NCBI RefSeq assembly: GCF_055900595.2
Contig: NZ_CM148325.1
DNA: 64,000 nt
Direction: 5' to 3' (one strand)
The position numbers were made by a program, and so were the translations under genes. This document shows positions 1 to 64,000 of this stretch, one piece after another. The notes beneath the pieces were generated by a model that was not told the DNA's origin, did not search any database, and saw nothing but the letters and a program-made list of their open reading frames with translations. Within the stretch, counting starts at the first letter, position 1. Every line of letters starts with the position of its first letter.

Positions 1-1076
<1,076 letters not shown>

Positions 1077-1269
1077 TCACAACCCGAAGATGTTTCTTTC
1101 GATTCATCATCGTGTTGCGAAAATTTGAGAGACTCACGAACAACTCTCGTTGTTCAGTGTTTCAATTTTCAGCTTGATCCAGATTTTTAAAGAGCAAATA
1201 TCTCAAACGTCACCCGAAGATGAGTTTTGAGATATTAAGGCAGGTGACTTTCACTCACAAACCAGCAAG

Positions 1270-1345
1270 TGGCGTCCCCTAGGGGATTCGAACCCCTGTT
1301 ACCGCCGTGAAAGGGCGGTGTCCTGGGCCTCTAGACGAAGGGGAC
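1270..1345 (-). tRNA. gltT: tRNA-Glu (UUC) in the 16S-23S spacer
   Basis: Reverse complement reads GTCCCCTTCGTCTAGAGGCCCAGGACACCGCCCTTTCACGGCGGTAACAGGGGTTCGAATCCCCTAGGGGACGCCA, a 76-nt E. coli tRNA-Glu including the encoded CCA. Confidence 0.95.
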
Positions 1346-1430
1346 GTATCAGTCTGCTTCGCAAGACGCCTTGCTTTTCACTTTCTATCAGACAATCTGT
1401 GTGAGCACTGCAAAGAACAGTTCTTTAAGG

Positions 1431-2972
<1,542 letters not shown>

Positions 2973-3102
2973 AAAAGTTTGATGCTCAAAGAATTAAACT
3001 TCGTAATGAATTACGTGTTCACTCTTGAGACTTGGTATTCATTTTTCGTCTTGCGACGTTAAGAATCCGTATCTTCGAGTGCCCACACAGATTGTCTGAT
3101 AA

Positions 3103-3116
3103 ATTGTTAAAGAGCA
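3103..3116 (-). promoter_or_regulatory. rrn leader boxA antitermination element
   Basis: Reverse complement contains TGCTCTTTAACAA, the boxA consensus of rrn leaders. Confidence 0.8.
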
Positions 3117-3153
3117 GTGCCGCTTCGCTTTTTCTCAGCGGCGCGGGGTGTGC

Positions 3154-3181
3154 ATAATACGCTTTCCCGCTTCAGAGTCAA
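3154..3181 (-). promoter_or_regulatory. rrnB P2 promoter (-35 TTGACT, -10 TATTAT)
   Basis: Reverse complement reads GCTTGACTCTGAAGCGGGAAAGCGTATTATGCACACC, which matches the rrnB P2 core as I recall it. Confidence 0.8.
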
Positions 3182-3271
3182 GCATTTTTTTGCTTTTCTC
3201 TGTCGAGATTCTCAGGAGAATCTCGCTGACCCGGCGGCGTGTTTGCCGTTGTTCCGTGTCAGTGGTGGCGC

Positions 3272-3325
3272 ATTATAGGGAGTTATTCCGGCCTGACAAG
3301 AGGAAATTTAAAATAATTTTCCGAC
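3272..3325 (-). promoter_or_regulatory. rrnB P1 promoter core (-35 TTGTCA, -10 TATAAT) with A/T-rich UP element
   Basis: Reverse complement reads AGAAAATTATTTTAAATTTCCTCTTGTCAGGCCGGAATAACTCCCTATAATGCGCCACCACTG, the textbook rrnB P1 with its UP element. Fis sites would lie further upstream, overlapping the murI 3' end. Confidence 0.9.
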
Positions 3326-3344
3326 CGCGCAACATTCAACCAAA

Positions 3345-4202
3345 TCAGTCTAAAACTGCCAGTTTTTCGAGCGTTTCGAAGCCGTAGCGCTGTAAAACGG
3401 GCAATAATTGTTCAGCTTCTGGCGTCATTGCCATACAAAAGGCAATATTCGCATCGGCGGATTTTGCATCCGGGGCTTCATGTTCTAACAACCAGGCCGT
3501 TCGGCGAGCAATCGCTGCGCCAGAATCCACCAGCCGTGTTCCCTCTGGCAGCACTTGTAACAGTTCTTCTTGTAGTAGAGGGAAGTGGGTACACCCCAGA
3601 ACAACGGTATCTGGTGGCTCTTTCATTCTTAACCACGGGCGCAAGATACGCTTTAGTGCATCCAGAGAAACATCTTCGCCATGCAGCTTCGCTTCAGCCA
3701 ACTCAACCATCTCTGCCGAGCCCAGCATTTCTATCTGGCATTCATTAGCGAAACGCGCGATCAGCTCATGAGTATAAGAACGTTTAACTGTTCCGCGGGT
3801 TGCCAGTAATCCGACAATGCCATTTGCCGTCAGACGTGCAGCAGGTTTAATCGCCGGCACGACACCAACAACCGGGAAGTCGAACTTTTCGCGTAATGCA
3901 GGAAGTGAAACGGTACTGGCGGTGTTGCAAGCGACCACTGCCAGCGCAAGGGGATAGCGTTCTTGCACTGCGGTGACAATTGCCACCACTCGCTCAACAA
4001 TAAACTCTTCGCTTTTTTCGCCATAAGGGAAAGCGACGTTATCGAAAGCATAAATGTAATGGAGATCCGGCAAGAGATGCCGGATCTCGTCATAGACCGA
4101 CAACCCACCGACGCCGGAGTCAAACACCAGCACGGTGGGACGTGGTTCAGAAGGTGTAGCTGCCAGACAAGGTGTATTCCCGTCCTGCAGTTTGGTAGCC
4201 AT
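3345..4202 (-). CDS. murI: glutamate racemase
   Basis: ORF 3345..4214; translation from the internal Met ([33 protein letters not shown]...) matches MurI. The start at 4202 gives the known 56-nt overlap with the btuB 3' end. Confidence 0.9.
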
Positions 4203-5991
4203 AGACTGTCTCATAATCTTTGTCGAACAGGTTGGCTATTTTACCACGAACTGTCAGGTGAGAGGTGACCGGATACGCAACCGCAAGATCCCACAAGCTC
4301 ACACCGCCCATTTTCACGGTTTGATACGGCCAGGAGGAGTAATCCTTATCATAGCGAGTGCCTAAATACTGATAAGTAATACCCCAGTCGAAGTCATACA
4401 ACTGCCAGTCGAGCTGGTATTTCACCTGCTGTTTAGCACGGCGTAACAACGGCGTGTCGGTAATTGCATTGCGCGCATCGACATAATCATAACTCACAGT
4501 ATGCGTCAGTGGTCCGGTATCAAAATTGGCGGTCGCCTCGACGCCCTTAATTCGCGCTTTCCCTTCGTTATAGTATTTCAGGGTGTGATCATCGTAATCG
4601 ATCAAGTCACTGACATCGTTACGATATCCAGAAATACGCCAGTTCACCCCAGCGGTTAAGCCTTCAAACGCGCCTTCCCACTGTTTGCTTTTCTCAGGTT
4701 CCAGATTTGGATTTCCGTAGAAGCCATACAGTTGTCCAAGATTTGGTGCCTTATAAGATGTCCCGTAGGAAGCAATGAAGCGATAGCCTTCGATGAATTC
4801 CCAACCAGCGCTGGTTTGCCAGGTTCCATGACGACCAAACTGTGAGTTATCGTCGCTGCGTGCTGCGCCTTCAAAGGTAAAATCGCCGACTTGTTGCAGC
4901 CCGGTCAGATAGATGCCGGTATTACGTTGATCATATCCATCCTCAACGTAACCTGTACCCGGCGTCGTAGTCTGTTTCTGCCAGTCGACACCCGCACCAA
5001 TACTACCGTGACCAACGATGACATTGTTTGCCCACTGGACGGTGTATTGCTTCATCTCATCAAGCGTCGCCGACGAATCATAACGACCATAATGCGGATC
5101 GTAGTTGTAATCTTTGCTATGGCTATAGCTGGTAATGAGTTGTGATTTAATCAGTTCGCCGTTATAGCGCAGCCCGGCGTCCCAACTTTGGCTATAGAGT
5201 TTACGGGTATCGAGCAACGGTGAGCCGGGAGAATAATATGCGTCATAATTGGTATGGTTATCATAGCCATAGCCGCGCACAAAACCGCTCCAGACATCAG
5301 TAAAGTTATGCTCCAGCGCGCCATAAAGCGTTTTACTTAAAAAACCATCGTTATCTGGCTGAGCTTGCGTTCCGGTATTACCATAGGCGACAACATCATA
5401 ACCATGAGTATGGGCATAATCGCCCAACAGCGTTACCCGTGTCTTATCTCCCAGTAGTTGCTGTGTAGAAACATCATAGTTCTGATAGCTATTGCTTCCC
5501 CACCCTGCTGAAATTTCCGTTCCGGGTTGATCGCGCGTCGTGATGATATTCACGACCCCACCTATTGCATCGGAACCATAAACAGCGGAGCGCGGCCCAC
5601 GGATATATTCAACACGCTGGACAAGCGCAATAGGGAACTGGCTAAGGTCGGCAGAACCACTCACCCCCGCCAGATTCAGGCGTACGCCATCAATTAACAC
5701 CAACACATGACTGGCATTTGTACCGCGAATAAAAATAGAAGAGAGTTGACCTGAACCGCCGTTTTGGGTGATATCGACACCCGGAAGACGGCGCAGCACA
5801 TCATTGACCGAGGTCGACTGCCAGCGGTCGATATCCTGACGCGTCACAACGGTGGTTGGTGCAAGCACAGTGCTGCGCGGCTGTTCAAAACGGTTAGCCG
5901 TAACGACGAGAGTATCCGGGCTGGTATCCTGTGCCCAAGCAGAAAATGCCGTGACGGAACACGCCGTCAGCAGCGAAGCTTTTTTAATCAT
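4147..5991 (-). CDS. btuB: TonB-dependent outer-membrane vitamin B12 transporter
   Basis: ORF 4147..6036; the mature start [20 protein letters not shown] gives 614 aa, the length I recall for BtuB. The TonB box (DTLVVTA) and C-terminal beta-barrel are present. The first 15 codons of the ORF belong to the leader. Confidence 0.93.
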
Positions 5992-6232
5992 TGTAAAGCA
6001 TCCACAATAGAAGAAGGATGCCGCAGGCTTCATCAATATTACGCGATGATGAGAACCAGATGCGACGTTAGCCGGCAGGTCTTCGGGCTTGGAGGGGTAT
6101 ATAAAATACTAAGAGATGATGACTTCCCACCGGATGGCAGTGTCCGCATAACGCAATCATCGCACCTTTCCTTACCGCTGCGCGTCAGCTCCAGATTTGC
6201 ACTGGATTCCCTATTAACTCACAGGACCGGCG
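5992..6232 (-). promoter_or_regulatory. cobalamin (B12) riboswitch in the btuB 5' leader
   Basis: Reverse complement matches the btuB leader as I recall it (GCCGGTCCTGTGAGTTAATAGGGAATCCAGTGCGAATCTGGAGCTGACGCGCAGCGGTAAGGAAAGGTGCGATGATTGCG...). Boundaries are approximate. Confidence 0.8.
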
Positions 6233-6359
6233 AGTGGATGCTACAGGTTGTAACAAGTTGCTGTCCAGACGTAGCTCACAAATAGAAATACATCAAGATC
6301 TGGACATCTGATGAGCAATCCCTACAATCGCCGCGTACATTTCATTTTCAGGATACATC

Positions 6360-7460
6360 ATGACCCCCGAACACCTTCCAACAGAACAGTATGAAGCGCA
6401 GTTAGCCGAAAAAGTGGTACGTTTGCAAAGTATGATGGCGCCGTTTTCTGACCTGGTTCCGGAAGTGTTTCGCTCGCCGGTCAGTCATTACCGGATGCGT
6501 GCGGAGTTCCGCATCTGGCACGATGGCGATGACCTGTACCACATCATTTTCGATCAACAAACCAAAAGCCGTATCCGCGTGGATAGCTTCCCCGCCGCCA
6601 GTGAACTTATCAACCAGTTGATGACGGCGATGATTGCGGGTGTGCGTAATAATCCCGTTCTGCGCCACAAGCTATTCCAGATTGATTACCTCACTACGCT
6701 GAGTAATCAGGCGGTGGTTTCCCTGCTGTACCATAAAAAGCTGGATGACGAATGGCGTCAACAGGCGGAAGCTCTGCGCGATGCGTTGCGCGCACAAAAT
6801 TTAAATGTGCATCTGATTGGTCGGGCAACGAAAACCAAAATCGCGCTGGATCAAGATTACATCGACGAACGTCTGCCGGTCGCAGGGAAAGAGATGATCT
6901 ACCGTCAGGTAGAAAACAGCTTTACCCAGCCGAACGCGGCGATGAATATTCAGATGCTGGAATGGGCGCTGGACGTCACCAAAGGCTCAAAAGGCGATTT
7001 ACTGGAGCTGTACTGCGGCAACGGTAACTTCTCATTAGCCCTGGCGCGCAATTTTGATCGGGTATTAGCCACCGAAATCGCCAAGCCGTCGGTCGCTGCC
7101 GCGCAATACAACATTGCCGCTAACCATATTGATAACGTCCAAATTATTCGTATGGCGGCAGAAGAATTTACTCAGGCGATGAATGGTGTGCGCGAGTTTA
7201 ATCGCCTGCAAGGGATCGACTTGAAGAGTTATCAGTGCGAAACCATTTTTGTCGACCCACCGCGCAGCGGTCTGGACAGTGAAACCGAGAAAATGGTGCA
7301 GGCGTATCCACGTATTCTGTATATCTCCTGCAACCCGGAAACATTATGTAAGAATCTGGAAACATTAAGCCAGACGCACAAGGTTGAACGTCTGGCTCTG
7401 TTTGATCAGTTCCCCTATACGCACCATATGGAGTGCGGCGTATTACTGACCGCTAAGTAA
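6360..7460 (+). CDS. trmA: tRNA (uracil54-C5)-methyltransferase
   Basis: 366-aa ORF with a SAM-methyltransferase fold ([15 protein letters not shown]) and the catalytic Cys region (ISCNPETL); divergent from btuB as in E. coli. Confidence 0.92.
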
Positions 7461-7464
7461 AGCC

Positions 7465-7492
7465 CATGCCGGATGCGCTAGCATCCGGCATG
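7465..7492. terminator. GC-rich hairpin between convergent trmA and yijD (bidirectional terminator / REP-like)
   Basis: Inverted repeat CATGCCGGATGC-GCTA-GCATCCGGCATG immediately after the trmA stop codon. Confidence 0.6.
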
Positions 7493-7498
7493 AACCGA

Positions 7499-7858
7499 TT
7501 ACTCAGCAACTTCCTGCTTACGGTTACGCATCTTCGCGCCAATCCAGAACACCATAATGACGGACAGTACGGCCGGGAAGAAGTTAGAACCTATATCCGG
7601 ATATTCCGCACGAACCACAGTGCTATACAGCAGAACGCCGAGAATAAAACAGGCAGCTGCCAGACCCGGCAAGCCTACCGGCATAGTGCGATTAAGATAA
7701 CGTTGATGCAGGCAGTAAACCGTCAGCACCAGGGAAATAATCGGGAATACAGAAAATGGCACAATGGAGCTAAACAGCGCTGCGAAAGTACCATTAATCG
7801 ATAAGCCAGCCACCAGCGCCAGCAGCAGCGTACCTCTATCTTGATTTGCTTGTTTCAT
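7499..7858 (-). CDS. yijD: inner membrane protein YijD (DUF1422)
   Basis: 119-aa hydrophobic ORF; its start codon overlaps the fabR stop by 1 nt (TAATG). Syntenic position next to fabR. Confidence 0.85.
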
Positions 7859-8505
7859 TACTCGTCCTTCACATTTCCCGGAATAATTGCGGTTTTCTCT
7901 TGTTCACGGCGATACCAGTAATAAGCCCCTTTCGAAATCATTCGCAGTTGCAGTACCAGTCGCTCTTCTAATTGCCGACGTTGTTCGACGCCGACGTCCA
8001 ACGCCTCGGCACCCGCACTGAAGACAATCGTCACCATGGCTTCGGCTTGCGCTTCAGTAAACGCACGCGGCATATGGTTTTCGAGTTCCAGATAGTCCGC
8101 AAGTTCCGCAATGAAGTGCTGAATTTCACGCGCAACGGCGGCACGAAACGCAGCGGAGGTGCCGGAGCGTTCCCGCAATAATAACCGGAAGGCGTTAGGA
8201 TTATTACCGATGAACTCCATAAATGTGGAGACCGAGGTGCGGATCACACTCCCGCCTTTGGCGATACGCTGACGCGCCTGGCGCATGAGTTGGCGCAGCA
8301 TTAAACCGCTCTCATCAACCATGGTCAGACCGAGTTCGTCTACGTCGCGAAAATGCCGGTAAAAAGAGGTGGGAGCAATGCCCGCTTCACGCGCCACTTC
8401 ACGCAAACTCAGGCTGGCGAAGCTGCGTTCAGCACTTAATTGGCTAAATGCGGCTTCCACCAACGAACGGCGGGTTTTTTCTTTTTGTTGCGCTCTTACG
8501 CCCAT
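7858..8505 (-). CDS. fabR: TetR-family repressor of unsaturated fatty acid biosynthesis
   Basis: ORF 7858..8601; TetR-type HTH ([20 protein letters not shown]). The start is uncertain: 8505 (MGVRAQQ...) is taken here, but in-frame ATGs at 8562 and 8601 are also possible. Confidence 0.85.
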
Positions 8506-8839
8506 CACGATGTCTGAATCCTTGCCAAAAGTACTGCTGGCACTATACCAGAGAATGAACATACTGGATTGCTCCAGTGTTGTGAATGAACCGTAACGCA
8601 ATAAAACATATTTACTGCAATTCTTTGGCTGGTTCTTTTACGAACAACGGAAACCTGCCACTTAAACGGTGAGTACTGGCGATAAAAATCCAATAAAACG
8701 TTCAAGGCAAAAGTAAGAAACAGACAAAGCAAAGGCCGCTCACGATATAGCCAGATAAATGACGGGGATCAATTGGCTTACCCGCGATAAAATGTTACCA
8801 TTCTGTTGCTTTTATGTATAAGAACAGGTAAGCCCTACC

Positions 8840-10240
8840 ATGCCACATTCCTACGATTACGATGCCATAGTAATAGGTTCCGGCCCCGGCGGCGAAGGCG
8901 CTGCAATGGGCCTGGTTAAGCAAGGTGCGCGCGTCGCAGTTATCGAGCGTTATCAAAATGTTGGCGGCGGTTGCACCCACTGGGGCACCATCCCGTCGAA
9001 AGCTCTCCGTCACGCCGTCAGCCGCATTATAGAATTCAATCAAAACCCACTTTACAGCGACCATTCCCGACTGCTCCGCTCTTCTTTTGCCGATATCCTT
9101 AACCATGCCGATAACGTGATTAATCAACAAACGCGCATGCGTCAGGGATTTTACGAACGTAATCACTGTGAAATATTGCAGGGGAACGCTCGCTTTGTTG
9201 ACGAGCATACGTTGGCGCTGGATTGCCCGGACGGCAGCGTCGAAACACTAACTGCTGAAAAATTTGTTATTGCCTGCGGTTCTCGTCCATATCATCCAAC
9301 AGATGTTGATTTCACCCATCCACGCATTTATGACAGCGACTCAATTCTTAGCATGCACCACGAACCGCGCCATGTACTTATTTACGGTGCTGGAGTGATC
9401 GGCTGTGAATATGCGTCGATCTTCCGCGGTATGGATGTAAAAGTGGATCTGATCAACACCCGCGATCGTCTGCTGGCGTTTCTCGATCAAGAGATGTCAG
9501 ATTCTCTCTCCTATCACTTCTGGAACAGTGGCGTAGTGATTCGTCACAACGAAGAGTACGAGAAGATCGAAGGCTGTGACGACGGTGTGATCATGCATCT
9601 GAAGTCGGGTAAAAAACTGAAAGCTGACTGTCTGCTCTATGCCAACGGTCGCACCGGTAATACCGATTCGCTGGCGTTACAGAACATTGGGCTGGAAACT
9701 GACAGTCGCGGACAGCTGAAGGTCAACAGCATGTATCAGACCGCGCAGCCGCACGTTTACGCGGTGGGCGACGTGATTGGTTATCCGAGCCTGGCGTCGG
9801 CAGCCTATGACCAGGGGCGTATTGCCGCACAGGCGCTGGTGAAAGGTGAAGCCACCGCACATCTGATTGAAGATATCCCTACCGGTATTTACACCATCCC
9901 GGAAATCAGCTCTGTGGGCAAAACCGAACAGCAGCTGACCGCGATGAAAGTGCCATATGAAGTGGGCCGCGCCCAGTTCAAACATCTGGCACGCGCACAA
10001 ATCGTCGGCATGAACGTGGGCACGCTGAAAATTTTGTTCCATCGGGAAACAAAAGAGATTCTGGGCATTCACTGCTTTGGCGAGCGCGCTGCCGAAATTA
10101 TTCATATCGGTCAGGCGATTATGGAACAGAAAGGTGGCGGCAACACTATTGAGTACTTCGTCAACACCACCTTTAACTACCCGACGATGGCGGAAGCCTA
10201 TCGGGTAGCCGCGTTAAACGGTTTAAACCGCCTGTTTTAA
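8840..10240 (+). CDS. sthA: soluble pyridine nucleotide transhydrogenase
   Basis: 466-aa ORF with an FAD-binding GSGPGG motif and a pyridine nucleotide-disulfide oxidoreductase fold; matches SthA/UdhA over its full length as I recall it. Its 3' end overlaps oxyR by 18 nt. Confidence 0.95.
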
Positions 10241-11140
10241 CACTTTATCGAAATGGCCATCCATTCTTGCGCGGATGGCCTCTGCCAGCTGCTCATAGCG
10301 GCTGCGCAGCGGTGAGCCCGGACGATAAACCAGGCCAATAGTGCGGCGTGGTTCCGGCTTAATACACGGCAAATAAACAACCCCATCGCGTTTACGCTCC
10401 GGCGGCACAGCCAGCGCAGGCAGTAAAGTGATCCCGCTACCTGCCGCCACCATGTTGCGCAGAGTTTCCAGGCTGGTCGCGCGGAAGTGTGTATCTTCAT
10501 CCGCCCCGGCTTCAAAGCAGAAACCCATTGCCTGATCGCGCAAACAGTGACCATCTTCCAGCATCAGCAGTTTTTCCCCTGCCAGATCGGCCATTGGTAC
10601 GCATTCGCGGTTCGCCCACGGGTGATCTTCATAGATAGCCAGCAACATTGGCTCATCAAACAACGGCACTTCAATGAATGCTTCGCTCTCTTTCACCAGC
10701 GCGAGGATCACGCAATCGAGTTTGCCGCTGTCCAGTTGCGCCAGTAACTGGTGGGTCTGTGCTTCATGCAGATACATTTCCAGCTTTGGAAAGGTCTGGT
10801 GCAGCATCGGGATAATATGCGGTAACAGGTAAGGCCCAACCGTGGGAATCAAACCAATATGCAGCGGCCCGGACATTGTCTCGCCCTGCTGGCTTGCCAT
10901 CTCTTTAAGGACTTTCACCTCACGCAGCACGGTACGCGCCTGATCCACCAGCAGCATTCCCGCCTGGGTGAATAACACTTTACGGCTGGTCCGCTCCAGC
11001 AACATCACGCCCAGCTCATCTTCCAGCTTACGAATTTGCCCGCTAAGCGTCGGCTGGCTAACGTGGCAGGAATCTGCCGCACGCCGAAAATGACGGTGTT
11101 CAGCCAATGCCACCAGGTACTCAAGATCACGAATATTCAT
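10223..11140 (-). CDS. oxyR: LysR-family hydrogen peroxide-inducible regulator
   Basis: ORF 10223..11170; the internal start [40 protein letters not shown] gives 305 aa, the length I recall for OxyR, and includes redox Cys199 and Cys208. Confidence 0.95.
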
Positions 11141-11235
11141 TATCCATCCTCCATCGCCACGATAGTTCATGGCGATAGGTAGAATAGCAATGAACGATTA
11201 TCCCTATCAAGCATTCTGACTGATAATTGCTCACA
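11141..11235. promoter_or_regulatory. oxyR-oxyS divergent promoter region with OxyR operator
   Basis: Intergenic segment with repeated ATAG/CTAT half-sites (GATAGTTCATGGCGATAGGTAGAATAGCAATGAACGATTATCCCTATC), typical of the OxyR binding site upstream of oxyS. Confidence 0.65.
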
Positions 11236-11352
11236 GAAACGGAGCGGCACCTCTTTTAACCCTTGAAGTCACTGCCCGTTTCGAGAGTTTCTCAACTCGA
11301 ATAACTAAAGCCAACGTGAACTTTTGCGGATCTCCAGGATCCGCTTTTTTTT
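11236..11352 (+). ncRNA. oxyS: OxyS small regulatory RNA with intrinsic terminator
   Basis: Sequence GAAACGGAGCGGCACCTCTTTTAACCCTTGAAGTCACTGCCCGTTTCGAGAGTTTCTCAACTCGAATAACTAAAGCCAACGTGAACTTTTGCGGATCTCCAGGATCCGCTTTTTTTT matches oxyS; the 3' hairpin GCGGATC...GATCCGC is followed by a U-run. Confidence 0.92.
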
Positions 11353-11391
11353 ATTCTACAGGCCCACAGCAAGAGAGCCTGATAGTAACAG

Positions 11392-12675
11392 TTACTCAAT
11401 CCGATCTTTGACAATAAAGAAGTAACACAGCGCCCCGGTGAACGTCACACAGGCCGCGATAACCAGCGCCAGATTAAACGAGTGCGTGGTATCCACTACC
11501 CAACCGGTTACGATCGGAGCAAAGGAAGCAAAAACAAAACTGCCAAAGTTTTGAATCCCGGCGATGGAAGCCACTTTTGTTTCTGACACCATCACCTGCA
11601 CCAGTCCCCATGCAGATGTTCCCGCGAAATGCACGCAGAACAGCGCCATTGAGATAAACGCTACAGCCTGGGCTGGCGAGGAGGATTGCACGACCAGCAA
11701 CGTGCCTAATGCCGACATCATCAAACCGCAGACAATAGCCGTTTTACGCGTCTTCGCCAGGTCGTAGCCTTTTTTCGCCAGCCGATCGACAACAATACCG
11801 TTAACCCACATCCCGACCGCCGCCGCGAGGAAAGGAATCGCCGCCACCCAACCGGTTTTCGCCAGACTGAAGCCTTGCTCGGCTTGTAAATAACCGGGTA
11901 ACCACGCGATGTAGAGCCAACCGGTATAATTGACGCCAGAGAAACCTAAAATCATCCCCCAGGTTGTCCGATGCTTAAACAGCGCCAGCCACTCGCTAAA
12001 TTGTAATTGTGGACGCGGTTTAACCGGCGCGGAGAGATAGGTCCGTTCTTCGTCGGTCAGGACAAACTGCGCCCGGTTGCGATACCACGCGTACCAACAG
12101 ATCCCAACCAGAATCCCCGCCACGCCGATGATGACGAACATTGCCCGCCAGCCCCATGCCAGCTGCATCAATACAAGAGCAGGAGGCGCAATAGCCTGAC
12201 CGATAACGGTAGATGAGTTAAAAATCCCCAGCGCCGTGCCGCGTTCTTTTTGCGCATACCAGTCGGTGATCGACTTTACTCCCGCAGGCATAAATGGCGC
12301 TTCGCCAATACCCAGACCGATACGCATTAAAATAAAGTGGCTAAAAGAATTAACCATTCCTGTTAATGCCTGCATTAATGACCAGAATATTAAGCCTGCA
12401 CCTAAAACTATTCGTGGGCCAAAGCGGTCTAGCAAAATACCGGAAGGGAGTTGTGAAAAACCATAAGACAGAGAAAATGCAGAAAGCAAAACGCCAAATT
12501 CTGTCGCCGATAATCCTAACTCGCCACGAATCGCTTCGCCTGCCACGCTCAATGACGAACGGTCGAGGAAATTAACGATCCCCGCCATAAATAATAAAAC
12601 CAGCGTTACTGTCTGAATACGACGAATCCGTTGCGGTTTATTACCCGCAACACTGGTTGACACATCAACGTCCAT
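11392..12675 (-). CDS. MFS transporter, anion:cation symporter family (sugar-acid permease, DgoT/GudP-like)
   Basis: 427-aa ORF with about 12 predicted TM segments and an N-terminal FLDRSSLSVAG motif, reminiscent of hexuronate/aldonate ACS-family permeases. Confidence 0.75.
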   Translation of the reverse strand: MDVDVSTSVAGNKPQRIRRIQTVTLVLLFMAGIVNFLDRSSLSVAGEAIRGELGLSATEFGVLLSAFSLSYGFSQLPSGILLDRFGPRIVLGAGLIFWSLMQALTGMVNSFSHFILMRIGLGIGEAPFMPAGVKSITDWYAQKERGTALGIFNSSTVIGQAIAPPALVLMQLAWGWRAMFVIIGVAGILVGICWYAWYRNRAQFVLTDEERTYLSAPVKPRPQLQFSEWLALFKHRTTWGMILGFSGVNYTGWLYIAWLPGYLQAEQGFSLAKTGWVAAIPFLAAAVGMWVNGIVVDRLAKKGYDLAKTRKTAIVCGLMMSALGTLLVVQSSSPAQAVAFISMALFCVHFAGTSAWGLVQVMVSETKVASIAGIQNFGSFVFASFAPIVTGWVVDTTHSFNLALVIAACVTFTGALCYFFIVKDRIE

Positions 12676-12741
12676 TTTTAGCTCCTTGAGCGGAATTAAT
12701 CGATTTGCTGACTATTCAGAAAATAATTAAGCGAACCGTTA

Positions 12742-13956
12742 TTACCAGTTCCACAATGTGCCATCTTCCAGTCGTGCGACGGGGAGATACGCCGGGTCAT
12801 ACGGATATTTCGCCGCCAGTTTCTCATCGAAAGAAATACCCAGCCCCGGTTCATCGCCTGGGTGCATATAACCTTCATCGAAGCGCCAGCTGTGCGGGAA
12901 GACTTCAAGCATTTGTTCGGAATAGCCCATGTACTCCTGAACACCAAAGTTTGGCACCCAGAGGTCAAAATGCAGCGCCGCCGCATGACAAACAGGCGAT
13001 AAATCTGAAGGGCCATGCGAACCGGTACGTACCTGATAAAGCGATGCAAAATCGGCAATCCGTCGCATCCCGGTAATGCCGCCTGCATGGGTAATCGTCG
13101 TGCGAATATAGTCAATCAGCTGCTCTTCGATTAACTGCTTGCAGTCCCAGATACTGTTAAACACTTCACCGACCGCAATCGGCGTCACAGTATGCTGGCG
13201 AATCAGACGAAAACATTCCTGGTTCTCGGCAGGCGTCGGATCTTCCATCCAGAACAGGCGGTAATCCTCTATGCTCTTCCCAAAGCGTGCCGCTTCGATA
13301 GGAGTCAGGCGATGGTGCATGTCATGCAACAGATGTTCGTTAAAACCGAACTTATTACGCACCGCTTCAAATAACTTCGGTGTAAAATCGAGATACTTTT
13401 CTGAAGACCACAACTGCTCTTCCGGCCACAGGCCTTTGGTTGCCGGTTCATACGCCAGTCCTTTGCCCTTCGCCAGGCCATAAGTGGTTTGCATACCCGG
13501 TACACCGCACTGCACACGAATCGCCTTAAAGCCCATCTGCTGGTGCTTTGCATAGTCTTCAAGGACTTCATCAATCGTGCGCCCGGTGGTGTGGCAATAA
13601 ACCATCACGCCTTCACGAGAAGCCCCACCAAGCAGTTGATACAATGGCATATTTGCCGCTTTGGCTTTGATATCCCACAACGCCATATCAATGGCAGAAA
13701 TGGCCGACATCGTGACGGGGCCACGTCGCCAGTAAGCACCTTTATAAAAGAATTGCCAGATATCTTCGATACGACTGGCATCGCGGCCAATTAATTGTGG
13801 ACAAAGATGATCTTTCAGATAAGAAGCGACCGACAATTCGCGACCATTTAATGTGGCATCTCCCAATCCACAAAGTCCGCTTGCAGTGGTTATTTTAAGC
13901 GTAACGAAATTACGTCCTGGGCAAGTAACAAAAACATCTGCAGCAATAATTTTCAT
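12742..13956 (-). CDS. enolase-superfamily dehydratase, RspA/ManD-like (putative D-mannonate/aldonate dehydratase)
   Basis: ORF 12742..14016; from the internal Met ([24 protein letters not shown]...) it is 404 aa and aligns along its whole length with the E. coli starvation-sensing protein RspA as I recall it. Confidence 0.8.
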
Positions 13957-14343
13957 TATTGCAATCTCCTGTGTTGTAAATAGACGCTTCAAACTTAATT
14001 TTACGCCTACTACCATACAAGAGAGAAAGAGCGATTATTCAACCGTGATCACATTAAAAATAAAAATTTCCACCGAGGAACAAAAATATCCTCAAATCTC
14101 ACCTACACTATTAACTACCATCGTTAAAACAACGTGTTAAATAATCACATAACAAATTCCTTTAAGGAAGGGAGTTATAACAACAACAAAAGATAATCAT
14201 ATTTTACTTAATTCAATACGTATCGATAGGTTTATTTAAAAAGGATTTTTCGGAATGAGAGATGAAAAGAAGATACACAAGCAGGAAGAAATACGATTAA
14301 TATTAGTTGCGGTAAGGGTAGCCGTTCCTCCCTTCCGCAACCC

Positions 14344-14444
14344 ATTAACCGTTGAAGTCACAGACTATTTCAGGCATTTCTCAACTCAAAATAACGACAG
14401 CCAACGTGAACTTTATGGCTCTCCAGGATCTGCTTTGTTTTCCA
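14344..14444 (+). other. degenerate duplicate of the oxyS 3' half (relic, not a functional gene call)
   Basis: Roughly 75-80% identity by eye to oxyS 11262..11352 on the same strand (shared blocks TTAACC, TTGAAGTCAC, TTTCTCAACTC, AGCCAACGTGAACTTT, CTCCAGGATC). The terminator stem is eroded. Ends exactly at the kinase stop codon. Confidence 0.6.
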
Positions 14445-15923
14445 TCAAACAACGGAGCTCAGCGCACTGGCTACCTGTTTAAAGCGAGCAAACCGTCGCC
14501 TGAGCATGTGTGCTTTTTCTACATTCGGTTCAAGACGAATCACGTTGAGCTGCGTAGCCTTCATGGCCTGTTTGAATCCAGAATAAGCCCCTCCTCCTAC
14601 TGCCGCACACATTGCAGCCGCTCTACAACCTGACTGTTCAATATCGACAATTTCAAGAGGCATTTTGCTGGCATCACAAAACATCTGCATCCAGATTCTG
14701 GAATGCGTTGGCCCGCCAGAGAAACGAATCGTTTGCAATGACTTATCAATCTCAATAAGACGGTCCTGATGCAACAAATGAGAAAAGACAATGCCCTGAT
14801 AAATAGCGTACACCAAATCTTCTCTTTTATGATGCCCACACAGCCCCAAAAATCCCCCGCTTAATGCCTCATGGTAATTCGAGCCAAACAACCACGGGAA
14901 AAAGAGAATATCATTCTGCTTCTCATACCCTCGTTCCACCCACTCATTAATCACCCGATAACTGTCAGGAAGATCCGGTAAAAATTGCTGCAAGAACCAT
15001 GTCAAATTACTGGCTGATGTAGGGCTTCCCTCATGGGCGAAAAATGTACCTGGAATGCTAAATTTCCCCCATACATAGGGATAATCAGAAGGAATAATGC
15101 GATCAAAGATTCGCGTTGCAATTGACCAGGTGCCAGCAACCGCACTTAACGTTGTACTGTCATAGATGCCAGAAGTGAGCGCCGCACCAACGACATCAAA
15201 AACACCACCAAAAACAGGCGTTCCGGCGAGAAGCCCACATTGGCTGGCTGCTTCAGATGTCACAAACCCAGCTAAATCAGCGGAGCCAATAATATCGGGA
15301 ACCTTACCCGCAACTTCCTTAATCTCAAATAGGCGAAAAAGTTCAGCATCATAAGCACTGGTATATTGATTATAAAAATTACTGCCTGAAATATTGGTTT
15401 CTTCACAAGCCAGTTTGCCAGTAAGCCGTGAACGTATGTAATCATGAACCATCAAAATGGTTCCGATGCGGCCATAATTGTCAGTCTCATGTTTTTTCAA
15501 CCAATGCAATAGTGCTACAGGGTGCGATGGCCAGAGCTGTTGCAGACTACGGTGATAACTTTCGCGGTCAATTCCTTGTTCTTTCCAGCTTGCAACCAGT
15601 TGTTGTGCGCGAGAATCAGAGGAAACAATGCCGTGTCGTAAGGGCTTACCTTGCCGGTCGAGCAGGTACAAACCTTTACCATGAGCAGAAAAACTGATGC
15701 CATCAATCTGACTCGCAGTAATATTGTTATCTGACATCGACAGTGAAATGACCTGGCACGTTACCTTCCATAACGCCTCCATGTCGCGTTCGCAAAAACC
15801 AGGACATGGGCTTAACAGAGGTAACGCCTGCGAAGAGACACCTATTTCACGTCCTTCTGCCGTATAAATTCCCGCTTTGGTTTCTGTACCACCTAAATCG
15901 ACACCAATAAAATACCGCTCCAT
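14445..15923 (-). CDS. FGGY-family carbohydrate kinase, L-xylulokinase (LyxK)-like
   Basis: 492-aa ORF with an N-terminal GVDLGGT phosphate-binding motif; global resemblance to E. coli LyxK/SgbK. Confidence 0.8.
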   Translation of the reverse strand: MERYFIGVDLGGTETKAGIYTAEGREIGVSSQALPLLSPCPGFCERDMEALWKVTCQVISLSMSDNNITASQIDGISFSAHGKGLYLLDRQGKPLRHGIVSSDSRAQQLVASWKEQGIDRESYHRSLQQLWPSHPVALLHWLKKHETDNYGRIGTILMVHDYIRSRLTGKLACEETNISGSNFYNQYTSAYDAELFRLFEIKEVAGKVPDIIGSADLAGFVTSEAASQCGLLAGTPVFGGVFDVVGAALTSGIYDSTTLSAVAGTWSIATRIFDRIIPSDYPYVWGKFSIPGTFFAHEGSPTSASNLTWFLQQFLPDLPDSYRVINEWVERGYEKQNDILFFPWLFGSNYHEALSGGFLGLCGHHKREDLVYAIYQGIVFSHLLHQDRLIEIDKSLQTIRFSGGPTHSRIWMQMFCDASKMPLEIVDIEQSGCRAAAMCAAVGGGAYSGFKQAMKATQLNVIRLEPNVEKAHMLRRRFARFKQVASALSSVV

Positions 15924-15939
15924 GATCCCTCCTTAGTTT

Positions 15940-16803
15940 CTAAATATTATCCCAGCCGGCAAAGCGCATTTTCTCTTCAATCCATTGACGTGCATGAATA
16001 ATTTCTAATAGAGGTTCCGTCGCTTTTTCTGTCCACATTTCTATCAGAAACGTTCCGCGATAATTAAGATTACGCAGGATCTTAAATAATTTAATAAAAT
16101 CTACACACCCTTCACCAAAAGGAACGTCACGAAATTGCCCTGGAGAATCAGGCGTTACTGGGTACGTATCTTTAAGATGGATTGCGGCAATTCGATCAAT
16201 CCCCTTTACCAGCTCACTTTCCAGTTCATTACCCCATGCGGTCAGATTGCCAACATCCGGATAAACGGTAAACCAAGGGGAATTAATTTTTGTATCCAGG
16301 ACTTTCCATTTACTAATAGAATTAATAAATGGCGTATCCATGATCTCTACAGCACACATAACTTGTGCCGCTGCGGCCTGTTCAGCTGTCCAGGCCATCG
16401 CATCTTCAAACCAGGCGATAGTTTCTTCATTCTGCGGCTCATAATAAACGTCATAGCCTGCCAGTTGGATTGTTCGAATCCCCAAATCCTGCGCCAGGCG
16501 TAACGCCTTCAACATAATCGTACGTGCCTGCTGACGAGTATCTCTATCATGGCTACCAAATGGAAAACGCCGGTGAGCAGACAGGCACATTGTCGGAATA
16601 CGGATCCCCGTTTGCTGAATGGCGCTAATAAGCTCCATACGCTCGGTGAGCGACCAGTCCAGGCGGGCGAGTCGTTCATCATTCTCATCTACCGACATCT
16701 CAACAAAATCAAAACCGCAAGATTTAGCCAGGGCTAGTTTCTCTACCCAACTGGTATTCCTGGGTAGCGCTTTTTCATAAATACCTAACGGGTGGCGTCG
16801 CAT
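15940..16803 (-). CDS. L-ribulose-5-phosphate 3-epimerase (UlaE/SgbU family, TIM barrel)
   Basis: 287-aa ORF; the N-terminal LGIYEKALP...FDFVEMSVDE...RLDWS...CLSAHRRFP pattern matches UlaE/SgbU closely. Confidence 0.82.
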   Translation of the reverse strand: MRRHPLGIYEKALPRNTSWVEKLALAKSCGFDFVEMSVDENDERLARLDWSLTERMELISAIQQTGIRIPTMCLSAHRRFPFGSHDRDTRQQARTIMLKALRLAQDLGIRTIQLAGYDVYYEPQNEETIAWFEDAMAWTAEQAAAAQVMCAVEIMDTPFINSISKWKVLDTKINSPWFTVYPDVGNLTAWGNELESELVKGIDRIAAIHLKDTYPVTPDSPGQFRDVPFGEGCVDFIKLFKILRNLNYRGTFLIEMWTEKATEPLLEIIHARQWIEEKMRFAGWDNI

Positions 16804-17879
16804 TATTTTCCCTCACGAGTGATCAATTGTTGTTGAAAGATTTTCCGGCTCTTATTCATGTCACGCTGCAACTGCCATTTTTGTTTGATGAATTTAAATG
16901 CCAGTGCGGCGATCAATGTGATCCCCCATACCGCCAGATTGAAATGCAAACTAAGTCCCAACAGACTAAGGCCGGTAGCAATAACCTGAAGCACAAGTAA
17001 GGCACAAAAAACATGACTGACTTTACCCGCCCCACCGAATGGATCTGTGCCTCCCAATACAATTGCAAGAACCGTCAAGAGCAGATAGGAATCGCCATAG
17101 CCCATACGCGCCGAATTAAATCGCGCGAGCATAATAAGACCTGCTAATACACACAACATGCTGGATATAGCATATATAGCAATTAATACGCGGTCGGTGC
17201 GAATACCGCTAAACCATGTGGCGTTAATATTACTGCCACACATATAAATCGTTTTTCCCGTACGGGTTTTGCCGAGGAACAGAGCTAAAGCAACGGTGGT
17301 GACGATAAAAATTATCATCGGTACTGGGATCCCCATGATAACTTCAGACCCAATACTGCGGACTACTGGTGGCATACCACTTAAAGCTGCCCCCTTAGTC
17401 AGGTAAATACCGATACCACTAATAATGGTCATGCTACCCAATGTGACCAAAATAGGGTGAGCGCCTATATGAGAAATAATTGACCCAGTAATAGCTCCAA
17501 TGATGATGGCAATAAGCATCGCCCCGACAATAGCCAGGAAGAGCCAAAACAACTGACTACCTGTAGATGCATCTGCGGGTACATATTGAATCAACAGCCA
17601 GGCCATAAACAGGCTGGTCAGATTCGCAGTACCGATGATTGCCAGATTGAGCCCCCCGCTCAACATGGGTATAAACATCGCAAACGTGAGCAACCCAAGC
17701 TCTGGCAATTGAAATGCAATGCTCAGAAAAGTATTGCCGGTGAAAAAACGCCCCGGCATTACCAGACTAAATAACACCACCGCAATAAAACATATTGATA
17801 ATAAGCCTGAACTGGTACCATCTAGTGGAAAAAATATCCGCTTGTTCATTTCGATCCTCCCGTTAGACGAAACCAACAT
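16803..17879 (-). CDS. monosaccharide ABC transporter permease (CUT2 family)
   Basis: 358-aa polytopic membrane protein immediately downstream of a paralogous permease. True start may be the internal Met (MNKRIFF) at 17849. Confidence 0.75.
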   Translation of the reverse strand: MLVSSNGRIEMNKRIFFPLDGTSSGLLSICFIAVVLFSLVMPGRFFTGNTFLSIAFQLPELGLLTFAMFIPMLSGGLNLAIIGTANLTSLFMAWLLIQYVPADASTGSQLFWLFLAIVGAMLIAIIIGAITGSIISHIGAHPILVTLGSMTIISGIGIYLTKGAALSGMPPVVRSIGSEVIMGIPVPMIIFIVTTVALALFLGKTRTGKTIYMCGSNINATWFSGIRTDRVLIAIYAISSMLCVLAGLIMLARFNSARMGYGDSYLLLTVLAIVLGGTDPFGGAGKVSHVFCALLVLQVIATGLSLLGLSLHFNLAVWGITLIAALAFKFIKQKWQLQRDMNKSRKIFQQQLITREGK

Positions 17880-18855
17880 CAGTTTCTTTACGTTTTTTGT
17901 AATGGGTCACACAAATCGCCGAGACAATAACCACTCCAATAACGATATTGACGAAATAACTCGAGATGCCAATCAAATTAAGGCCGTTTTTAAGAATACC
18001 GATAAGAAATACGCCCATAAGCGTACCAATGACCGTACCACGTCCGCCTGATAAACTGGCACCGCCCAATACCGCTGCAGCCAGCACATCCAACTCTCCG
18101 CCAACCAATGCATTCGGCACAACTTCACTCATACGGTAAGCTTGCAGCATTCCACCAATTGCTGCAGCGGCACCAAGATAACCATAAGCAAACAGATAAA
18201 TTAGCGACACCCGAATCCCAATACGTCTTGCTGATTCGGTATTCCCTCCCACGGCATAAAGCTGACGCCCAATATGGGTTTTGTTCATTATCATCCACGT
18301 CAGAAATGCCATTCCCAGCATAACCACTAACGGTAATCCGATCTGGTAATCTTCTCCGCCAAATTCAAAACTCAGGAAAGAACGCTGCGTAATCCACCAA
18401 TCCGGTAAATCGTAAATACTGTGGCCATTAGTCAACCACATCAACATACCGAACAGTAGCGACTGCATACTAATCGTAATGATGATGGAAACGACATTAA
18501 GGTAATAAATAAGAATAGCGTTTATCAAACCAAAAATGATGCCAAGAAAAACAGCAAACACCAGACAGAAAAATGGATTTGATAGCGTTTCATTAAGCAG
18601 TAACGACGCCACAACATATTGCACAACCGAAGCTACTGCTGCAAAAGAGATATCAATTCCGCCAGTAACCAATACGACAAATAATCCGAGGGCGAAAATA
18701 CCCGTTACGGCATAACTTTCCGAGAGATCGAGCAAGTTCTGTATTGATAAAAACTCATCGCTCATGATGGAAAAAAATACCAGCATGAGAACAATGACCC
18801 ATCCTAACCAAGCTTCGACTGAACGAGGAAACCGCAGCCGCATAAAGCTAACCAT
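17863..18855 (-). CDS. monosaccharide ABC transporter permease (CUT2 family)
   Basis: 330-aa polytopic membrane protein; start overlaps the ATPase stop by 8 nt (translational coupling). Confidence 0.75.
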   Translation of the reverse strand: MVSFMRLRFPRSVEAWLGWVIVLMLVFFSIMSDEFLSIQNLLDLSESYAVTGIFALGLFVVLVTGGIDISFAAVASVVQYVVASLLLNETLSNPFFCLVFAVFLGIIFGLINAILIYYLNVVSIIITISMQSLLFGMLMWLTNGHSIYDLPDWWITQRSFLSFEFGGEDYQIGLPLVVMLGMAFLTWMIMNKTHIGRQLYAVGGNTESARRIGIRVSLIYLFAYGYLGAAAAIGGMLQAYRMSEVVPNALVGGELDVLAAAVLGGASLSGGRGTVIGTLMGVFLIGILKNGLNLIGISSYFVNIVIGVVIVSAICVTHYKKRKETDVGFV

Positions 18856-20365
18856 TAATCACCTCCGCCAACTGCTGCTCGGTATAATTCGAAGGCAACA
18901 GCTCATTAATAATCTTTCCGCGCTTCATATGAAAAATACGATCGCAGTTATAATAAGCTTCTGGTGCTTCATCAGTAATTAATATCACTGAAATACCCAC
19001 ACCTGAAAGCCGATGAATAAGCTGGTAAATACTATCTTTTGCGCCAATATCTACACCTACCGTTGGCGCATCCAGAATTAAAACCTTAGGTCGTGTTAAA
19101 ATCCATTTAGCCAGGACAACCTTTTGTTGATTGCCGCCAGATAGCGTTGAAAGTGGATTATTTGGATCGGTGACTTTAATATCCAAATCCTGGATCCACT
19201 CCTTGACTAAGGTTTCTTTTCGATTTTCATCAATAAACCCCGATGCCGTCTTTAAACGATCCAGAATCGAGAGCACCATATTATCGCTGATAGATTGGGG
19301 TAATACGGCCCCCAGTGTCAGGCGATCTTCTGAAACATATGCTATTCCCAGTTTTACCGCATGCGTGTTGTCTTTAATTGTAACGGGCTTACCTTCCAGA
19401 TAAATATCACCACTATCTGGTCGAGTAATACCGAAAAGACTCAATGCTAATTCAGTTCTCCCCGCACCAAGTAAACCACACAATCCCAGAACCTCGCCCT
19501 GGTGTAGTTTTAGAGAAACATCTTCAAATTGCCCTTTTCTGCATAATTTGTTTAGTTCAAGGACTACTTTGCCTTCAACGCTATTTGGTAGCTTCTTCTG
19601 GTGGACTATAGTTTTTCCGGTCATTAACTCAGTAATATCGCCCGGAGAAAGTTGATTGGCAGCCCACGTTCCAATTATCTCTCCATCACGGATGACCGTA
19701 ATCCGATCTGAAATTTCCTTAACTTCATCAAGGCGGTGGCTAACAAAAACTACGGTAATATTTTTATCGCGTAAGTAATTCACTGTGCGTAGTAATTGAT
19801 TAACTTCTGTACGCGTCAATGATGCCGTTGGCTCGTCCATGATGACTAAGCGGGCATCGGCAATCAGAGCCCGGCAAATCGCGACCTGTTGGCGTTGTGC
19901 AATCGGCAAATGTTGTACTAACGCATCAGGATCGAGATTGAATTGCAGCTCCTGAATTATTTTCTGCGATACATCTCGAAGTTGTTTTTTTCTGTGCAGC
20001 CCTAAATATCCCTTCAGGTTGTATTCAAAAGCGATATTTTCAGCAACAGAAAGATTTGGGAATAAAGAAAGATCCTGATATATCACCTGAATACCCAGTT
20101 CCCGAGCTTTATCAGGAGAAAGACGAGTCCAGGACTTACCATCTATAATAATTTCACTTCCCGAATCAGGGACATAAACACCACACAGCGTTTTGATCAG
20201 AGTACTTTTACCACACCCATTCGCACCAGCAAGACAATGAACCTCACCTTTATTTAAGGTAAGATTGATATTCTTTAGAGCCCTATGGCCACCGAAACTT
20301 TTCGTTAGTGACCTTAGCGTCACTAATGGTTGCTCCGCATTCTTCTCTATAATATGAGGCATCAT
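18848..20365 (-). CDS. sugar ABC transporter ATP-binding protein with duplicated nucleotide-binding domains
   Basis: 505-aa ORF with Walker A GANGCGKST, a second P-loop GLLGAGRTE and the ABC signature LSGGNQQKV; architecture of RbsA/AraG/LsrA-type importers. Confidence 0.85.
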   Translation of the reverse strand: MMPHIIEKNAEQPLVTLRSLTKSFGGHRALKNINLTLNKGEVHCLAGANGCGKSTLIKTLCGVYVPDSGSEIIIDGKSWTRLSPDKARELGIQVIYQDLSLFPNLSVAENIAFEYNLKGYLGLHRKKQLRDVSQKIIQELQFNLDPDALVQHLPIAQRQQVAICRALIADARLVIMDEPTASLTRTEVNQLLRTVNYLRDKNITVVFVSHRLDEVKEISDRITVIRDGEIIGTWAANQLSPGDITELMTGKTIVHQKKLPNSVEGKVVLELNKLCRKGQFEDVSLKLHQGEVLGLCGLLGAGRTELALSLFGITRPDSGDIYLEGKPVTIKDNTHAVKLGIAYVSEDRLTLGAVLPQSISDNMVLSILDRLKTASGFIDENRKETLVKEWIQDLDIKVTDPNNPLSTLSGGNQQKVVLAKWILTRPKVLILDAPTVGVDIGAKDSIYQLIHRLSGVGISVILITDEAPEAYYNCDRIFHMKRGKIINELLPSNYTEQQLAEVING

Positions 20366-20428
20366 AATATTCCTGAATACGACTAAAGGAATTCCGGGTC
20401 AAATTTGACCCGGTGATTTACAGTAAAA

Positions 20429-21433
20429 TTACAAGCCTAGCTTCACTAAACGTCGTGTATTTTCAAGATCGAGCTTTTCTGGATTATCACTATAAATAGT
20501 GTTGTTATTAACCTTGATCTCGCCCATATCACCGATTTTTACACCGTCTTTAATAGGTTCACCGTTCATCATTGCCGTCGCAACCTGGACAAAAACCTTA
20601 CCCGCAATCATAGGGTTTGAAATATATCCCCCATCAATGGCACCTTTTTCGAGTAGCTTAATTCCCTGACCTGGAGTGAAGGTTCCAAAAACGCAAATTG
20701 CATCATTTTTCTTCCGCTTATCAATAGCACGCCCCGCACCAATTGGTCCTTGTGAACCAAATGACATAATGCCTTTAAGATCTTTATATTTAGACATTAA
20801 ATCGTTCGTCGTGCGCATTGAATCATCCACCGACTCAGCAACACCAAAACGATCTTCAACCAACGTCATATTTGGATAATGTTCTTTTTGATAGGCAATC
20901 GCGGCATTGGCCCAGTCATTTACCAAAGGCACAGTCAGACTGCCGACAAACATGGCGTATTTACCTTCTTCGCCCATACACTTCGCCATATCTTTCATAT
21001 GATTGGCACCCATTGTCTGGGTATTTAACAACTCAAAATCCCAATCTGCATTTTTTTGATCTGGTGATTCGTGGGTAATAACTTTAATACCGGCTTCTTG
21101 TGCACGCTTAAGTACAGGTTCAAGAACCTTTGCATCGTTAGGAACAACACCAATAACATCCACTTTTCGTGCAATTAAATCTTCAATCGCCCGAACCTGT
21201 TCAGCTGGATCTGCCGTTGTAGGGCCGACCTGCCATGCATCAACCCCCAATAGTTTTCCTTCATTTTTAATGCCTTGTTCCATCACATTAAACCAGGGAA
21301 TTCCACCGACTTTTACTACTACCCCCATCGTAAAAGGTTTATTCGCTTTTTGTGATGTTACAGTCTGATCAGCCCATGCAGCAGTGGAAGATAATACGGT
21401 AGCAATAAGGCAGGGTAAGATTAATTTTTTCAT
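20429..21433 (-). CDS. periplasmic sugar-binding protein (type I PBP, ABC substrate-binding component)
   Basis: 334-aa ORF with an N-terminal signal peptide (MKKLILPCLIATVLSSTAAWA) and LsrB/RbsB-like fold features; first gene of the transporter operon. Confidence 0.75.
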   Translation of the reverse strand: MKKLILPCLIATVLSSTAAWADQTVTSQKANKPFTMGVVVKVGGIPWFNVMEQGIKNEGKLLGVDAWQVGPTTADPAEQVRAIEDLIARKVDVIGVVPNDAKVLEPVLKRAQEAGIKVITHESPDQKNADWDFELLNTQTMGANHMKDMAKCMGEEGKYAMFVGSLTVPLVNDWANAAIAYQKEHYPNMTLVEDRFGVAESVDDSMRTTNDLMSKYKDLKGIMSFGSQGPIGAGRAIDKRKKNDAICVFGTFTPGQGIKLLEKGAIDGGYISNPMIAGKVFVQVATAMMNGEPIKDGVKIGDMGEIKVNNNTIYSDNPEKLDLENTRRLVKLGL

Positions 21434-21555
21434 CGTAATTTCCTTAAGAAATAGTTCAGGTGTCAGGAAAACTCGATATAATATCGACCTGACTATTTAT
21501 ATAATTTATAATCCCTTAGGCATTGATTAATAATTTAGACAATAAATAACGCCTA

Positions 21556-22365
21556 TTATTTATCAACCTCCACAATGTTTAATTGTGGAAATTGTGTTCG
21601 ATACCGAGTATCTGTACAAACATTAGTCACCAGAATATCGATTTCATCCAGCGTGCATATTTTACTAAATGCATACTGTTCAAACTTAGTGGAGTCGACC
21701 AGCAATATTTTTTGTCCTGACACCTGAAGCATCACCTGTTTAAGTCTGGCATTAATTTCACTGCCATCGCGGACACCATTCCCCAGATTCAACCCCTGGC
21801 ATGAAAAGAAAAAACTGTTGATTTGAAAATTTCGGATCGCACTCTCTGCAACCGGGCCATGAAAATCATCATGTCGCTCAGAATACTCACCACCGATACC
21901 AATAATTCGAACTCGATCACGGCAAGCTAACGCCTGAATTATCCGTAATGAATTTGTAACTACGGTAACATCTATATCGGGAATTTGACGAGCTAAAAAC
22001 CAACAAGTACTACTGTTATCCATTAAAATACAATCACCAGGGTGAATAAATTGCAATGCGGCCTTCGCAATTCTGGCTTTTATATCAGGATTTTCTTCAG
22101 TCCGTTTACGGAATGATTCCGCACGATCGATACTATTATCTTGCCACGCATTATCGGCGAGCATAACCGGAGCGCTATCAGATGAATCCAGAGCGACCGC
22201 GCCACCAAAGCTACGGATTAACTTTTTGTTGCGCTCCAGTACCGTTAAATCCCGACGAATTGTCTCAGGAGACGCTTTAAATAATCGTGATAATTCAGTT
22301 ACCCGCACAGCACCTTGTTTTTGTACATGTGCGCATATCATTTTATGGCGCTCTGCCTGCAACAT
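21556..22365 (-). CDS. DeoR-family transcriptional regulator
   Basis: 269-aa ORF with an N-terminal HTH (VRVTELSRLFKASPETIRRDLTVLE) and a C-terminal DeoR sugar-phosphate-binding domain. Confidence 0.8.
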   Translation of the reverse strand: MLQAERHKMICAHVQKQGAVRVTELSRLFKASPETIRRDLTVLERNKKLIRSFGGAVALDSSDSAPVMLADNAWQDNSIDRAESFRKRTEENPDIKARIAKAALQFIHPGDCILMDNSSTCWFLARQIPDIDVTVVTNSLRIIQALACRDRVRIIGIGGEYSERHDDFHGPVAESAIRNFQINSFFFSCQGLNLGNGVRDGSEINARLKQVMLQVSGQKILLVDSTKFEQYAFSKICTLDEIDILVTNVCTDTRYRTQFPQLNIVEVDK

Positions 22366-22806
22366 AGTATCGGTCCGTTATTATCAAATTAGCATGCTTA
22401 TATAATTAACTGTTCCCTCATAAAATAAAGTGATAGGAATCAAGATTCATTTTATAATTATAATCGCAAACAGGAATGGTGATCTTTATCACAAATTAAA
22501 TTGAGAACACTCTACTATTTGACATTACTTTGAGATATCGGTCACTAAATAAGTCTTATTCTGCCATCTAACGAAAAATTTAAATACAAAAACAAAAATA
22601 ATCGGGCATAGCAATCGCTTCCATTCATGACCGAATACGCCCGAATAAAACCGTTTATACCCACTTATCCTCTTTCGTTGCCTTCTTACATGCCTTGAAT
22701 ATTTTACATTTCTTATATTCAGCGTAATTTAGGAAACATAATTTATGAGCAAAAAAAGCCCAAACTCAAAAGTTAAAGTTTATTTATATAATACATACAG
22801 ATTATC

Positions 22807-23511
22807 GTGGAGTTAAAAATGGATATGCTAAAGGAAAAAGTTCTTGCTGCGAATTTATCATTACCCCTTCATCAGTTAGTGACGTTTACCTGGGGAAATG
22901 TTAGTGGTGTTGATCGCGAAAAAGGTGTCATGGTTATTAAACCTTCTGGGGTCGAATACAGCCAAATGGGCATTGCAGATATGGTGGTAGTGGATTTACA
23001 AAGTGGTGAAGTTATTGATGGACACAGGAAACCCTCTTCAGACACCGATACTCATCTGGCGCTATACCGTGCTTTCCCGGATATTGGTGGTATCGTTCAT
23101 ACCCATTCCCGACACGCCACAATATGGGCTCAGGCCGGAAAAGATCTCACGGCCTTTGGGACAACCCACGCTGATTATTTCTACGGCACTATCCCCTGTA
23201 CACGCCCCATGAAGGATGACGAAATTAATGGACAATATGAATATGAAACGGGGCGAGTGATTATTGAAACGTTCAGACAACGAGAAATATCTCCCGCTGA
23301 CATTCCGGCTGTTTTAGTAAACAGTCATGGCCCCTTTGCCTGGGGAACTGATCCCGCGAACGCCGTGCATAACGCCGTTGTACTTGAAGAAATTGCCTAT
23401 ATGAATCTCTTTACACAACAACTACAGCCCCATCTTACGGCTATTCAACAGCCTCTACTGGATAAGCATTTTTTACGCAAGCATGGTGCCAATGCTTATT
23501 ACGGGCAGTAA
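22807..23511 (+). CDS. L-ribulose-5-phosphate 4-epimerase (class II aldolase fold, AraD/SgbE/UlaF family)
   Basis: 234-aa ORF closely resembling AraD ([74 protein letters not shown]), including the conserved metal-binding His residues. Confidence 0.85.
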
Positions 23512-23560
23512 CCCTCTTAGCATGGCCTGGCGTTTTGCCAAGCCATAAATCGCCTAAGAC

Positions 23561-24934
23561 TTACTCCAACCGCGCCTGCGCAAAAGCAATCGCCTGCGCC
23601 ACCTGCTGCGGTGAGACGCCGCCTTTTGCCGCACGCTTGTCGAGGCACGATTGCAGCGACAGAATCGGATAGACATCTTCGCCAATCACCTGACTGAATT
23701 TCTGCAACTCACTGAGCGGCAGATCTTCCAGCGGTTTGCCCTGACGAATGGCTTCCACCACCGCTTCACCAACAATATGGTGCGCCTCGCGGAACGGCAC
23801 ACCTTTCGCCACCAGGTAATCCGCCAGTTCAGTGGCGTTCGCATACCCCTGCTGCGCCGCTTCCTGGCAACGTGGGCGTTTCACCTGAATGCCGTCCAGC
23901 ACCAGCGCCGCCATATGCAGGCAGTCCAGCCAGGTATCGAGCGCGTCGAACAGACCTTCTTTGTCTTCCTGCATATCTTTGTTATAAGCCAGCGGCAAAC
24001 CTTTCAGCGTCATCATCATGCCAGTCAACGCGCCCTGAACACGACCGCATTTACCGCGAATCAGCTCCAGCGCATCCGGGTTTTTCTTCTGCGGCATTAA
24101 TGATGAACCGGAAGTCACGCGATCAGAAAGCTCCACAAAACCCGCTTCGCCGGTGTTAAAGAAAATCAGATCTTCGGCAAAACGCGACAAATGCACCATA
24201 CCGATAGCGGCGGCAGAAAGCAGTTCCAGCACGTGGTCGCGGTCAGAAACGCTGTCGAGACTGTTACGGGTCGCCGAAGCAAAGCCCAGCCAGCCTGCTA
24301 ACTGTTCACGGTCGATTTCATAGGCCGTTCCCGCTAGTGCGCCACAGCCTAACGGGCTGACATCCAGACGCTTAAGCGCATCCTGCAAACGGCTTTCATC
24401 ACGCGCCAGCATCTCAACATAGGCCAGGCACCAGTGCGCGAACGTCACCGGTTGGGCGCGTTGCAGGTGAGTGTAACCTGGCATTACCGCGTCCTGATTG
24501 TTTTGTGCGGTTTCCACCAGCGCCGATTGCAGCTGTCGGTTAGCCGTCAGCAACTCGCTAACGGTATCCTTGCACCACAGTTTCAGATCGGTCGCCACCT
24601 GATCATTACGGCTACGCCCGGTGTGCAGTTTTTTGCCTAACTGGCCCACTTTGTCGATCAGTTTGCCTTCCACCCAGCTATGGATATCTTCGGCGTCGCT
24701 TTCAAGAATTTGTTGTGGCCTGGCGCGAACATCTTCCAGCAGCACATTGAGCGCCTCTTCCAGTTGCACCTGTTCTTCTGCGGTTAACACGCCTACCGTT
24801 ACCAGCGCTTTGGACCAGGCCACAGAGCCAACAATATCCTGCTCCGCCAGACGGTAATCAAAGCGCAGTGAGTCGTTGAATTGTTTAAACCGTTGATCTG
24901 CTGCCTGGGTAAAACGCCCGCCCCAAAGTGCCAT
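23561..24934 (-). CDS. argH: argininosuccinate lyase
   Basis: 457-aa ORF ([44 protein letters not shown]...) with the fumarate-lyase signature [12 protein letters not shown]. Confidence 0.95.
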
Positions 24935-24994
24935 AACTCTGTTTCCTTATTTTGAAATTCAATGCCGGAAAGCTACATCTCCGGCCAACAAAAC

Positions 24995-25771
24995 TTAAGC
25001 TAAAATCCGTGTACCCATCGGCATACCGTTAAACAGTGCCGGAAGCTGTTCCGCATGACGCCAGGAGGCAATATCTACCGGGCGACCCAGTGTGCGCGCA
25101 GCGTCCAGCGCCGCGTTCACTTTCACTATCATGCCGTCAGTAATAATGCCCTGCTCAATCAGTTGTTCTGCTTTCGCTGCGGTCATTTCGGCAATACGTT
25201 GCCCTTTGCCGTCGAGAATACCGCTGACATCAGAGAGCAAAATCAGATCCGCGCCCAGCGTTGCCGCCAGCGCCGTCGCCGCCTGGTCAGCATTGACGTT
25301 CATCAGTTGCCCTTCGTCCGTTACGCCAATGGAGCTGACCACTGGTAGATAACCGTTTTCCAGCAACGTGTTGATAAGCTTAGGCGAACCTGGCTGCGCC
25401 AGTCCAACATGGCCTAACTCTTCATCGAGCTGGGTCACTTTTACGCTGTCGCCGTCGCCAAGAAACAAACCTACGGCTGCAATCTGATGTTTCTTCGCCC
25501 ATGCCAGCAGGGTTTTATTTGCCGTTCCCGCCAGCGCTCCGGTGATAATGTCTATCTGATCCGCAGGCGTCACCCGCAGGCCGTTTTTCTTTTTCACCGG
25601 CAGATTCAGTCCTTTCATCAGCTCATCCACCACGCAGCCGCCGCCGTGGACAATCACCAGCGGACGCTGATGTGACTCGCGATAATTCACCAGGGCGCTA
25701 AACAGACGTTCCAGCGCCTCTTCACTATCCAGCAGTACGCCGCCCAGTTTGATAATTAATGGATTCATCAT
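24995..25771 (-). CDS. argB: acetylglutamate kinase
   Basis: ORF 24995..25804; the internal start [20 protein letters not shown] gives 258 aa, the length I recall for ArgB. Confidence 0.93.
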
Positions 25772-25778
25772 TGCACCC

Positions 25779-26783
25779 CTAAATAAGAGACTGCGTTTCC
25801 GCATAGCCGAAACGAATATTGGCGCACTGTACCGCTTGTGCTGCCGCGCCTTTCAATAAGTTGTCTTCGGTCGCCACAATAATCAGATGTTCCCCCTGAA
25901 CGGCAAAACCGATATCGCAGAACGGCAGCCCGACGACATTTTTCAGCGCCGGAACGCCTTTGTCATACAACCGTACCAGCGGTTTATGGGCATACGCCTG
26001 CTGTAACGCTTGCGCGACTTGCGCCTGGTTCACGCCTGGCTTCAGGCGGCAGGTAATGGTTTCGAGAATGCCGCGCGGGAAATTGCCCAGATGCGGGGTA
26101 AAAATAACGTCAGCACCGAGATGCGTGGCGATCTCCGGCTGGTGGCGATGGGTAAAGACACCATACGGTTGCAGGCTAACTTCACAAAAACTATTTGAAA
26201 TCGCTGCCTTACGTCCTGCTCCGCTCACACCACTGGTGGCGTTGATAACCGGCCACTGATTGAGGTCAAGAAGATCGGCATCAATCAACGGTTTCAGCGC
26301 CAATTGCGCCGCCGTCGGATAACAGCCAGGCACCGCAATTAAGTTCGCTTCTTTTAATTTATGACCGCACCACTCCGCCAGACCGTAAGCTGCCTGTTCC
26401 AACAGTTCCGGGTATTGATGGCTAAAGCCGTAATATTTTTCATAGAAGGTGGCGTCGTTAACACGAAACGCGCCGGAAAGGTCGAACACCACACAGCCCG
26501 CTTCAAGAAATTGTGGCGCTAAATCGTGACTAACTTCATGGGCAGTAGCAAGAAACACCACGTCCACCCCTGGGCTAAACTCACTGATATCCGACATCGG
26601 CTGCAACGGCAGATCAACGATGCCTTTTAGCTGCGGATGCAAATCGGAGATTAACTTTCCCGCATCATTGCTTTGCGCTGAAACAGTCAAAGCGGTTATG
26701 TTCATATGCGGATGGCGATTTACATAGGTCACTAGCTCTGCGCCAGCGTAACCGCTGGCACCCACAATCAGCGTATTCAACAT
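25779..26783 (-). CDS. argC: N-acetyl-gamma-glutamyl-phosphate reductase
   Basis: 334-aa ORF ([27 protein letters not shown]...) with the catalytic Cys region (PGCYPTAA). Confidence 0.95.
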
Positions 26784-26870
26784 CGGGGCTATTCACCTTC
26801 TTATGTCTGGTTGCCTGGTTAAACGTAAAACATTCACCTTACGGCTGGTGGGTTTTATTACGCTCAACGT

Positions 26871-26916
26871 TAGTGTATTTTTATTCACAAATACTGCATG
26901 AATATTGATACTATCA
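26871..26916. promoter_or_regulatory. ARG boxes (ArgR operator) in the divergent argE/argCBH control region
   Basis: Tandem ARG-box-like sequences (TGTATTTTTATTCACA and TGCATGAATATTGATACT) between the argC and argE starts. Confidence 0.75.
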
Positions 26917-26936
26917 TGACCAGAGGTGTGTCAACA

Positions 26937-28088
26937 ATGAAAAACAAATTACCGCCATTTATCGAGATTTACCGTGCTCTGATTGCCACACCTTCAATAA
27001 GCGCCACGGAAGAGGCACTCGATCAAAGCAATGCAGATTTAATCACTCTGCTGGCGGACTGGTTTAAAGATTTGGGCTTCAATGTGGAAGTGCAGCCCGT
27101 GCCGGGAACTCGCAACAAATTTAATATGCTAGCCAGTTGCGGACAGGGAGCTGGCGGTTTGCTGCTGGCGGGGCATACCGATACGGTGCCATTTGATGAC
27201 GGCCGCTGGACGCGCGATCCGTTTACGCTGACGGAGCATGACGGCAAGCTTTACGGCTTAGGCACCGCCGACATGAAAGGCTTTTTTGCGTTTATCCTCG
27301 ATGCACTACGCGATGTCGACGTCACGAAACTGAAAAAACCGCTCTACATTCTGGCGACTGCCGATGAAGAGACCAGTATGGCAGGAGCGCGTTATTTTGC
27401 CGAAACTACCGCCCTGCGCCCGGATTGCGCCATCATTGGCGAACCGACGTCGCTGCAACCGGTACGCGCGCATAAAGGCCATATCTCGAACGCCATCCGT
27501 ATTCAGGGCCAGTCGGGGCACTCCAGCGATCCAGCACGCGGAGTTAACGCGATCGAATTGATGCACGACGCCATCGGGCATATTTTGCAATTGCGCGATA
27601 ACCTGAAAGAACGTTATCACTACGAAGCATTTACCGTGCCATACCCTACGCTCAACCTCGGGCATATTCACGGTGGCGATGCATCTAACCGTATTTGCGC
27701 TTGCTGTGAGTTGCATATGGATATTCGTCCGCTGCCAGGCATGACACTCAATGAACTTAATGGTTTGCTCAACGATGCATTGGCTCCGGTGAGCGAACGC
27801 TGGCCGGGTCGTCTGACGGTCGACGAGCTGCATCCACCGATCCCTGGCTATGAATGCCCACCGAATCATCAACTGGTTGAAGTGGTTGAGAAATTGCTCG
27901 GAGCAAAGACCGAAGTAGTGAACTACTGTACCGAAGCGCCGTTTATTCAGACGTTATGCCCGACGCTGGTGCTGGGACCTGGCTCAATTAATCAGGCTCA
28001 TCAGCCTGATGAATACCTGGAGACACGGTTTATCAAGCCCACCCGCGAACTGATCACCCAGGTGATTCACCATTTCTGCTGGCATTAA
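26937..28088 (+). CDS. argE: acetylornithine deacetylase
   Basis: ORF 26898..28088; the internal start [22 protein letters not shown] gives 383 aa, the length I recall for ArgE (M20 peptidase family). Confidence 0.93.
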
Positions 28089-28091
28089 AAC

Positions 28092-28142
28092 GTAGGCCAA
28101 ACAATGTCGGATGCGATGCTTGCGCATCTTATCCGACCTACA
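28092..28142. repeat. REP (repetitive extragenic palindromic) element
   Basis: GTAGGCCAAACAATGTCGGATGCGATGCTTGCGCATCTTATCCGACCTAC, an imperfect palindrome of the REP type just downstream of argE. Confidence 0.7.
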
Positions 28143-28389
28143 CCTTTGGTGTTACTCAAGGCGATTTTTTAACATTTCCATAAGTTACGCTTATTTAAAG
28201 CGTCGTGAATTTAATGGCGTAAATTCCTGCTATTTATTCGTTTGCTGAAGCGATTTCGCAGCATTTGACGTCATCGCTTTTACGTGGCTTTATAAAAGAC
28301 GACGAAAAGCAAAGCCCGAGCATATTCGCGCCAATGCGACGTGAAGGATACAGGGCTATCAAACGATAAGATGGGGTGTCTGGGGTAAT

Positions 28390-31041
28390 ATGAACGAACA
28401 ATATTCCGCATTGCGTAGTAATGTCAGTATGCTCGGCAAAGTGCTGGGGGAAACCATCAAGGATGCGTTGGGAGAACACATTCTTGAACGCGTAGAAACT
28501 ATCCGTAAGTTGTCCAAATCTTCACGCGCTGGCAATGATGCTAACCGCCAGGAGTTGCTCACCACTTTACAAAATTTGTCGAACGACGAGCTGCTGCCCG
28601 TTGCGCGTGCGTTTAGTCAGTTCCTGAACCTGGCTAACACCGCCGAGCAATACCATAGCATTTCGCCGAAAGGCGAAGCAGCCAGCAATCCGGAAGTGAT
28701 CGCCCGCACCCTGCGTAAACTGAAAAACCAGCCGGAACTGAGCGAAGACACCATCAAAAAAGCAGTTGAATCGCTGTCGCTGGAACTGGTCCTCACGGCT
28801 CACCCAACCGAAATTACCCGTCGTACGCTGATCCACAAAATGGTGGAAGTGAACGCCTGCTTAAAACAGCTCGACAACAAAGATATCGCCGACTACGAAC
28901 ATAACCAACTGATGCGCCGCCTGCGCCAGTTGATCGCCCAGTCATGGCATACCGATGAAATCCGTAAGCTGCGCCCAAGCCCGGTAGATGAGGCCAAATG
29001 GGGCTTTGCCGTAGTAGAAAACAGCCTGTGGCAAGGCGTACCGAATTACCTGCGCGAACTGAACGAACAACTGGAAGAGAACCTCGGCTACAAACTACCC
29101 GTCGAATTTGCTCCGGTGCGTTTTACCTCGTGGATGGGCGGCGACCGCGACGGAAACCCGAACGTCACTGCCGATATCACCCGCCACGTCCTGCTGCTCA
29201 GCCGCTGGAAAGCCACCGATCTGTTCCTGAAAGATATTCAAGTTCTGGTTTCTGAACTGTCGATGGTTGAAGCAACTCCGGAACTGCTGGCGCTGGTCGG
29301 CGAAGAAGGTGCCGCAGAACCGTATCGCTATCTGATGAAAAACCTGCGTTCCCGCTTGATGGCGACACAGGCATGGCTGGAAGCGCGCCTGAAAGGTGAA
29401 GAAGTACCAAAACCAGAGGGTCTGCTGACGCAGAACGAAGAACTGTGGGAGCCGCTCTACGCTTGCTACCAGTCCCTTCAGGCGTGTGGCATGGGTATTA
29501 TTGCCAACGGCGATCTGCTCGACACCCTGCGCCGCGTGAAATGTTTCGGTGTACCGCTGGTCCGTATTGATATCCGTCAGGAGAGCACCCGTCATACCGA
29601 AGCGCTGGGCGAACTGACCCGCTACCTCGGCATCGGCGACTACGAAAGCTGGTCAGAGGCCGACAAACAGGCGTTCCTGATCCGCGAACTGAACTCCAAA
29701 CGCCCTCTTCTGCCGCGTAACTGGCAACCGAGCGCCGAAACGCGCGAAGTACTTGATACCTGTCAGGTAATTGCTGAAGCACCGCAAGGTTCCATTGCCG
29801 CCTACGTGATCTCGATGGCAAAAACGCCGTCCGACGTACTGGCTGTACACCTGCTGCTGAAAGAAGCGGGTATTGGATTTGCGATGCCGGTTGCACCGCT
29901 GTTTGAAACCCTTGATGACCTGAACAACGCCAACGATGTCATGACCCAGTTGCTCAATATCGACTGGTATCGCGGCCTGATTCAGGGCAAACAGATGGTG
30001 ATGATTGGCTATTCCGACTCAGCAAAAGATGCGGGGGTGATGGCGGCTTCCTGGGCGCAATATCAGGCACAGGATGCATTAATCAAAACCTGCGAAAAAG
30101 CGGGTATTGAACTGACGCTGTTCCACGGCCGCGGCGGTTCCATTGGTCGCGGCGGCGCACCTGCCCATGCGGCGCTGCTGTCACAACCGCCAGGAAGCCT
30201 GAAAGGCGGCCTTCGCGTGACCGAACAGGGCGAGATGATCCGCTTTAAATATGGTCTGCCAGAAATCACCGTTAGCAGCCTGTCGCTGTACACCGGGGCA
30301 ATTCTGGAAGCCAACCTGCTGCCACCGCCGGAGCCGAAAGAGAGCTGGCGTCGCATTATGGATGAACTGTCAGTCATCTCCTGCGATCTCTACCGTGGCT
30401 ACGTACGTGAAAACAAAGATTTTGTGCCGTACTTCCGCTCCGCTACGCCGGAACAAGAGCTGGGCAAACTGCCGTTGGGTTCACGTCCGGCGAAACGTCG
30501 CCCGACCGGCGGCGTCGAGTCACTGCGCGCCATTCCGTGGATTTTTGCCTGGACACAAAACCGCCTGATGCTCCCCGCCTGGCTGGGTGCAGGTACGGCG
30601 CTGCAAAAAGTGGTCGAAGATGGCAAGCAGAGCGAACTGGAAGCCATGTGCCGCGACTGGCCATTCTTCTCGACGCGTCTCGGCATGCTGGAGATGGTCT
30701 TCGCCAAAGCAGACCTGTGGCTGGCGGAATACTATGATCAACGTCTGGTAGACAAAGCATTGTGGCCGTTAGGTAAAGAGTTACGTAATCTGCAAGAAGA
30801 AGACATCAAAGTGGTGCTGGCGATTGCCAACGATTCTCACCTGATGGCCGATCTGCCGTGGATTGCGGAGTCTATTCAGCTGCGAAATATTTACACCGAC
30901 CCACTGAACGTATTGCAGGCCGAGTTGCTGCACCGCTCCCGCCAGGCAGAAAAAGAAGGCCAGGAACCGGATCCTCGCGTCGAGCAAGCGTTAATGGTTA
31001 CTATTGCCGGGATTGCGGCAGGTATGCGTAATACCGGCTAA
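28390..31041 (+). CDS. ppc: phosphoenolpyruvate carboxylase
   Basis: 883-aa ORF ([30 protein letters not shown]...) with the PEPC active-site motifs VLTAHPTE and [10 protein letters not shown], and C-terminal ...MRNTG. Confidence 0.97.
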
Positions 31042-31057
31042 TCTTCCCCCCTCCTGC

Positions 31058-31087
31058 AAACCCTCGTGCTTTTGCGCGAGGGTTTTC
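31058..31087 (+). terminator. ppc intrinsic terminator
   Basis: Hairpin CCCTCGTGC-TTTT-GCGCGAGGG followed by a T-run, just after the ppc stop codon. Confidence 0.7.
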
Positions 31088-31224
31088 TGAAATACTTCTG
31101 TTCTAACACCCTCGTTTTCAATATATTTCTGTCTGCATTTTATTCAAATTCTGGATATCCCTTCAGATATCCTTAAGGAATTGTCGTTACATTCGGCGAT
31201 ATTTTTTCAAGACAGGTTCTTACT

Positions 31225-32958
31225 ATGCATTCCACAGAAGTCCAGGCTAAACCTCTTTTTAGCTGGAAAGCCCTGGGTTGGGCACTGCTCTACTTTTGGT
31301 TTTTCTCTACCTTGCTACAGGCCATTATTTACATCAGTGGTTATAGTGGCACTAACGGCATTCGCGACTCGCTGTTATTCAGTTCGCTGTGGTTGATCCC
31401 GGTATTCCTCTTTCCGAAGCGGATTAAAATTATTGCCGCAGTAATCGGCGTAGTGCTATGGGCGGCCTCTCTGGCAGCGCTGTGCTACTACGTCATCTAC
31501 GGTCAGGAGTTCTCGCAGAGCGTTCTGTTTGTGATGTTCGAAACCAACACCAACGAAGCCAGCGAGTATTTAAGCCAGTATTTCAGCCTGAAAATTGTGC
31601 TTATCGCGCTGGCCTATACGGCGGTGGCAGTTCTGCTGTGGACACGCCTGCGCCCGGTCTATATTCCAAAGCCGTGGCGTTATGTTGTCTCTTTTGCCCT
31701 GCTTTATGGCTTGATTCTGCATCCGATCGCCATGAATACGTTTATCAAAAACAAGCCGTTTGAGAAAACGTTGGATAACCTGGCATCGCGTATGGAGCCT
31801 GCCGCACCGTGGCAATTCCTGACCGGCTATTATCAGTATCGTCAGCAACTAAACTCGCTAACAAAGCTACTGAATGAAAATAATGCCTTGCCGCCGCTGG
31901 CTAATTTCAAAGATGAATCGGGTAACGAACCGCGCACCTTAGTGCTGGTGATTGGCGAGTCGACCCAGCGTGGACGCATGAGTCTGTACGGTTATCCGCG
32001 TGAAACCACGCCGGAGCTGGATGCGCTGCATAAAACCGATCCGAATCTGACCGTGTTTAATAACGTGGTGACGTCTCGTCCGTACACCATTGAAATCCTG
32101 CAACAGGCGCTGACTTTTGCCAATGAAAAGAACCCGGATCTGTATCTGACGCAGCCGTCGCTGATGAACATGATGAAACAGGCGGGTTATAAAACCTTCT
32201 GGATCACCAACCAGCAGACGATGACCGCCCGCAATACCATGCTGACGGTATTTTCGCGCCAGACCGACAAGCAGTACTACATGAACCAGCAACGTACGCA
32301 GAGTGCGCGTGAATACGACACCAACGTGCTGAAGCCGTTCCAGGAAGTACTGAATGACCCTGCGCCGAAGAAACTGATCATCGTTCATCTGCTGGGTACG
32401 CATATCAAATACAAATACCGCTACCCGGAAAATCAGGGCAAGTTTGATGGCAATACCGATCATGTTCCGCCGGGACTAAGCGCAGAAGAGCTGGAGTCAT
32501 ATAACGATTATGATAACGCTAACCTGTATAACGATCATGTGGTTGCCAGCCTGATTAAAGACTTTAAAGCAGCAGACCCGAACGGTTTCCTGGTTTACTT
32601 CTCTGACCACGGTGAAGAGGTTTACGACACGCCACCGCACAAAACTCAGGGGCGTAATGAAGACAATCCGACGCGCCACATGTACACCATTCCGTTCCTG
32701 CTGTGGACGTCAGAAAAATGGCAAGCGACTCATCCGCGTGATTTCTCGCAGGATGTTGATCGTAAATACAGCCTGGCGGAACTGATCCACACCTGGTCAG
32801 ATTTGGCGGGCTTATCTTACGACGGTTACGATCCAACCCGTTCAGTGGTGAATCCGCAGTTCAAAGAAACTACCCGCTGGATTGGTAACCCGTATAAGAA
32901 AAACGCACTGATCGATTACGACACTCTGCCGTATGGCGATCAGGTGGGTAATCAGTAA
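31225..32958 (+). CDS. eptC: phosphoethanolamine transferase (LPS core heptose modification)
   Basis: 577-aa ORF with an N-terminal five-TM domain and a C-terminal sulfatase-like domain (LVLVIGESTQRGRMSLYGY); syntenic position of yijP/eptC. Confidence 0.9.
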   Translation: MHSTEVQAKPLFSWKALGWALLYFWFFSTLLQAIIYISGYSGTNGIRDSLLFSSLWLIPVFLFPKRIKIIAAVIGVVLWAASLAALCYYVIYGQEFSQSVLFVMFETNTNEASEYLSQYFSLKIVLIALAYTAVAVLLWTRLRPVYIPKPWRYVVSFALLYGLILHPIAMNTFIKNKPFEKTLDNLASRMEPAAPWQFLTGYYQYRQQLNSLTKLLNENNALPPLANFKDESGNEPRTLVLVIGESTQRGRMSLYGYPRETTPELDALHKTDPNLTVFNNVVTSRPYTIEILQQALTFANEKNPDLYLTQPSLMNMMKQAGYKTFWITNQQTMTARNTMLTVFSRQTDKQYYMNQQRTQSAREYDTNVLKPFQEVLNDPAPKKLIIVHLLGTHIKYKYRYPENQGKFDGNTDHVPPGLSAEELESYNDYDNANLYNDHVVASLIKDFKAADPNGFLVYFSDHGEEVYDTPPHKTQGRNEDNPTRHMYTIPFLLWTSEKWQATHPRDFSQDVDRKYSLAELIHTWSDLAGLSYDGYDPTRSVVNPQFKETTRWIGNPYKKNALIDYDTLPYGDQVGNQ

Positions 32959-32977
32959 TTATCAGCCAAGTGCTATT

Positions 32978-33030
32978 TGCCGGATGCGACGCTTGACGCG
33001 TCTTATCCGGCCTACAGATCGCGGCGGTAG
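32978..33030. repeat. REP element
   Basis: TGCCGGATGCGACGCTTGACGCGTCTTATCCGGCCTACA, canonical REP consensus, followed by a partial second unit. Confidence 0.75.
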
Positions 33031-33155
33031 GCCAGATAAAGCGACTGAAACTGCCGCAATGTTTACATCGCACTCCCATCAGGCCACACTTTTCAGGTGG
33101 CCTTTTTTCATAATGCCAGTTACTGTTTTCCCGTCTATGTACCTAAGGGAATAAC

Positions 33156-34007
33156 ATGTATCACGACGTCAGCTATCTGCTCTCCCGCCTGATCAACGGC
33201 CCGCTGTCCCTGCGCCAGATTTACTTTGCCAGCAGCAACGGCCCGGTGCCCGATCTTGCGTATCAGGTCGATTTTCCACGGCTGGAAATTGTGCTGGAAG
33301 GTGAGTTTGTTGATACCGGCGCTGGAGCAACGTTAGTTCCCGGCGATGTGCTGTACGTTCCCGCTGGTGGCTGGAATTTTCCACAATGGCAAGCCCCCGC
33401 CACTACCTTTAGCGTGCTGTTTGGCAAACAGCAACTCGGCTTCAGCGTCGTGCAATGGGATGGCAAACAATATCAAAATCTGGCGAAGCAACACGTCGCC
33501 CGACGCGGCCCGCGCATTGGTTCTTTTCTGCTACAAACGCTCAATGAAATGCAAATGCAGTCGCAGGAGCAGCAAACGGCCAGACTTATCGTCGCTAGCC
33601 TGCTTAGCCACTGCCGCGATTTGCTCGGCAGCCAAATCCAGACCGCCTCACGTAGCCAGGCACTATTTGAAGCTATTCGCGATTATATCGACGAACACTA
33701 TGCCACCGCGCTTACCCGCGAATCTGTCGCACAGGCGTTCTATATTTCGCCAAATTACCTCTCGCACCTGTTTCAAAAAACGGGGGCCATTGGTTTTAAC
33801 GAATACCTGAATCACACGCGACTGGAACACGCTAAGACGTTATTGAAAGGCTATGACCTGAAGGTAAAAGAAGTGGCGCACGCCTGCGGCTTTGTTGACA
33901 GCAACTACTTCTGCCGTCTGTTTCGTAAAAACACCGAACGCTCGCCGTCGGAATATCGTCGGCAGTACCACAGCCAACTGACAGAAAAACCGACTACTCC
34001 AGAATAA
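33156..34007 (+). CDS. yijO: AraC/XylS-family transcriptional regulator
   Basis: 283-aa ORF with an N-terminal cupin-like domain and a C-terminal AraC HTH; its 3' end overlaps frwD by 14 nt (convergent). Confidence 0.88.
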   Translation: MYHDVSYLLSRLINGPLSLRQIYFASSNGPVPDLAYQVDFPRLEIVLEGEFVDTGAGATLVPGDVLYVPAGGWNFPQWQAPATTFSVLFGKQQLGFSVVQWDGKQYQNLAKQHVARRGPRIGSFLLQTLNEMQMQSQEQQTARLIVASLLSHCRDLLGSQIQTASRSQALFEAIRDYIDEHYATALTRESVAQAFYISPNYLSHLFQKTGAIGFNEYLNHTRLEHAKTLLKGYDLKVKEVAHACGFVDSNYFCRLFRKNTERSPSEYRRQYHSQLTEKPTTPE

Positions 34008-34335
34008 GGTGGGTTTGCTGCGGCGCAGAAAGCACTTTGCGCACCGCGCTCATTACCCGCTGCGGCTCACGCAGGAATGCGTAGATGCTGCATTGCACAT
34101 AGCGGCAATGTTCAAATCGCTCGGCACCGGCAAGCTCGATATCCGTAATTAACAGCGCAACATCCGCCCGACGGATATCCTCGTCCGCTAAACGATTCTC
34201 CGTCCCCAGCGCGCCCTGAGTTTCAATGCTGACGCCCCACTTCTCTATCTGGCACAACTTTTCCAGCCGTTCCGCCGCCATATAAGTATGCGCCACGCCA
34301 CTGACACAGGCGGTTACTGCCACCAGGTATGCCAT
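33994..34335 (-). CDS. frwD: PTS fructose-like EIIB component
   Basis: ORF 33994..34398; the internal start MAYLVAVTACVSGVAHTYMAAE gives 113 aa, the length I recall for FrwD, with the phosphorylatable Cys in the CVSGVAHTYMAAE motif. Confidence 0.9.
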   Translation of the reverse strand: MAYLVAVTACVSGVAHTYMAAERLEKLCQIEKWGVSIETQGALGTENRLADEDIRRADVALLITDIELAGAERFEHCRYVQCSIYAFLREPQRVMSAVRKVLSAPQQTHLILE

Positions 34336-34336
34336 T

Positions 34337-35215
34337 TTAACCTCCCACGGTAACCTGAAATCCGGCCCGTTCTGCCATTTCGCGCATCGTTGCCACATCG
34401 GCTGACGACGGCGCTGGCACCTCTTTCATCGACCATGTTTTCCCCAGCAGACGGTATTTTGGTTCGCCGTACTGGTGAAACGGTAACAGATGGATCTGCC
34501 TGATATTCAGCGGGATCAGCACGTCCAGCGCCTGCTGCATATTCTCCCGGCTGAGTGTGAAACCAGGGATCAGCGGTAAACGCGGGGTCACGTTGACACC
34601 CTCACTCACCAGCAAACGCAAGTTCTCCAGCACGCGTGGCAGGTTCATCTTCACCACATCCCGCGCCTGAGTCACGTCCATAATTTTTAAATCGAACAAC
34701 ACTTCATCGCACAATTTCGCCAGCGGTAACAACTTGCTGGCTGGCGCGTCTCCGGCAGTTTCGATGGCGCATGACACACCCCATAGCCGCAGTCGCTGTA
34801 AAAAACGGGTCGCAAACTCCGCCTGCATTAACACTTCGCCGCCAGAAAGCGTGACGCCACCGCCGGACGCGCGAAAGAAAATGTCATCTTTCATCACTTC
34901 CCGCTCCAGCGCGTCAAGGCTGATATCGCGACCAATCCGTTCAAACGCGCCGGAGGGGCATTCATCCGCATCACGCAAACATTTTGCGCAGTGCAGGCAT
35001 TTCGCCTCTCTGCGCACCGTCTGGATTTTGCCGGAGATCGACTCCGGATTAGCACACCACGGGCAAAGATGCGGGCAGCCTTTAAAAAAGACCACCGTGC
35101 GGATGCCCTCACCGTCATTCAGTGAATAACGCTGAATGTTGAAAATGCGCGCCACGTCATCGCGGCGCGTTTCTACAACGTTACAGCTGATGTGCTGTCC
35201 GGCGGATGATGTCAT
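34337..35215 (-). CDS. pflC: glycyl-radical enzyme activating protein (radical SAM)
   Basis: ORF 34337..35242; the internal start MTSSAGQHISCNV gives 292 aa, the length I recall for PflC. Radical-SAM CPHLCPWC motif plus additional Cys clusters. Confidence 0.9.
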   Translation of the reverse strand: MTSSAGQHISCNVVETRRDDVARIFNIQRYSLNDGEGIRTVVFFKGCPHLCPWCANPESISGKIQTVRREAKCLHCAKCLRDADECPSGAFERIGRDISLDALEREVMKDDIFFRASGGGVTLSGGEVLMQAEFATRFLQRLRLWGVSCAIETAGDAPASKLLPLAKLCDEVLFDLKIMDVTQARDVVKMNLPRVLENLRLLVSEGVNVTPRLPLIPGFTLSRENMQQALDVLIPLNIRQIHLLPFHQYGEPKYRLLGKTWSMKEVPAPSSADVATMREMAERAGFQVTVGG

Positions 35216-37478
35216 CCTGGATCTCCTTCGACAGTTCGACAAAGAAGGCGCTGTATCCGGCTACGCGCACCACCAGCCCGGCATAATCTTGTGGGCGCTG
35301 TTGCGCTTCCCGCAACGTGTCGGCGTTCACCACGTTAAACTGAATGTGTTGTAATTTAAGCTGGGTAAATGCCCGTAAGAAGTCGGCTAGTTTGCGTAAT
35401 CCCGCTTCACCTTCCAGGGTCGCCGGAGTGAATTTCACGTTCAGCAATGTACCGTTAGAAAGCAGCGTGTTATCGAGCTTGCTGACTGATTTCAGTACCG
35501 CCGTTGGTCCTTGTGCATCCTGGCCCAGCATGGGAGACAAACCACCGTCTGCCAGTTGTTCCCCGGCAAAACGGCCGTCTGGCGTCGCACCAACCACCGC
35601 TCCCAACGGGACATGAGCAGAAACGGTATACGATCCTGGCGTGAAGTAGCCACCGCGCGGGTTCTGGTATTTTTCCACTTCTTTGCAGTAATGACGCAGG
35701 AGTTCAGCGCTAATGTTATCCACCTCGTCGATATCGTTACCGTATTTCTCAAAGCGGTTAATTAAGCGAGCGCGGACTTTTTCGCCTTCTGGCGTTGCGA
35801 AGTTGGCTTTTAATACCGACAGCAATTCGTCAAAACTTAAACGCTGTTGCTCAAAAACCATCCCTTTCAACGCATGGAGAGAATCGCTCAGGTTGGCGAT
35901 ACCGATCCCCTGTACGCCGGAGAAGTTATAACGCGCGCCGCCATCGGTAATATCGCGGCCTTTTTCCAGACAATCGCTGATAAACGATGAGAGCAGCGGT
36001 ACAGGAGCCCAGTCACGATGGCCGATATCACAAATATTGCTGCCTTCAACCATCAGGGTGATGTAGTGGCTGATCTTGACGCGGATCTGTTCCAGCAAAC
36101 CTTCATAACTCAGCGCAGCATTACCTTCATTTTCATGCAGGCAGATTTCCATCACTTTCAGCAGGTTAAACATCGCGATGTCATGCAGACCGTAGGTTCT
36201 GCCGGGAATAGATAATTCCACGCACCCCACTACGGAATAGTCGCGCGCATCTTCCAGCGAAACGCCACGGTTGAGGAACGCTGGCACCACCACTTCATCG
36301 TTGAAGATTTGCGGAATACCCGTGCCGAGGCGGATGGTTTCTGCGGTTTTCATCAGGAACGGCGTGTCGATCAAGGCGTTAGTGCGCACGCCGAGGTTCG
36401 GTTGCGGCAATTGCACGCTTTGATAAGCGTCAAGGCAAAGGAACGAAAGCACGTTCACCGCGCTACGTCCGTTCTCGGTTAAACCGCCGAGCAGTGCGGT
36501 ATAGCCGGTCGGGAAACCTGCGAAATAACGCGCACTGCGGGTGGAGCGTAAAAGCACGATGTCATTGCATTTCACCCATAAAGATTCGAGCAGTTCTTTC
36601 AGGAACGCCGGATCTTCGCCCTGGGTTAATGATGCCTGATAGAATGGCAACATATACTGGTCGAAGCGCCCTAAAGACAGCGAGCTGGCGTTGGATTCGT
36701 ATTGCAGAATGATGTTCATGTACCAGAACAACTGGCACGCCTGCCAGAATGTCTGTGGCTTATGTTCGGCGTTATGGCGGGAGATCTCCGCCATAGTCAG
36801 CAGTTCTTCGCGACGCTGGGCATCAGTGCAGTTTGCCGCCATCGTTTCCGCCAGTTCGGCGTAACGCAAAATGTGTTTCTGCGAGGCTTCGAGCAATAAC
36901 AGCGCAGCCTGATAAAAGTGATTCTCCGGCTGTTGCTGGCAATGTTGCTGCATCTGCGCCACCAGCTCACCCAGCCCGTGATTCAGCAGGCGCGGGTAAT
37001 CAATAATGATGTGCCCCTGGCCTTTATCTGTCTGGTTGATACTGAAAATCTGCGTGCTGGTCGCGGCTTTTACTTCATCCGTCATCTGCCCGTTAATAAA
37101 ATCTTTCATCGAGCGTTTTTCCCAGTATGGGAACAGCTCTTCGCGGTAGATACGTTTATCTTCTTCACTAATGGCGAAGCGGTCCTGCGGTCGCGTCGGA
37201 AATTGATCCAGCTCTTTCAGCAGCCAGTAAGGGTCCATTTCCGGCGACATAATCCCGGCGCGCGGTTTTACGGTACGGTTACCAGCAATCAGTTCTTCAT
37301 CACGAATCGAAATTTCAACATGTTCAAGGATATACGCTGTTGCTTTCGCCCGGCGCAATATCACTGGTTCGCCTTCGGTTTGCCGATGGCTGGCGGTATA
37401 AAGCAGCGCCCGCTCCAGCGAGATTTCACGGGTATTAGCAAACAGTGCAGTTTTAAGGCGAGAGATACGATTCGTCAT
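35181..37478 (-). CDS. pflD: pyruvate formate-lyase-like glycyl radical enzyme
   Basis: 765-aa ORF with the C-terminal glycyl radical motif (VRVAGYSAFF); its 3' end overlaps the pflC start by 35 nt. Confidence 0.92.
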   Translation of the reverse strand: MTNRISRLKTALFANTREISLERALLYTASHRQTEGEPVILRRAKATAYILEHVEISIRDEELIAGNRTVKPRAGIMSPEMDPYWLLKELDQFPTRPQDRFAISEEDKRIYREELFPYWEKRSMKDFINGQMTDEVKAATSTQIFSINQTDKGQGHIIIDYPRLLNHGLGELVAQMQQHCQQQPENHFYQAALLLLEASQKHILRYAELAETMAANCTDAQRREELLTMAEISRHNAEHKPQTFWQACQLFWYMNIILQYESNASSLSLGRFDQYMLPFYQASLTQGEDPAFLKELLESLWVKCNDIVLLRSTRSARYFAGFPTGYTALLGGLTENGRSAVNVLSFLCLDAYQSVQLPQPNLGVRTNALIDTPFLMKTAETIRLGTGIPQIFNDEVVVPAFLNRGVSLEDARDYSVVGCVELSIPGRTYGLHDIAMFNLLKVMEICLHENEGNAALSYEGLLEQIRVKISHYITLMVEGSNICDIGHRDWAPVPLLSSFISDCLEKGRDITDGGARYNFSGVQGIGIANLSDSLHALKGMVFEQQRLSFDELLSVLKANFATPEGEKVRARLINRFEKYGNDIDEVDNISAELLRHYCKEVEKYQNPRGGYFTPGSYTVSAHVPLGAVVGATPDGRFAGEQLADGGLSPMLGQDAQGPTAVLKSVSKLDNTLLSNGTLLNVKFTPATLEGEAGLRKLADFLRAFTQLKLQHIQFNVVNADTLREAQQRPQDYAGLVVRVAGYSAFFVELSKEIQDDIIRRTAHQL

Positions 37479-37528
37479 GAGGAACTCCTGTGGGAAAGCG
37501 AACCCGCCCTTACGGGCGGGATAAGAAC

Positions 37529-37849
37529 TTAAGCGGTTTGCGCCAGGTGAGCTTCAATTTTGCTCATAATGGCATCAGCACGTTTTACCGCGTCGCTGAT
37601 GTTGACGCGCACAATGGTCTTGCCAGCAAAACGCTCTTCAAACTTGATGCCGATATCTTTGGTCAGAATCACCATATCGGCGCTCGCCACGTCTTCCGCA
37701 GTCAGTTCATTTTCCAGACCAATCGAGCCCTGGGTTTCTACTTTCACTTCCCAGCCTTTCGCTTTCGCGGCACTTTCCAGCGCCTCTGCCGCCATATAAG
37801 TATGGGCAACACCAGATGGACACGCGGTTACTGCAATAATTTTCGTCAT
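37529..37849 (-). CDS. frwB: PTS fructose-like EIIB component
   Basis: 106-aa ORF (MTKIIAVTACPSGVAHTYMAAEALE...), an EIIB-Fru domain paralogous to frwD. Confidence 0.92.
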   Translation of the reverse strand: MTKIIAVTACPSGVAHTYMAAEALESAAKAKGWEVKVETQGSIGLENELTAEDVASADMVILTKDIGIKFEERFAGKTIVRVNISDAVKRADAIMSKIEAHLAQTA

Positions 37850-37863
37850 GGCTCGTTCCTCAA

Positions 37864-38943
37864 TTAATTAATTTCAAAATCCAAATCCAGGTCGTCTTCT
37901 TTTTCATCAGTCGAAGACCCATTTTTACGCGCCAGACTTTTCAGCACGTTCACGCAGACTGCCGTCACCACTGCTCCGACAGCCACTGCGGCGATATAAC
38001 CCAGCTTGCCTTCAACCACCGGCAGCACAATCAGACCACCCCAGCCTGCATAGCACTGCGCACCGACCAGCGCCGCAGTTACTGCACCACAAACTGAACC
38101 GACCATGATGGAAGGAATGACACGCAGCGGATCGGCAGCGGCGAAAGGAATCGCCCCTTCAGTAACACCAACGCACCCCATCACCAGCGCCGCTTTGCCG
38201 GTTTCGCGCTCTTCTGCAGAGAAATTTTTACGACCAATCAGCGTCGCCAGCCCCATGCCCAACGGTGGAACACAAATCCCAACAGCGGCAATAGCCACCA
38301 CGGTATAAACACCCTGAGCAACGCAAATCAGCATGAAGGCATAGGCCACTTTGTTAACCGGACCACCCATATCGAACGCCAGCATCAGCCCCATGATCAC
38401 CGCCAGCATAACAATGCTGCCCTGCTGCATCCCCTGTAGCCACTGAGTCAGGCTGTTGGTCAACGCACCCACCGGCTCGCCCAGTCCCCACATCATGACA
38501 CCAGCGGTAATCAGTGTGCCGACGATCGGAATGATGAAGATTGGCATCACCGAGCGCAGAACTTTATGCACCGGAATTTTCTTCAGATAATGCACCACGA
38601 TGCCGCCGATAATCCCTGCGATCAGCGCACCAAAGAAGCCCGCGCCAAAGCTGTTACCAACCCAGGCACCGATGGCGCACGGAGCCAGCGCAGAACGTTC
38701 TGCAATGGAATAACCGATGTACGCTGCGAGGAAAGGCACCATCAGCGTCAACCCCGCAACGCCGATATCAAACAGTTTTTTTAGATTCGGATCGGCTACG
38801 GCATCCGGCACTGCGCCTTTGCCATACAAAATGACGGAAACCTCCAGCAAAATACCGCCCGATACCACGAAGGGAATCATATGTGAAACGCCCGTCATTA
38901 AATGCTGACGGGTATTTTTCAGGATCTGCACCAACTCATTCAT
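37864..38943 (-). CDS. frwC: PTS fructose-like EIIC permease component
   Basis: ORF 37864..38964; the internal start MNELVQILKNTRQHLMTGVSHMIPFVV gives 359 aa, the length I recall for FrwC; polytopic membrane protein. Confidence 0.9.
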   Translation of the reverse strand: MNELVQILKNTRQHLMTGVSHMIPFVVSGGILLEVSVILYGKGAVPDAVADPNLKKLFDIGVAGLTLMVPFLAAYIGYSIAERSALAPCAIGAWVGNSFGAGFFGALIAGIIGGIVVHYLKKIPVHKVLRSVMPIFIIPIVGTLITAGVMMWGLGEPVGALTNSLTQWLQGMQQGSIVMLAVIMGLMLAFDMGGPVNKVAYAFMLICVAQGVYTVVAIAAVGICVPPLGMGLATLIGRKNFSAEERETGKAALVMGCVGVTEGAIPFAAADPLRVIPSIMVGSVCGAVTAALVGAQCYAGWGGLIVLPVVEGKLGYIAAVAVGAVVTAVCVNVLKSLARKNGSSTDEKEDDLDLDFEIN

Positions 38944-39251
38944 AAGCTGCTCCCGGGCTTGCAAAAGCCCATGTCCATATTTTTGATGGAGGAAACAATA
39001 GGCAATCGCAGGCGGAGCAAACAGTGGATAAAAAGGCCATTTACTGGACTTTTGTAATATCAGTACAAAAATGCGATCCGCCTCATAACTTGCGATACCC
39101 CGGAAGCATGCCGCAGAACGGCGTCTTGTGAGACGCGTCGCAAATTGACGGTTACATTACATTTGTCCAGCTTTTGGCAGATTTGTCACATGGCAGGCCG
39201 TTGCCGTGCGCTCTTATCCTGTAAACAGAGAACCGTACCGGGAGAAAGGCA

Positions 39252-41753
39252 ATGGCCCTGATTGTGGAATTTATTTGTGAGCTACCTAACGGCGTACATG
39301 CCCGTCCGGCAAGCCACGTTGAAACGCTGTGTAATACTTTTTCATCACAAATTGAGTGGCATAACCTGCGCACTGACCGCAAGGGCAACGCCAAAAGCGC
39401 CCTTGCGCTGATTGGCACCGATACGCTGGTGGGCGATAGCTGCCAGTTACTGATTTCCGGGGCCGATGAACAGGAAGCGCATCAGCGTTTAAGCCAATGG
39501 CTGCGCGATGAATTTCCCCACTGCGACGCGCCGCTGGCGGAAATAAAATCTGACGAACTGGAGCCGCTGCCGGTATCATTAACCAACCTGAATCCGCGTA
39601 TTATCCGCGCCCGCACCGTATGCAGTGGTAGCGCAGGCGGCATTCTGACGCCAATCTCTTCTTTAGATCTCAACGCGCTGGGTAACCTCCCCGCAACCAA
39701 CGGCGTTGACGCCGAGCAATCCGCGCTGGAAAACGGCCTGACACTGGTACTGAAAAATATTGAGTTTCGTCTGCTGGATAGCGACGGTGCTACCAGCGCG
39801 ATTCTGGAAGCGCACCGATCCCTGGCTGGCGATACTTCCCTGCGCGAACATTTACTGGCAGGCGTCAGCGCCGGATTAAGCTGCGCCGAAGCAATTGTCG
39901 CCAGTGCGAATCACTTTTGCGAAGAGTTCGCCCGTTCCAGCAGCAGCTACCTGCAAGAACGCGCGCTGGATGTGCGCGATGTCTGCTTCCAGTTACTCCA
40001 GCAAATCTACGGCGAGAAACGCTTTCCGGCACCGGGCAAGCTAACGCAGCCCGCCATTTGTATGGCGGATGAACTGACCCCTAGCCAGTTCCTCGAACTG
40101 GATAAAAATCACCTCAAAGGATTGTTGCTCAAAAGCGGCGGCACCACCTCACACACGGTGATCCTTGCCCGTTCGTTCAACATTCCGACGCTGGTTGGTG
40201 TGGATATTGATGCCCTTACTCCGTGGCAGCATCAAACGATTTATATCGACGGCAACGCTGGGGCGATTGTGGTTGAGCCAGGAGAAGCCGTAGCCCGTTA
40301 TTATCAGCAAGAAGCCCGCGTACAGAACGCCCTTCGTGAGCAACAGCGTGTCTGGCTGACCCAACAAGCCCGTACCGCTGACGGTATCCGCATTGAAATT
40401 GCCGCTAACATCGCTCACTCCGTCGAAGCGCAGGCCGCATTCGGCAATGGTGCGGAAGGCGTTGGTTTGTTCCGCACTGAAATGCTCTATATGGATCGCA
40501 CCAGTGCACCGGGCGAAAGCGAGCTGTACAACATTTTTTGTCAGGCGCTGGAGTCCGCCAACGGACGCAGCATTATTGTGCGCACTATGGATATTGGCGG
40601 TGACAAACCCGTTGATTATCTGAATATTCCCGCAGAGGCAAACCCGTTCCTCGGTTATCGCGCCGTACGTATTTATGAAGAGTACGCCTCGTTGTTTACC
40701 ACGCAGCTACGATCGATCCTGCGCGCCTCCGCTCATGGCAGCCTGAAAATCATGATCCCGATGATCTCTTCAATGGAAGAGATCTTATGGGTGAAAGAAA
40801 AACTGGCAGAAGCTAAACAGCAGCTGCGTAACGAACACATTCCGTTTGATGAGAAAATCCAGCTCGGTATCATGCTTGAAGTGCCGTCAGTAATGTTCAT
40901 CATCGATCAATGCTGTGAAGAGATTGATTTCTTTAGTATTGGTAGTAATGACCTGACGCAATATCTGCTGGCAGTGGATCGCGATAACGCTAAGGTAACT
41001 CGTCACTACAACAGCCTGAATCCGGCATTCTTACGAGCGCTTGATTACGCCGTGCAGGCAGTGCATCGCCAGGGCAAATGGATTGGTCTGTGCGGTGAAC
41101 TGGGGGCGAAAGGTTCCGTGCTGCCGTTGCTGGTCGGTTTAGGGCTGGATGAGTTGAGCATGAGTGCACCGTCAATTCCGGCGGCGAAAGCGCGAATGGC
41201 GCAACTTGATAGCCGCGAATGCCGCCAGTTGCTCAACCAAGCAATGGCCTGCCGTACTTCGCTGGAAGTGGAACACCTGCTGGCGCAATTCCGCATGACG
41301 CAACAGGATGCACCGCTGGTCACCGCCGAGTGCATCACGCTGGAAAGCGACTGGCGCAGCAAAGAAGAAGTGCTCAAAGGCATGACCGATAACCTGCTGC
41401 TGGCGGGCCGCTGCCGCTATCCGCGTAAACTGGAAGCCGACTTGTGGGCACGCGAGGCCGTTTTCTCTACCGGTCTGGGCTTTAGTTTTGCCATTCCCCA
41501 CAGCAAATCAGAACACATTGAGCAATCCACCATCAGTGTAGCGCGTCTGCAAGCGCCGGTGCGCTGGGGCGATGATGAAGCACAATTCATCATTATGTTA
41601 ACCCTGAACAAACACGCTGCGGGCGATCAGCATATGCGCATTTTCTCGCGCCTCGCTCGCCGCATCATGCACGAAGAATTCCGTAACGCGCTGGTTAACG
41701 CCGCCTCTGCCGACGCTATCGCCAGCCTGCTGCAACATGAACTGGAACTGTAA
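39252..41753 (+). CDS. ptsA: multiphosphoryl transfer protein (HPr - Enzyme I - EIIA-Fru fusion)
   Basis: 833-aa ORF with an N-terminal HPr-like domain ([10 protein letters not shown]), a central PEP-utilising Enzyme I domain ([21 protein letters not shown]) and a C-terminal EIIA-like domain. Confidence 0.9.
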
Positions 41754-41764
41754 AAGGAAACATC

Positions 41765-42427
41765 ATGGAACTGTATCTGGACACCGCTAACGTCGCAGAA
41801 GTCGAACGTCTGGCACGCATATTCCCGATTGCCGGGGTGACAACTAACCCGAGCATTATCGCGGCCAGCAAGGAGTCCATCTGGGAAGTGCTGCCGCGTT
41901 TGCAAAAAGCGATTGGTGATGAGGGTATTTTGTTTGCTCAGACCATGAGTCGTGACGCACAGGGTATGGTGGAAGAAGCGAAGCGCCTGCGCGACGCCAT
42001 TCCGGGCATTGTGGTGAAAATCCCGGTAACTTCCGAAGGTCTTGCCGCCATTAAAATGCTGAAAAAAGAGGGTATTACTACACTTGGCACCGCTGTATAT
42101 AGCGCCGCACAAGGGTTATTAGCCGCGCTGGCAGGGGCAAAATATGTTGCTCCGTATGTTAACCGCGTCGACGCCCAGGGCGGTGACGGCATTCGTACGG
42201 TTCAGGAGCTGCAAGCGCTGTTGGAAATGCACGCGCCAGAAAGCATGGTGCTGGCTGCCAGCTTTAAAACACCGCGTCAGGCGCTGGATTGTTTGCTGGC
42301 AGGATGTGAGTCCATCACCCTACCCTTAGATGTAGCGCAACAAATGCTCAACACTCCTGCGGTAGAGTCGGCTATAGAGAAGTTTGAGCACGACTGGAAT
42401 GCCGCATTTGGCACTACTCATCTCTAA
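41765..42427 (+). CDS. fsaB: fructose-6-phosphate aldolase 2 (transaldolase-like)
   Basis: 220-aa ORF ([31 protein letters not shown]...) with the Schiff-base Lys region ([11 protein letters not shown]). Confidence 0.92.
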
Positions 42428-42437
42428 AGGAGCAATT

Positions 42438-43541
42438 ATGGACCGCATTATTCAATCACCGGGTAAATACATCCAGGGCGCAGATGTCATTAATCGTCTG
42501 GGCGAGTACCTGAAGCCGCTGGCAGAACGCTGGTTAGTGGTGGGTGACAAATTTGTTTTAGGTTTTGCTCAATCCACTGTCGAGAAAAGCTTTAAAGATG
42601 CTGGACTGGTAGTAGAAATTGCGCCGTTTGGCGGTGAATGTTCGCAAAATGAGATCGACCGTCTGCGTGGCATCGCGGAGACTGCGCAGTGTGGCGCAAT
42701 TCTCGGTATCGGTGGCGGAAAAACCCTCGATACTGCCAAAGCGCTGGCACATTTCATGGGTGTTCCGGTAGCGATCGCACCGACTATTGCCTCTACCGAC
42801 GCGCCGTGCAGCGCGCTGTCTGTTATCTACACCGATGATGGTGAGTTTGACCGCTATTTGCTGTTGCCAAATAACCCGAATATGGTCATTGTCGACACCA
42901 AAATCGTCGCGGGCGCACCTGCACGTCTGTTAGCGGCGGGTATCGGCGATGCGCTGGCGACCTGGTTTGAAGCGCGTGCTTGCTCTCGTAGCGGTGCGAC
43001 CACAATGGCGGGCGGTAAGTGTACTCAGGCAGCGCTGGCGCTGGCTGAACTGTGCTACAACACGCTGCTGGAAGAAGGCGAAAAAGCGATGCTTGCCGCC
43101 GAACAGCATGTAGTAACTCCAGCACTGGAACGCGTGATTGAAGCGAACACCTATTTGAGCGGCGTTGGCTTTGAAAGCGGTGGGCTGGCTGCGGCGCACG
43201 CGGTGCATAACGGCCTGACTGCAATCCCTGATGCCCATCACTATTATCATGGTGAAAAAGTGGCATTCGGTACGCTGACGCAGCTGGTTCTGGAAAATGC
43301 GCCGGTGGAAGAAATCGAAACCGTAGCTGCACTTAGCCATGCGGTAGGTTTGCCAATAACCCTCGCTCAACTGGATATTAAAGAAGATGTCCCGGCGAAA
43401 ATGCGGATTGTGGCAGAAGCGGCATGTGCAGAAGGTGAAACCATCCACAACATGCCTGGCGGCGCGACGCCAGATCAGGTTTACGCCGCACTGCTGGTAG
43501 CCGACCAGTACGGTCAGCGTTTCCTGCAAGAGTGGGAATAA
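42438..43541 (+). CDS. gldA: glycerol dehydrogenase (iron-containing alcohol dehydrogenase family)
   Basis: ORF 42384..43541; the internal start [24 protein letters not shown] gives 367 aa, the length I recall for GldA; [13 protein letters not shown]-binding motif. Confidence 0.92.
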
Positions 43542-43549
43542 TCTATGCC

Positions 43550-43725
43550 AAACTCCCGGCTTGTCCGGGAGTTTGAACGCAAAATTGCCTGATGCGCTAC
43601 ACTTATCAGGCCTACGAAATATATGCAATGCATTGAATTTACGTGTTTTTTATGTCTGACAAGGCGTTCACGCCGCATCCGGCACTCTGTGCCATTAATC
43701 TGATACTCCCACGTTGTTCGGGAGT
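43550..43725. repeat. terminator hairpin plus a cluster of REP units (BIME-like) between gldA and yijF
   Basis: Hairpin AAACTCCCGG-CTTGT-CCGGGAGTTT after the gldA stop; REP units TGCCTGATGCGCTACACTTATCAGGCCTAC and TGACAAGGCGTTCACGCCGCATCCGGCA; further hairpin ACTCCCACGTTGTTCGGGAGT. Confidence 0.75.
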
Positions 43726-43812
43726 TTTTATCCGCTTCTGGACATTTTCTCCACAGAACAATCGTTAGCCCGGAAGGTCGAATCTGTGAATATTTTTTCA
43801 CGGACGAAACAG

Positions 43813-44430
43813 ATGAAAGCTTCACTGGCGTTGTTCAGTCTTCTGACGGTATTTACCAGTTACTCCTTAAAATCTCCCGCTGTTCCACCAACCGTGGTAC
43901 AAATCCAGGCCAACACCAATCTTGCCATCGCAGACGGTGCCAGACAGCAAATTGGCAGCACGCTATTTTACGATCCGGCGTATGTGCAGCTTACTTATCC
44001 TGGCGGTGATGTCCCGCAAGAGCGCGGCGTATGTTCCGATGTGGTGATCCGTGCCCTGCGCAGCCAGAAGGTCGATTTGCAGAAACTGGTTCACGAAGAT
44101 ATGGCGAAGAATTTTGCCGATTATCCGCAAAAGTGGAAGTTAAAACGCCCGGACAGCAACATCGATCACCGTCGGGTGCCTAATCTGGAAACCTGGTTTA
44201 CCCGCCACGATAAAACGCGCCCCACCAGCAAAAACGCCAGTGACTACCAAGCGGGCGATATTGTCTCCTGGCGATTAGATAATGGGCTGGCACATATTGG
44301 GGTGGTTTCAGATGGCTTCGCCCGCGACGGTACGCCGCTGGTGATACATAACATTGGCGCAGGCGCGCAGGAAGAAGACGTGCTGTTTAGTTGGCAGATG
44401 GTGGGGCACTATCGGTATTTTGCTAAATAA
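43813..44430 (+). CDS. yijF: DUF1287 family periplasmic protein
   Basis: ORF 43714..44430; the internal start MKASLALFSLLTVFTSYS (signal peptide) gives 205 aa, the length I recall for YijF. Confidence 0.85.
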   Translation: MKASLALFSLLTVFTSYSLKSPAVPPTVVQIQANTNLAIADGARQQIGSTLFYDPAYVQLTYPGGDVPQERGVCSDVVIRALRSQKVDLQKLVHEDMAKNFADYPQKWKLKRPDSNIDHRRVPNLETWFTRHDKTRPTSKNASDYQAGDIVSWRLDNGLAHIGVVSDGFARDGTPLVIHNIGAGAQEEDVLFSWQMVGHYRYFAK

Positions 44431-44456
44431 GCGCTCGCCCCACATGAAGAAAAAAT

Positions 44457-45362
44457 TCAGATCCTTTTTACACTGACGGCTTCTTTTTTCTTACGGCTCA
44501 CCAGCGCCAGTGCCAGCACAATCAGCACAATACCGCTACCTTCAACGGCCCCCGGATTTTCACCGAGCAGCCACCAGGAAAAGAGTACGCCACAAACGGG
44601 AACAGCCAGTGTACTTAAGCTGGCAATACTGGCGGGCAAGTTTTTCAGCACAAACAACCATAAACTCCAGGCCAGCGCCGTCGCCAGAATCGCACTGTAG
44701 GCCAGCGCCCAGAATACGGTGGGCTGCCAGTCAATTTCACGTTGCGGCACCAGTAAAGCGACCGCACTCATCACCAGCGCCGCATACAACATCTGCCAGG
44801 ATGTTAACGACAATAAATCCACGCGCGGATGACGGGCGTAAAGGCGTTTAGCGACAATGGCACTCGCCCCCCAACTGACACCAGAGAGGATCGCCAGCAT
44901 GGCGCTTTTCATCGAAGAGAAATTGAGTTGCCACGGCTGCAACACCAAAAATAAGCCGAAAGCGGCAATGAGAATCGCGAAATATTGCCCGCGTCGCAGG
45001 CGTTCACCGAGAAACAACGCGGCGAAAATCACCACCCAGAATGGCATGGTATAGCTCAGGATTGCCACCTTCCCTGCTCCGCCGCTCACCAGCGCCCACT
45101 GCGCCAGGCCAACCATCCCGCAGGTTTGTAACAGGGCAATGGCTAAGGTGTATTTAAAGGGCGTCGGGCGCATGCCGCGACCGCGTAATAAAAGGACGAT
45201 GAATAAAACGAGAGCGCCGAAAATGCAGCGTAAAGCGGTAAAGTCGAAGGCACCGATGTAGCTGGTGACTTGCTTCATGAAAATCCAGCTATAACTCCAG
45301 ATAAGTGTGAGCACAACCAGGCCACTGATTGCCAGTGGGTTGCTCTTTCCTGCGGCAGACAT
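44457..45362 (-). CDS. yijE: EamA/DMT-family transporter (reported cystine exporter)
   Basis: ORF 44457..45395; the internal start [26 protein letters not shown] gives 301 aa, the length I recall for YijE; ten predicted TM segments. Confidence 0.88.
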
Positions 45363-45455
45363 GAGAGATCCAGTGTGTAGTTTTCCTGTGGACACTATAC
45401 GCCGGTAAAGAAACTTCAGCGACTGCCTGAAAGACAGTCGCTGAAAAAGGTCAGA

Positions 45456-47690
<2,235 letters not shown>

Positions 47691-47964
47691 TTATAATTGA
47701 ATTAATCCACGGATGCGATAGTTGAGATCTTACATATTGTTGGTTAAAGAGATGTAGATCAAATTGATCGTAATTAAGCTTTTTTGATTATGTCCGAATT
47801 CGGACAAATGCTTTATAAAAAAGGGTTTTAGCTTCCTATTCTTCAAGGAAGGAGGGCGAAAACAAAGCTGACAACCTTATTTTTCCGCCCTCATTTCGAG
47901 GCAGCATTTTGTGCTCTGTTTAAAATTTGTGATCACAGTGTGATTTTCACAAAAGCCACACTAT

Positions 47965-48858
<894 letters not shown>

Positions 48859-48902
48859 TTACCTCATCAATCGCTTGTAGTTATATGTTGTGTTGTGCAC
48901 AT

Positions 48903-48942
48903 CTATCCGTTTAGACGTCCAGATGTAAAGATGAAGGAAAAG
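48903..48942 (-). promoter_or_regulatory. MetJ operator (tandem met boxes) upstream of metF
   Basis: Reverse complement contains TTTACATCTGGACGTCTAAACGGATAGATG with repeated AGACGTCT-like 8-mers. Confidence 0.7.
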
Positions 48943-49237
48943 CTGAAGGGCGTCAACCGAAAAATGACCAATGATGGTGAGGAAAAATCAGGGAAGATGA
49001 AAAAAACTCATCTTAATTAGAGGTAATAAAGAGATTTCTTTATAGCGCAATCAACCTCACTCGTTTTGACTGATATACAGGCAACACAACGGCACCTGTT
49101 CTCATTCGAAAAACAACGCCCTGCCACCAGATGGTGATGCTAAAGCATCTGATTCGGCCTGCGCTCTCGTGTAGGCCGAATACAGAATCTGCGAAATCAA
49201 CTGGTAACAAACAGTAGAGTCAACTCAGTGCGTACTT

Positions 49238-50797
49238 TTATTTAATATCTTTCACGCGCATACCGTTGATCTGTTCATCCGTGATGGTGTTACCCGCTTT
49301 AAAGTAATCAACCACCGCGTGATAAACGTAATAACCGCCCGTCGTATTGCGCGCTTTACCCTCGGTAAACGCGGTAAAACCATCTCCACCATCAGCAAGG
49401 AAACTCTGAGTAGCAATGTGGTAAACCGTCGCATCTTCAATCGGTTTGCCATTCAGCGTCAGCGAGATAACCCGCTGACCAACCGGCTTGCTGCTGTCGT
49501 ACTTCATTTCCAGGCCTTTCGATACCTGTAAAACGCCATTACTTAAACTTGCGCCGTGTTCCATCAAACCGCGTAATTGTTTACCCGTGAGTTCCATCGT
49601 CACCAGTTCGTTGGGGAACGGGAAGGTACTGATGACGCCACCCATCGTAATTGCACCCGCCGGGATCTCATTGCGAATCCCACCAGAGTTGGTTAACGCC
49701 AACTGGGTATTTTTACCCGCCGCTACCAGTAAAGCGTCCGCCGCCAGGTTCCCCAGGGATGCCGATTCACCATAGGCACGTTTTAATTCAACTGGCGATT
49801 GCGCCACCGTTTGCTGCACGACTTCATCCAGCTTTTTATTCCAACTATCAATCACCTGTTTTGTTTGCGCATCGGGCTTCCACTCGTCGGCGTAAAGGGT
49901 TTTAAGCTCGAAGTTTTTCACCGTAAAAGTGTGCGGTTTCTCTTTGTAGTCGAGAACCAGTTTACCCACATCAATCCCACCGCTGTCAGTGGAGAGGATG
50001 AGCGTATTGCCGACTTTAATCGGTTCCGGCGTACCCACATGTGCATGCCCGGTGATCAAAATATCCAGCCCTTTCACCTGACTTGCCGTCTGAATATCTT
50101 TATCCAGTGCGCGGCGCACATCTGTGCCCCCCATACTGGACTGGCGGGCCGGAACACCTTCGTGAATCAGCGCAACGGTCAAATCAACCTTGCCTTTGAG
50201 TTCATCGATATAACGTTGTAGCCATTTAATTTCATCACGCGCCTCAATACCCACTCGCGTTGCCGCAGATACCGTATCATTAAAGGCAAATACACCGTGC
50301 AAACCTATAACACCAATTTTCACGCCGTCTTTTTCAATAATGGTATATGGCTTATCCCAGAATGATTTACTGCTGTTCTGATAAAAAACATTACCCTGCA
50401 CAATCGGGAATTGTGCCTGACTCAACTGTAATAACGTATTGTCCCAGCCGTGATCAAATTCATGATTACCTATAGTGGCCGCATCGAACGGCATGGTATT
50501 CATAATATCGATAATCGCCTTGCCTTTAGTCAGGCTGCTGATATACGGCCCGGTAAAATAGTCACCCGCATCAAAAAACCAGGTCGCTTTGTTTTTAGCT
50601 TTTTCTTGTTTAACAAGCGTAGTGATATTTGCCCAGCCGCCAATATCCCGTTTACCCTCAGCAATCCACGGCACTTTATAGGGCTCTACATGTGCGTGGA
50701 GGTCATTGGTATAAATAATGGTGACATCTTTGGCGCAGGCCCAAAACGGCAGTGTTAATGCGATACCCGCAGCAAGCATTTTAATTTTCATAAACAA
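49238..50797 (-). CDS. secreted 5'-nucleotidase / UDP-sugar hydrolase family metallophosphoesterase (UshA-like), paralog 1
   Basis: 519-aa ORF with a signal peptide ([18 protein letters not shown]), calcineurin-like motifs ([30 protein letters not shown]) and a C-terminal 5'-nucleotidase domain with the FPF nucleobase clamp. Start may be M3 or M7. Confidence 0.8.
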
Positions 50798-50923
50798 TCC
50801 CTTCCAGTGAGATAAAGGATTGCTACATTACGTTCTGAAAGGCTTTTTTATGTGAGAATACTCACATCCAGAGGCAATAACTGTAGGACAAAATCGACGA
50901 CCTTATGAAATCGTTGGTGATAT

Positions 50924-52051
50924 ATGTCAAATCTGTTTGCGATTAATGTCTGTAAAACGTTCGGTTGTCGAAATTTGGGATTGGCCTCATCGGAAGATTA
51001 CAGTTGGCCAGACTATAAACTGGGTTTTCCGGCACTGCACTGCCAGGCATGCGGAAGTTACCCCCCTTTGTTTGATGAACAACAATTTCGTGACTGGTTG
51101 TCAGTTCACATGACTGCGTGTGCCATAGAAACAGGGCATTTTTGTCCATCATGCTATTGTAAAGAAAAGATTTTTTATGGCCACAACCCGCATGGAACAC
51201 AACGCGTTCAATGCCGTTCATGCAAAAAAGTCTGGACTCCGAAACAGCAGCCAGCAAGAGAAATTACGTATCCCCAGTCCATTGAAACCGTTCAACTGTT
51301 CATGCCCTTTCAAGGAGCCAGCGCACTACAAAAGCTCTATGTTTTAGTCAGTCTTGACGCCACTCGTGGCAACATCCTTCATCTCTCCACGAATTATACG
51401 CAACATCAGACAGGAGACAGTCTGCGGTACAGTTACAGAGGCAATACAGAACCAACTGAGCACCATAGCGATATTGTGCAGAGGGTAGATATGCGTGAAG
51501 CGCAATTCTTGCGCCGGAGCCAGTTCGATGAAATTCAGTATGGCAGTGCTGTGCTCAAGCGCAATGGCAAGGGAGCCATACTACGCCCGGTTATCACGGC
51601 TCACGGGCATTTCAGAATACTGAAAATCCGCTTTCCACATGTCAAAACGCATATCATTTCACACGAATGTTTTCTGAGAGGCGCAATTATTACAGCCTGG
51701 GCAGATCAGTTCCGCCAACAACAAGGCGAACTTTGGTTCGTAGAAGAAGAAATCAGCGACCGTAACGCTGATATTCCCTGGCATTTTCAGGGAACGACAT
51801 ACCATGGTTGGTGGCAAAATCAGTGGCAACGCTGGGGGCAGGGGAATAACAGCAAGATGGTCTGCCTGCTCACAGGAGTCTCCTTAGAAAGGGGCGCAAA
51901 TGTTTCTCTGGCAACCAGTCGTTGCTTTATCACATGGCTGACAGACCAACACGACTTTACCCAAAGCGCGTTATTATCCGCAGGTCGCGTAACGAAAATG
52001 CTGACCTCACTGGCGTTAAAATACAATGAATCGCTCACTCCATCTTGTTAG
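50924..52051 (+). CDS. hypothetical Cys-rich protein with a transposase-type zinc-ribbon motif
   Basis: 375-aa ORF. N-terminal Cys pairs (CKTFGC, HCQACG, FCPSCYC, QCRSCKKVW); the segment CPSC...GTQRVQCRSCKKVW resembles the IS1/IS1595 transposase zinc ribbon. No recognisable DDE triad or HTH seen by eye. Confidence 0.5.
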   Translation: MSNLFAINVCKTFGCRNLGLASSEDYSWPDYKLGFPALHCQACGSYPPLFDEQQFRDWLSVHMTACAIETGHFCPSCYCKEKIFYGHNPHGTQRVQCRSCKKVWTPKQQPAREITYPQSIETVQLFMPFQGASALQKLYVLVSLDATRGNILHLSTNYTQHQTGDSLRYSYRGNTEPTEHHSDIVQRVDMREAQFLRRSQFDEIQYGSAVLKRNGKGAILRPVITAHGHFRILKIRFPHVKTHIISHECFLRGAIITAWADQFRQQQGELWFVEEEISDRNADIPWHFQGTTYHGWWQNQWQRWGQGNNSKMVCLLTGVSLERGANVSLATSRCFITWLTDQHDFTQSALLSAGRVTKMLTSLALKYNESLTPSC

Positions 52052-52280
52052 TCAATACACTCGACAAACGACCATAAATTAATGGGATCACTATTTCTCA
52101 TTTAATTAAATATATGAATGTATGACTGAAAAATATAATCACAGTCAATGTTTAATTAATAACATTATTTGTTACTAAGATCACATAATACTTTCCTGAC
52201 CTATGCTTACATAAAAATAAGACACGGAGTTCCTTTTATTTAAATAATTCAACCAATGTAACAACCCCTATCAAGGAGGG

Positions 52281-53834
52281 ATGATGAGAACTGTATTTAC
52301 GACTTTATCAGTCATATTCAGCGTGATGTTTTCTCACAGTATACTAGCTCAGGACGTTACTATTTATTATACGAATGATATTCACGCACATGTCAATCCG
52401 GCAAAAATTCCCGCTGTTGATAAGAACAGACTTGTAGGTGGTATGGCTAATATTGCAGGCATCGTTAATGAAGCGAAGAAAAAAAACAAAGATGTCTTTT
52501 TCTTTGATGCAGGCGACTATTTTACCGGTCCGTATATCAGTACCCTGACCAAAGGTGAAGCTATTATTGATATCATGAACACCATGCCCTTTGATGCGGT
52601 GTCCGTTGGTAATCACGAGTTCGATCACGGCGTGCCCAATATGGTATCTCAGTTATCAAAAGCAAAATTCCCCATTCTGCTGGGAAATATTTACTACACC
52701 GATACAAATAAACCAGTTTGGGATCATCCGTGGACTATTATCGAAAAAGATGGTTTAAAGATTGGTGTGATTGGATTGCATGGTGCATTCGCTTTCTATG
52801 ATACAGTCGCGGCAAAAGCACGTGAAGGCGTAGAAGCCAGAGACGAAATTAAATATTTAAATAAAGCACTTGCAGAATTAAAAGGTAAAGTCGACATTAC
52901 CGTTTTGCTAATTCACGAAGGTGTTCCGGCGCGTCAATCAAGCTTTGGTAGTAAAGATGTGGAGCGGCTACTACAGGCAGATATTGAGACAGCTAAAAAA
53001 GTGAATGGTGTTGATGTCTTAATTACCGGTCACGCACATGTCGGAACACCGCAACCAATAAAAGTTAATAACACATTAATTGTATCTACCGATGCATACG
53101 GCACCGACATCGGAAAACTTGTGCTTGATTACAATCCGAAAACGAAGAAAATTGATAGTTATAATGGTGAGTTAATCACCATCTTCGCAGATCAATTTAA
53201 ACCTGACACCATCGTTCAAAATACTATCGATAAATGGAGTGCAAAGCTTAACAAAATAACACAGGAAGTTGTCGGCCATTCTCCCGTAGTTTTAACACGT
53301 GAGTATGGCAGTTCTTCTTCTACCGGTAACCTTATTCTTGATGCAATGATGGAAAAAACACCAGATGCCATTGCCGGATTTCAAAATAGCGGTGGGATGC
53401 GAGCTGATTTTCCTAAAGGTGATATCACGCTGGGAGATGTTATTAGCACATTCCCCTTTAATAATGACCTCATCGAGATGGATTTGACGGGCCGCGATCT
53501 CAAATCGTTGATGACGCATGCAACCAATCTAACTAACGGTGTGTTACAGGTTTCAAAAAGCGTTGCGGTTGTCTATGACAGCAAAAAACCACTGAACCAA
53601 CGGTTAATCTCTTTCACCATTAACGGCAAACCCGTGGAAGATAATCAAACATATCGTATTGTCACGCACTCCTTTTGTGCCAGTGGTGGTGACGGTTTTG
53701 AAGCATTTTTGAATGGAAAAAATGTGAAGACGATACCGGGAACAACCTCGGCGGAATCTATCATCGATTATTTCAAAAATCATAAACCTGTCACCCCAGA
53801 CTTAACTAAACGAGTAATGGACGTCGCCAAATAA
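52281..53834 (+). CDS. secreted 5'-nucleotidase family metallophosphoesterase (UshA-like), paralog 2
   Basis: 517-aa ORF with a signal peptide (MMRTVFTTLSVIFSVMFSHSILA-QD) and the same catalytic motifs (YTNDIHAH, GDYFTGP, GNHEFD, GHAHVG, TFPF); the most divergent of the three copies. Confidence 0.8.
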   Translation: MMRTVFTTLSVIFSVMFSHSILAQDVTIYYTNDIHAHVNPAKIPAVDKNRLVGGMANIAGIVNEAKKKNKDVFFFDAGDYFTGPYISTLTKGEAIIDIMNTMPFDAVSVGNHEFDHGVPNMVSQLSKAKFPILLGNIYYTDTNKPVWDHPWTIIEKDGLKIGVIGLHGAFAFYDTVAAKAREGVEARDEIKYLNKALAELKGKVDITVLLIHEGVPARQSSFGSKDVERLLQADIETAKKVNGVDVLITGHAHVGTPQPIKVNNTLIVSTDAYGTDIGKLVLDYNPKTKKIDSYNGELITIFADQFKPDTIVQNTIDKWSAKLNKITQEVVGHSPVVLTREYGSSSSTGNLILDAMMEKTPDAIAGFQNSGGMRADFPKGDITLGDVISTFPFNNDLIEMDLTGRDLKSLMTHATNLTNGVLQVSKSVAVVYDSKKPLNQRLISFTINGKPVEDNQTYRIVTHSFCASGGDGFEAFLNGKNVKTIPGTTSAESIIDYFKNHKPVTPDLTKRVMDVAK

Positions 53835-53868
53835 AATATCATTTATCAGTCTATTTATTTAACAAGGA

Positions 53869-55494
53869 ATGCGAATGAAAACAGTGCAGCGTACTTTACT
53901 TGCCGCAACATTGCTGACTATTTTTTCGGTCTCAGCCATGGCGCAGGATGTCACGATTATTTATACCAATGATCTTCACGCTCATGTGGATTCTTATAAA
54001 GTGCCGTATATCGCAGACGGAAAACGCGACATTGGCGGCTTTGCCAATATATCTACTTTAGTAAAACAAGAGAAAGCGAAAAATAAAGCCACCTTTTATT
54101 TTGATGCTGGAGACTATTTCACCGGCCCTTATATCAGCAGTCTGACAAAGGGCGAAGCAATAATTGACATTATGAATACCATGCCTTTTGACGCAGTATC
54201 AATCGGTAATCATGAGTTTGACCATGGCTGGGATAATGCCCTGCGACAATTAAGCAAAGCGAATTTTCCTGTTTTATTGGGCAATGTTTATCATAAAGAG
54301 AGTGAGAAACCCTTCTGGAACAAGCCCTACACCATCCTGGAAAAAGATGGCATCAAGATTGGTATTATTGGGCTACACGGCGTATTTGCATTTAATGATA
54401 CGGTCTCGGAGCTCTCTCTCCAGGGACTCGATAATGACAATAATAACCGCTTTGATAAATCTTCCGAGACCCTTAAGAATCAGGGGATTGAAGCACGTGA
54501 TGAAGTGAAGTATTTGCAGCATTATATCGACGAGTTACGTGATAAGGTTGACCTCACTGTGGCGCTGGTTCATGAAGGCGTTCCGGCGCGTCAGTCCAGC
54601 ATTGGCAATACAGATGTTAGACGCGCTCTTGATAAAGATATTCAAACCGCTAGCAAGGTGAAAGGATTGGATATTCTGATTACCGGGCATGCCCACGTCG
54701 GAACGCCAGAGCCAATCAAAGTCGGCAACACCTTAATCCTTTCAACTGATAGTGGCGGTATCGATATTGGTAAATTAGTCCTTGATGTCAACCCTACAGC
54801 TCGTACCCATAAAATGAAGAGCTTTGAGCTGAAAACAGTTTATGCCGATGAATGGATACCCGATCCAACGACACAAAAAGTTATCAATGGCTGGAATAAA
54901 AAACTGGCGGATATTGTACGCCAACCAGTGGGTGAATCATCGATTGCATTAACTCGCGCCTATGGTGAGTCATCGCAACTAGGCAACCTGTTTACCGATG
55001 CAATGCTTGTCGCTGCTCCGACTGCACAGATTGCATTGATAAACTCCGGCAGCTTACGTGCGGATATAAATGCAGGCACGATTACCTTTGGCGACATTAC
55101 CAGTACATTCCCCTTCAAGAATGAACTTACTGAAATGGATCTCAGCGGTAAGGATCTGCGTAACCTACTGGAACACGGGGCATCGCTTACCAATGGCATC
55201 CTGCAAATGTCAAAAGGCGCAGAAATGCGCTATACCCCGCAGAAACCAGTAGGTCAGCGCATAGTATCTTTTAAAATTAATGGTGAAGAGATCGTTGATA
55301 CGAATATTTACCATGTTGCAACAACGACTTTCCTTGCACTGGGGGGCGATGGTTTTCTGGCATTCAAAGAAGGGAAAAATGTTCAGGTCCGCGCCGGAAA
55401 TAACATGTCCGATGTCGTGATCGATTATTTGAAGAAAGGCCACAAGATTACGCCTGCACAGGTAAATGAAATGCGGGTGGACGTTAGCAAATAA
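53869..55494 (+). CDS. secreted 5'-nucleotidase family metallophosphoesterase (UshA-like), paralog 3
   Basis: 541-aa ORF with a signal peptide (...FSVSAMA-QD) and the same motifs; very similar to paralog 1 (roughly three-quarters identical by eye) but with an extra roughly 24-aa Asn/Asp-rich insertion (ELSLQGLDNDNNNRFDKSSETLKNQG). Confidence 0.8.
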   Translation: MRMKTVQRTLLAATLLTIFSVSAMAQDVTIIYTNDLHAHVDSYKVPYIADGKRDIGGFANISTLVKQEKAKNKATFYFDAGDYFTGPYISSLTKGEAIIDIMNTMPFDAVSIGNHEFDHGWDNALRQLSKANFPVLLGNVYHKESEKPFWNKPYTILEKDGIKIGIIGLHGVFAFNDTVSELSLQGLDNDNNNRFDKSSETLKNQGIEARDEVKYLQHYIDELRDKVDLTVALVHEGVPARQSSIGNTDVRRALDKDIQTASKVKGLDILITGHAHVGTPEPIKVGNTLILSTDSGGIDIGKLVLDVNPTARTHKMKSFELKTVYADEWIPDPTTQKVINGWNKKLADIVRQPVGESSIALTRAYGESSQLGNLFTDAMLVAAPTAQIALINSGSLRADINAGTITFGDITSTFPFKNELTEMDLSGKDLRNLLEHGASLTNGILQMSKGAEMRYTPQKPVGQRIVSFKINGEEIVDTNIYHVATTTFLALGGDGFLAFKEGKNVQVRAGNNMSDVVIDYLKKGHKITPAQVNEMRVDVSK

Positions 55495-55504
55495 TAAAAA
55501 AATT

Positions 55505-55540
55505 ATAATGCCATTCATTCACTGAATGGCATTATTTTTC
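55505..55540 (+). terminator. intrinsic terminator after nucleotidase paralog 3
   Basis: Hairpin AATGCCATTCA-TTCAC-TGAATGGCATT followed by ATTTTTC. Confidence 0.7.
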
Positions 55541-55572
55541 TCTAAATCAACAATAAATAATGAGATATATTT

Positions 55573-56433
55573 ATGTGTATAAAAAAGCACGGGATAGCTT
55601 TATCGATTCTATTAATACCTTGCATTGGAAACGCTCAGGAAATTAAAAGTGAGGAAGGCTGGTTACATCAAAGCTTGAATGTCATTGGTCGCACAGACTC
55701 TCGCTTTGGCCCAAGGCTGACTAACGACCTCTACCCTGAATATACTGTAGCAGGAAGAAAAGACTGGTTTGATTTTTATGGTTATGTTGATCTACCAAAA
55801 TTCTTTGGCGTCGGCAGTCACTATGATGTTGGGATCTGGGATGAGGGCTCACCACTATTTACGGAAATAGAACCTCGGTTTTCCATTGACAAATTGACCG
55901 GATTAAATCTTGCGTTCGGCCCTTTTAAAGAATGGTTCATTGCAAACAACTATGTCTATGATATGGGTGACAACCAGTCATCCCGGCAAAGTACATGGTA
56001 TATGGGGCTTGGTACAGATATCGACACGGGTCTACCAATTAAGCTTTCTGCCAATATATACGCCAAGTATCAGTGGCAAAACTATGGTGCCGCTAATGAA
56101 AATGAATGGGACGGATATCGATTCAAAATAAAATATAGCATTCCTCTTACCCATTTATTCGGAGGGCGATTGGTATACAATAGTTTTACTAACTTTGATT
56201 TTGGCTCCGATCTTGCGGACAAATCACACAATAATAAACGAACCAGTAATGCTATTGCTTCAAGCCATATCCTTTCCCTGCTATATGAACACTGGAAATT
56301 TGCATTTACACTACGTTATTTTCACAACGGTGGACAATGGAATGCTGGGGAGAAAGTTAACTTCGGAGATGGTCCATTTGAATTAAAAAACACAGGATGG
56401 GGAACCTATACTACTATTGGTTATCAATTTTAA
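55573..56433 (+). CDS. Tsx-family outer-membrane nucleoside-specific channel (paralog of tsx)
   Basis: 286-aa ORF with a signal peptide ([23 protein letters not shown]). Long blocks match E. coli Tsx as I recall it ([83 protein letters not shown]), and the C-terminal aromatic residue is typical of beta-barrels. Confidence 0.85.
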
Positions 56434-56614
56434 ATCAGGTGATGTTTTAGATATTTTTACTTAATGCCATTTTGTAATTGTCATAAATAACTTCACCATT
56501 CACACTGTGAATTCATCGCTCAACACAAAAGCCCCCTTATTACCGGGGCACTGACCAAAGGCAAAATGACAATCAATCACCACCTCCGCAGGAGGTGGTT
56601 TAGAGGTGACAACA

Positions 56615-56641
56615 AAAGCTGGCAACTGCCAGCTTTTGTTC
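56615..56641. terminator. bidirectional intrinsic terminator downstream of metL
   Basis: Perfect palindrome AACAAAAGCTGGCA-ACT-GCCAGCTTTTGTT immediately 3' of the metL stop; a second hairpin ACCACCTCC-GCA-GGAGGTGGT lies at 56578..56598. Confidence 0.75.
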
Positions 56642-56649
56642 AATAATCA

Positions 56650-59082
56650 CTACAACAACTGCGCCAGACGGTTAATATCCGACTGAATCGCCCCAGCGGT
56701 GACGTCGCGCCCTGCACCTGGCCCGCGGATCACCAGCGGGTTGTCGCGATACCAGCGGCTTTCGATGGCAAAGACGTTATCGCACGGTAGTAGTGATGCC
56801 AGCGGATGGTCTTCACGCACCGCTTCCACGCCCACTCGCGCTTTGCCGTTGGCATCGAAACGCGCCACGTAGCGCAACACCAGCCCCATTTCACGGGCCG
56901 CTTCCAACCGTTGTACCATCTGCTCATTAAGTTCATCGCCATTTTCAAAGAAATGGTCGATGCTTCCACCTTCGCAATGGGTTGGCACCAGTGATTCAAC
57001 ACGCACCTGGTCCGGTTCAATGTTGTAACCCGCTTCACGCGCCAGAATCACCAGCTTGCGCATCACATCTTTGCCGGAGAGGTCATCACGCGGGTCAGGT
57101 TCAGTTAAGCCCTGCTGCCACGCCTGATCCACCAGCTCAGTAAACGGCACGCTACCGTCGAATTGCAGGAACAGCCAGGAGAGCGTGCCGGAGAAGATCC
57201 CGCTGATCGACAAAATAGTGTCGCCGCTGTCGATCAGATCGCGCACGGTATGGTTGATCGGCAAACCTGCGCCGACGGTGGCGTTGTATAGCCAGTGACG
57301 CCCGGTTTTTTCGAACGCGTCGTGGATCTGGCGATATTTATTGCTGTCGCTCGCTCCCGCCAGTTTGTTGGCACTGATGACGTGGAAACCGTGGCTGGCG
57401 AAATCGAGATACTGATCAGCAAGCTGCTGGCTGGCAGTAACGTCCAGCACAACTAAATCATCATACGGATGGGCACGCATCCACAGGAATAGCGACTCTT
57501 CATCCTGTTCGACGGCTTCATCATTAAAGAAGGCTAGCGCACGGCTGGCGTCCAGCCCGTCATAGCTCAACAGGCTGCGACGGCTGTCCACCACGCCTGC
57601 CAGCACAAATTCAAAGCCGGTGCGCGCCGAGAGCGTGCTCTGCTCACGGGCGAACAGTTCCAGCCAGCGGGAACCGATATTGCCCTTACCGAACAATACC
57701 AGGCCGATGCGTTTTTCTGCGCGGAAGACGGACTGATGCAGCCCCTGAATCAGGCTTTCGGTCGGGCCGGTGCGCAGTACTGCCACCAGGCTGATGCCGT
57801 CATCGGACTGCCAGGTAAACTCGACCGGCTGGCCTTTCAGTTGCTGCCAGAAGCGGTGGCAATGCAGCGGGTTACGGGTGACGCCCGCCCCAACCATCGC
57901 CACCAGCGCCAGCCCCTGACGCAGACGCAGTTCGCCGGGTAATCCTGCTTCGTCGAGGATTTTCAGCGCACTGTCGGCCACTTCCGAGGTGTAGCAAAAT
58001 TGCAGCAACTGGCGATCGTTATGCACGCCAACTGCCAGTGGGCGCACCTGAGCACGTTTCAGGATTTGGTCGATCTCTTTATGCGCCAGTTTAAAATCCT
58101 GACTGGCGGGCACCTGAAACTCAATCAAACAGACATCATCGTGGCTGGTGACAATACGCGCGCCAGTACCTGAGGCCAGCACGCGTTCAATGCGCGTGGA
58201 ACCTTGATCCGGCGTGTAGCTACAGCGCAGCTGCAGGTCGATTTCGCTGCCAGAAACTGGCTGTAAAGTACGGGCGTGAAGAACGGGGGCCGCCAGACGC
58301 GCCAGTTCGCTGGCTTCATCCAGACGCAGCAACGGCAGCAGGCAGGCGTCTTTCACTTTACGCGGGTCGGCGCTATATACCCCGGCGACATCGCTCCAGA
58401 TGGTTACGCGGGAAACTCCCGCCAGCGCACCGATTTGTGTCGCGGAATAGTCGGAACCGTTACGCCCCAGCAGCACCGTTTCACCGGCGTTGTTGCGGCT
58501 GATAAATCCGGTCACCACCAGGCGTTTGCCCGGATGTTGCACCAGTAGTTGTTGCAGCAATGGGTACGAAAGGCCTTCATCAACCTGTGGTTGCGCGGCA
58601 CGTTCAGCGCGTAAAAACTCGCGGGCATCAAGCCAGGCCGCAGGCAATCCTTGTTGATTAAGCACCGCAGACATTAAGCGTGCCGACCACACTTCCCCGT
58701 GGCCCACCACTTCTGCATACACCGCATCATTAATACCGCTGTCGAGCAGCGCCGCGAGGCGTTCCAGATCGCTGACAAAGGCGCTAATGAGGCTATCGGC
58801 TTCTTCGGCGGGTAGCAGGCCGCTAATCAGATCGCACTGATAGCGACGCAGCGTTTGTTGAACCTGATGCGCAGAGAGACGATCGGCCTGGCTTAGTTTC
58901 AACCAGTTAATCAACTGGTTAGTGGTGCTACCGGCGGCGGAAACCACCATCATATCGTCAGGCTGAGAGTACTCCGCCATAATGCCCGCGACACGCAAAT
59001 AACACTTCACATCAGCCAGACTACTGCCACCAAATTTATGCAGTTGACGACCTTTCGCCCCTGCCTGCGCAATCACACTCAT
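56650..59082 (-). CDS. metL: bifunctional aspartokinase II / homoserine dehydrogenase II
   Basis: 810-aa ORF (MSVIAQAGAKGRQLHKFGGSSLADVKCYLRVAGIMAEY...) with an N-terminal aspartokinase domain and a C-terminal homoserine dehydrogenase domain. Confidence 0.95.
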   Translation of the reverse strand: MSVIAQAGAKGRQLHKFGGSSLADVKCYLRVAGIMAEYSQPDDMMVVSAAGSTTNQLINWLKLSQADRLSAHQVQQTLRRYQCDLISGLLPAEEADSLISAFVSDLERLAALLDSGINDAVYAEVVGHGEVWSARLMSAVLNQQGLPAAWLDAREFLRAERAAQPQVDEGLSYPLLQQLLVQHPGKRLVVTGFISRNNAGETVLLGRNGSDYSATQIGALAGVSRVTIWSDVAGVYSADPRKVKDACLLPLLRLDEASELARLAAPVLHARTLQPVSGSEIDLQLRCSYTPDQGSTRIERVLASGTGARIVTSHDDVCLIEFQVPASQDFKLAHKEIDQILKRAQVRPLAVGVHNDRQLLQFCYTSEVADSALKILDEAGLPGELRLRQGLALVAMVGAGVTRNPLHCHRFWQQLKGQPVEFTWQSDDGISLVAVLRTGPTESLIQGLHQSVFRAEKRIGLVLFGKGNIGSRWLELFAREQSTLSARTGFEFVLAGVVDSRRSLLSYDGLDASRALAFFNDEAVEQDEESLFLWMRAHPYDDLVVLDVTASQQLADQYLDFASHGFHVISANKLAGASDSNKYRQIHDAFEKTGRHWLYNATVGAGLPINHTVRDLIDSGDTILSISGIFSGTLSWLFLQFDGSVPFTELVDQAWQQGLTEPDPRDDLSGKDVMRKLVILAREAGYNIEPDQVRVESLVPTHCEGGSIDHFFENGDELNEQMVQRLEAAREMGLVLRYVARFDANGKARVGVEAVREDHPLASLLPCDNVFAIESRWYRDNPLVIRGPGAGRDVTAGAIQSDINRLAQLL

Positions 59083-59084
59083 TT

Positions 59085-60245
59085 TTACCCCTTGTTTGCA
59101 GCCCGGAAGCCATTTTCCAGGTCGGCAATTAAATCTTCGCCATCTTCAATACCGGTGGAGATACGCAGCAGCGTCTCGGAGATCCCGGCGGCAGCACGCG
59201 CTTCTGGCGCCATGCCTGCATGTGTCATGGTTGCGGCGTGAGAGATTAAACTTTCCACTCCCCCTAATGATTCCGCCAGCGTAAACAACGACAACCCGCC
59301 CAGGAAACGACGCAGCGTCTGCTCATCGCCATCCAGTTCAAAACTCAACATTGCGCCAAAGCCTTTTTGCTGGCGCGCAGCAATTTCATGCCCCTGATTT
59401 TCCGGCAGCGACGGGTGATACAGTTTTTTCACTAACGGCTGGGTTTGCAGATATTTCACTATCGCCTGCGCGTTGCGCTGCGCCAGCTCCATACGCGGCA
59501 CCAGCGTTCGCAAACCGCGCAGCAACAAATAACTGTCAAACGCGCCGCCCGTCACGCCAATATTGTTTGCCCACCAGGCCAGTTCGGTGACAACGTCCGG
59601 GTCTTTAGCAATCACCACGCCAGCCACTACATCTGAGTGACCGTTCAGATATTTCGTGCATGAATGCAACACCAGATCGGCACCTAATGCCAGTGGATTT
59701 TGTAATGCCGGGCTTAAGAAGGTGTTATCCACCACGCTCACCGCCCCGACTTCCCTTGCCAGATGGCAGATTTTCGCAATATCCACGACGCGTAACAATG
59801 GATTACTTGGGCTTTCTACCAGTACTAGTTTGGGTTTTTCTGCCAGTGCAGCCTGCAATGCCTGCTCATCTCCTTGATCAACAAACAGCACGCGATAACA
59901 GCCGCGTTTCGCCAGGCTGTCGAACAGGCGATAGCTGCCGCCGTAGCAGTCGTGCGGCGCAACCAGCAAATCGCCAGGTTTCAAAAAGACGGTCGTTACC
60001 AGGTGGATGGCAGACATGCCGGTATTAGTCAGCACTGCACCAGCACCGCCTTCCAGTTCAGCCAGCGCACGCTGAACCACATCGCGCGTTGGGTTTCCGC
60101 GACGCGAGTAATCATGCGCGCGCGGTTCATTAAATCCGGTAAAGTTATAGGTGCTGGAAAGATGGATGGGAGGGACAACGCAACCATACTGTTCGTCGTC
60201 ATTTAACCCGCTACGCACTGCAATGGTGGCCTGTTTACGCGTCAT
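59085..60245 (-). CDS. metB: cystathionine gamma-synthase
   Basis: ORF 59085..60422; the internal start MTRKQATIAVRSGLNDDEQYG gives 386 aa, the length I recall for MetB; PLP-binding Lys region (HSCTKYLNGHSD). Confidence 0.95.
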   Translation of the reverse strand: MTRKQATIAVRSGLNDDEQYGCVVPPIHLSSTYNFTGFNEPRAHDYSRRGNPTRDVVQRALAELEGGAGAVLTNTGMSAIHLVTTVFLKPGDLLVAPHDCYGGSYRLFDSLAKRGCYRVLFVDQGDEQALQAALAEKPKLVLVESPSNPLLRVVDIAKICHLAREVGAVSVVDNTFLSPALQNPLALGADLVLHSCTKYLNGHSDVVAGVVIAKDPDVVTELAWWANNIGVTGGAFDSYLLLRGLRTLVPRMELAQRNAQAIVKYLQTQPLVKKLYHPSLPENQGHEIAARQQKGFGAMLSFELDGDEQTLRRFLGGLSLFTLAESLGGVESLISHAATMTHAGMAPEARAAAGISETLLRISTGIEDGEDLIADLENGFRAANKG

Positions 60246-60304
60246 GTGATGAAGTTCCCTGGGCTTGGTCGGTGAAATGTCAGGCACCAGAGTAAACATT
60301 GTGT

Positions 60305-60340
60305 TAATGGACGTCAATACATCTGGACATCTAAACTTCT
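60305..60340. promoter_or_regulatory. MetJ operator (tandem met boxes) in the metB/metJ divergent region
   Basis: TGGACGTCAATACATCTGGACATCTAAACTTCT, four tandem 8-bp AGACGTCT-like repeats. Confidence 0.75.
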
Positions 60341-60521
60341 TTGCGTATAGATTGAGCAAATCCCAAATAGCCGTTAAAATTATATGCATTATCACGCCGA
60401 CAGGTGCATTACACGATGTCACGGTAACGCCTGTACGGTAAACTATGCGGGTTTACGGTCAGTACCCACATAAATTGTGTGGTCTGGTCTCAATTTATTG
60501 ACGAAGAGGATTAAGTATCTC

Positions 60522-60839
60522 ATGGCTGAATGGAGCGGCGAATATATCAGCCCATACGCTGAGCACGGCAAGAAGAGTGAACAAGTCAAAAAGATTACGG
60601 TTTCCATTCCTCTTAAGGTGTTAAAAATCCTCACCGATGAACGCACGCGTCGTCAGGTGAACAACCTGCGTCACGCTACCAACAGCGAGCTGCTGTGCGA
60701 AGCGTTTCTGCATGCCTTTACCGGGCAACCTCTGCCGGATGATGCCGATCTGCGTAAAGAGCGCAGCGACGAAATCCCGGAAGCGGCAAAAGAGATCATG
60801 CGTGAGATGGGGATTAACCCGGAAACGTGGGAATACTAA
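60522..60839 (+). CDS. metJ: methionine repressor (ribbon-helix-helix)
   Basis: ORF 60477..60839; the internal start [30 protein letters not shown] gives 105 aa, the length I recall for MetJ. Confidence 0.95.
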
Positions 60840-60898
60840 AGCGGAAAAGAGCGGCGCGGAGTTAACCAGCCGCTTTTTTCATACATGGACGTTTAACT

Positions 60899-61507
60899 AT
60901 GAAATACAGGCTACTGATCCTCAGCCTGCTGGTTTCTGTGCCTGCCTTTGCCTGGCAGCCGCAAACTGGCGACATCATCTTTCAAATCTCTCGCTCATCG
61001 CAAAGTAAAGCGATCCAACTGGCGACCCATTCCGATTACAGCCACACCGGTATGCTGGTGATGCGTAACAAAAAGCCCTACGTTTTTGAAGCGGTCGGCC
61101 CGGTGAAATACACCCCGCTCAAGCAGTGGATCGCCCATGGTGAAAAGGGCAAATACGTTGTTCGCCGCGTTGAAGGCGGACTGAGTGTTGAACAACAGCA
61201 AAAACTGGCGCAAACGGCAAAACGTTATCTCGGCAAACCGTACGATTTCAGCTTCTCGTGGAGTGATGATCGCCAGTACTGTTCGGAAGTAGTGTGGAAG
61301 GTTTACCAGAACGCACTGGGAATGCACGTGGGTGAACAGCAAAAACTGAAAGAGTTCGATCTCAGCAACCCGCTGGTTCAGGCGAAGCTCAAAGAACGTT
61401 ACGGGAAAAATATTCCGCTTGAGGAAACGGTGGTCTCGCCACAAGCCGTTTTCGATGCGCCACAACTCACCACAGTCGCCAAAGAATGGCCGCTGTTTTC
61501 GTGGTAA
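60899..61507 (+). CDS. yiiX: DUF830-family putative lipid-binding hydrolase / peptidoglycan peptidase-like protein
   Basis: 202-aa ORF with a signal peptide (MKYRLLILSLLVSVPAFA) and conserved Cys/His residues; syntenic position. Confidence 0.85.
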   Translation: MKYRLLILSLLVSVPAFAWQPQTGDIIFQISRSSQSKAIQLATHSDYSHTGMLVMRNKKPYVFEAVGPVKYTPLKQWIAHGEKGKYVVRRVEGGLSVEQQQKLAQTAKRYLGKPYDFSFSWSDDRQYCSEVVWKVYQNALGMHVGEQQKLKEFDLSNPLVQAKLKERYGKNIPLEETVVSPQAVFDAPQLTTVAKEWPLFSW

Positions 61508-61527
61508 TACGACCAAAATTCAGACAC

Positions 61528-61555
61528 AAAAAAAGCGCCGTGCGGCGCTTTTTTC
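61528..61555. terminator. bidirectional intrinsic terminator between yiiX and rpmE
   Basis: AAAAAAGCGCCG-TGC-GGCGCTTTTTT, a hairpin flanked by A- and T-runs. Confidence 0.8.
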
Positions 61556-61567
61556 GGAAATCCGGTC

Positions 61568-61819
<252 letters not shown>

Positions 61820-61823
61820 CTAA

Positions 61824-64000
<2,177 letters not shown>

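Follow-up and report, generated by a model that had tools for sequence, protein, structure and literature searches.

We conclude with high confidence that the junction between btuB and murI in the window (the whole 64,000-nt stretch of DNA analysed here) is the known btuB–murI arrangement of Escherichia coli, with murI starting from the AUG at 4202..4200 on the minus strand. The two genes lie adjacent on that strand, between trmA and the 16S gene of rrnB (16S rRNA at 1431..2972). btuB, placed by mapping RefSeq annotation to the window and by the open reading frame listing, encodes a TonB-dependent vitamin B12 receptor of 614 aa (4147..5991), while murI, placed by the RefSeq annotation of a matching strain, encodes a glutamate racemase of 285 aa that begins MATKLQDG (3345..4202); the MurI proteins of its relatives match Pfam PF01177. 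Reading both strands showed that the genes share 56 nt in two frames (4147..4202, minus strand), made up of 53 sense bases and the btuB stop codon, the murI frame being shifted by one base relative to that of btuB. This stretch holds BtuB residues Tyr597 to Phe614 and the stop, together with MurI residues 1–18 and two bases of codon 19. The btuB frame ends in ...YTLSGSYTF followed by TGA at 4149..4147, and the murI ATG uses bases 2 and 3 of the BtuB Tyr597 codon (TAT) and base 1 of the Gly598 codon (GGC), its A being the second base of the former. A cobalamin riboswitch occupies the btuB leader (6057..6246, minus strand; Rfam RF00174, 87 bits; also in the RefSeq annotation) and its control of btuB bears on the expression of murI.

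The original prediction had described a 56-nt out-of-frame overlap running from the btuB stop to the Met of MATKLQDG, and the sequence agrees with it to the base at both ends. It had also called this the classic btuB–murI overlap, correctly naming genes, start, length and the K-12 precedent, and the direct comparison with the K-12 annotation that it proposed gives the same answer: in the RefSeq annotation of MG1655, btuB occupies 4163639..4165483 and murI 4165428..4166285, an overlap of again 56 nt (4165428..4165483). K-12 MG1655 (b3966/b3967) and the window have in common the genes, their order trmA–btuB–murI–rrnB, the strand relation, the length of the overlap, the start codon and the upstream cobalamin riboswitch, and from −48 to +59 the junction is identical in the two. 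The matching strain, NZ_CP098223.1, is identical over a 3.1-kb query, its RefSeq coordinates for murI (1546..2403) and btuB (2348..4192) give the same 56 nt, and the whole window is collinear with it, with 11 mismatches over ∼63 kb. The crystallised protein begins with the same Met, the 285-aa chain 2JFN_A (PDB) matching the window MurI over its full length (E = 3e-186); two positions of the aligned region distinguish the window MurI from the K-12 protein (PDB 2JFN sequence). The overlap is therefore not new, since it is an ordinary, textbook feature of E. coli that one paper terms “well-characterized”. Where we depart from the original prediction is in its use of the overlap as independent support for the choice of start codon, because the length of the overlap derives from the start that is chosen. 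A second overlap that it had reported, of 18 nt between the 3′ ends of the convergent genes sthA (8840..10240, plus strand) and oxyR (10223..11140, minus strand), does lie at 10223..10240, with the oxyR stop TAA at 10225..10223 (minus strand) and a K-12 equivalent at 4159390..4159407.

Elsewhere in the window, a block of ∼12 kb between oxyS and argH (11392..23511) is absent from K-12, where oxyS and the end of argH are 55 nt apart. The block carries genes for an MFS transporter, a ManD mannonate dehydratase, an FGGY kinase, an L-ribulose-5-phosphate 3-epimerase, a sugar ABC transporter, a DeoR regulator and an AraD-like epimerase. The metL–metF interval (49238..56433) contains genes for a Tsx-like nucleoside channel, three bifunctional metallophosphatase/5′-nucleotidases and one hypothetical protein, none of which is known from K-12 at that position. 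The remaining RNA elements are those expected: the OxyS sRNA beside oxyR (11236..11345, plus strand), the L31 ribosomal-protein leader upstream of rpmE (61787..61839, minus strand) and a StyR-44 match (1084..1192, minus strand) between the 23S rRNA (1..1076) and a tRNA (1273..1345) of the rRNA operon.

Conservation offers independent support for the murI start and suggests that initiation does occur at the AUG at 4202..4200. We assembled 86 loci from three families, comprising 80 Enterobacteriaceae species, five loci of Morganellaceae and Yersiniaceae (Proteus, Serratia, Xenorhabdus, Providencia and Photorhabdus) and the window itself. The first homologue search returned close Enterobacteriaceae only, and the more distant context, including these five loci, came from a search of representative sequences combined with contig look-ups. 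All 86 loci have the gene order trmA–btuB–murI and an ATG of the MATKLQ type, and in each the distance from the first base of this ATG to the btuB stop is exactly 56 nt; one locus carries an assembly frameshift farther up btuB, its junction being intact. Moreover, BtuB Tyr597, the residue whose codon contributes “AT” to the murI start, is encoded by TAT in 79 of 79 species, whereas TAT and TAC are about evenly used at nine other conserved tyrosine positions upstream in btuB. Fixation of this BtuB-silent site is what would be expected if the murI ATG is needed, and among the sequence comparisons it is the strongest single argument for the murI start.

Constraint on the overlap was assessed in codon alignments of 79 species, using the third positions of conserved residues. 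Over the rest of btuB and murI, which served as background, the mean entropy of these positions was 1.29 bits and 2 of 223 were invariant; within the overlap the btuB third positions averaged 0.14 bits and 11 of 16 were invariant. The murI third positions behaved in the same way, with 0.14–0.15 bits over codons 1–20 compared with about 1.0–1.6 bits over most other codons of the gene. Taken together, the alignments indicate that the 56-nt geometry is more than chance. At the other end of murI (3345..3380, minus strand), the last ∼10 aligned codons also vary little at synonymous sites (0.61 bits, against the same 1.0–1.6 bits over most of the gene); possibly, upstream promoter elements of the adjoining rrnB promoter region reach into the murI 3′ end.

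The choice of the MATKLQDG Met is thus upheld by conservation, but the original prediction had overlooked a second in-frame ATG 12 nt upstream (4214..4212, minus strand), from which murI would encode 289 aa and overlap btuB by 68 nt. Beyond it, the next in-frame element is a stop at 4238..4236, and K-12 has the identical sequence here. A length of 289 codons was reportedly predicted when murI was first described, and the upstream ATG occurs in the window, in K-12 and in four of the five loci from outside the Enterobacteriaceae. It is however polymorphic, since it depends on the codon used for BtuB Tyr593: among E. coli genomes, 4707 of 5426 (87%) carry the TAT allele that creates it, and 712 (13%) the TAC allele, which turns it into ACG and abolishes it. 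Across all loci it occurs in 6 of 86, and it is missing from 78 of the 80 Enterobacteriaceae species, where murI must still be made, as it must in the 712 E. coli genomes. Because most relatives lack it, the upstream ATG cannot, on this comparison, be the required start. In addition, nothing resembling a Shine–Dalgarno sequence lies upstream of it, and the 285-aa form is the one used by RefSeq and the one that was crystallised.

A caveat comes from published initiation data. Cell-free INRI-seq gave a weak in-frame alternative signal for K-12 murI at −15 (ATT), and the −12 ATG lies next to this position, inside the ±3 nt tolerance of the method; the signal is barely over threshold (6.4 CPM, in two of five replicates) and the corresponding in vivo Ribo-RET value is 0 (PMC9825163, Table S3). 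We therefore regard it as very unlikely that murI of this strain is made from the upstream ATG, although minor use of this codon may occur. In the accessible literature we found no MurI N-terminal sequence or in vivo initiation peak, a literature search for studies of MurI N-terminal extension or truncation gave nothing usable, and the TRAINSPOTTER supplements have no murI entry. A separate observation concerns Tyr593 itself, whose codon is TAC in 77 of 79 Enterobacteriaceae species, unlike the near-even use of TAT and TAC at the nine background tyrosine positions. This bias suggests that something selects for C at this site, or against an ATG.

The part of MurI that is encoded in the overlap differs in character from the rest of the protein. 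The alignment between solved MurI structures of other bacteria and the E. coli protein begins only at residue ∼24, and among 1.8 billion representatives searched, MurI proteins of 40–55% identity mostly aligned E. coli residue ∼20–24 to their own residue ∼3–12. Those representative N-termini that we read were unrelated, and in two loci that were fetched murI does not lie beside btuB. Enterobacterales MurI proteins, by contrast, all begin with related tails that fit the pattern MA[TI]..Q[DE].N..., and among the sequences compared here such tails were seen in this order only. AlphaFold2, run with a 40-sequence alignment, returned a mean pLDDT of 93.5 for MurI, with residues 1–13 below 50, residues 11–20 averaging 65 and the first strand beginning at residue 21. 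The model is consistent with the overlap encoding a lineage-specific MurI tail (residues 1–19) that is predicted to be disordered, and with the conserved racemase fold beginning at residue 21, right past the btuB stop.

Within the overlap, 7 of the last 18 BtuB residues are variable compared with 15 of the first 18 MurI residues, and 17 distinct nucleotide variants are silent in btuB and change MurI as opposed to 5 that do the reverse. By these counts BtuB is the dominant constraint on the shared sequence. We infer that the MurI tail would have been overprinted on a pre-existing, conserved C-terminal β-strand of BtuB, and that the length of the overlap would then have been held at 56 nt by two fixed features of BtuB, the Tyr-Gly dipeptide that contributes the start codon and the C-terminal Phe with its stop. 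Overprinted genes of phages and viruses likewise have two frames on one stretch of sequence, suppressed synonymous variation, and one young, lineage-restricted segment that is predicted to be disordered alongside an older, more constrained one. Here however just a 19-residue N-terminal tail is involved, rather than a whole new protein.

In another alternative reading, functional MurI would start from a GTG at codon 25 or 27, past the btuB stop, leaving the overlap as an untranslated annotation convention. The predicted disorder of the tail is compatible with such a start, as is the fact that MurI of other bacteria is made without one, and a TraDIS preprint reports viable transposon insertions inside the overlap (10.1101/2025.12.01.691526). 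These tolerated insertions are however biased ∼10:1 to one orientation (10.1101/2025.12.01.691526), as expected if the transposon supplies expression signals, and what they show is that cells can do without the tail or the native start, at least if it does so. Only some 70% of loci have the GTG codons themselves, an in-frame ATG, GTG or TTG between codon 2 and the FDSG motif is lacking altogether in 11 of 86, and no downstream in-frame murI start is universal among the 86, whereas the annotated ATG is universal and apparently held by selection at a btuB-silent site. Furthermore, most Ribo-seq ORF callers report btuB and murI as both translated, overlapping frames included (PMC8921622). Initiation past the btuB stop is therefore hardly credible, and we retain the AUG at 4202..4200 as the murI start.

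The geometry of the junction also bears on how murI is expressed. Short same-strand overlaps of 1–4 nt (ATGA, TAATG), at which translation of neighbouring genes is coupled, are like the btuB–murI overlap in that co-oriented neighbours share bases in different frames. Termination–reinitiation calls for a stop only a few nucleotides away from the start of the next gene, whereas here the murI start comes 53 nt before the btuB stop, with 18 full dual-coding codons in between, so that reinitiation by the terminating ribosome is not expected and coupling of this kind is unlikely. Ribosomes would probably initiate murI de novo, at the weak Shine–Dalgarno-like element GAGA (4209..4212, minus strand) that lies 7–10 nt upstream of the ATG. 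All 80 species have GAGAC at this place, and even the third base of the Glu codon GAG does not vary.

We also considered whether murI translation is coupled to that of btuB in general, tying MurI synthesis to BtuB and to B12 status. The two genes are on the same strand, ribosomes finishing btuB must cross the murI start region, and papers treat btuB–murI as one operon, a promoter-up mutant raising the transcript ∼300-fold (PMC10802341). Against this, RNA structure around the murI start was not significant (z = 0.24), which rules such structure out as a coupling device and leaves nothing stable that a btuB ribosome would need to unfold. In TraDIS, murI is an example of an essential gene and btuB of a non-essential one that tolerates transposon insertions (PMC9598634), and the essential murI still works when btuB is disrupted or most of it is removed (PMC9598634; 10.1101/2025.12.01.691526). 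Coupling would, moreover, let B12 repression of btuB starve the cell of an essential enzyme. We consider translational coupling unlikely on these grounds, as distinct from shared transcription: both transcription routes, through the btuB operon and from an internal site, probably exist. Being essential, and placed behind a dispensable gene that B12 represses, murI would need expression signals of its own.

Candidate signals lie immediately upstream of the murI ATG, in a 48-nt block (4203..4250, minus strand; btuB codons 581–596) in which only btuB is coding and synonymous variation is suppressed. Its mean entropy was 0.24 bits, and 9 of 15 third positions were invariant (binomial 1.8e-15 against the 2 of 223 of the background). 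The species are related, so that this P-value overstates their independence; the background, however, was drawn from these same alignments. The block is presumed, from this conservation, to represent the murI leader, its ribosome-binding region and/or a promoter. Within it, TGGTAAAAT (4238..4246, minus strand; 36–44 nt upstream of the ATG) resembles an extended −10 motif, in that its TGn precedes a hexamer of the TATAAT type whose second base is A and whose sixth is T. Bar a single variant, the motif is invariant in the 80 Enterobacteriaceae species. In the other families the motif reads TGGTAGAAT, TGCTAAAAT or TGCTAGAAT, corresponding to TGSTARAAT in Proteus, Serratia, Xenorhabdus, Providencia and Photorhabdus, and the pattern TGnTAnAAT is kept across three Enterobacterales families despite changes in BtuB (Gly to Ala, Lys to Arg).

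On the basis of this conservation, TGGTAAAAT may be an internal murI promoter. Like extended −10 (TGnTATAAT) σ70 promoters within coding sequence, it keeps the TG and the A2 and T6 of the hexamer and has no −35 element, none being found upstream when the sequence was read by eye; its conservation is at sites that are silent in btuB. The motif by itself is no rarer than chance, TGNTAWAAT occurring twice in the window against 5.2 expected. The upstream conservation could instead serve ribosome loading. A generic −35/−10 scan separately returned TTATCA-16-TATGAT at 4375..4348; this candidate is weak, and we set it aside, its region being without excess synonymous conservation (codons 231–240).

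Inside murI, 114 nt from its start, the sequence can form a hairpin (4062..4088, minus strand; codons 39–47) with a perfect 11-bp stem and a 5-nt loop, GAGATCCGGCA TCTCT TGCCGGATCTC, followed by CATTACATTT, which was flagged as terminator-like. In 47 species, 95.4% of the alignment cells pair, compared with 18–50% for controls slid along the sequence, and two pairs show compensatory changes, amino-acid changes among them (Asp to Asn, Ile to Val). The covariation exceeds that of all 500 shuffles. Rfam gave no family match at E≤1 over 3300..4700, a range that includes the hairpin.

Our tentative reading, which we hold as possible and somewhat short of probable, is that the last 16 btuB codons before the murI ATG would form a murI expression module, in which the extended −10 promoter TGGTAAAAT and a short leader allow murI to escape the B12 riboswitch; the murI hairpin may add a further control step.

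Some practical consequences of the overlap are already appreciated. A clean btuB deletion is impossible without touching the essential murI, and the overlap has been given as the reason that the Keio collection is without a btuB deletion (10.1101/2025.12.01.691526). Matches to ‘murI’ in a phage screen map solely to the overlap (10.1101/2025.12.01.691526), and such matches in phage-receptor screens are btuB artefacts. What our comparison adds is that the 56-nt geometry is constant throughout the Enterobacterales, and that this order-wide conservation is itself an argument, from sequence only, for the murI start codon. If the proposed module is real, ∼100 nt of the btuB 3′ end would be under three constraints, imposed by BtuB as a protein, by the tail of MurI and by the signals for murI expression, and an internal promoter would explain how an essential gene can lie downstream of a riboswitch-repressed one, a modest refinement of the known arrangement.

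Follow-up and report, generated by a model that had tools for sequence, protein, structure and literature searches.

The window analysed here is a 64,000-nt stretch, given as one strand, of contig NZ_CM148325.1 (GCF_055900595.2), and it carries the convergent genes oxyS and argH with accessory DNA between them. When the K-12 MG1655 junction was aligned with the window by BLASTN, the match ran through position 11352, where the T-run of the oxyS terminator ends, and resumed at 23560; the insert between oxyS and argH is 12,207 bp in the window (11353-23559) compared with 53 bp in K-12 (Table 1). The preliminary description had placed ∼12.2 kb here in two functional modules, an MFS transporter with an RspA-like dehydratase and a sugar ABC operon with kinase, two epimerases and a DeoR regulator. 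The alignment reproduced its coordinates to the base, both modules were recovered, and K-12 lacks the block. No ORF for an integrase, transposase or IS and no further ORF was found in 11353-23559, nor any tRNA or tmRNA gene or match to phage in the block.

Table 1. Features of the oxyR–argH region of the window (a dot marks features without strand)
Feature	Position	Strand	Evidence or remark
oxyR	10223-11140	-	
oxyS, functional sRNA gene	11236-11345	+	Rfam RF00035, 139.5 bits vs gathering score 75
MFS transporter, anion:cation symporter/D-galactonate-transporter type	11392-12675	-	TIGR00893, 275 bits, below curated cutoff 395
ManD, D-mannonate dehydratase, enolase superfamily	12742-13956	-	NF043051 equivalog, 731.5 bits, above cutoff 550
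manD upstream spacer	13957-14311	.	ordinary E. coli allele to about 14080, then strongly diverged; left edge of tract
pseudo-oxyS, decayed second oxyS copy	14312-14441	+	abuts kinase stop codon; robust homology 14345-14441 vs 11256-11352
FGGY kinase, LyxK homologue	14445-15923	-	42% identity to K-12 LyxK, 411 bits, full length
L-ribulose-5-phosphate 3-epimerase, SgbU/UlaE type	15940-16803	-	TIGR00542 equivalog, 457 bits, above cutoff 272
ABC permease, second of two	16803-17849	-	
ABC permease, first of two	17863-18855	-	
sugar ABC ATPase, two ATP-binding cassettes	18848-20365	-	XylG-type 452 bits, AraG-type 439 bits, each below its cutoff
periplasmic sugar-binding protein, AauA/Rbl ketopentose-binding family	20429-21433	-	PDB 9I1M (AauA) 285 bits, 49% identity; PDB 3D02 287 bits
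DeoR/GlpR-family regulator, first gene of minus-strand string	21556-22365	-	UlaR model 112 bits
deoR/4-epimerase intergenic, A/T-rich, divergent	22366-22818	.	presumed control region; consensus promoter matches only
L-ribulose-5-phosphate 4-epimerase, AraD/SgbE type	22819-23511	+	TIGR00760 equivalog, 414 bits, above cutoff 389
4-epimerase/argH spacer	23512-23560	.	degenerate copy of conserved argH terminator hairpin; right edge of accessory DNA
argH	23561-24934	-	
argH 3′ 1.2 kb	23561-24750	-	core DNA; in the window's lineage part of the imported tract

The MFS-manD pair sits directly after the oxyS terminator. The first of its genes, labelled ‘MFS transporter’ in RefSeq, is predicted to encode a sugar-acid importer. 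The dehydratase passes the ManD equivalog, is ∼90% identical to PDB 4IL2, an entry labelled ‘Starvation sensing protein rspA’, and is a paralogue of RspA (chromosomal rspA is 81% identical at the DNA level), from which it differs as a second copy at another site, with an MFS gene and not rspB as partner. Together, the two proteins would probably import a hexonate, e.g. D-mannonate, and dehydrate it to 2-keto-3-deoxy-gluconate. Many ManDs are, as the Gerlt laboratory is said to have found, low-efficiency enzymes with an unclear role in vivo.

The second module is a cassette of eight genes, with deoR, binding protein, ATPase, two permeases, 3-epimerase and kinase on one strand and the 4-epimerase divergent from them; binding protein, ATPase and the two permeases form a CUT2-type transporter. 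The kinase scored below all NCBIfam cutoffs, and its homologues are named L-xylulokinase or 3-keto-L-gulonate kinase in some sources; judged from its sequence, it is predicted to be an L-xylulokinase. The local alignment of the neighbouring pseudo-oxyS with oxyS scored 98 against a maximum of 26 after shuffling, the repeat families D1, D3 and D5 of the two copies are spaced 3089-3090 nt, and the Rfam OxyS model gave 30.1 bits (E 1.6e-4), below its gathering score of 75, with many pairs broken. This copy resembles oxyS of E. coli, not that of Citrobacter, and was not found in the spacer of genomes with MFS-manD only.

Three states of the junction cover about 5,421 of the 5,426 complete E. coli genomes in our survey sample: empty as in K-12 (3,553), MFS-manD without the ABC cassette (about 1,715) and MFS-manD with the eight-gene cassette (146, or 2.7%, all composite, chromosomal and single-copy). 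MFS-manD is present in 1,859-1,868 genomes in total (about 34%), and its left junction is identical in all examined genomes that have it, with the cassette or without. The cassette without MFS-manD was not found in any E. coli genome, either among the 5,426 or in the wider-database contexts, and every one of the contexts read has the order kinase-manD-MFS-oxyR. The survey agrees with the earlier view that the block is accessory and the junction strain-variable.

GC content is 52.5% in the flanks, 48.8% in MFS-manD and 42.8% in the cassette, and GC3 is 55-61%, 51-55% and 34-46%, respectively, so the ABC and epimerase genes are indeed richer in A/T than the flanks, as had been proposed. The A/T-richness barely extends to MFS-manD. 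In most other genera, the GC content of the cassette follows that of the host. Between the window and Ecol_545, i.e. for two host backbones only, dS was 0.016-0.065 in the cassette, 0.09-0.105 in MFS and manD and 0.156-0.19 in argH, argB and ppc, and the synonymous divergence of the cassette was 4-5 times below that of the flanking genes. Because dN/dS was higher in the cassette than in the flanks (one permease has 7 nonsynonymous and 5 synonymous changes) and one metagenomic cassette copy has a split ATPase gene, the function of the cassette in E. coli may be under weak selection.

A mismatch profile traced a recombination tract in the window's lineage from about 14.1 to 24.75 kb. On its left side, the diverged spacer allele beyond ∼14080 occurs only in cassette-carrying genomes. 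On its right side, the 3′ part of argH differs by 2-3% from the nearest backbones (N96 and 2017-02-2CC), which lack the cassette, whereas argB and argC hardly differ from theirs; this argH allele is unique to 8 genomes, and the next best match is 97.6%.

Outside E. coli, Citrobacter amalonaticus-group strains and Atlantibacter have this cassette, with its gene order unchanged, immediately between argH and oxyS; it occupies other sites in Serratia, Erwinia, Pantoea, Yersinia and Providencia, and conjugative IncFIC (IncF) plasmids carry it next to IS1 and ars genes. It is an old cassette that moves among Enterobacterales. Protein identity is 81-95% in Citrobacter and Atlantibacter, 72-89% in Erwinia, Serratia and Yersinia and 65-83% in Providencia. 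The E. coli kinase sits on a long branch: it shares 68-70% identity with its Citrobacter and Atlantibacter counterparts, and these share 82-85% with one another. A search of 5.8 billion proteins gave no hit between 70% and 99% identity; therefore no donor was identified, and the kinase may have changed in specificity. In Citrobacter and Atlantibacter, copies of the argH terminator hairpin (GCCTGGC-N4-5-GCCAGGC and a T-run) flank the cassette as direct repeats, and K-12 has a single such hairpin between argH and oxyS.

The preliminary description had read the junction as an apparent integration hotspot, a term of which the strain variability was supported and the implied repeated independent insertions were not, given three states, one MFS-manD left junction, a rare cassette that never occurs apart from MFS-manD in the E. 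coli genomes surveyed, and no mobile-element genes. An integrase, phage or transposon that repeatedly inserted cargo here is very improbable: although one intergenic site holds two unrelated modules, oxyS and pseudo-oxyS bracket MFS-manD as a 97-nt direct repeat and the plasmid copy of the cassette adjoins IS1, the block lacks the tRNA or tmRNA gene, the integrase or transposase ORF and the phage similarity of such an element, and just three states occur among 5,426 genomes. The classical mobile-element reading is largely refuted, and a few old events followed by spread through homologous recombination account better for the junction than repeated insertion. We suggest that an Escherichia-like chromosome with the order argH-cassette-oxyS was joined to an oxyS-MFS-manD chromosome, likely by recombination with a homology anchor on one side only, which would have left the old oxyS to decay as a pseudo-copy beside the kinase gene; either partner may have been the recipient, the MFS-manD genome of the cassette or the cassette genome of MFS-manD. 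Homologous recombination would then have carried the composite between E. coli lineages, and in the window's lineage the imported segment would start in the spacer upstream of manD, at about 14.1 kb, and end within argH, at about 24.75 kb.

Alternatively, the cassette was present at this site in the Escherichia ancestor and lost from most lineages, with the empty K-12 junction as a deletion product. We regard this as unlikely, due to the fact that the cassette has not adopted host composition (GC3 against that of the flanks), that its dS in two carrier backbones is several times below flank dS, that the nearest backbones of the window's lineage lack it, that breakpoints are seen at both ends of the tract, and that MFS-manD accompanies every E. 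coli cassette. These points have to be set against the same position and orientation of the cassette in the Citrobacter amalonaticus group and Atlantibacter, protein identities that roughly track taxonomy, the E. coli-like pseudo-oxyS, and the two argH-hairpin repeats, recombination between which would yield exactly the K-12 state. The two accounts can be reconciled in part if the cassette has long occupied this site in the family, yet circulates by recombination in present-day E. coli.

Among known systems, the E. coli yiaK-S operon (lyxK-sgbH-sgbU-sgbE), which like ula holds the branch leading from L-xylulose-5-P to D-xylulose-5-P, is similar in its kinase (42% identity to LyxK), 3-epimerase (71% to SgbU) and 4-epimerase (72% to SgbE, labelled araD in RefSeq), and the ula operon also has a DeoR-family regulator. 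Unlike yiaK-S and ula, the cassette has neither a 3-keto-L-gulonate-6-P decarboxylase (SgbH/UlaD) nor a YiaK reductase, homologues of which were found neither in the window nor within 10 kb of the cassette at 21 loci, and it takes up its sugar through a CUT2 ABC transporter instead of TRAP (YiaMNO) or PTS (UlaABC); therefore the entry point is probably a free pentulose and not a gulonate derivative. A Histophilus somni cluster (sugar-ABC/lyxK/decarboxylase/sgbU/araD; gene table of PMC3224263) likewise links a sugar ABC transporter to L-xylulokinase-like, 3-epimerase and 4-epimerase genes, but the decarboxylase is included there, and the transporter carries a ribose-type annotation. Aau of EHEC and Rbl of Citrobacter rodentium are D-ribulose ABC uptake systems (Cottam et al., Nat Commun 2025, PMC12307932), and the Kd of AauA for D-ribulose is 2 uM; that paper makes no mention of an epimerase, DeoR, oxyR or argH. 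The cassette transporter shares their family and subunit layout (binding protein 49% identical to AauA, PDB 9I1M) and, as in Rbl, is linked to an FGGY kinase, but it differs in its genomic site and in having L-pentulose-5-P epimerases where they have D-ribulokinase and a KpsF-type isomerase. In the binding protein, K41, W47, E122, V171, E200 and S227 stand for K37, W43, E118, H167, E196 and S223 of AauA, i.e. five of six ligand contacts are conserved. [quoted passage not shown] L-xylulose and D-ribulose are C4 epimers.

Based on these comparisons, we infer that the cassette serves the uptake of L-xylulose and its conversion to D-xylulose-5-phosphate; the sugar is probably a rare pentose. A ketopentose, most likely L-xylulose, would enter through the ABC transporter with its AauA-like binding protein and be phosphorylated by the LyxK-like kinase to L-xylulose-5-P, and the SgbU-like 3-epimerase and SgbE-like 4-epimerase would lead through L-ribulose-5-P to D-xylulose-5-P and into the pentose phosphate pathway, with the DeoR protein repressing the genes until an inducer arrives. 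A different substrate, i.e. L-ribulose, D-ribulose as in Aau and Rbl, 3-keto-L-gulonate via chromosomal SgbH/UlaD or some other ketose, is possible, though we hold it to be the less probable case. The relatives AauA and Rbl bind D-ribulose, and the kinase is just 42% identical to LyxK and under all curated cutoffs; LyxK also phosphorylates 3-keto-L-gulonate, and some records annotate homologues accordingly. However, routes through D-ribulose-5-P or L-ribulose-5-P need no L-xylulose-5-P 3-epimerase, the gene for which is retained in 21/21 loci from 8 genera, the decarboxylase never travels with the cassette, plasmids included, and Val in all 20 orthologues replaces the His that contacts C2 and C4.

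Taken as a whole, it is fairly probable that the 12.2 kb unites two independent metabolic islets without a mobile element, of which the cassette was spread by recombination and encodes an L-xylulose route. The block is real strain-variable E. coli DNA in which a common and a rare set of genes for sugar use lie as separate units, and the variation of the junction is ordinary pan-genome variation and no new kind of element.

Compared with K-12 MG1655, whose oxyS-argH junction aligns to the window up to 11352 and resumes at 23560, the window carries 12,207 bp at this junction versus 53 bp in K-12. The K-12 match sets the boundaries of the block, and both the coordinates and the gene list of the preliminary description were correct. 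The block consists of a gene pair encoding an MFS transporter and a ManD enzyme (MFS-manD), followed by a cassette of eight genes, i.e. a deoR regulator, the binding protein, ATPase and two permeases of a sugar ABC transporter, a 3-epimerase, an FGGY kinase and a divergent, araD-like 4-epimerase; both parts together are referred to as the composite. Every ORF of at least 80 aa in the block could be assigned, giving 10 metabolic, transport or regulator genes.

Features of the oxyS-argH junction and of two other sites in the window
Feature	Position	Strand	Basis or content
oxyR	10223-11140	-	
OxyS	11236-11345	+	Rfam, 139.5 bits
MFS-manD segment	11353-14165		GC 48.8%
ABC/epimerase cassette	14166-23559		GC 42.8%, GC3 34-46%
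Second oxyS copy (pseudo-oxyS)	14312-14441		Rfam RF00035
argH	23561-24934	-	
argE-ppc gap	28098-28100		K-12 ~300 bp longer than the window
Second block missing from K-12	49006-56650		between metF and metL

The junction was surveyed in 5,426 complete E. coli genomes, and the block is strain-variable, as had been proposed. An empty K-12-type junction is intact in 3,553 of them, the MFS-manD segment is found in 1,859-1,868 at >95% identity (in ~1,715 without the cassette), and the ABC/epimerase segment is found in 146, where it is invariably single-copy, chromosomal and accompanied by MFS-manD. Varied inserts across strains were not seen at the junction in this sample, three states accounting for ~5,421 of the genomes, and no E. 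coli cassette without MFS-manD was encountered in the 146 complete genomes or in the wider contigs read. The cassette exists as two alleles, one at least 99% identical to the window (9 genomes) and one at ~98.4% (137 genomes).

The block had been described as more A/T-rich than its flanks (GC 52.5%, GC3 55-61%), which is true of the ABC cassette, whereas the difference is only marginal for MFS-manD. Neither an integrase nor a transposase nor any other mobility gene was found inside the block or at its edges among ORFs of at least 80 aa, ARAGORN gave no tRNA or tmRNA gene as insertion target in 9000-26000, and no phage similarity of the region was found. Thus, the suggestion that the junction is an integration hotspot is upheld in part: strain polymorphism and a base composition unlike that of the flanks speak for it, but there is no mobility gene, no tRNA and a repertoire of only three states. 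The block is a routine, strain-variable and recombination-borne metabolic islet between two core genes.

Elsewhere in the window, the second block missing from K-12 encodes a nucleoside channel of the Tsx family, three paralogous UshA-like 5'-nucleotidases and an unassigned protein of 375 aa, and looks like a nucleotide-scavenging islet.

Directly adjoining the kinase stop codon at one end of the cassette is a decayed copy of oxyS. Positions 14345-14441 align with 11256-11352 at a score of 98, compared with a shuffle maximum of 26, and a repeat finder independently gives three collinear repeat families with a spacing of 3089-3090 nt between oxyS and this copy. The Rfam model aligns to 14312-14434 with 30.1 bits against a gathering score of 75, and non-canonical pairs are numerous in all stems of this alignment. 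Because of the low score and the broken pairs, the second copy was treated as a pseudogene. Pseudo-oxyS is closer to the E. coli form of oxyS than to the Citrobacter form, and both cassette alleles carry it. In genomes with MFS-manD only, an oxyS remnant is absent from the spacer (score 19 versus a shuffle mean of 18.5). Studies of oxyS in carrier strains need to take heed of this decayed copy, which is only 3 kb away.

The backbone of the window belongs to a rare, divergent E. coli lineage represented by 8-9 near-identical genomes, and its right flank is ~96% identical to the bulk of the 5,426 genomes and ~95-96% identical to K-12. A local recombination tract in the right flank was considered and rejected, since the 64-kb profile places the whole backbone at ~96% to K-12 and to most E. 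coli. The real tract is visible only against the nearest backbones (N96, 2017-02-2CC and R32_14_1F), not against K-12. These three carry MFS-manD only, and the window is near-identical to them through MFS-manD to about 14080, past which the upstream spacer of manD is an allele held in common with Ecol_545, the other carrier lineage. On the opposite side, argH from 23561 to about 24750 is 2-3% off the nearest backbones, with an allele confined to the window's lineage, and argB and argC are again near-identical. The switches in the manD spacer and in argH thus delimit an imported tract of about 14.1-24.75 kb.

In comparisons of the window and Ecol_545, dS of the eight cassette genes is 0.016-0.065, that of MFS and manD 0.09-0.105, and that of argH, argB and ppc 0.156-0.19. 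Since dS of the cassette is below that of the flanks, the cassette is younger than the split of its two host backbones. Its dN/dS is above that of the flanks, on small counts.

Based on a kinase scan of species-representative genomes, 21 loci were collected, and gene content and gene order agree in all of them. The cassette alone separates argH from oxyR/oxyS, at the site it occupies in the window and with no MFS-manD beside it, in Citrobacter amalonaticus, Citrobacter sp. MGH106 and Cu233, and Atlantibacter sp. RC6; its location is different in Serratia, Erwinia, Pantoea, Yersinia (Y. pestis included) and Providencia. The argH terminator hairpin (GCCTGGC-N4-5-GCCAGGC plus a T-run) is present at both cassette ends in Citrobacter and Atlantibacter, and K-12 has a single copy of it between argH and oxyS. 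Protein identity to the E. coli cassette is 81-95% in these two genera and lower with remoter ones. Cassette GC mirrors host GC in most genera, and the E. coli cassette is 10 points lower. Moreover, conjugative IncFIC plasmids of Citrobacter, Enterobacter and Klebsiella carry a copy of ~70% DNA identity adjoining ars genes and IS1; on the Citrobacter freundii plasmid NZ_OW967264.1 (72442-81656) all eight cassette genes lie between the ars operon and IS1. No close donor was found for the cassette of E. coli, the species-representative scan giving kinase identities of at most 70%.

Some copies are irregular. In Citrobacter amalonaticus AUH_CA_2023_1 the binding-protein gene seems split and the tblastn matches of kinase and 3-epimerase did not reach the 60% coverage filter, reflecting either assembly error or cassette decay. 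In a Hadza gut metagenome contig (1560-3076) the ABC ATPase gene of the cassette is broken up into two ORFs, 385 and 112 residues long, pointing to loss of function in some carriers.

For the composite in E. coli, we infer a single origin, in which two chromosomes, one with the order oxyS-cassette-argH and the other with oxyS-MFS-manD, would have been joined and the old oxyS would have stayed behind as a pseudogene; the composite would later have been disseminated via homologous recombination. The fossil oxyS copy would then be a record of the join, and the locus a clean, datable case of dispersal of a metabolic cassette among E. coli by homologous recombination without mobile-element machinery.

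The K-12 yiaK-S operon was used as reference for the cassette enzymes. The kinase is 42% identical to K-12 LyxK over its full length (411 bits); no LyxK model is among its NCBIfam matches, every kinase model scoring under its cutoff, and its homologues are named 'L-xylulokinase' or '3-keto-L-gulonate kinase' by some sources. The L-xylulose-5-P/L-ribulose-5-P 3-epimerase exceeds the cutoff of the TIGR00542 equivalog (457 bits versus 272) and is 71% identical to SgbU, and the L-ribulose-5-P 4-epimerase that of TIGR00760 (414 versus 389 bits) with 72% identity to SgbE. Thus, both epimerases match the LyxK-SgbU-SgbE branch of L-ascorbate, diketogulonate and L-lyxose catabolism, but the 3-keto-L-gulonate-6-P decarboxylase of that operon is missing from the cassette: tblastn with K-12 SgbH and YiaK found neither an SgbH/UlaD decarboxylase nor a YiaK homologue in the window or in the 21 related loci with 10-kb flanks.

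Among the cassette proteins of E. coli the kinase stands apart, being 68-70% identical to its Citrobacter and Atlantibacter counterparts versus 81-95% for cassette proteins generally, and a database of 5.8 billion proteins holds no homologue between 70% and 99% identity. This low identity prompted consideration of a chimeric kinase, which was rejected, as divergence is even along the protein.

The best solved relatives of the binding protein are 3D02 and 9I1M, the latter with 285 bits and 49% identity over 272 residues. 9I1M is AauA, the binding protein of the EHEC Aau system, whose Kd for D-ribulose is 2 uM and whose ligand contacts are K37, W43, E118, H167, E196 and S223, His167 forming hydrogen bonds with the C2 and C4 hydroxyls (PMC12307932). 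The residues of the window protein at these six contacts are K, W, E, V, E and S; hence five of six are kept, and the substitution of Val for His167 is found in 20 of 20 orthologues examined as well.

L-xylulose and D-ribulose are epimers at C4, and L-xylulose is formed as an intermediate in the glucuronate-xylulose pathway of mammals. It is also the sole free sugar with a complete kinase/3-epimerase/4-epimerase route to D-xylulose-5-P, and for these two reasons, the stereochemical relation and the three-enzyme route, L-xylulose is proposed as the substrate. We put the chances at about even that the cassette serves L-xylulose uptake and catabolism, as predicted from its sequence. The fuller reading, which falls slightly short of an even chance, is that it would be a system dedicated to free L-xylulose (or a close L-ketopentose), forming a third branch, distinct in stereochemistry, of the family comprising Aau and Rbl (the Citrobacter rodentium counterpart), and moving as a unit among Enterobacterales chromosomes and IncF plasmids.

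For the MFS-manD pair, ManD exceeds the equivalog cutoff of NF043051 (731.5 bits versus 550), the ManD subgroup of the enolase superfamily, and is ~90% identical to 4IL2, a solved structure that bears the label 'Starvation sensing protein rspA'; the MFS protein belongs to the D-galactonate-transporter type. Taken together, these matches suggest import of a hexonate and its dehydration to 2-keto-3-deoxy-gluconate.

Every gene of the block is already annotated in RefSeq, in generic terms. Full-text literature searches found no description of an oxyR-argH island or of this gene combination; the closest cluster in print, that of Histophilus somni, contains the decarboxylase according to the gene table of PMC3224263, and the Aau/Rbl paper (PMC12307932) makes no mention of the cassette system. 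The cassette is an apparently undescribed variant of known sugar-utilisation systems in an ordinary islet.

Aau and Rbl have recently been linked to gut colonisation by attaching-and-effacing pathogens, and the cassette is a candidate third ketopentose ABC system beside them, with a different predicted sugar. If the prediction is true, the few E. coli carrier lineages could exploit host- or diet-derived L-xylulose.

Follow-up and report, generated by a model that had tools for sequence, protein, structure and literature searches.

Why should an Escherichia coli chromosome carry, beside a permease gene in the spacer between oxyS and argH, a dehydratase gene so similar to rspA, whose usual place is a different locus next to rspB? 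The site lies in a window of 64,000 nucleotides (contig NZ_CM148325.1, assembly GCF_055900595.2), which is the whole stretch of DNA that was analysed, and an initial annotation had read the pair as a stand-alone module for the uptake and dehydration of aldonates. Both open reading frames run on the minus strand, exactly at the coordinates given here:

11236-11345, plus strand: oxyS small RNA gene, full length (Rfam RF00035, 139.5 bits, gathering score 75)
11392-12675, minus strand: predicted MFS sugar-acid:H+ symporter of the ACS family (TC 2.A.1.14), 427 aa, gene 2 of the putative operon
12676-12741, minus strand: manD-MFS spacer, 66 nt, with an AGGAG ribosome-binding site for the MFS gene
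12742-13956, minus strand: manD, predicted RspA-type enzyme of the D-mannonate dehydratase subgroup of the enolase superfamily (ManD2), 404 aa, gene 1 of the putative operon

The oxyS gene is the left edge of the variable oxyS-argH spacer, and in comparison with the empty site of the K-12 type homology ends right after the oxyS terminator, the insertion starting where the terminator T-run ends. The manD gene starts in RefSeq at the ATG at 13956, with an AGGAG Shine-Dalgarno sequence 9 nt upstream, and a longer open reading frame reaching to 14016 is unused. Between manD and the MFS gene we found no convincing terminator, the sole terminator-like match being a weak 6-bp stem that lacks a T-run (12751-12733), which suggests that the two genes are co-transcribed as a two-gene operon. 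The operon is already annotated, under the RefSeq names "manD" and "MFS transporter", it is widespread in E. coli and it represents no new pathway. Literature searches for a description of the manD-MFS locus between oxyS and argH found none, and the papers on BEN2908 and 83972 go no further than naming uxuB and rspA.

The likeness of the dehydratase to RspA along its length, noted in the initial annotation, is in fact complete: all 404 residues of ManD2 (404/404) align with E. coli RspA without a gap at 92% amino acid identity, the genes being 80% identical at the nucleotide level. ManD2 scores above the cutoffs of both the ManD equivalog NF043051 of NCBIfam (731.5 bits against 550) and NF011654 (806 bits against 430), and its closest solved structures are 4IL2, the RspA of CFT073, and 4E4F. 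The catalytic and metal-binding residues are in place (R147, Y159, D212, H214, E238, E264 and R285), among them the metal ligands expected of the enolase superfamily: D212, E238 and E264 match Asp210, Glu236 and Glu262 in the numbering of 2QJJ and are the same in RspA 4IL2, the offset of +2 fitting an end-to-end alignment of the 404 aa of ManD2 with the 402 aa of the 2QJJ chain. In the 2007 work of Rakus et al. the general acid of ManD is reportedly His212, to which H214 corresponds. R147, Y159 and R285 likewise match features of the ManD subgroup, in which beta-strands 3, 4 and 5 end in three carboxylate metal ligands, an Arg at the beta-2 terminus forms a dyad with the general base Tyr159 and Arg283 lies at the beta-6 terminus (PMC4570537, citing Rakus 2007). 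From its identity to RspA we infer that ManD2 belongs to the ManD-type dehydratases in its activity.

ManD2 and RspA (K-12 b1581; CFT073 4IL2) are alike in their 404 aa length and identical in catalytic and metal residues but differ by 36 substitutions, five of which fall in the active-site loop of the 150-180s (V152I, Q156K, L161M, A162S and L176Q). Their surroundings differ as well, rspA lying at the ynfA-rspB site with rspB as the next gene whereas manD lies at the oxyS-argH site with the ACS-type MFS gene as the next. According to Wichelecki et al. in 2014 the RspA class is said to be an inefficient ManD in vitro for which no physiological substrate is proven; ManD2 has Pro316, which we take to be typical of the low-efficiency members. 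No assay of ManD2 or of its paired transporter was found in the literature.

Sequence similarity, and nothing beyond it, could be taken to mean that the only rspA of the genome has moved next to oxyR. This is refuted by the genome NZ_CP098223.1, which over 26.3 kb matches the window at 99.97% identity and in which the canonical locus rspR-ydfI-ydfJ-rspB-rspA is intact at 2.474-2.480 Mb; the two copies are moreover 20% apart at the nucleotide level, and we give a relocation practically no chance. ManD2 is a true additional paralog of RspA. Indeed, among 5426 complete E. coli genomes the manD-MFS pair occurs in 1860, CFT073 being one of the carriers with C_RS23255 as its ManD2, and rspAB in 4909, so that at least 1343 genomes hold both; RspA is thus near-core (90% of genomes) whereas ManD2 is accessory (34%, about a third). 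NZ_CP098223.1 also carries uxuA-uxuB-uxuR, and UxuA shares with ManD2 the nominal reaction from D-mannonate to 2-keto-3-deoxy-D-gluconate (KDG) but is of an unrelated fold and family. UxuA is a xylose-isomerase-like, Fe/Mn-dependent enzyme that carries the physiological flux in the glucuronate pathway of E. coli.

The extra copy is not a young one. ManD2 is 91-94% identical in amino acids and 77-81% in nucleotides to every RspA, that of E. coli included, and in a neighbour-joining tree it makes up a separate clade (100% bootstrap) that is not the sister group of E. coli RspA. As this tree is midpoint-rooted and has no outgroup, we do not take ManD2 to be basal to the RspAs as a whole. A recent duplication of rspA within the genome is ruled out by the 20% nucleotide divergence, a saturated dS (about 2) and the tree topology. 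The same chromosomal site is occupied in E. whittamii, in the cryptic Escherichia clades and in Citrobacter sp. R56. Compared with the alleles of strain FXCREC004 (L002) the two genes of the window show a dS of 0.10-0.11, which falls among the values of the core genes on either side (0.08-0.19), and a dN/dS of 0.022 for manD and 0.010 for the MFS gene; both are under strong purifying selection. A recent horizontal island is ruled out as the source of manD-MFS by a GC content of 0.50-0.51, like that of the flanks, together with the dS equal to that of the flanking core genes.

Could the pair nevertheless be an evolutionary relic, redundant and cryptic, with no current physiological role and in the course of being lost? 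Some two thirds of E. coli genomes lack it, with examples from K-12, O157:H7 and ST131 among them, an IS1 deletion takes it out in one strain, and in Citrobacter sp. R56 manD is deleted while the transporter is kept, suggesting that the dehydratase is dispensable. UxuA and RspA, already providing mannonate dehydratase in the same cell, make ManD2 redundant and speak against a needed role, and low-efficiency ManDs as a group were reportedly suggested to be relics in the 2014 work of Wichelecki et al. Decay does not sit well, however, with the low dN/dS of both genes, with a synonymous divergence like that of the flanking core genes, with two open reading frames still unbroken in E. coli, E. whittamii and the cryptic clades, or with the 5979 member sequences of the protein cluster (90% identity) to which the MFS belongs, and we consider a relic quite improbable.

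The neighbouring gene was rightly taken for a sugar-acid permease of the ACS family, to which DgoT, LgoT, ExuT, GarP and GudP belong. Its best NCBIfam match is TIGR00893 (2.A.1.14 D-galactonate transporter, ACS subfamily) with 275 bits, and although this is below the 395-bit cutoff we place the protein in the family since this is the best-scoring one and since it is 56% identical over its full length to LgoT of the same genome. It also matches the structure of DgoT (6E9N, E = 4e-57), of which the proton-coupling and carboxylate residues D46, R47, Y79, E133 and N393 are conserved, D38, R39, Y71 and E125 of the MFS aligning with the first four (HMMER alignment to 6E9N), whereas the hydroxyl-contact residues differ (Y44F, Q164T, Q264F and S370G/T, DgoT to MFS). 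In DgoT, D46 and E133 serve in proton coupling and R47 and Y79 in carboxylate binding (PMC6532931). LgoT (YjjL), an L-galactonate:H+ symporter, and the MFS have in common most of the binding positions defined in DgoT, a Phe equivalent to F266 of LgoT and the HFAGTS motif. They are separate paralogs, however, with Phe in place of Tyr in the MFS at the position of DgoT Y44, and with different partners, the L-galactonate dehydrogenase LgoD for LgoT and ManD for the MFS. Our best guesses at the substrate of the MFS are D-mannonate or L-gulonate; in Kluyvera an rspA-MFS-ydfI arrangement without rspB argues against L-gulonate as the sole substrate.

The origin of the pair becomes clearer from other genera. 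At least 10 further enterobacterial genera have an ortholog of the MFS as a member of their canonical rsp cluster, mostly adjoining rspA, and in Raoultella, Kluyvera, Cedecea, Lelliottia, Siccibacter, Pluralibacter, Atlantibacter and Enterobacter, among others, the orthologs are 82-89% identical in amino acids. The companions of rspA and the MFS gene in these clusters are rspB, ydfJ, ydfI and rspR, and the order rspA then MFS is found in Kluyvera, Lelliottia, Siccibacter and Enterobacter kpr-6. The clusters of Kluyvera, Lelliottia and Siccibacter (ynfA, rspA, ACS-MFS, rspB/ydfJ/ydfI, rspR) resemble the E. coli pair in gene order, orientation and promoter motif, with 82-88% amino acid identity for the MFS and 93-94% for RspA. 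They differ in that the two genes there belong to a larger, regulated cluster at ynfA-dcp, whereas in Escherichia the pair stands by itself at another site, in addition to a canonical rsp cluster that has no ACS-type MFS gene.

The promoter region of manD points to the same relationship, as it keeps an rsp-type core consisting of TGTGATCAC, 23 nt and TCTTGTATGGTAGT. Its elements are:

14009-14024, minus strand: rsp-type promoter/operator core TCTCTTGTATGGTAGT, matching the rspA promoter at its -35 region and RspR box ATACTTGTAT
14045-14053, minus strand: TGTGATCAC, an element resembling a CRP half-site, 32 nt upstream of the core

The 64-kb window holds a single exact copy of the 13-mer CTTGTATGGTAGT, located 53-65 nt before the manD ATG, and exact copies also precede rspA in E. 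coli and rspA, MFS and ydfI genes in other genera. With up to 2 mismatches the motif count is not significant by itself (1 found, 0.97 expected), so that the weight of the promoter argument falls on the exact match of the 13-mer, on where it lies and on its recurring elsewhere. The RspR footprint and the ATACnnGTAT box have been described by Shimada et al. 2021 (PMC8249747). In the manD box the right half and the flanking core are exact but the left half reads TCTC against ATAC in rspA, and with the palindrome broken in this way control by RspR is uncertain; a similar left-half variant, [ACG]TTC, precedes MFS and ydfI genes in the rsp clusters of other genera. In the window TGTGATCAC stands 32 nt from the core, just as it does in the promoter of E. 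coli rspA, and TGTGATC recurs at the same position in about 30 rsp-cluster promoters, leading us to infer that TGTGATCAC is a CRP site. The operon would then probably be catabolite-controlled and possibly RspR-controlled.

These comparisons bear directly on the initial proposal, in which D-mannonate or a different aldonate would enter through the permease and be converted to KDG by ManD2 alone, with no functional tie to rsp. The pair has neither a dehydrogenase nor a regulator beside it in E. coli, in strains like CFT073 it lies alone between oxyS and argH, the left half of its RspR box is lost, and a transporter and a dehydratase are chemically enough for D-mannonate. In other genera, however, the homologous pair forms part of rsp clusters that include rspB, ydfI and rspR, the promoter core in E. 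coli is of the rsp type and identical to the variant found before MFS and ydfI genes in those clusters, and the same genome keeps rspB, ydfI and rspR, with which the E. coli pair could still work in trans. Free D-mannonate is moreover, to our knowledge, no recognised environmental nutrient. A self-sufficient module thus appears unlikely to us, and the pairing of the dehydratase with a permease in place of a dehydrogenase is not supported as something new, an orthologous permease being a regular neighbour of rspA in rsp clusters. The regular presence of the MFS in those clusters, together with the retained rsp-type promoter core, suggests instead an old, vertically inherited copy, namely a duplicated or transferred core of the rsp cluster and not a novel stand-alone design. 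We therefore favor, with good though not complete confidence, a two-gene operon that is an ancient extra rspA-transporter core of the rsp cluster, inherited vertically in Escherichia and lost in many E. coli lineages, and acting by a sugar-acid mechanism of the following kind.

Transcription would proceed from the rspA-like promoter with its CRP-like site and variant RspR-box core, and the MFS would import a C6 sugar acid together with protons. ManD2, with Tyr159/Arg147 as the base, His214 as the acid and Mg2+, would dehydrate D-mannonate to KDG, the D-mannonate being either imported directly or derived from L-gulonate by RspB and YdfI in trans. KdgK and Eda would then pass KDG into central metabolism, a step that belongs to the established hexuronate pathway of E. 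coli, and a flux from ManD2 into the KDG pathway would be plausible in its chemistry.

As routine accessory genome of E. coli, already named in RefSeq, the locus itself matters little. Of wider relevance is that the RspA-type "low-efficiency" ManDs across the Enterobacteriaceae are consistently partnered with one LgoT-like transporter and an rsp-type promoter, making the substrate of this transporter a direct route to the real input of the pathway. This leads us to speculate, tentatively and as a somewhat doubtful extension, that the MFS may be the missing high-affinity importer of the "cryptic" rsp pathway, for instance for L-gulonate or D-mannonate/fructuronate, in which case carriers like CFT073 may use an acid that K-12-type strains cannot. 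If this were correct the low-efficiency RspA-type ManDs would have a physiological role and the pair would be a strain-specific niche trait.

Adjoining manD-MFS is a low-GC module of kinase, epimerase and ABC genes, found in 146 genomes compared with 1860 for the pair. As most carriers of manD-MFS are without this module, a functional tie between the two is ruled out; a recent horizontal island is a reading that does fit the module.

The window is a stretch of E. coli chromosome with the gene order trmA, yijD, fabR, sthA, oxyR, oxyS, a variable region, argH, argB, argC, argE and ppc. Over 26.3 kb it is 99.97% identical to NZ_CP098223.1 (strain Z0117EC0005), in which the pair studied here is annotated as ‘MFS transporter’ and ‘manD, D-mannonate dehydratase ManD’. 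The initial annotation had correctly located and described an RspA-like dehydratase (hereafter ManD2) next to a permease, and the features discussed below are:

11236-11345, plus strand: oxyS (Rfam, 139.5 bits)
11392-12675, minus strand: MFS permease, 427 aa, directly after the oxyS terminator
12742-13956, minus strand: dehydratase gene manD, 404 aa, with the RefSeq start
14312-14434, plus strand: degraded second oxyS-like sequence (Rfam OxyS model positions 1-110, 30.1 bits against a gathering score of 75; E = 3.5e-4)
14445-23511: low-GC block next to manD-MFS (GC 0.43)

The 66-nt spacer between manD and the MFS gene has a ribosome-binding site but lacks a convincing terminator; the two genes are probably co-transcribed. 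The 3' end of the MFS gene lies 46 nt from the oxyS terminator, convergent with oxyS (11346-11391, 11326-11344). No good minus-strand terminator was found past the MFS gene toward oxyS, so that read-through from manD-MFS would be antisense to OxyS.

On the NCBIfam ManD equivalog NF043051 (cutoff 550 bits) ManD2 reaches 731.5 bits, and it aligns with E. coli RspA over 404 of 404 residues, gap-free, at 92% identity; its nearest solved structures are 4IL2 (RspA of CFT073) and 4E4F. It retains all the defining residues of the ManD subgroup, namely the base dyad R147 and Y159, the enolase-superfamily metal residues D212, E238 and E264, which are the Mg2+ ligands, as well as H214 and R285 (roles from PMC4570537, citing Rakus 2007). 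From the RspA of the matching genome it differs at 36 positions, 5 of them in the 150-180s active-site loop. Pro316 is present, a residue reportedly typical of low-efficiency ManDs according to the 2014 work of Wichelecki and colleagues and to UniProt annotation. The dehydratase had been taken for an extra copy, the alternative being a relocation of the only rspA of the genome. It is indeed an additional paralog, since NZ_CP098223.1 carries an intact rspR, ydfZ, ydfI, ydfJ, rspB, rspA cluster elsewhere, at 2.474-2.480 Mb; the same genome also carries gntP, uxuA, uxuB and uxuR. Of 5426 complete E. coli genomes, 1860 have the manD-MFS pair and 4909 have rspAB, so that at least 1343 must have both. 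In CFT073 the pair lies between argH and oxyR and is identical to that of the window at 402/404 (ManD2) and 426/427 (MFS) residues. It is an ordinary, already annotated and widespread accessory operon of well-known families.

The top family match of the permease is the D-galactonate-transporter (ACS) subfamily TIGR00893, at 275 bits and thus below the cutoff of 395 bits. It matches the DgoT structure with E = 4e-57; with LgoT, the L-galactonate:H+ symporter encoded in the same genome, it shares 56% identity. When aligned with DgoT it keeps the proton-coupling residues D46 and E133 and the carboxylate/hydroxyl ligands R47, Y79 and N393, whereas it has F, T, F and G/T in place of Y44, Q164, Q264 and S370 (residue roles from PMC6532931). 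LgoT likewise has Phe in place of Q264, and both proteins carry an HFAGTS motif. These comparisons make the permease a sugar-acid importer that is coupled to protons and has a pocket like that of LgoT.

An orthologous permease (82-89% aa identity) regularly forms part of the canonical rsp cluster, between ynfA and rspR-ydfG-dcp, in Raoultella, Klebsiella, Pluralibacter, Enterobacter, Citrobacter, Cedecea, Atlantibacter, Kluyvera, Lelliottia and Siccibacter. It nearly always adjoins rspA there, and the rspA-then-MFS order of the window recurs in Kluyvera, Lelliottia, Siccibacter and Enterobacter kpr-6. E. coli's own rsp cluster is without this permease. The pairing of an RspA-type dehydratase with this ACS permease is therefore the ancestral enterobacterial arrangement, and the oxyS-argH module of E. 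coli is best read as a second copy of the rspA-permease core. Thus the extra RspA-like copy and its ACS permease neighbour reported in the initial annotation both stand, but the reading built on them is supported in part, a stand-alone aldonate module being the less likely interpretation. A contig labelled ‘Chryseobacterium sp. 18061’ (CACSKA010000003.1) holds a typical enterobacterial rsp cluster, with an RspA that clusters (100% bootstrap) with the RspA of Citrobacter sp. 18056; this record probably bears a wrong label or includes contaminating sequence.

ManD2 is 91-94% identical in protein and 77-81% in nucleotide sequence to every RspA examined, that of E. coli included, with a saturated dS of about 2. 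The Escherichia ManD2 sequences form a separate clade (100% bootstrap), not sister to E. coli RspA, in a neighbour-joining tree of ManD2 and RspA without outgroup, which does not fix the rooting. Between the window and strain FXCREC004, whose arrangement is like that of CFT073, dS is 0.098 for manD and 0.109 for MFS, values that fall among those of the core genes on either side (oxyR 0.119, sthA 0.082, argH 0.163, trmA 0.187), and dN/dS is 0.022 and 0.010, respectively. The GC content of the pair (0.50-0.51) is that of its flanks. E. whittamii and cryptic Escherichia clades share the order argH, manD, MFS, oxyR. At the same oxyR-argH site Citrobacter sp. R56 (NZ_CP069159.1) has an intact rsp-type promoter and MFS gene (92% aa) with an internal-deletion remnant of manD (comparison stretch L027, 6693-6878), of which only 32 codons at the start and 33 at the end can still be recognised. 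The pair is absent from the K-12-type, O157:H7 and ST131 records inspected. Taken together, these data argue that the module is old and vertically inherited, that selection maintains it in its carriers, and that it has been lost repeatedly.

Upstream of manD lies the exact 13-mer CTTGTATGGTAGT (14009-14021, minus strand; one occurrence in the window), which also precedes rspA in E. coli and Kluyvera and occurs three times in Raoultella, before MFS, rspA and ydfI. A further 32 nt upstream stands TGTGATCAC, in the window and in E. coli rspA alike, with TGTGATC at the same position in about 30 rsp-cluster promoters. The shared 13-mer, the spacing and the recurring motifs indicate that the ManD2 promoter is homologous to the rsp type. 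RspR represses rspA, with a 31-bp footprint centred on ATACnnGTAT (Shimada et al. 2021, PMC8249747). The rspA promoters read ATACTTGTATGGTAG, those of MFS and ydfI [A/C/G]TTCTTGTATGGTAG, and those of ManD2 TCTCTTGTATGGTAG in 4/4 Escherichia sequences, which depart from the published palindrome in its left half. The module has no regulator gene within it; RspR control is plausible, if unproven, and CRP control may be inferred from the TGTGA motif.

As to substrate and flux, we infer that the permease would import a C6 sugar acid with protons and that ManD2 would dehydrate D-mannonate to 2-keto-3-deoxy-D-gluconate (KDG). The D-mannonate could be imported directly or come from L-gulonate via RspB and YdfI in trans, a conversion that Wichelecki and colleagues reportedly described in 2014. 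KDG would then be processed by KdgK and Eda, an established E. coli pathway.

The low-GC block forms a pentulose-type module of its own, with genes for an FGGY kinase, an L-ribulose-5-P 3-epimerase, a four-component sugar ABC importer (two permeases, one ATPase, one substrate-binding protein), a divergent AraD-type L-ribulose-5-P 4-epimerase and a DeoR regulator; by its gene content it resembles an L-xylulose/pentulose-type utilisation system. It occurs in 146 of the 5426 complete genomes, chromosomal in all, and adjoined manD-MFS in 3/3 records inspected; most manD-MFS carriers are without it. The degraded second oxyS-like sequence sits between the upstream region of manD and the FGGY kinase gene, which suggests that the block was acquired together with DNA that flanked the oxyS of another taxon. 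In one E. coli strain (NZ_CP086627.1; comparison stretch L033, 3258-6013) an IS1 insertion/deletion eliminated manD together with parts of MFS (5') and of the FGGY kinase gene (3'). Over some 210 nt upstream of manD, the window (13957-14300) and FXCREC004 (comparison stretch L002, 11858-12200) share about 97% identity; farther out they are AT-rich and only loosely similar. Each of the three arrangements (manD-MFS alone, manD-MFS with the low-GC module, empty site) has its own argH-proximal junction. The differing junctions and this upstream divergence mark the oxyS-argH spacer as a recombination or indel hotspot. Between sthA and fabR, CFT073 (comparison stretch L036, 20897-23422) has an additional insertion of two genes, for an M20 aminoacylase and a citrate-proton symporter, that is absent from the window.

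Follow-up and report, generated by a model that had tools for sequence, protein, structure and literature searches.

A decayed copy of oxyS between two gene cassettes in the oxyS-argH interval of Escherichia coli

Results

Organization of the oxyS-argH interval

The window, that is, the whole 64,000-nt stretch of DNA analysed here (contig NZ_CM148325.1 of RefSeq assembly GCF_055900595.2), is a segment of an E. coli chromosome. It carries an rrn operon, murI, btuB with a cobalamin riboswitch, trmA, yijD, fabR, sthA and oxyR, followed by oxyS. The oxyR gene (10223..11140, minus strand; identified as an ORF, by the RefSeq annotation of an identical strain and by 100% tblastn identity) forms the conserved left flank of a variable region, and argH (23561..24934, minus strand) is its conserved right flank. 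OxyS RNA is an OxyR-induced, Hfq-binding small RNA (sRNA) that is encoded divergently from oxyR in Enterobacteriaceae. In the window, the functional oxyS gene, comprising the sRNA and its terminator T-run (11236..11352, plus strand), is likewise divergent from oxyR; its positions 11236-11345 score 139.5 bits against the Rfam OxyS model. This gene is also the left copy of a direct repeat. In strain K-12, oxyS and argH are only ∼55 nt apart, whereas in the window a 12.2-kb insert (11353 to ∼23550) lies between them.

The insert is composed, in this order, of a first cassette (M1), a decayed second copy of oxyS (referred to as the relic), and a second cassette (M2). M1 (11353..13956, minus strand) begins directly 3' of the oxyS T-run and encodes an MFS transporter (11392-12675) and a D-mannonate dehydratase, ManD (12742-13956), which was assigned by the NCBIfam ManD equivalog model (731 bits). 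The manD upstream spacer (13957..14311), with a putative old haplotype breakpoint near 14165, separates it from the relic (pseudo-oxyS; 14312..14441, plus strand). M2 (14445..23511) was defined from ORFs, the RefSeq annotation of the identical strain and NCBIfam. On the minus strand, it encodes an FGGY kinase (14445-15923), an L-ribulose-5-P 3-epimerase (15940-16803), two ABC permeases located between the 3-epimerase and ATPase genes, the ATPase (18848-20365), a binding protein (20429-21433) and a DeoR regulator (21556-22365). The only plus-strand gene of M2 is the divergent L-ribulose-5-P 4-epimerase gene araD (22819-23511). The araD-argH intergenic region (23512..23560) contains the hairpin GCCTGGCGTTTTGCCAAGCC.

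The T-run of the relic ends at 14441 and is followed by CCA and then by the stop codon of the kinase gene (14445-14447, minus strand). The relic is situated between the MFS/dehydratase module and the ABC-kinase operon, on the same strand as oxyS and ending at the kinase stop, just as an earlier reading of this DNA, made from the sequence alone, had described. The ORF list of the window shows no further large ORF in the insert. According to the RefSeq annotation of the identical strain, the oxyS-argH interval holds transport, catabolic and regulator genes only, and genes for an integrase, excisionase, transposase or other mobility function are absent from both cassettes.

The relic is a pseudogene of oxyS

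Within the window, blastn aligned oxyS positions 11256-11352 with 14345-14441, both on the plus strand, at 80.6% identity over 98 columns; the two copies are same-strand direct repeats 3.1 kb apart. The Smith-Waterman score of the relic against oxyS was 98, compared to 17.7±2.3 for dinucleotide shuffles (maximum 29; none of 2000 reached 98), a difference of 35 standard deviations. A BLAST search of 28 Gb of E. coli genomes with the relic region matched the true oxyS of essentially every genome (∼80% over 105 nt, E=3e-14). An nhmmer profile derived from 33 enterobacterial oxyS loci, including the conserved oxyR-oxyS intergenic region, gave 38.6 bits on the window (14338-14442) and 44.9 bits on a second E. 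coli allele (N3). The Rfam OxyS model (RF00035) aligned along its entire length, positions 1-110, to 14312-14434 with 30.1 bits (E=4e-4 in an 801-nt search), which is less than half of the 75-bit gathering score of the family and hence not the score of a functional member; OxyS was the only plausible Rfam family match. Taken together, the relic shows significant, collinear, same-strand similarity to oxyS. This agrees with the sequence-only reading, in which blocks conserved between this segment and oxyS were noted, and the BLAST, shuffling and profile results rule out an unrelated terminator family as its source.

The secure homology covers oxyS nucleotides ∼21-117, corresponding to 14338 or 14345 (depending on the search) to 14441. 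The repeat had previously been described as one of the oxyS 3' end: the homology stands, but its extent was underestimated, since nearly the whole sRNA is represented. The relic and OxyS have four blocks without mismatch in common (16, 11, 11 and 10 nt), and these include the linker AGCCAACGUGAACUUU. The covariance-model alignment places a 12-nt insertion into stem-loop a and is the sole source of the 5' extension to 14312. This 5' end is suggestive only, because the Smith-Waterman, nhmmer and ungapped comparisons of the 5' part were not significant. For the full-island haplotype (C-type, see below), similarity to the first 20 nt of oxyS was not significant on its own in pairwise, profile or anchored ungapped comparisons (P=0.34 for nucleotides 1-23), and neither was an ungapped match between the DNA upstream of the relic and the oxyS promoter from -50 to -1 (P=0.45). 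At the 3' end, we considered whether the homology extends beyond the T-run to the hairpin CCATAAAAAAGCC that follows oxyS in the K-12 type, and rejected this: what follows CCA is conserved coding sequence for the kinase C-terminus, which ends in ALSSVV in the window and in ALSTVAT in Citrobacter.

OxyS folds with -32.9 kcal/mol (z -2.84) into three hairpins and has an intact terminator. The fold of the whole relic has a z score of +1.25, and its minimum-free-energy structure contains none of the three helices. The terminator hairpin is predicted at -12.4 kcal/mol (z -4.4) in oxyS versus -2.3 kcal/mol (z +0.9) for its equivalent in the relic, in line with the degraded stem reported earlier, and the T-run of the relic is interrupted (TTTGTTTT). 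A functional OxyS has three stem-loops (a, b, c), of which c is the Rho-independent terminator followed by a U-run; the relic does not retain this architecture. No sigma-70-like promoter and no intrinsic terminator were predicted on either strand between 13900 and 14560, the manD upstream spacer contained no sigma-70 consensus promoter in either orientation, and the family profile detected no counterpart of the conserved OxyR-site promoter upstream of the relic. Its upstream neighbour is manD and not oxyR, and it thus lacks the setting of an OxyR-dependent gene. The minus-strand fold of the relic is unremarkable (z -0.2). The stretch from the kinase stop to manD lacks a predicted terminator, so that transcription of M2 probably continues across the relic in the antisense direction. 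The resulting antisense stretch would span ∼100 nt with ∼80% complementarity to OxyS, and its predicted duplex with OxyS has -117 kcal/mol, compared to -52±5 kcal/mol for shuffled sequences.

Two haplotypes carry the full island in E. coli: nine genomes are window-like, and 136 genomes, represented by N3, are 93.6% identical to the window over the relic region. Between them, 7 of 107 positions of the relic differ (6.5%), compared to 0 of 117 in the true oxyS. The flanking spacers differ by 5.7-7.5%, and the third codon positions of the neighbouring genes by 1-5%. The relic therefore changes at least as fast as flanking non-coding DNA and third codon positions, and we found no trace of purifying selection in this comparison, which rests on the only two haplotypes in the data; a metagenome scan with a relic-specific 21-mer returned just these two alleles and one chance match. 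The positions at which the alleles differ are found within the best-conserved blocks, and the oxyS-like states that persist are not the same in the two alleles, as predicted for independent neutral decay from a better-preserved ancestor. We conclude that the relic is a pseudogene of oxyS and not a working gene. In E. coli N3, manD is itself annotated as a pseudogene with an internal stop (locus L004, 9583-10797).

Occupancy of the interval in E. coli and other genera

About two thirds of 5,426 complete E. coli genomes have an empty, K-12-type gap between oxyS and argH. M1 is present in at least 1,859 of the 5,426 (∼34%), and ∼1,700 genomes carry M1 only (B-type). M2 occurs in 146 genomes and always together with M1 (C-type, the full island); M2 alone (type D, equivalent to C-type minus M1) was not found in any of the 5,426. 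The relic is present in 145 of the 146 M2-carrying genomes (2.7% of E. coli). The sole exception (RIVM_C036569, L134) has suffered an IS1 insertion with an adjacent deletion. Lost are manD, the spacer and the relic, together with the 5' portion of the MFS gene and the 3'-terminal part of the kinase gene. The M1-only haplotype was also found in E. whittamii and in Escherichia sp. E1V33. In B-type E. coli, the C-type, E. whittamii and E1V33 alike, M1 has its left junction precisely where the oxyS T-run ends, and the K-12 empty site and the C-type share this junction. Across the genera, the locus exists in four states: empty, M1, M2 (in Citrobacter), and M1 plus relic plus M2.

The right end of the B-type is not a simple deletion product of the C-type. 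Its spacer (L001 9300-9455, L078, L114) ends in a REP-like element and a different hairpin before argH. A truncated relic that had seemed visible by eye in this M1-only haplotype (TTAAATTTAAGCTCAC...) found no support, with a Smith-Waterman P of ∼0.13 and nothing found by nhmmer. A post-hoc ungapped match of the same spacer to the oxyS promoter from -50 to -1 (26/50, P ∼0.012) is treated as unproven.

In other genera, oxyS mostly adjoins argH directly. No second oxyS copy was found outside E. coli among the at least 120 loci listed, a set of genome contigs that does not include E. fergusonii, E. marmotae or E. ruysiae. In Citrobacter sp. R56, an MFS gene 92% identical to that of M1 is located right after oxyS. 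Two further Citrobacter strains have large, unrelated ORFs in the same gap: one of 815 aa without an NCBIfam match in C. amalonaticus S646 (L100, 1198-3645), and one of 727 aa with a weak lectin-domain match in C. braakii (L052, 1759-3942). Outside Escherichia, the M1 MFS gene has its closest relatives in Raoultella and Cedecea (L125-L127; 87-89% identity). These are found beside rspA/rspB-like genes at ynfA-ynfB-speG, with no oxyS nearby, a context that gives M1 the appearance of an rspA locus copy moved to a new site.

The M2 cassette in Citrobacter

In C. amalonaticus (L101, L132, L133), the M2 kinase gene is located directly downstream of a single intact oxyS of the Citrobacter type, without M1. 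The same abutment, again without M1, was found in Citrobacter sp. Cu233 (L029) and on the metagenomic contigs L130 and L131. In two of the C. amalonaticus loci (L132, L133), the M2 gene order is that of the window, through DeoR and araD to argH. About 90 nt, made up of a hairpin and a spacer, separate oxyS from the kinase gene in Citrobacter, compared to the 3 nt between T-run and kinase stop in the window.

The M2 cassette of C. amalonaticus (L132) is bracketed by a 37-nt direct repeat with 32 of 37 positions identical (86%; score 47 vs. 15±2.2 for shuffles). The oxyS T-run and the hairpin that follows it make up this repeat, which is single-copy in K-12; the cassette contains no recombinase gene. 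The hairpin at 23512-23560 of the window shows a weak relationship to the repeat copy on the argH side of the type-D cassette in Citrobacter (score 20 vs. 12.9±2.2, P=0.016). Since the T-run of the relic is only 3 nt away from the kinase stop, the oxyS-side copy appears to have been lost in the window. These arrangements suggest that cassettes at this site tend to be flanked by a duplicated attachment sequence without a recombinase. The pair of oxyS and pseudo-oxyS around M1 would then be a larger and older-looking example of the same pattern.

Identity of the island kinase to the type-D kinases of Citrobacter is 67-70%, and outside Escherichia none of its relatives exceeds 70%, whereas the remaining M2 proteins show 88-90% identity with their Citrobacter sp. 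Cu233 counterparts. The history of M2 is thus not one of simple shared inheritance, and the difference suggests uneven divergence or replacement of the kinase gene.

Source and age of the relic

We compared the relic with oxyS of other lineages by pairwise segments, as identities taken from the multiple alignment were unreliable for lineage assignment due to register shifts. Only the terminator discriminates between lineages; the 5' and middle parts are uninformative. The Escherichia oxyS terminator is GCGGATCTCCAGGATCCGC, the other sampled genera have hairpins of the GCGGACC..GTGGTCCGC type, and the relic reads TGGCTCTCCAGGATC(C/T)GC. Its terminator loop and 3' arm (TCTCCAGGATCC) are Escherichia-specific. 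The terminator of the N3 allele matches that of E. coli at 27 of 30 positions without gaps, whereas other genera match worse and require gaps. Two features of the relic are of a different kind: the linker state AACGA also occurs in some Citrobacter, and with its AAAATAAC run the relic comes nearer to AAATAAC, the non-Escherichia form. In the simplest interpretation of these sequence comparisons, the source oxyS belonged to the Escherichia lineage, possibly predating some of the Escherichia-specific changes. For the comparison with Salmonella, Citrobacter and Klebsiella proposed in the sequence-only reading, the terminator thus points to Escherichia and to none of these three. An Escherichia-type terminator would place the event in the Escherichia lineage, unless later gene conversion overwrote the relic; gene conversion from the resident oxyS could mimic such a signature.

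To the left of ∼14165, B-type and C-type haplotypes are 89-96% identical, with 89-93% over 13957-14165, and at 14166-14320, immediately to the left of the relic, they are only 56-61% identical. This sharp step in similarity near 14165 indicates what may be an old recombination breakpoint. Over 14166-14320, identity among the B-types from E. coli, E. whittamii and E1V33 is 76-87%, with 76% for E. coli versus E. whittamii. The B/C identity falls below these inter-species values, and the right-hand part of the C haplotype would therefore be an old lineage that split off before those species. The spacers have changed by ∼20% per lineage, which is comparable to the ∼19% one-sided decay of the relic. 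From these sequence distances we infer a joining event near or before the split of E. coli and E. whittamii-like lineages. A recent import is also argued against by the lack of any kinase relative above 70% outside Escherichia.

Discussion

Our results make it probable that the relic is a non-functional, neutrally decaying oxyS pseudogene at the junction of two sugar-utilisation cassettes stacked in the oxyS-argH hot spot. The recombination scar postulated in the sequence-only reading is thereby supported, as a non-functional relic at the seam of two cassettes. It is best read as the former border oxyS of the ABC/kinase haplotype, which was orphaned when oxyS-MFS-ManD joined upstream. The starting point would have been an Escherichia-lineage chromosome with the order oxyR-oxyS-M2-argH, an arrangement that is extant in Citrobacter. 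A segment consisting of oxyS, M1 and the spacer would then have joined immediately upstream of the resident oxyS, either by a Campbell-type single crossover within oxyS involving a circular intermediate, or by one homologous crossover on the oxyR side combined with one non-homologous join. One such event would yield two same-strand oxyS copies bracketing M1. The copy on the oxyR side would keep the OxyR-dependent promoter and stay under strong purifying selection. The distal copy, promoterless and redundant, would keep its kinase neighbour and accumulate ∼19% substitutions as well as indels, which would have destroyed all three stem-loops and the terminator. Both the direction and the mechanism of the joining event are what we infer from the present-day arrangements.

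The view that the ABC operon once abutted an oxyS terminator is supported with respect to the arrangement, which exists in Citrobacter; the donor genome from which it was thought to have come was apparently not of a foreign genus, given the Escherichia-type terminator, unless gene conversion has intervened. The separate acquisition of the MFS/dehydratase module between two existing oxyS copies is less economical than one event that joined the cassettes and duplicated oxyS at the same time. Either order of arrival of the ABC operon and the MFS/ManD module would fit, because M2 never occurs without M1 in the 5,426 E. coli genomes and occurs without the relic in just one, due to the IS1 deletion; both directions are variants of the same model.

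Several observations do not fit this orphaned-border scenario easily. No Escherichia with M2 only was found, and the Escherichia parent is hypothetical, with E. fergusonii, E. marmotae and E. ruysiae outside the sample. The M1-only haplotype has no detectable oxyS remnant at its right end, and a loss in the B-type would be needed if M1 always brings the duplication. The kinase is far less similar to its Citrobacter counterparts than the other M2 proteins are (67-70% vs. 88-90%). The oxyS-kinase spacing of 3 nt, instead of ∼90 nt as in Citrobacter, requires an extra deletion. Finally, gene conversion from the resident oxyS could be an alternative source of the Escherichia signature.

A related scenario, which we consider rather unlikely but the most serious competitor, leads to the same product and differs only in which partner was the recipient: a B-type E. 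coli (oxyS-M1) would have received M2 with the donor's oxyS as a passenger at its left end. The B-type is indeed common (∼1,700 genomes, as well as E. whittamii and E1V33) and the C-type rare (146), donors with oxyS abutting M2 exist, and to the right of ∼14165 the C haplotype is so deeply diverged from B as if the spacer end, the relic and M2 had come from a distant lineage. But the left join would have to lie inside the manD upstream spacer, where B and C are homologous up to ∼14320, so that the donor must also have carried M1 or at least the spacer, and the terminator of the relic is of the Escherichia type, unlike that of any sampled type-D genus. Much harder to accept is an in situ tandem duplication of oxyS followed by an independent insertion of M1. 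It would account for two same-strand direct repeats 3.1 kb apart; it also demands one more event and an insertion that by coincidence fell precisely between the two copies, no examined genome has two adjacent oxyS copies without M1, and the left junction of M1 at the T-run end in both B- and C-types is explained directly by a single joining event.

We give equally little credence to a relic that is still functional, be it as a plus-strand sRNA or decoy, as an antisense 3' UTR of the kinase operon pairing with OxyS, or as the terminator of M2. Such roles are suggested by the perfect blocks of 16, 11, 11 and 10 nt, the antisense duplex energy (-117 vs. -52±5 kcal/mol) and the probable antisense read-through in a region without a predicted terminator between the kinase stop and manD. 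They are at odds with an allelic divergence that is neutral or faster, even within the conserved blocks, with the lack of a predicted promoter and with the minus-strand z score of -0.2. Moreover, if 98 nt decayed uniformly by 20%, the longest perfect run should be ∼13 nt by our own estimate, close to the 16 nt observed, and the pairing potential follows trivially from the homology. A chance likeness of A/T-rich DNA or an unrelated terminator family, for which nothing but the low G+C content of the spacer speaks, can be discarded in view of the 35 standard deviations over shuffles, the E value of 3e-14 in 28 Gb, OxyS as the sole plausible Rfam family and the match of both alleles to the profile. 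The boldest extension of the antisense idea is a long shot: M2 operon transcripts that read through the relic would make the pentulose-utilisation operon an OxyS target under peroxide stress, or act as a sponge, and the cassettes at this locus would pass from genome to genome without an integrase, with excision and re-integration by means of the duplicated oxyS/terminator around them.

As a pseudogene, the relic can be set against known systems. It resembles OxyS RNA (RF00035) by ∼81% identity over nucleotides 21-117, on the same strand and in the block order loop a, linker, terminator; it differs in having no helices, no OxyR-site promoter, no oxyR neighbour and no terminator, in the 12-nt insertion in stem-loop a and in its neutral evolution. 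The att-like repeats of islands at the 3' ends of tRNA, tmRNA and sRNA genes are similar in that the cargo starts at the terminator end and an intact gene on one side is paired with a decayed copy on the other; Citrobacter M2 follows the same logic with its 37-nt repeat. Here, however, there is no mobility gene, and the repeat is ∼100 nt long and 19% diverged instead of a short exact att core. The repeats at the island ends, which share 81% over ∼100 nt in the case of M1 and 86% over 37 nt in that of C. amalonaticus M2, could represent old att-like duplications or result from homologous (Campbell-type) integration, and the mechanism was probably RecA-type or illegitimate recombination rather than site-specific.

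Small RNA loci are insertion hot spots for horizontally acquired DNA, such as the ryeA/ryeB locus in Salmonella. As there, a conserved sRNA gene forms a fixed border at oxyS while the cargo varies by strain or genus; two nested cassettes with a full-length sRNA pseudogene between them set the present locus apart. The relic is accordingly a tidy example of a known phenomenon, an ordinary scar, and not a new kind of element.

Two sRNA copies in one neighbourhood that arose by duplication are also known from OmrA/OmrB (mentioned in PMC3318445). Both of these are expressed and conserved, whereas one oxyS copy is dead here. PMC3318445 counts OxyS among the core sRNAs in a set of 27 E. coli/Shigella genomes, and its passages on oxyS and on duplication describe no second oxyS copy. 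In PMC8825220, oxyS is assigned to the oxyR-argH intergenic region, where it was born from the 3' end of a peroxidase mRNA in Enterobacteriaceae, and the content of this region is documented as evolutionarily fluid; a text search of that paper gave no mention of a duplication, pseudogene or second copy. Our literature search found no description of an oxyS pseudogene or a second oxyS copy.

Few bacterial sRNAs have been studied as thoroughly as OxyS, which is regarded as a core gene present in a single copy. A functional and a dead oxyS side by side provide a rare internal clock for the neutral decay of an sRNA, and the locus is a worked example of cargo cassettes stacked at a conserved sRNA/terminator border without mobility genes. 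It also calls for caution in annotation and sRNA-census pipelines, where searches run at a low threshold will report an additional oxyS for ∼2.7% of E. coli genomes. OxyS biology is unchanged unless the antisense-pairing idea is true.

At the right border of the island, 9.4% of the third codon positions of argH differ between the two full-island haplotypes, as does 12% of the araD-argH spacer, compared to 1-5% in the M2 genes. The divergence of argH and this spacer suggests a further recombination mosaic at that border.

Follow-up and report, generated by a model that had tools for sequence, protein, structure and literature searches.

L-Xylulose-5-P is converted to L-ribulose-5-P and then to D-xylulose-5-P by the products of two E. 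coli operons, yiaK-S (lyxK-sgbH-sgbU-sgbE) and ula (ulaD-E-F), which are served by TRAP (YiaMNO) and PTS (UlaABC) uptake systems, respectively, and genome-scale models send L-xylulose through YiaMNO (PMC6138749). ABC importers for D-ribulose are Aau of EHEC and Rbl of Citrobacter rodentium, both of which affect gut colonisation; the binding protein AauA was shown in 2025 to bind this ketopentose, in the form of alpha-D-ribulofuranose, at a Kd of 2 uM (PMC12307932). In Histophilus somni, an ABC importer adjoins LyxK-, SgbU- and AraD-type genes in the cluster rbs1BAC-xylB(lyxK)-rmpA(sgbH)-sgbU-araD (PMC3224263).

The window (the whole 64,000-nucleotide stretch analysed, from NZ_CM148325.1) contains a 9.3-kb module between manD and argH of the E. 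coli chromosome that shares its downstream chemistry with yiaK-S and ula, and its binding-protein family and transporter make-up with Aau and Rbl. Homology to the module-less E. coli O104:H4 ends at window position 14277 and restarts at 23561, and a 172-bp spacer present in that strain is replaced by the module. By eye, this spacer has the appearance of a REP-type repeat. The G+C content is 0.40–0.45 in the module and about 0.52 in the flanks. The kinase, 3-epimerase, 4-epimerase, ABC importer and DeoR genes of the original prediction are all present and intact where it had placed them. RefSeq labels the key genes only as 'FGGY-family carbohydrate kinase' and 'substrate-binding domain-containing protein'. 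The features are listed below, with start sites adjusted to those that RefSeq gives for an identical genome.

14278..23560, no strand: whole inserted module, 9.3 kb, eight genes
14445..15923, minus: FGGY kinase, LyxK-like, predicted L-xylulose kinase (similarity to K-12 LyxK)
15940..16803, minus: L-xylulose-5-P / L-ribulose-5-P 3-epimerase, SgbU/UlaE type (NF009689, TIGR00542, SgbU)
16803..17849, minus: ABC permease 2 (sugar ABC, CUT2-type, permease models)
17863..18855, minus: ABC permease 1 (sugar ABC, CUT2-type, permease models)
18848..20365, minus: ABC ATPase with two nucleotide-binding domains (XylG, AraG, RbsA models)
20394..20413, minus: G+C-rich hairpin in the spacer that separates the ATPase gene from the binding-protein gene (stem)
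20429..21433, minus: periplasmic solute-binding protein, AauA family, predicted ketopentose receptor (PDB relatives)
21462..21493, no strand: near-perfect palindrome GTCAGG-N5-TCGATATAATATCGA-CCTGAC upstream of the binding-protein gene (read directly)
21556..22365, minus: DeoR/GlpR-family regulator (model matches below cut-offs)
22366..22818, no strand: divergent control region (footprinting alignment, 10 genera)
22819..23511, plus: L-ribulose-5-P 4-epimerase, AraD/SgbE type, divergent (TIGR00760, NF009002, SgbE)

Beyond these eight genes, no ORF inside the block has a family match, so isomerase, dehydrogenase and decarboxylase genes are absent, as had been proposed. The module is carried by 146 of 5,426 complete E. 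coli genomes (about 3%), and its genes are under purifying selection within the species (pN/pS 0.06–0.44). Many of these minority lineages are of human and dog clinical origin. Seven further genera (Citrobacter, Atlantibacter, Serratia, Erwinia, Pantoea, Yersinia and Providencia) have the same eight genes in identical order in a total of 21 species-representative genomes, the Yersinia carriers including Y. pestis. The flanks there are unrelated, and with this recurrence the grouping is not due to chance. In none of these 21 genomes is an extra catabolic gene conserved beside the module, nor is a dehydrogenase, isomerase or decarboxylase conserved near it. A literature search found no published work or experiment on this eight-gene module.

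Enzymes of the module and related operons

The kinase aligns with E. coli K-12 LyxK over its full length (42% identity, 411 bits). It does not attain the cut-off of the XylB, LsrK, GlpK, AraB or RhaB model, reaches 42–68 bits against ribulokinase models and 94 bits against the D-ribulokinase model TIGR01315 (cut-off 409), and no LyxK-specific model is among its NCBIfam matches. It belongs to a broad LyxK-like clade, all members of which are about 42% identical to K-12 LyxK. Its relatives have an L-ribulose-5-P 3-epimerase-like gene nearby, accompanied in most of the examined cases by one resembling a 4-epimerase. An identity to LyxK of only 42% may nevertheless count against L-xylulose as the main substrate.

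The 3-epimerase passes NF009689 (475 bits; cut-off 200) and the TIGR00542 equivalog (457 bits; cut-off 272) and is 71% identical to SgbU. It is intact inside the operon of every genome examined, with 70–98% pairwise identity among representative genomes. Similarly, the 4-epimerase passes the TIGR00760 araD equivalog (414 bits; cut-off 389) and NF009002 (434 bits; cut-off 386) and is 72% identical to SgbE. Its start is probably the ATG at 22819, as in the RefSeq annotation, rather than the GTG at 22807.

Compared with yiaK-S and ula, the module lacks the 3-keto-L-gulonate-6-P decarboxylase (UlaD/SgbH), the reductase and the lactonase; uptake is encoded solely by genes of sugar ABC (CUT2) type, its regulator is of DeoR type but under the UlaR cut-off, and its 4-epimerase gene is divergent. 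As in Rbl, the transporter shares an operon with a dedicated FGGY kinase, but the module kinase is LyxK-like and not a TIGR01315 D-ribulokinase, and two L-series epimerases stand in place of the KpsF-like isomerase, with no SIS/KpsF gene in the module. The genomic site and regulator also differ from those of Aau and Rbl.

The nearest kinase clade (52–56% identical) is found in operons of Klebsiella, Serratia and Vibrio, which likewise unite an ABC importer, a LyxK-like kinase, an L-ribulose-5-P 3-epimerase and a 4-epimerase in one cluster. These operons differ from the module in having a Zn-dependent medium-chain polyol dehydrogenase, a 304-aa RbsB-like binding protein and a single permease. 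Their regulator is of DeoR type in Klebsiella and LacI type in Serratia and Vibrio. Presumably they take up a polyol and oxidise it after entry, and a free L-pentulose must be an intermediate of this dehydrogenase route. A xylitol-4-dehydrogenase operon of Pantoea ananatis, said to have been described by Aarnikunnas and colleagues in 2006, reportedly resembles them. In contrast, the module and its orthologues have no polyol dehydrogenase and a ketose-type binding protein. Given this sister clade, a dehydrogenase-less module with a ketose-type receptor has the form expected for direct ketopentose uptake. The H. somni cluster differs by an RbsB-like binding protein and by an added decarboxylase and gluconolactonase, which make it a hexonate or ascorbate-type route. 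The arrangement had been called distinct on account of its importer. ABC uptake and the absence of PTS and TRAP genes hold, but the LyxK/SgbU/SgbE trio is coupled to ABC importers elsewhere too, together with a dehydrogenase in Klebsiella, Serratia and Vibrio and with a decarboxylase in H. somni.

Importer and binding pocket

The double ATPase scores 400–450 bits over its full length against the XylG, AraG and RbsA models without reaching the equivalog cut-offs, and permease 1 matches RbsC, AraH and similar models, every one under its cut-off. For permease 2, the RefSeq start is 17849 and the mechanical ORF runs to 17879. The binding protein has an N-terminus resembling a signal peptide, and among PDB entries its top relatives, at E of about 1e-84, are 3D02 and 9I1M (AauA). 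The alignment with AauA is gapless over 272 residues (E = 5e-84, 49% identity), indicating full-length homology.

Six residues of AauA contact D-ribulose (K37, W43, E118, H167, E196 and S223), of which His167 hydrogen-bonds the C2 and C4 hydroxyls of the ligand (PMC12307932). The equivalents of K37, W43, E118, E196 and S223 are kept in the module protein, whereas the H167 position is V171, with Val observed in 29/29 orthologues and His in 108/108 other homologues. At position 272, a candidate pocket residue, all 29 orthologues have Ser and 107 of the 108 other homologues have Trp. Since the H167 contact is lost, the protein is not classed as a D-ribulose receptor. L-Xylulose is the C4 epimer of D-ribulose, the sole difference lying at C4, and L-ribulose is the enantiomer of D-ribulose, differing from it at C3 and C4. 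The altered contact reads the C4 hydroxyl, which is where L-xylulose and D-ribulose differ, and this strengthens the original prediction of an L-ketopentose ligand. The two retained pocket glutamates would suit a neutral ligand.

Both substitutions replace a large residue with a small one, so a larger or otherwise different ligand is equally possible. In favour of the ketopentose reading, other members of the family belong to other modules of ketose type: in Pectobacterium and Pantoea they lie beside AlsE, AlsK and a ribokinase-like gene, and the contig with the Amaricoccus member carries a FucA-like aldolase and a psicose-3-epimerase-like gene. In the Amaricoccus-type cluster, however, the neighbours of a His-type binding protein include an FGGY kinase as well as genes of class II aldolase fold and AP_endonuc_2 type; as a His-type protein is thereby paired with comparable enzymes, the His/Val split is no proven specificity code. 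The identity to AauA, at only 49%, may also weigh against L-xylulose as ligand.

Proposed route and alternative substrates

On the sequence evidence, the module is probably, in our judgement with moderate confidence, a self-contained, horizontally spread catabolic unit for a free L-ketopentose, L-xylulose being the foremost candidate. The secreted AauA-family (ketose-binding) protein would catch the sugar in the periplasm and the importer (one double ATPase and two permeases) would bring it into the cell, where the LyxK-like kinase would form L-xylulose-5-P. The SgbU-like enzyme would then epimerise C3 to give L-ribulose-5-P, and the SgbE-like enzyme of the divergent gene would epimerise C4 to give D-xylulose-5-P for the pentose phosphate pathway. 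We infer both the ligand and the kinase substrate. The order kinase, 3-epimerase, 4-epimerase, with a substrate entering as a ketopentose, had been proposed from pathway logic and now gains support from the AauA kinship, the sister operons and the conserved gene set. The module varies pathways that are already known and is not a system of a new type; its proposed function is plausible.

That L-xylulose is the substrate, rather than L-ribulose or another neutral sugar, is again something we infer. If the pocket (H171V, W272S) bound a different neutral compound (L-lyxose, a ketohexose or a polyol, for example), its conversion to L-xylulose or to some other substrate of the kinase would fall to a host enzyme encoded elsewhere. 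L-Lyxose can be turned into L-xylulose by the rhamnose isomerase of E. coli, two residues invariant or nearly so in other family members have been swapped for smaller ones, and close His-type relatives are linked to the hexose-type enzymes AlsE and AlsK. However, the module has no conserved helper gene at its side in the seven other genera, the polyol-using sister modules have their own dehydrogenase and a different type of binding protein, and each epimerase shares over 70% identity with an enzyme whose pentulose-5-P specificity is known. We consider such a ligand unlikely. A main substrate of L-ribulose, or a broad L-ketopentose scavenger, would make the kinase an L-ribulokinase and the 4-epimerase essential, with the 3-epimerase widening the range or simply redundant and harmless. 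The 4-epimerase is indeed a full araD equivalog, the binding-protein family accepts ketopentoses, and FGGY pentulose kinases are often promiscuous, AraB phosphorylating D-ribulose (PMC12307932). Yet every genome examined has kept an intact, well-conserved 3-epimerase gene in the operon, the kinase resembles LyxK and not AraB by its ribulokinase scores, and only the residue contacting C4 and C2 has changed although L-ribulose differs from D-ribulose at C3 as well; this reading is quite unlikely.

Import of an ascorbate-derived acid (3-keto-L-gulonate or 2,3-diketo-L-gulonate), phosphorylated by the LyxK-like kinase and decarboxylated by host UlaD or SgbH, is very improbable. Work by Yew and Gerlt in 2002 is said to have found that LyxK also phosphorylates 3-keto-L-gulonate, reportedly the physiological substrate of the K-12 enzyme, and this activity speaks for such a route and against L-xylulose as the main substrate. 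Some databases label orthologues '3-keto-L-gulonate kinase', and H. somni has its ABC-linked lyxK cluster with decarboxylase and lactonase (PMC3224263). Against this, a decarboxylase lies in or beside the module in 0/21 genomes, the binding protein is of a neutral-sugar type common in CUT2-type systems, its two pocket glutamates would be expected to repel an anion, and a mobile module relying on separately regulated host operons is unparsimonious. An Lsr-like system for autoinducer-2 uptake and processing, which the original prediction had named as a possible refutation, is itself effectively refuted. The general layout is shared (a CUT2-type sugar ABC importer, an FGGY kinase and a repressor), the binding protein and kinase have weak similarity to LsrB and LsrK, and some relatives are auto-annotated 'autoinducer 2 binding protein'. 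All equivalog scores nevertheless fall far short of their cut-offs (LsrB 103/384, LsrK 138/528, LsrA 401/586, LsrC 125/388 and LsrD 114/500 bits), and LsrF, LsrG and LsrR are absent, two pentulose-phosphate epimerases being present instead.

L-Xylulose arises in the mammalian glucuronate-xylulose pathway, is excreted in urine, and is also a metabolite of fungal L-arabinose catabolism. Confirmation of L-ketopentose uptake would give a function to an unannotated accessory island of E. coli, Yersinia, Providencia, Citrobacter, Serratia, Erwinia and Pantoea, provide a counterpart to the recently described D-ribulose importers and a natural two-residue example of stereospecificity retuning in this binding-protein family, and correct the routing of L-xylulose through YiaMNO in genome-scale models. 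As all enzymatic steps are already known chemistry, the gain would be in transport, ecology and specificity rather than mechanism. More speculatively, and in our view rather doubtfully, His171Val with Trp272Ser could be a real specificity switch within the AauA family that created the first dedicated high-affinity bacterial importer of free L-xylulose, or else a pocket remodelled for a ligand so far not known as a bacterial nutrient. Were the switch to L-xylulose real, carrier E. coli, Yersinia, Providencia and plant-associated Erwiniaceae would possess a private in-host carbon source, in parallel to D-ribulose for EHEC and C. rodentium.

Candidate control elements

The regulator gives its best matches to FucR, SrlR and AgaR (about 155–160 bits), with UlaR at 112 bits, none reaching its cut-off. 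In the proposed scheme, this DeoR-family protein would probably repress both transcription units until a phosphorylated intermediate, the putative inducer, builds up. The control region contains conserved ATTCGGnCA boxes that form an inverted repeat (22599-22610 / 22636-22647), a promoter-like site on the plus strand (22430-22458) and two predicted CRP-like sites (22478-22495 and 22531-46), which suggest catabolite control of the module. Another promoter-like site lies at 21566-21539 on the minus strand. The palindrome at 21462..21493 is conserved in an alignment with Citrobacter and Atlantibacter and is a candidate operator or 5′-UTR hairpin. The hairpin at 20394..20413, with an 8-bp stem of which 6 pairs are G-C and no T-run behind it, is possibly an mRNA stabiliser or attenuator.

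The eight-gene module and its insertion site

The window is part of an E. coli chromosome. Between window positions 14000 and 23600 the sequence is 100% identical to strain Z0117EC0005, whose annotation gives the order trmA, fabR, sthA, oxyR, MFS transporter, manD, module, argH, argB and argC. Homology to E. coli O104:H4, which lacks the module, ends at 14277 and resumes at 23561. The insert thus comprises 9,283 bp in place of a 172-bp spacer that, judged by eye, resembles REP-type repeats. The G+C content of the module is 0.40–0.45, compared with ∼0.52 in its surroundings.

Genes of the module (window coordinates, strand, product)
14445-15923, minus, FGGY kinase; 42% identity to K-12 LyxK over the full length
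15940-16803, minus, L-ribulose-5-P 3-epimerase; above the NCBIfam equivalog cut-off, 71% identity to K-12 SgbU
16803-17849, minus, permease 2
17863-18855, minus, permease 1
18848-20365, minus, double ABC ATPase
20429-21433, minus, secreted solute-binding protein
21556-22365, minus, DeoR-family regulator
22819-23511, plus, divergent from the regulator, L-ribulose-5-P 4-epimerase; above the NCBIfam equivalog cut-off, 72% identity to K-12 SgbE

The original prediction, uptake of a free L-ketopentose such as L-xylulose through an ABC importer, drew on this gene content. The gene identities, together with the absence of any isomerase, dehydrogenase or decarboxylase gene from the module, bear out the gene content it described, with two minor start-codon corrections, and the genes are almost certainly what they are called. 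An Rfam scan found no RNA families inside the module.

Gene overlaps and short gaps from the binding-protein gene to the kinase gene fit a single operon, and a G+C-rich hairpin lies 3′ of the binding-protein gene. The divergent control region was examined in a footprinting alignment of ten genera, which yielded the first four candidate sites below. DeoR-family regulators usually respond to sugar phosphates, and L-xylulose-5-P or L-ribulose-5-P is therefore, by analogy, the likely inducer.

Candidate regulatory sites (window coordinates)
22478-22495, candidate CRP-like site
22531-22546, candidate CRP-like site
22599-22610, candidate conserved ATTCGGnCA box, one half of an inverted repeat
22636-22647, candidate conserved ATTCGGnCA box, the other half
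21462-21493, near-perfect palindrome upstream of the binding-protein gene

The module is separated from oxyR/OxyS by two genes, one for an MFS transporter and one for ManD, a D-mannonate dehydratase of the enolase superfamily (11392-13956). This pair occurs without the module in E. coli O104:H4, and partial matches in many other genomes suggest that it is common in E. coli. Citrobacter and Atlantibacter lack the pair between argH and oxyR, so genes have entered this interval on at least two occasions. Other landmarks are a partial rRNA operon (23S, tRNA, 16S; 1-2972), a cobalamin riboswitch (6057-6246) and the OxyS sRNA (11236-11345), which is divergent from oxyR.

The binding protein and its probable ligand

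Among solved structures, the binding protein is closest to 3D02, deposited from Klebsiella by structural genomics, and to 9I1M (E about 1e-84 for each). The latter is AauA of enterohaemorrhagic E. coli, for which binding of α-D-ribulofuranose (Kd 2 µM) was demonstrated in 2025; it binds D-ribulose more tightly than L-arabinose, about 300-fold by Kd, the paper stating >200-fold (PMC12307932). The related Rbl locus of C. rodentium is dedicated to D-ribulose and includes a kinase of its own (PMC12307932). The window protein aligns with AauA without gaps over 272 residues at 49% identity and retains five of its six sugar contacts (equivalents of K37, W43, E118, E196 and S223). The sixth, AauA His167, sandwiches the sugar ring and hydrogen bonds to the C2 and C4 hydroxyls (PMC12307932). 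Its position is occupied by Val171 in the window protein and by valine in all 29 orthologues from eight-gene modules, as against histidine in 108 of 108 more distant homologues (54–68% identity, plus AauA). A second substitution replaces the family-invariant Trp272 with serine, again in 29/29 module orthologues; a literature search on LsrB Trp266 as the counterpart of residue 272 found nothing relevant.

D-Ribulose and L-xylulose are epimers at C4, whereas L-ribulose is inverted relative to D-ribulose at C3 as well as C4. A substitution restricted to the residue that reads C4 would, judging from the sequence, be expected for a switch from D-ribulose to L-xylulose. Overall, the module probably handles a free L-ketopentose, and L-xylulose is our favoured, if less firmly held, principal substrate. 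Were L-ribulose the main substrate instead, the 3-epimerase would be unnecessary, yet its gene is kept in every genome examined. The two large-to-small substitutions in the binding protein could equally accommodate a different neutral ligand whose breakdown requires host enzymes; such a ligand is possible, but dependence on the host is not a parsimonious reading when the module spreads between genera and takes no helper gene along. For a ketogulonate route, host UlaD or SgbH would be required as well as an anion-binding pocket, and the pocket glutamates, both of them retained, speak against an anionic ligand of this kind. An AI-2/Lsr reading was rejected, since the module falls short of every Lsr model and LsrF and LsrG are missing.

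Relatives of the binding protein with the histidine sit beside differing ketose-type enzyme sets. The closest such paralogues (L024–L027, loci of Pectobacterium parmentieri and Pantoea sp. At-9b) lie in operons with a DeoR regulator, an ABC transporter, D-allulose-6-P 3-epimerase (AlsE), allose kinase (AlsK) and a ribokinase-like gene; in Pantoea, genes for a nucleoside hydrolase and another binding protein are also present. These operons possibly serve D-allulose, D-allose or a riboside. On a contig that carries the binding protein named for Amaricoccus macauensis, the neighbouring genes encode a FucA-like aldolase, a psicose-3-epimerase-like protein and a distantly related FGGY kinase. In view of these differing neighbours, the family gives the impression of ketose importers coupled to exchangeable catabolic cassettes.

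The kinase and comparison with known pathways

None of the models for xylulokinase, AI-2 kinase, glycerol kinase, ribulokinase or rhamnulokinase is matched above its cut-off by the window kinase. The nearest non-orthologous clade of this kinase (52–56% identity) is found in Klebsiella, Serratia and Vibrio, in clusters (L029–L031) where the kinase gene is accompanied by genes for L-ribulose-5-P 3- and 4-epimerases, a Zn-dependent medium-chain dehydrogenase and an importer made up of an RbsB-like binding protein, an ATPase and a single permease. The regulator of these clusters is DeoR in Klebsiella and LacI-type in the other two genera. From its gene content, this layout is sensible only if a polyol is imported and oxidised to a free L-pentulose, on which the kinase then acts. 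Lacking the dehydrogenase, and with a receptor of the ketose type where those clusters have a polyol/ribose-type one, the module has the arrangement that would be expected for direct uptake of the pentulose. Kinase relatives at greater distance adjoin AP_endonuc_2 genes (plus Aldolase_II in one case) or polyol dehydrogenase genes, and all of these clades, window kinase included, share ∼42% identity with K-12 LyxK.

The L029–L031 set is predicted to be a xylitol or L-arabitol route via L-xylulose, and presumably resembles the Pantoea ananatis xylitol-4-dehydrogenase operon. The Pasteurella skyensis locus L036 likewise pairs a Zn-dependent polyol dehydrogenase with an RbsB-like ABC importer and a LyxK-like kinase, and has a second FGGY kinase and an SDR in place of the epimerases. 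Both cluster types are widespread and apparently uncharacterised; 829 sequences belong to the Klebsiella kinase cluster alone.

Downstream of the kinase, the module shares its chemistry with the yiaK-S and ula operons, whereas its transporter belongs with Aau and Rbl. The original prediction called the coupling of these enzymes to an ABC importer a distinct arrangement. This stands relative to ula and yiaK-S, but the arrangement is less singular than proposed: the Klebsiella-type clusters also couple a LyxK/SgbU/SgbE-type trio to an ABC importer, as does an H. somni cluster, there together with a decarboxylase (PMC3224263). Our literature search found no characterisation of the module or of any dedicated L-xylulose importer, and genome-scale models at present assign L-xylulose transport to YiaMNO. 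All enzymatic steps of the module are known chemistry. It lends itself readily to testing and holds no mechanistic surprise.

The kinase is the fastest-evolving module gene in every species pair (window 14445-15923 against loci L003–L023): the E. coli protein is 60–70% identical to its orthologues, compared with 75–95% for the transporter proteins. It shares 70% identity with the Atlantibacter kinase, where ∼81% would be expected, Citrobacter and Atlantibacter being 81% identical to each other and the other genes about equally similar. DNA comparison with Citrobacter and Atlantibacter revealed uniform identity (∼75%) and no recombination breakpoint. Kinase replacement or mosaicism was rejected, the E. 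coli gene having simply diverged somewhat further.

Distribution, mobility and selection

The module is carried by 146 of 5,426 complete E. coli genomes, in every case on the chromosome, as two allele groups with ∼98% identity between them. Between the two alleles, pN/pS of 0.06–0.44 indicates purifying selection within E. coli. Synonymous divergence (pS) between the window module and that of another carrier (L032, NZ_CP195442.1) is 0.016–0.06, two- to eight-fold below the flanking manD (0.085) and argH (0.14). This lower divergence suggests that transfer of the module among E. coli lineages postdates the divergence of the flanks. The kinase gene is intact in nearly all carriers but is interrupted by IS1 in at least three genomes (L032 at 3446-5700, NZ_CM151361.1 and NZ_CP139846.1), and the module is thereby inactivated in part of the population. 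One of the carriers with a split kinase gene is a urine isolate from New Zealand. Among the 146 carriers, one is labelled ST38.

A scan with one genome per species recovered the identical eight-gene set, with order and orientation preserved, in 21 genomes of Citrobacter, Atlantibacter, Serratia, Erwinia, Pantoea, Yersinia (including Y. pestis) and Providencia. In Citrobacter and Atlantibacter it lies directly between argH and oxyR (the latter identified by eye from its N-terminal sequence), whereas in the other genera the flanks are unrelated (tdh in Providencia and a FumA-like gene in Yersinia, named by eye). No additional catabolic gene is conserved in the flanks of the orthologous loci, so the unit consists of exactly these eight genes. 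Y. pestis NCTC5923 (L020) has an extra ∼0.7 kb at 4497-5357, between the binding-protein and ATPase genes, that is missing in Y. similis; it contains an ORF (4697-5206) resembling an IS200-type transposase by eye, and the insertion may be polar on the operon.

A second island of low G+C content (0.39–0.46) adjoins metF in the window (49238-56433). It encodes three paralogous UshA-like 5′-nucleotidases/phosphoesterases (49238-50797, minus; 52281-53834, plus; 53869-55494, plus), a 375-aa protein without an NCBIfam match (50924-52051, plus) and a Tsx-like nucleoside channel (55573-56433, plus), and looks like a nucleotide-scavenging island.

What the first reader, a model, noticed from the sequence alone, without database searches (positions are those of the whole stretch)
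22366..22806. 441-bp A/T-rich divergent control region between the DeoR regulator and the 4-epimerase
This is an unusually long intergenic spacer with no ORF, separating the divergently transcribed regulator/transporter operon and the 4-epimerase gene. It probably contains both promoters and DeoR operators, and is long enough to hold a small RNA or riboregulatory element.
Basis: seen in the sequence. Interest (0 to 1): 0.35.

Follow-up and report, generated by a model that had tools for sequence, protein, structure and literature searches.

The report
CRP and FucR-like sugar-operon control region
The long A/T-rich gap is an ordinary but well-conserved genetic switch: two back-to-back promoters, three docking sites for the global sugar-hunger regulator CRP, and a cluster of repeated boxes for the neighbouring FucR-like regulator. 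I found no sign of a small RNA or riboswitch.

Summary
The spacer is real. It runs 22366-22818 (453 bp, not 441), because the epimerase starts at ATG 22819 and the GTG at 22807 overlaps its ribosome-binding site. GC is 30%. It lies in an accessory sugar island of E. coli between oxyS/oxyR and argH.

Twenty-one orthologous loci from seven genera, plus three distant ones, keep these elements:
- A minus-strand promoter for the regulator/ABC-transporter operon (-10 at 22407..22402, start near 22395).
- Three CRP-type sites at 22429-44, 22478-93 and 22531-46. They fall at -41.5, -90.5 and -143.5 from the inferred start.
- An array of 10-bp-phased boxes ATGMCCGAWT at 22599-22657.
- A plus-strand promoter for the epimerase (-35 at 22702-08, -10 at 22725-30).

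Distances from CRP site 1 to the box array vary by at most 1 bp across genera, although the sequence between the sites has diverged to near-random identity.

The box core matches the published FucR motif (CGG[T/G]CAT). A matrix trained on these loci also finds the FucR sites of the K-12 fucA-fucP region.

There is no Rfam match, no unusual RNA folding, no terminator and no conserved small ORF.

Verdict: this is a new member of a known kind, a fuc-like, CRP-co-dependent divergent control region. Whether the regulator activates or represses is not settled.

The parts
21556..22365 (-). DeoR/GlpR-family regulator gene. It is FucR-like (33% identical to K-12 FucR) and is the first gene of the regulator / ABC-transporter / 3-epimerase / FGGY-kinase operon.
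   Evidence: All NCBIfam hits fall below the equivalog cut-offs; the best is the FucR model at 161 bits against a cut-off of 259.
22366..22818 (.). The whole divergent control region: 453 bp, 30% GC.
22402..22407 (-). Predicted -10 hexamer (AATTAT on the minus strand) of the regulator-operon promoter. The inferred start is A at about 22395, inside the conserved CAYG at 22393-22396.
   Evidence: A2 and T6 of the hexamer are invariant in 21 loci, and the CAYG is nearly invariant. The start site is inferred, not mapped.
22429..22444 (.). CRP-type site 1, AGTGATAGGAATCAAG. GTGA and TCA.G are invariant. Its centre (22436.5) lies at -41.5 from the inferred minus-strand start, the Class II position.
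   Evidence: It resembles the functionally validated O_Crp2 of fucAO, TGTGAcctggtTCAAC (PMC11011485).
22478..22493 (.). CRP-type site 2, GGTGATCTTTATCACA (9 of 10 core matches). It lies 49 bp from site 1 in all 21 loci, at -90.5.
22531..22546 (.). CRP-type site 3, TGAGATATCGGTCACT (8 of 10 core matches). It lies 101-103 bp from site 1 in all 21 loci, at -143.5.
22599..22612 (-). FucR-type box in inverted orientation (GCTATGCCCGATTA on the minus strand). It always lies 170-171 bp from CRP site 1. The neighbouring outer slot at about 22589-22602 is degenerate in E. coli but is a good box in most other genera.
22624..22647 (+). Two overlapping-register FucR-type boxes at a 10-bp period: TTCATGACCGAATA (22624-37) and AATACGCCCGAATA (22634-47).
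   Evidence: These are the two best hits in the whole 64-kb window with a matrix trained without E. coli.
22644..22657 (+). Third 10-bp slot of the direct-repeat arm (AATAAAACCGTTTA). It is degenerate in E. coli but scores well in, for example, Atlantibacter and Providencia.
22702..22708 (+). -35 region of the epimerase promoter (TTTTAC, or TTTACA one base to the right). The leading TT is invariant.
22725..22730 (+). -10 hexamer TAATTT of the epimerase promoter. T1, A2 and T6 are invariant, and no locus has an indel between the -35 and -10. The inferred start is about 22737, giving a leader of roughly 82 nt.
   Evidence: The start site is inferred, not mapped.
22809..22812 (+). Shine-Dalgarno GGAG of the epimerase gene, conserved in the orthologous loci.
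22819..23511 (+). L-ribulose-5-phosphate 4-epimerase gene (class II aldolase superfamily), a single-gene unit.

Best explanation
The spacer is the shared cis-regulatory region of a fuc-like sugar regulon carried on an accessory island. It contains protein-binding DNA only.

Left side. A sigma-70 promoter for the regulator/ABC-transporter/3-epimerase/kinase operon has no recognisable -35. It depends on cAMP-CRP bound at -41.5 (Class II position), helped by two more CRP dimers at -90.5 and -143.5.

Centre-right. An array of 10-bp-phased boxes (ATGMCCGAWT; one or two inverted copies followed by two or three direct copies) is the binding site of the adjacent FucR-like DeoR-family regulator.

Right side. 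A second sigma-70 promoter with a weak -35 drives the 4-epimerase gene. The array lies at about -80 to -135 from its inferred start.

Proposed mechanism, by analogy with FucR at fucPIK/fucAO. The regulator, once loaded with a phosphorylated pathway intermediate (probably an L-pentulose phosphate), binds or re-arranges on the array. Together with CRP it switches on both promoters, so expression needs both 'no glucose' and 'substrate present'.

Shown here: the elements, their conservation, their fixed geometry, and the identity of the box core with the published FucR motif.

Inferred: the transcription start sites, occupancy by CRP and by this regulator, the activator mode, and the inducer.
For: 1. 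Context. The regulator, ABC transporter, L-Ru5P 3-epimerase, FGGY kinase and divergent 4-epimerase are identified.

2. Box discovery. An unbiased k-mer count over 11 lineages puts ATG[A/C]CCGA first, 9 occurrences against about 0.1 expected.

3. Box arrangement. A matrix scan gives a [<- <-][-> -> ->] array in 10-bp register in all 21 loci, 102 hits against 11 expected in shuffles.

4. Box specificity. With a matrix trained without E. coli, the three best hits in the whole 64-kb window are the three boxes in this spacer. The spacer holds 4 hits of at least 11 bits against 0.04 expected, reached by 0 of 1000 shuffles.

5. Link to the regulator. Regulators only 45-56% identical, in differently organised operons that lack the divergent epimerase, keep the same array 220-260 bp upstream of their start codon.

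6. Link to FucR. The published FucR consensus has CGG[T/G]CA as its most conserved bases, and O_FucR2 is CCGAAAACGGTCATT (PMC11011485). The matrix finds 6 sites of at least 9 bits in the K-12 fucA-fucP spacer against 0.2 expected, reached by 0 of 1000 shuffles, and one of them is O_FucR2. The regulator is 33% identical to FucR.

7. CRP sites. At offsets 0, +49 and +102 the mean match to TGTGA-N6-TCACA is 6.9-7.7 of 10, against a background of 2.65 with sd 0.76.

8. Fixed geometry. Spacing from site 1 to the array varies by at most 1 bp in 21 loci, while the intervening DNA is only 34-35% identical between lineages.

9. Within-species variation. The two E. coli alleles differ at 25 spacer positions. 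None falls in a box, a promoter hexamer or a CRP half-site; three fall in the CRP N6 spacers.

10. The fuc precedent. That region is a 546-bp spacer with two promoters, four CRP sites and four FucR sites. FucR activates from sites upstream of a CRP site (PMC11011485 and PMC11894529).
Against: - No transcription start, protein binding or expression data exist for this locus. Both -10 elements have near-palindromic invariant positions, so their orientation rests on context: the -35 TT, the CAYG at the start, and the CRP position.
- Most DeoR-family members are repressors. NCBIfam scores against the repressors SrlR and AgaR are nearly as good as against FucR.
- Tightly packed 10-bp-phased boxes look more like GlpR tandem operators than the spread-out FucR sites of fuc, which are 28-41 bp apart.
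- No CRP site lies between the array and the epimerase promoter, unlike fucAO.
- In a single sequence the CRP-like words are no more frequent than chance: 29 in the window against 26.5 expected. The CRP call rests entirely on positional conservation.
- Site 1 has an atypical, invariant right half (TCAAG).
Confidence: 0.5

Rival explanations
1. The parts are the same, but the regulator is a classical DeoR/GlpR-type repressor. An oligomer nucleates on the high-affinity box array. It silences one or both promoters at a distance, either by looping or wrapping the CRP-bent DNA or by preventing productive CRP-RNA polymerase contacts. The sugar phosphate releases it, and CRP alone then activates.
For: - Most characterised DeoR-family proteins are repressors (family knowledge). 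NCBIfam hits to SrlR and AgaR are as strong as to FucR.
- Tandem 10-bp-phased boxes with an inverted arm suit a multimeric repressor. GlpR uses four operators together with two CRP sites at glpFK (PMC5493358).
- The array-to-site-1 distance, fixed at 170-171 bp (about 16 helical turns), is what a phase-dependent loop would require.
- The regulator is the first gene of its own operon, the usual layout for autorepression.
Against: - No box overlaps either core promoter or start site. The nearest conserved box is about 75-86 bp upstream of the epimerase start and about 210 bp upstream of the operon start.
- No conserved second operator exists near either promoter to close a loop. Site 1 lacks the CCG core of the box in most species.
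- The box core is that of FucR, the one known activator of the family in E. coli.
Confidence: 0.32
2. The spacer encodes a small RNA, a riboswitch or another structured leader that controls the epimerase or the operon.
For: Length alone. The region also has an inverted repeat at 22599-22647 that folds somewhat better than shuffles on the minus strand (z = -1.8).
Against: - No Rfam family matches at E<=10 in the spacer or at the gathering threshold in the window.
- No terminator-like site was found on either strand.
- Plus-strand folds are indistinguishable from shuffles, z from +0.30 to -0.54.
- The predicted epimerase leader cannot be aligned and varies in length between genera.
- The inverted repeat keeps the same word on both arms and also occurs as direct repeats. 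That is the signature of a DNA-binding site, not of an RNA stem.
Confidence: 0.03
3. Site 1 (GTGAT-N4-ATCAA in E. coli) is bound by FNR or another CRP/FNR-family protein rather than by CRP, so the operon would respond to anaerobiosis.
For: In E. coli the site matches TTGAT-N4-ATCAA at 9 of 10 positions (read). The invariant right half TCAAG is closer to the FNR half-site than to TCACA.
Against: - The left half is invariantly GTGA, the CRP type.
- The base before TCAA varies (A, T, G or C) across genera, so the ATCAA half-site is not conserved.
- A validated CRP site of fucAO has the same GTGA-N6-TCAAC form.
- Sites 2 and 3 are canonical CRP sites in phase with site 1.
Confidence: 0.08

Closest known systems
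E. coli fuc regulon control region (fucAO <-> fucPIKUR; FucR plus cAMP-CRP)
   Same: - Both are long A/T-rich divergent spacers (546 bp at 36% GC against 453 bp at 30% GC).
- A class II aldolase-superfamily gene sits on one side. A transporter, an FGGY kinase and a DeoR-family regulator sit on the other.
- Both have several CRP sites and several regulator boxes with the same core, ATGACCG / CGG[T/G]CAT, placed centrally and far upstream of the promoters.
- The matrix trained on this island finds the published FucR site.
- From the K-12 sequence, the fucP side also shows two CRP-like sites 40 bp apart, with the FucR boxes beyond them.
   Different: - The regulator is a paralogue, not FucR: 33% identity, and 161 bits against the 259-bit cut-off.
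- It is the first gene of its operon, not the last.
- Uptake is by an ABC transporter rather than an MFS symporter.
- The enzymes point to an L-pentulose-5-phosphate epimerisation route, not to fuculose-1-phosphate cleavage.
- The boxes are packed at a 10-bp period in two opposed arms, not spread 28-41 bp apart.
- All three CRP sites lie on one side of the array.
- Nothing here has been tested experimentally.
GlpR tandem operators with CRP (for example glpFK)
   Same: Both involve a DeoR/GlpR-family protein, multiple adjacent operator repeats, and co-control by two or more CRP sites (PMC5493358). From memory, the GlpR half-site WATGTTCGWT differs from the present ATGMCCGAWT mainly at two central positions.
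   Different: GlpR operators overlap the promoter and the CRP sites, and they repress. Here the boxes are separated from the CRP sites and lie 75-255 bp upstream of the predicted starts.
Tandem-CRP (Class III) promoters and multi-CRP divergent regions such as malE-malK
   Same: One CRP site is predicted at -41.5, with further in-phase CRP sites upstream. A specific regulator's repeats share one rigid spacer that serves two divergent promoters. The comparison rests on established knowledge and on the citations in PMC11011485 to Richet 1991 and Wade 2001.
   Different: The specific regulator belongs to the DeoR family, not to the MalT type. No evidence for a higher-order complex exists here beyond the indel-free geometry.
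ulaG <-> ulaABCDEF control region (UlaR, CRP, IHF)
   Same: From memory: a DeoR-family regulator with several operators in a divergent spacer. That system also feeds L-xylulose-5-P and L-ribulose-5-P 3- and 4-epimerases, and it is CRP-dependent.
   Different: UlaR is a repressor that uses IHF-assisted looping. The box sequence is different. No conserved IHF-like site was seen here.

Membership tests
FucR-type (DeoR-family) regulated control region | A DeoR-family regulator gene is encoded at the locus. | tested here: met
   (PF08220 HTH_DeoR plus PF00455 DeoRC).
FucR-type (DeoR-family) regulated control region | Repeated boxes carry the FucR core CGG[T/G]CAT. | tested here: met
   Three strong and two degenerate boxes lie at 22589-22657. 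The published motif and O_FucR2 are quoted. The matrix cross-detects the fuc sites.
FucR-type (DeoR-family) regulated control region | The boxes co-occur with the regulator across genomes and gene contexts. | tested here: met
   21 orthologous loci and 3 distant loci with other operon layouts.
FucR-type (DeoR-family) regulated control region | The regulator is FucR itself (an equivalog). | tested here: not met
   161 bits against the curated cut-off of 259; 33% identity. It is a paralogue.
FucR-type (DeoR-family) regulated control region | Physical binding of the regulator, and activation by a sugar phosphate. | not testable with these tools
   Requires EMSA or footprinting and reporter assays.
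CRP-dependent promoter (Class II with upstream tandem sites) | Sites match TGTGA-N6-TCACA. | tested here: met
   Site 2 matches 9 of 10, site 3 matches 8 of 10, site 1 matches 7 of 10.
CRP-dependent promoter (Class II with upstream tandem sites) | The sites are more frequent than chance in the single sequence. | tested here: not met
   29 matches with at most 2 mismatches in 64 kb, against 26.5 expected.
CRP-dependent promoter (Class II with upstream tandem sites) | The sites are conserved at fixed positions in orthologous regions. | tested here: met
   Peaks at offsets 0, +49 and +102, z = 5.6-6.6. Differences between the E. coli alleles fall only in the N6 spacers.
CRP-dependent promoter (Class II with upstream tandem sites) | The site centre lies at -41.5 from a mapped start. 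| tested here: inconclusive
   The geometry fits the predicted -10 (22407..22402) and the conserved CAYG, but the start is not mapped.
Riboswitch, cis-regulatory leader or small RNA | A match to a known RNA family. | tested here: not met
Riboswitch, cis-regulatory leader or small RNA | A fold more stable than shuffles, a conserved structure, or an intrinsic terminator. | tested here: not met
   Plus-strand z-scores run from +0.30 to -0.54. No terminators were found. The leader cannot be aligned.
Leader peptide or small protein | A conserved start codon and reading frame. | tested here: not met
   The ATG at 22745 is ACG in allele L021, and other genera have no counterpart.

The most novel reading that the evidence does not exclude
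The roughly 230-bp core (CRP site 1 to the box array) varies in length by at most 1 bp across Enterobacterales, although the DNA between the sites has diverged to near-random identity. The most novel reading is that it acts as a rigid scaffold for a stereospecific complex of three CRP dimers and an oligomeric FucR-like regulator. That complex would wrap the DNA so that an array about 210 bp upstream can control a Class II promoter.

A corollary follows from the box core being the same as FucR's. The host FucR and the island's regulator could cross-talk, wiring a horizontally acquired pentulose island into the fucose response.
Probability: 0.25. Interest if true: 0.5.

Novelty: new member of a known kind. 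Interest (0 to 1): 0.3.

Why it matters
The analysis gives a concrete, testable regulatory map for an uncharacterised accessory sugar-utilisation island found in about 3% of complete E. coli genomes and in Citrobacter, Atlantibacter, Yersinia, Erwinia, Pantoea and Providencia. The map names the promoters, the CRP sites and the operator motif.

The analysis also extends the FucR DNA motif to a paralogous regulator family. And it shows a case where binding-site spacing is conserved far more strictly than sequence, which is useful for studying co-dependence on CRP and a specific regulator.

It does not reveal a new kind of element.

Tried and rejected
- Small RNA or riboswitch. Rfam was searched at E<=10 and at the gathering threshold, with nothing in the spacer. 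Folding z-scores were unremarkable and no terminator was found.
- Leader peptide. The 23-aa ORF at 22745-22816 has an SD-like AGGAAA upstream, but its start codon is lost in the other E. coli allele and other genera have no counterpart.
- The only strong consensus promoter in the single-sequence scan (GTGATA-17-TATAAT, 22430-22458, plus strand) is not conserved in any other genus. I set it aside.
- A plus-strand promoter between CRP site 3 and the array (for example AATAAT at 22597-22602). The A/T words there are the flank of the outer inverted box, and no conserved -10 is present.
- Site 1 as a second operator to close a repression loop. Its left half resembles the box in Erwinia and Pantoea (12 bits), but the CCG core is absent in most species.
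- An operator inside the epimerase promoter spacer. TTACGCC-GAATAA in Citrobacter is one base short of a box, and only two positions there are invariant.
- CRP-site enrichment in the window alone is not significant. Only the comparative test is informative.
- Literature searches for this gene cluster found nothing specific.
- A search for the GlpR operator consensus gave the architecture but not the sequence, so the half-site comparison rests on memory.

Full report
**What is there.**
The window is E. coli chromosome. The 601-bp stretch 22300-22900, which contains the spacer, is 100% identical to strain EC42405 and others. It occurs in 146 of 5,426 complete E. coli genomes. It lies in a roughly 12-kb accessory island between oxyR/OxyS (OxyS at 11236-11345) and argH.

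The minus strand carries one apparent operon:
- a DeoR/GlpR-family regulator (21556-22365);
- a sugar-binding protein, an ABC ATPase and two permeases;
- an L-ribulose-5-P 3-epimerase;
- an FGGY kinase.

The plus strand carries a lone L-ribulose-5-P 4-epimerase gene.

The epimerase starts at ATG 22819, as in RefSeq. It is preceded by a conserved GGAG at 22809-12. The spacer is therefore 22366-22818, 453 bp. Its GC content is 30%, against 43% for the island and 50% for the window. It is the second longest of 25 gaps in the annotated 30 kb.

**Comparative material.**
A peptide-pattern scan of 100,044 species genomes returned 19 orthologous loci. They come from Atlantibacter, Citrobacter, Yersinia, Erwinia, Pantoea, Affinibrenneria and Providencia, with regulators 63-86% identical. 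All keep the divergent regulator/epimerase layout, with 423-631 bp between the genes. A second E. coli allele is 94.5% identical in the spacer. MAFFT alignment A1 shows islands of invariant columns in otherwise unalignable DNA.

**The repeated box.**
- A strand-collapsed k-mer count over 11 lineages, made before any motif was assumed, ranks ATGCCCGA and ATGACCGA first. Each occurs 9 times against about 0.1 in shuffles.
- An iterated 14-column matrix (consensus AATATGACCGATTA) gives 102 hits in the 21 spacers against 11 in shuffles.
- Every locus shows the same arrangement: one or two copies in inverted orientation, a gap, then two or three direct copies, all in a 10-bp register.
- In the window the strong copies are 22599-22612 (minus), 22624-22637 and 22634-22647 (plus). 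The slots at about 22589-22602 and 22644-22657 are degenerate.
- With a matrix rebuilt without the E. coli sequences, these three are the three best hits on both strands of the whole 64-kb window.

**Who binds it.**
Three more distant regulators (45-56% identical; Serratia, Sodalis and a metagenome contig) sit in differently organised operons. Two of these have no divergent gene at all. All three keep the same opposed-arm array 220-260 bp upstream of the regulator's start codon, and the Serratia and Sodalis loci keep the same distances to CRP-like sites 1 and 3. The array therefore travels with the regulator gene and its promoter, not with the epimerase.

The literature then supplied the match. 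The FucR motif from a high-throughput binding assay has CGG and CA as its most conserved bases, and the functionally tested O_FucR2 is CCGAAAACGGTCATT (PMC11011485). That is the reverse complement of the box found here. The matrix was trained only on this island's loci. Even so, it finds six sites of at least 9 bits in the 546-bp K-12 fucA-fucP spacer, against 0.2 expected and reached by 0 of 1000 shuffles. One of the six is O_FucR2. PMC11894529 speaks of four known FucR sites there. The island's regulator is 33% identical to FucR and falls below every NCBIfam equivalog cut-off. It is a FucR-like paralogue.

**CRP sites.**
- Anchoring on the invariant GTGA-N6-TCA.G, I scored every offset for matches to TGTGA-N6-TCACA across 18 loci.
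- Three offsets stand out: 0, +49 and +102. Their mean matches are 6.9, 7.7 and 7.4 of 10, against a background of 2.65 with sd 0.76.
- In the window these sites are 22429-44, 22478-93 and 22531-46.
- Taken alone, such words are no more common in the window than chance, 29 against 26.5. The call rests on positional conservation.
- The two E. coli alleles differ within these sites only in the unconstrained N6 spacers.
- Site 1 has an unusual invariant right half, TCAAG. The validated O_Crp2 of fucAO has the same form, TGTGAcctggtTCAAC.

**Geometry.**
- Site 1 to site 2 is 49 bp in all 21 loci.
- Site 1 to site 3 is 101-103 bp.
- Site 1 to the inner inverted box is 170-171 bp.
- The three intervening spacers are only 34-35% identical between lineages, close to random for this composition.

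Length variation between loci is confined to three places: the two leaders, and the stretch between the array and the epimerase promoter. In that stretch E. coli has 11 extra bp, one helical turn.

**Promoters (predicted, not mapped).**
Left promoter:
- The hexamer at 22407..22402 (AATTAT on the minus strand) has invariant A2 and T6.
- A nearly invariant CAYG follows at 22393-96. This places the start at about 22395 and gives a leader of about 30 nt.
- CRP sites 1, 2 and 3 then fall at -41.5, -90.5 and -143.5, and the boxes at about -210 to -255.
- From memory, this is the canonical Class II position with upstream tandem sites.

Right promoter:
- TT at 22702-03 and T, A and T at 22725, 22726 and 22730 are invariant.
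- No locus has an indel between them. This fits a -35 of TTTTAC/TTTACA and a -10 of TAATTT, with a start near 22737 and a leader of about 82 nt.

The invariant positions of both -10 elements are near-palindromic. I chose their orientation from context.

**What it is not.**
Rfam finds nothing in the spacer. No terminator-like site is present. RNA folds of the leader, the array and the whole spacer on the plus strand are within the shuffle range. The minus-strand z of -1.8 over the array only reflects the opposed boxes. The 23-aa ORF at 22745-22816 is not conserved.

**How it most likely works.**
The closest characterised system is the fuc regulon. It too has a long A/T-rich divergent spacer, multiple CRP sites, and FucR boxes placed centrally and upstream of the CRP sites. 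There, fuculose-1-phosphate-loaded FucR activates both operons together with CRP (PMC11011485).

Four observations point to a CRP-co-dependent activator:
- the box core is the same as FucR's;
- no box overlaps either core promoter;
- the left promoter has no -35;
- the right promoter has a weak one.

I rate this model at about 0.5. A GlpR-style repressor acting by looping or wrapping is the serious rival, at about 0.3. The tight 10-bp phasing, the autoregulatory gene order and the strictly fixed 170-bp distance all fit it.

The inducer is inferred to be a phosphorylated L-pentulose intermediate. This follows from the enzyme set (kinase, 3-epimerase, 4-epimerase) and from the known habit of DeoR-family proteins of sensing sugar phosphates.

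**Verdict.**
It missed the CRP sites. It is not supported on the small RNA or riboregulator idea. This is a new, uncharacterised member of a known kind of control region.

Noticed in passing
window 11236-11345 (+) and 11392-23511: OxyS (Rfam, 139.5 bits) lies next to oxyR. In this strain about 12.2 kb of accessory sugar genes (MFS transporter, ManD, then the kinase...regulator operon and the epimerase) separate it from argH. The 601-bp query spanning the regulator-epimerase spacer matches 146 of 5,426 complete E. coli genomes.
   Followed up: partly
window 13957-14444: A second long non-coding gap (488 bp) lies between the end of the FGGY kinase gene and the start of manD, on the same strand. 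It has a CRP-like word (AATGTGATCACGG on the minus strand, near 14050). It may be the manD promoter region or a junction between two acquired modules.
   Followed up: no
window 22535-22548 (-): In this allele the N6 spacer of CRP site 3 creates a box-like word, TTAGTGACCGATAT (12 bits), that overlaps the CRP site. The other E. coli allele (L021) differs at 22539 and 22540 and lacks it.
   Followed up: partly
window about 22688-22698: E. coli has 11 extra bp (ACATGCCTTGA) between the box array and the -35 of the epimerase promoter, compared with all other genera. That is one helical turn, so the angular relation is kept.
   Followed up: partly
window 27571-27584 and 27655-27668 (-): Two FucR-type box hits (12.4-13 bits) lie 84 bp apart inside the argE coding sequence. 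They are probably chance.
   Followed up: no
L025 (K-12) 3690-4235: The fucA-fucP spacer has at least five ATGACCG/CGGTCAT boxes at 3876-4017. CRP-like sites flank them at 3815, 4032 and 4072. The 4072 site would sit about 41 bp upstream of a start predicted from a GAAAAT -10, so the fucP side appears to share the Class II layout with upstream CRP sites and distal FucR boxes.
   Followed up: partly
L007 (Yersinia) and L009 (Affinibrenneria), epimerase leaders: These two loci carry about 150-200 bp of extra sequence between the epimerase promoter block and the start codon. The content was not analysed.
   Followed up: no
A1 columns about 388-396 (downstream of the last direct box): A TTTGTT word (TTTGTT-N6-TTTGTAAA in Providencia) is conserved in most genera between the array and the epimerase -35, but is absent in E. 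coli. No factor has been assigned.
   Followed up: no
window 1-2972, 6057-6246, 61787-61839: Other Rfam matches in the window: an rRNA operon end (23S, tRNA, 16S), a cobalamin riboswitch and the L31 ribosomal-protein leader. All are ordinary.
   Followed up: no
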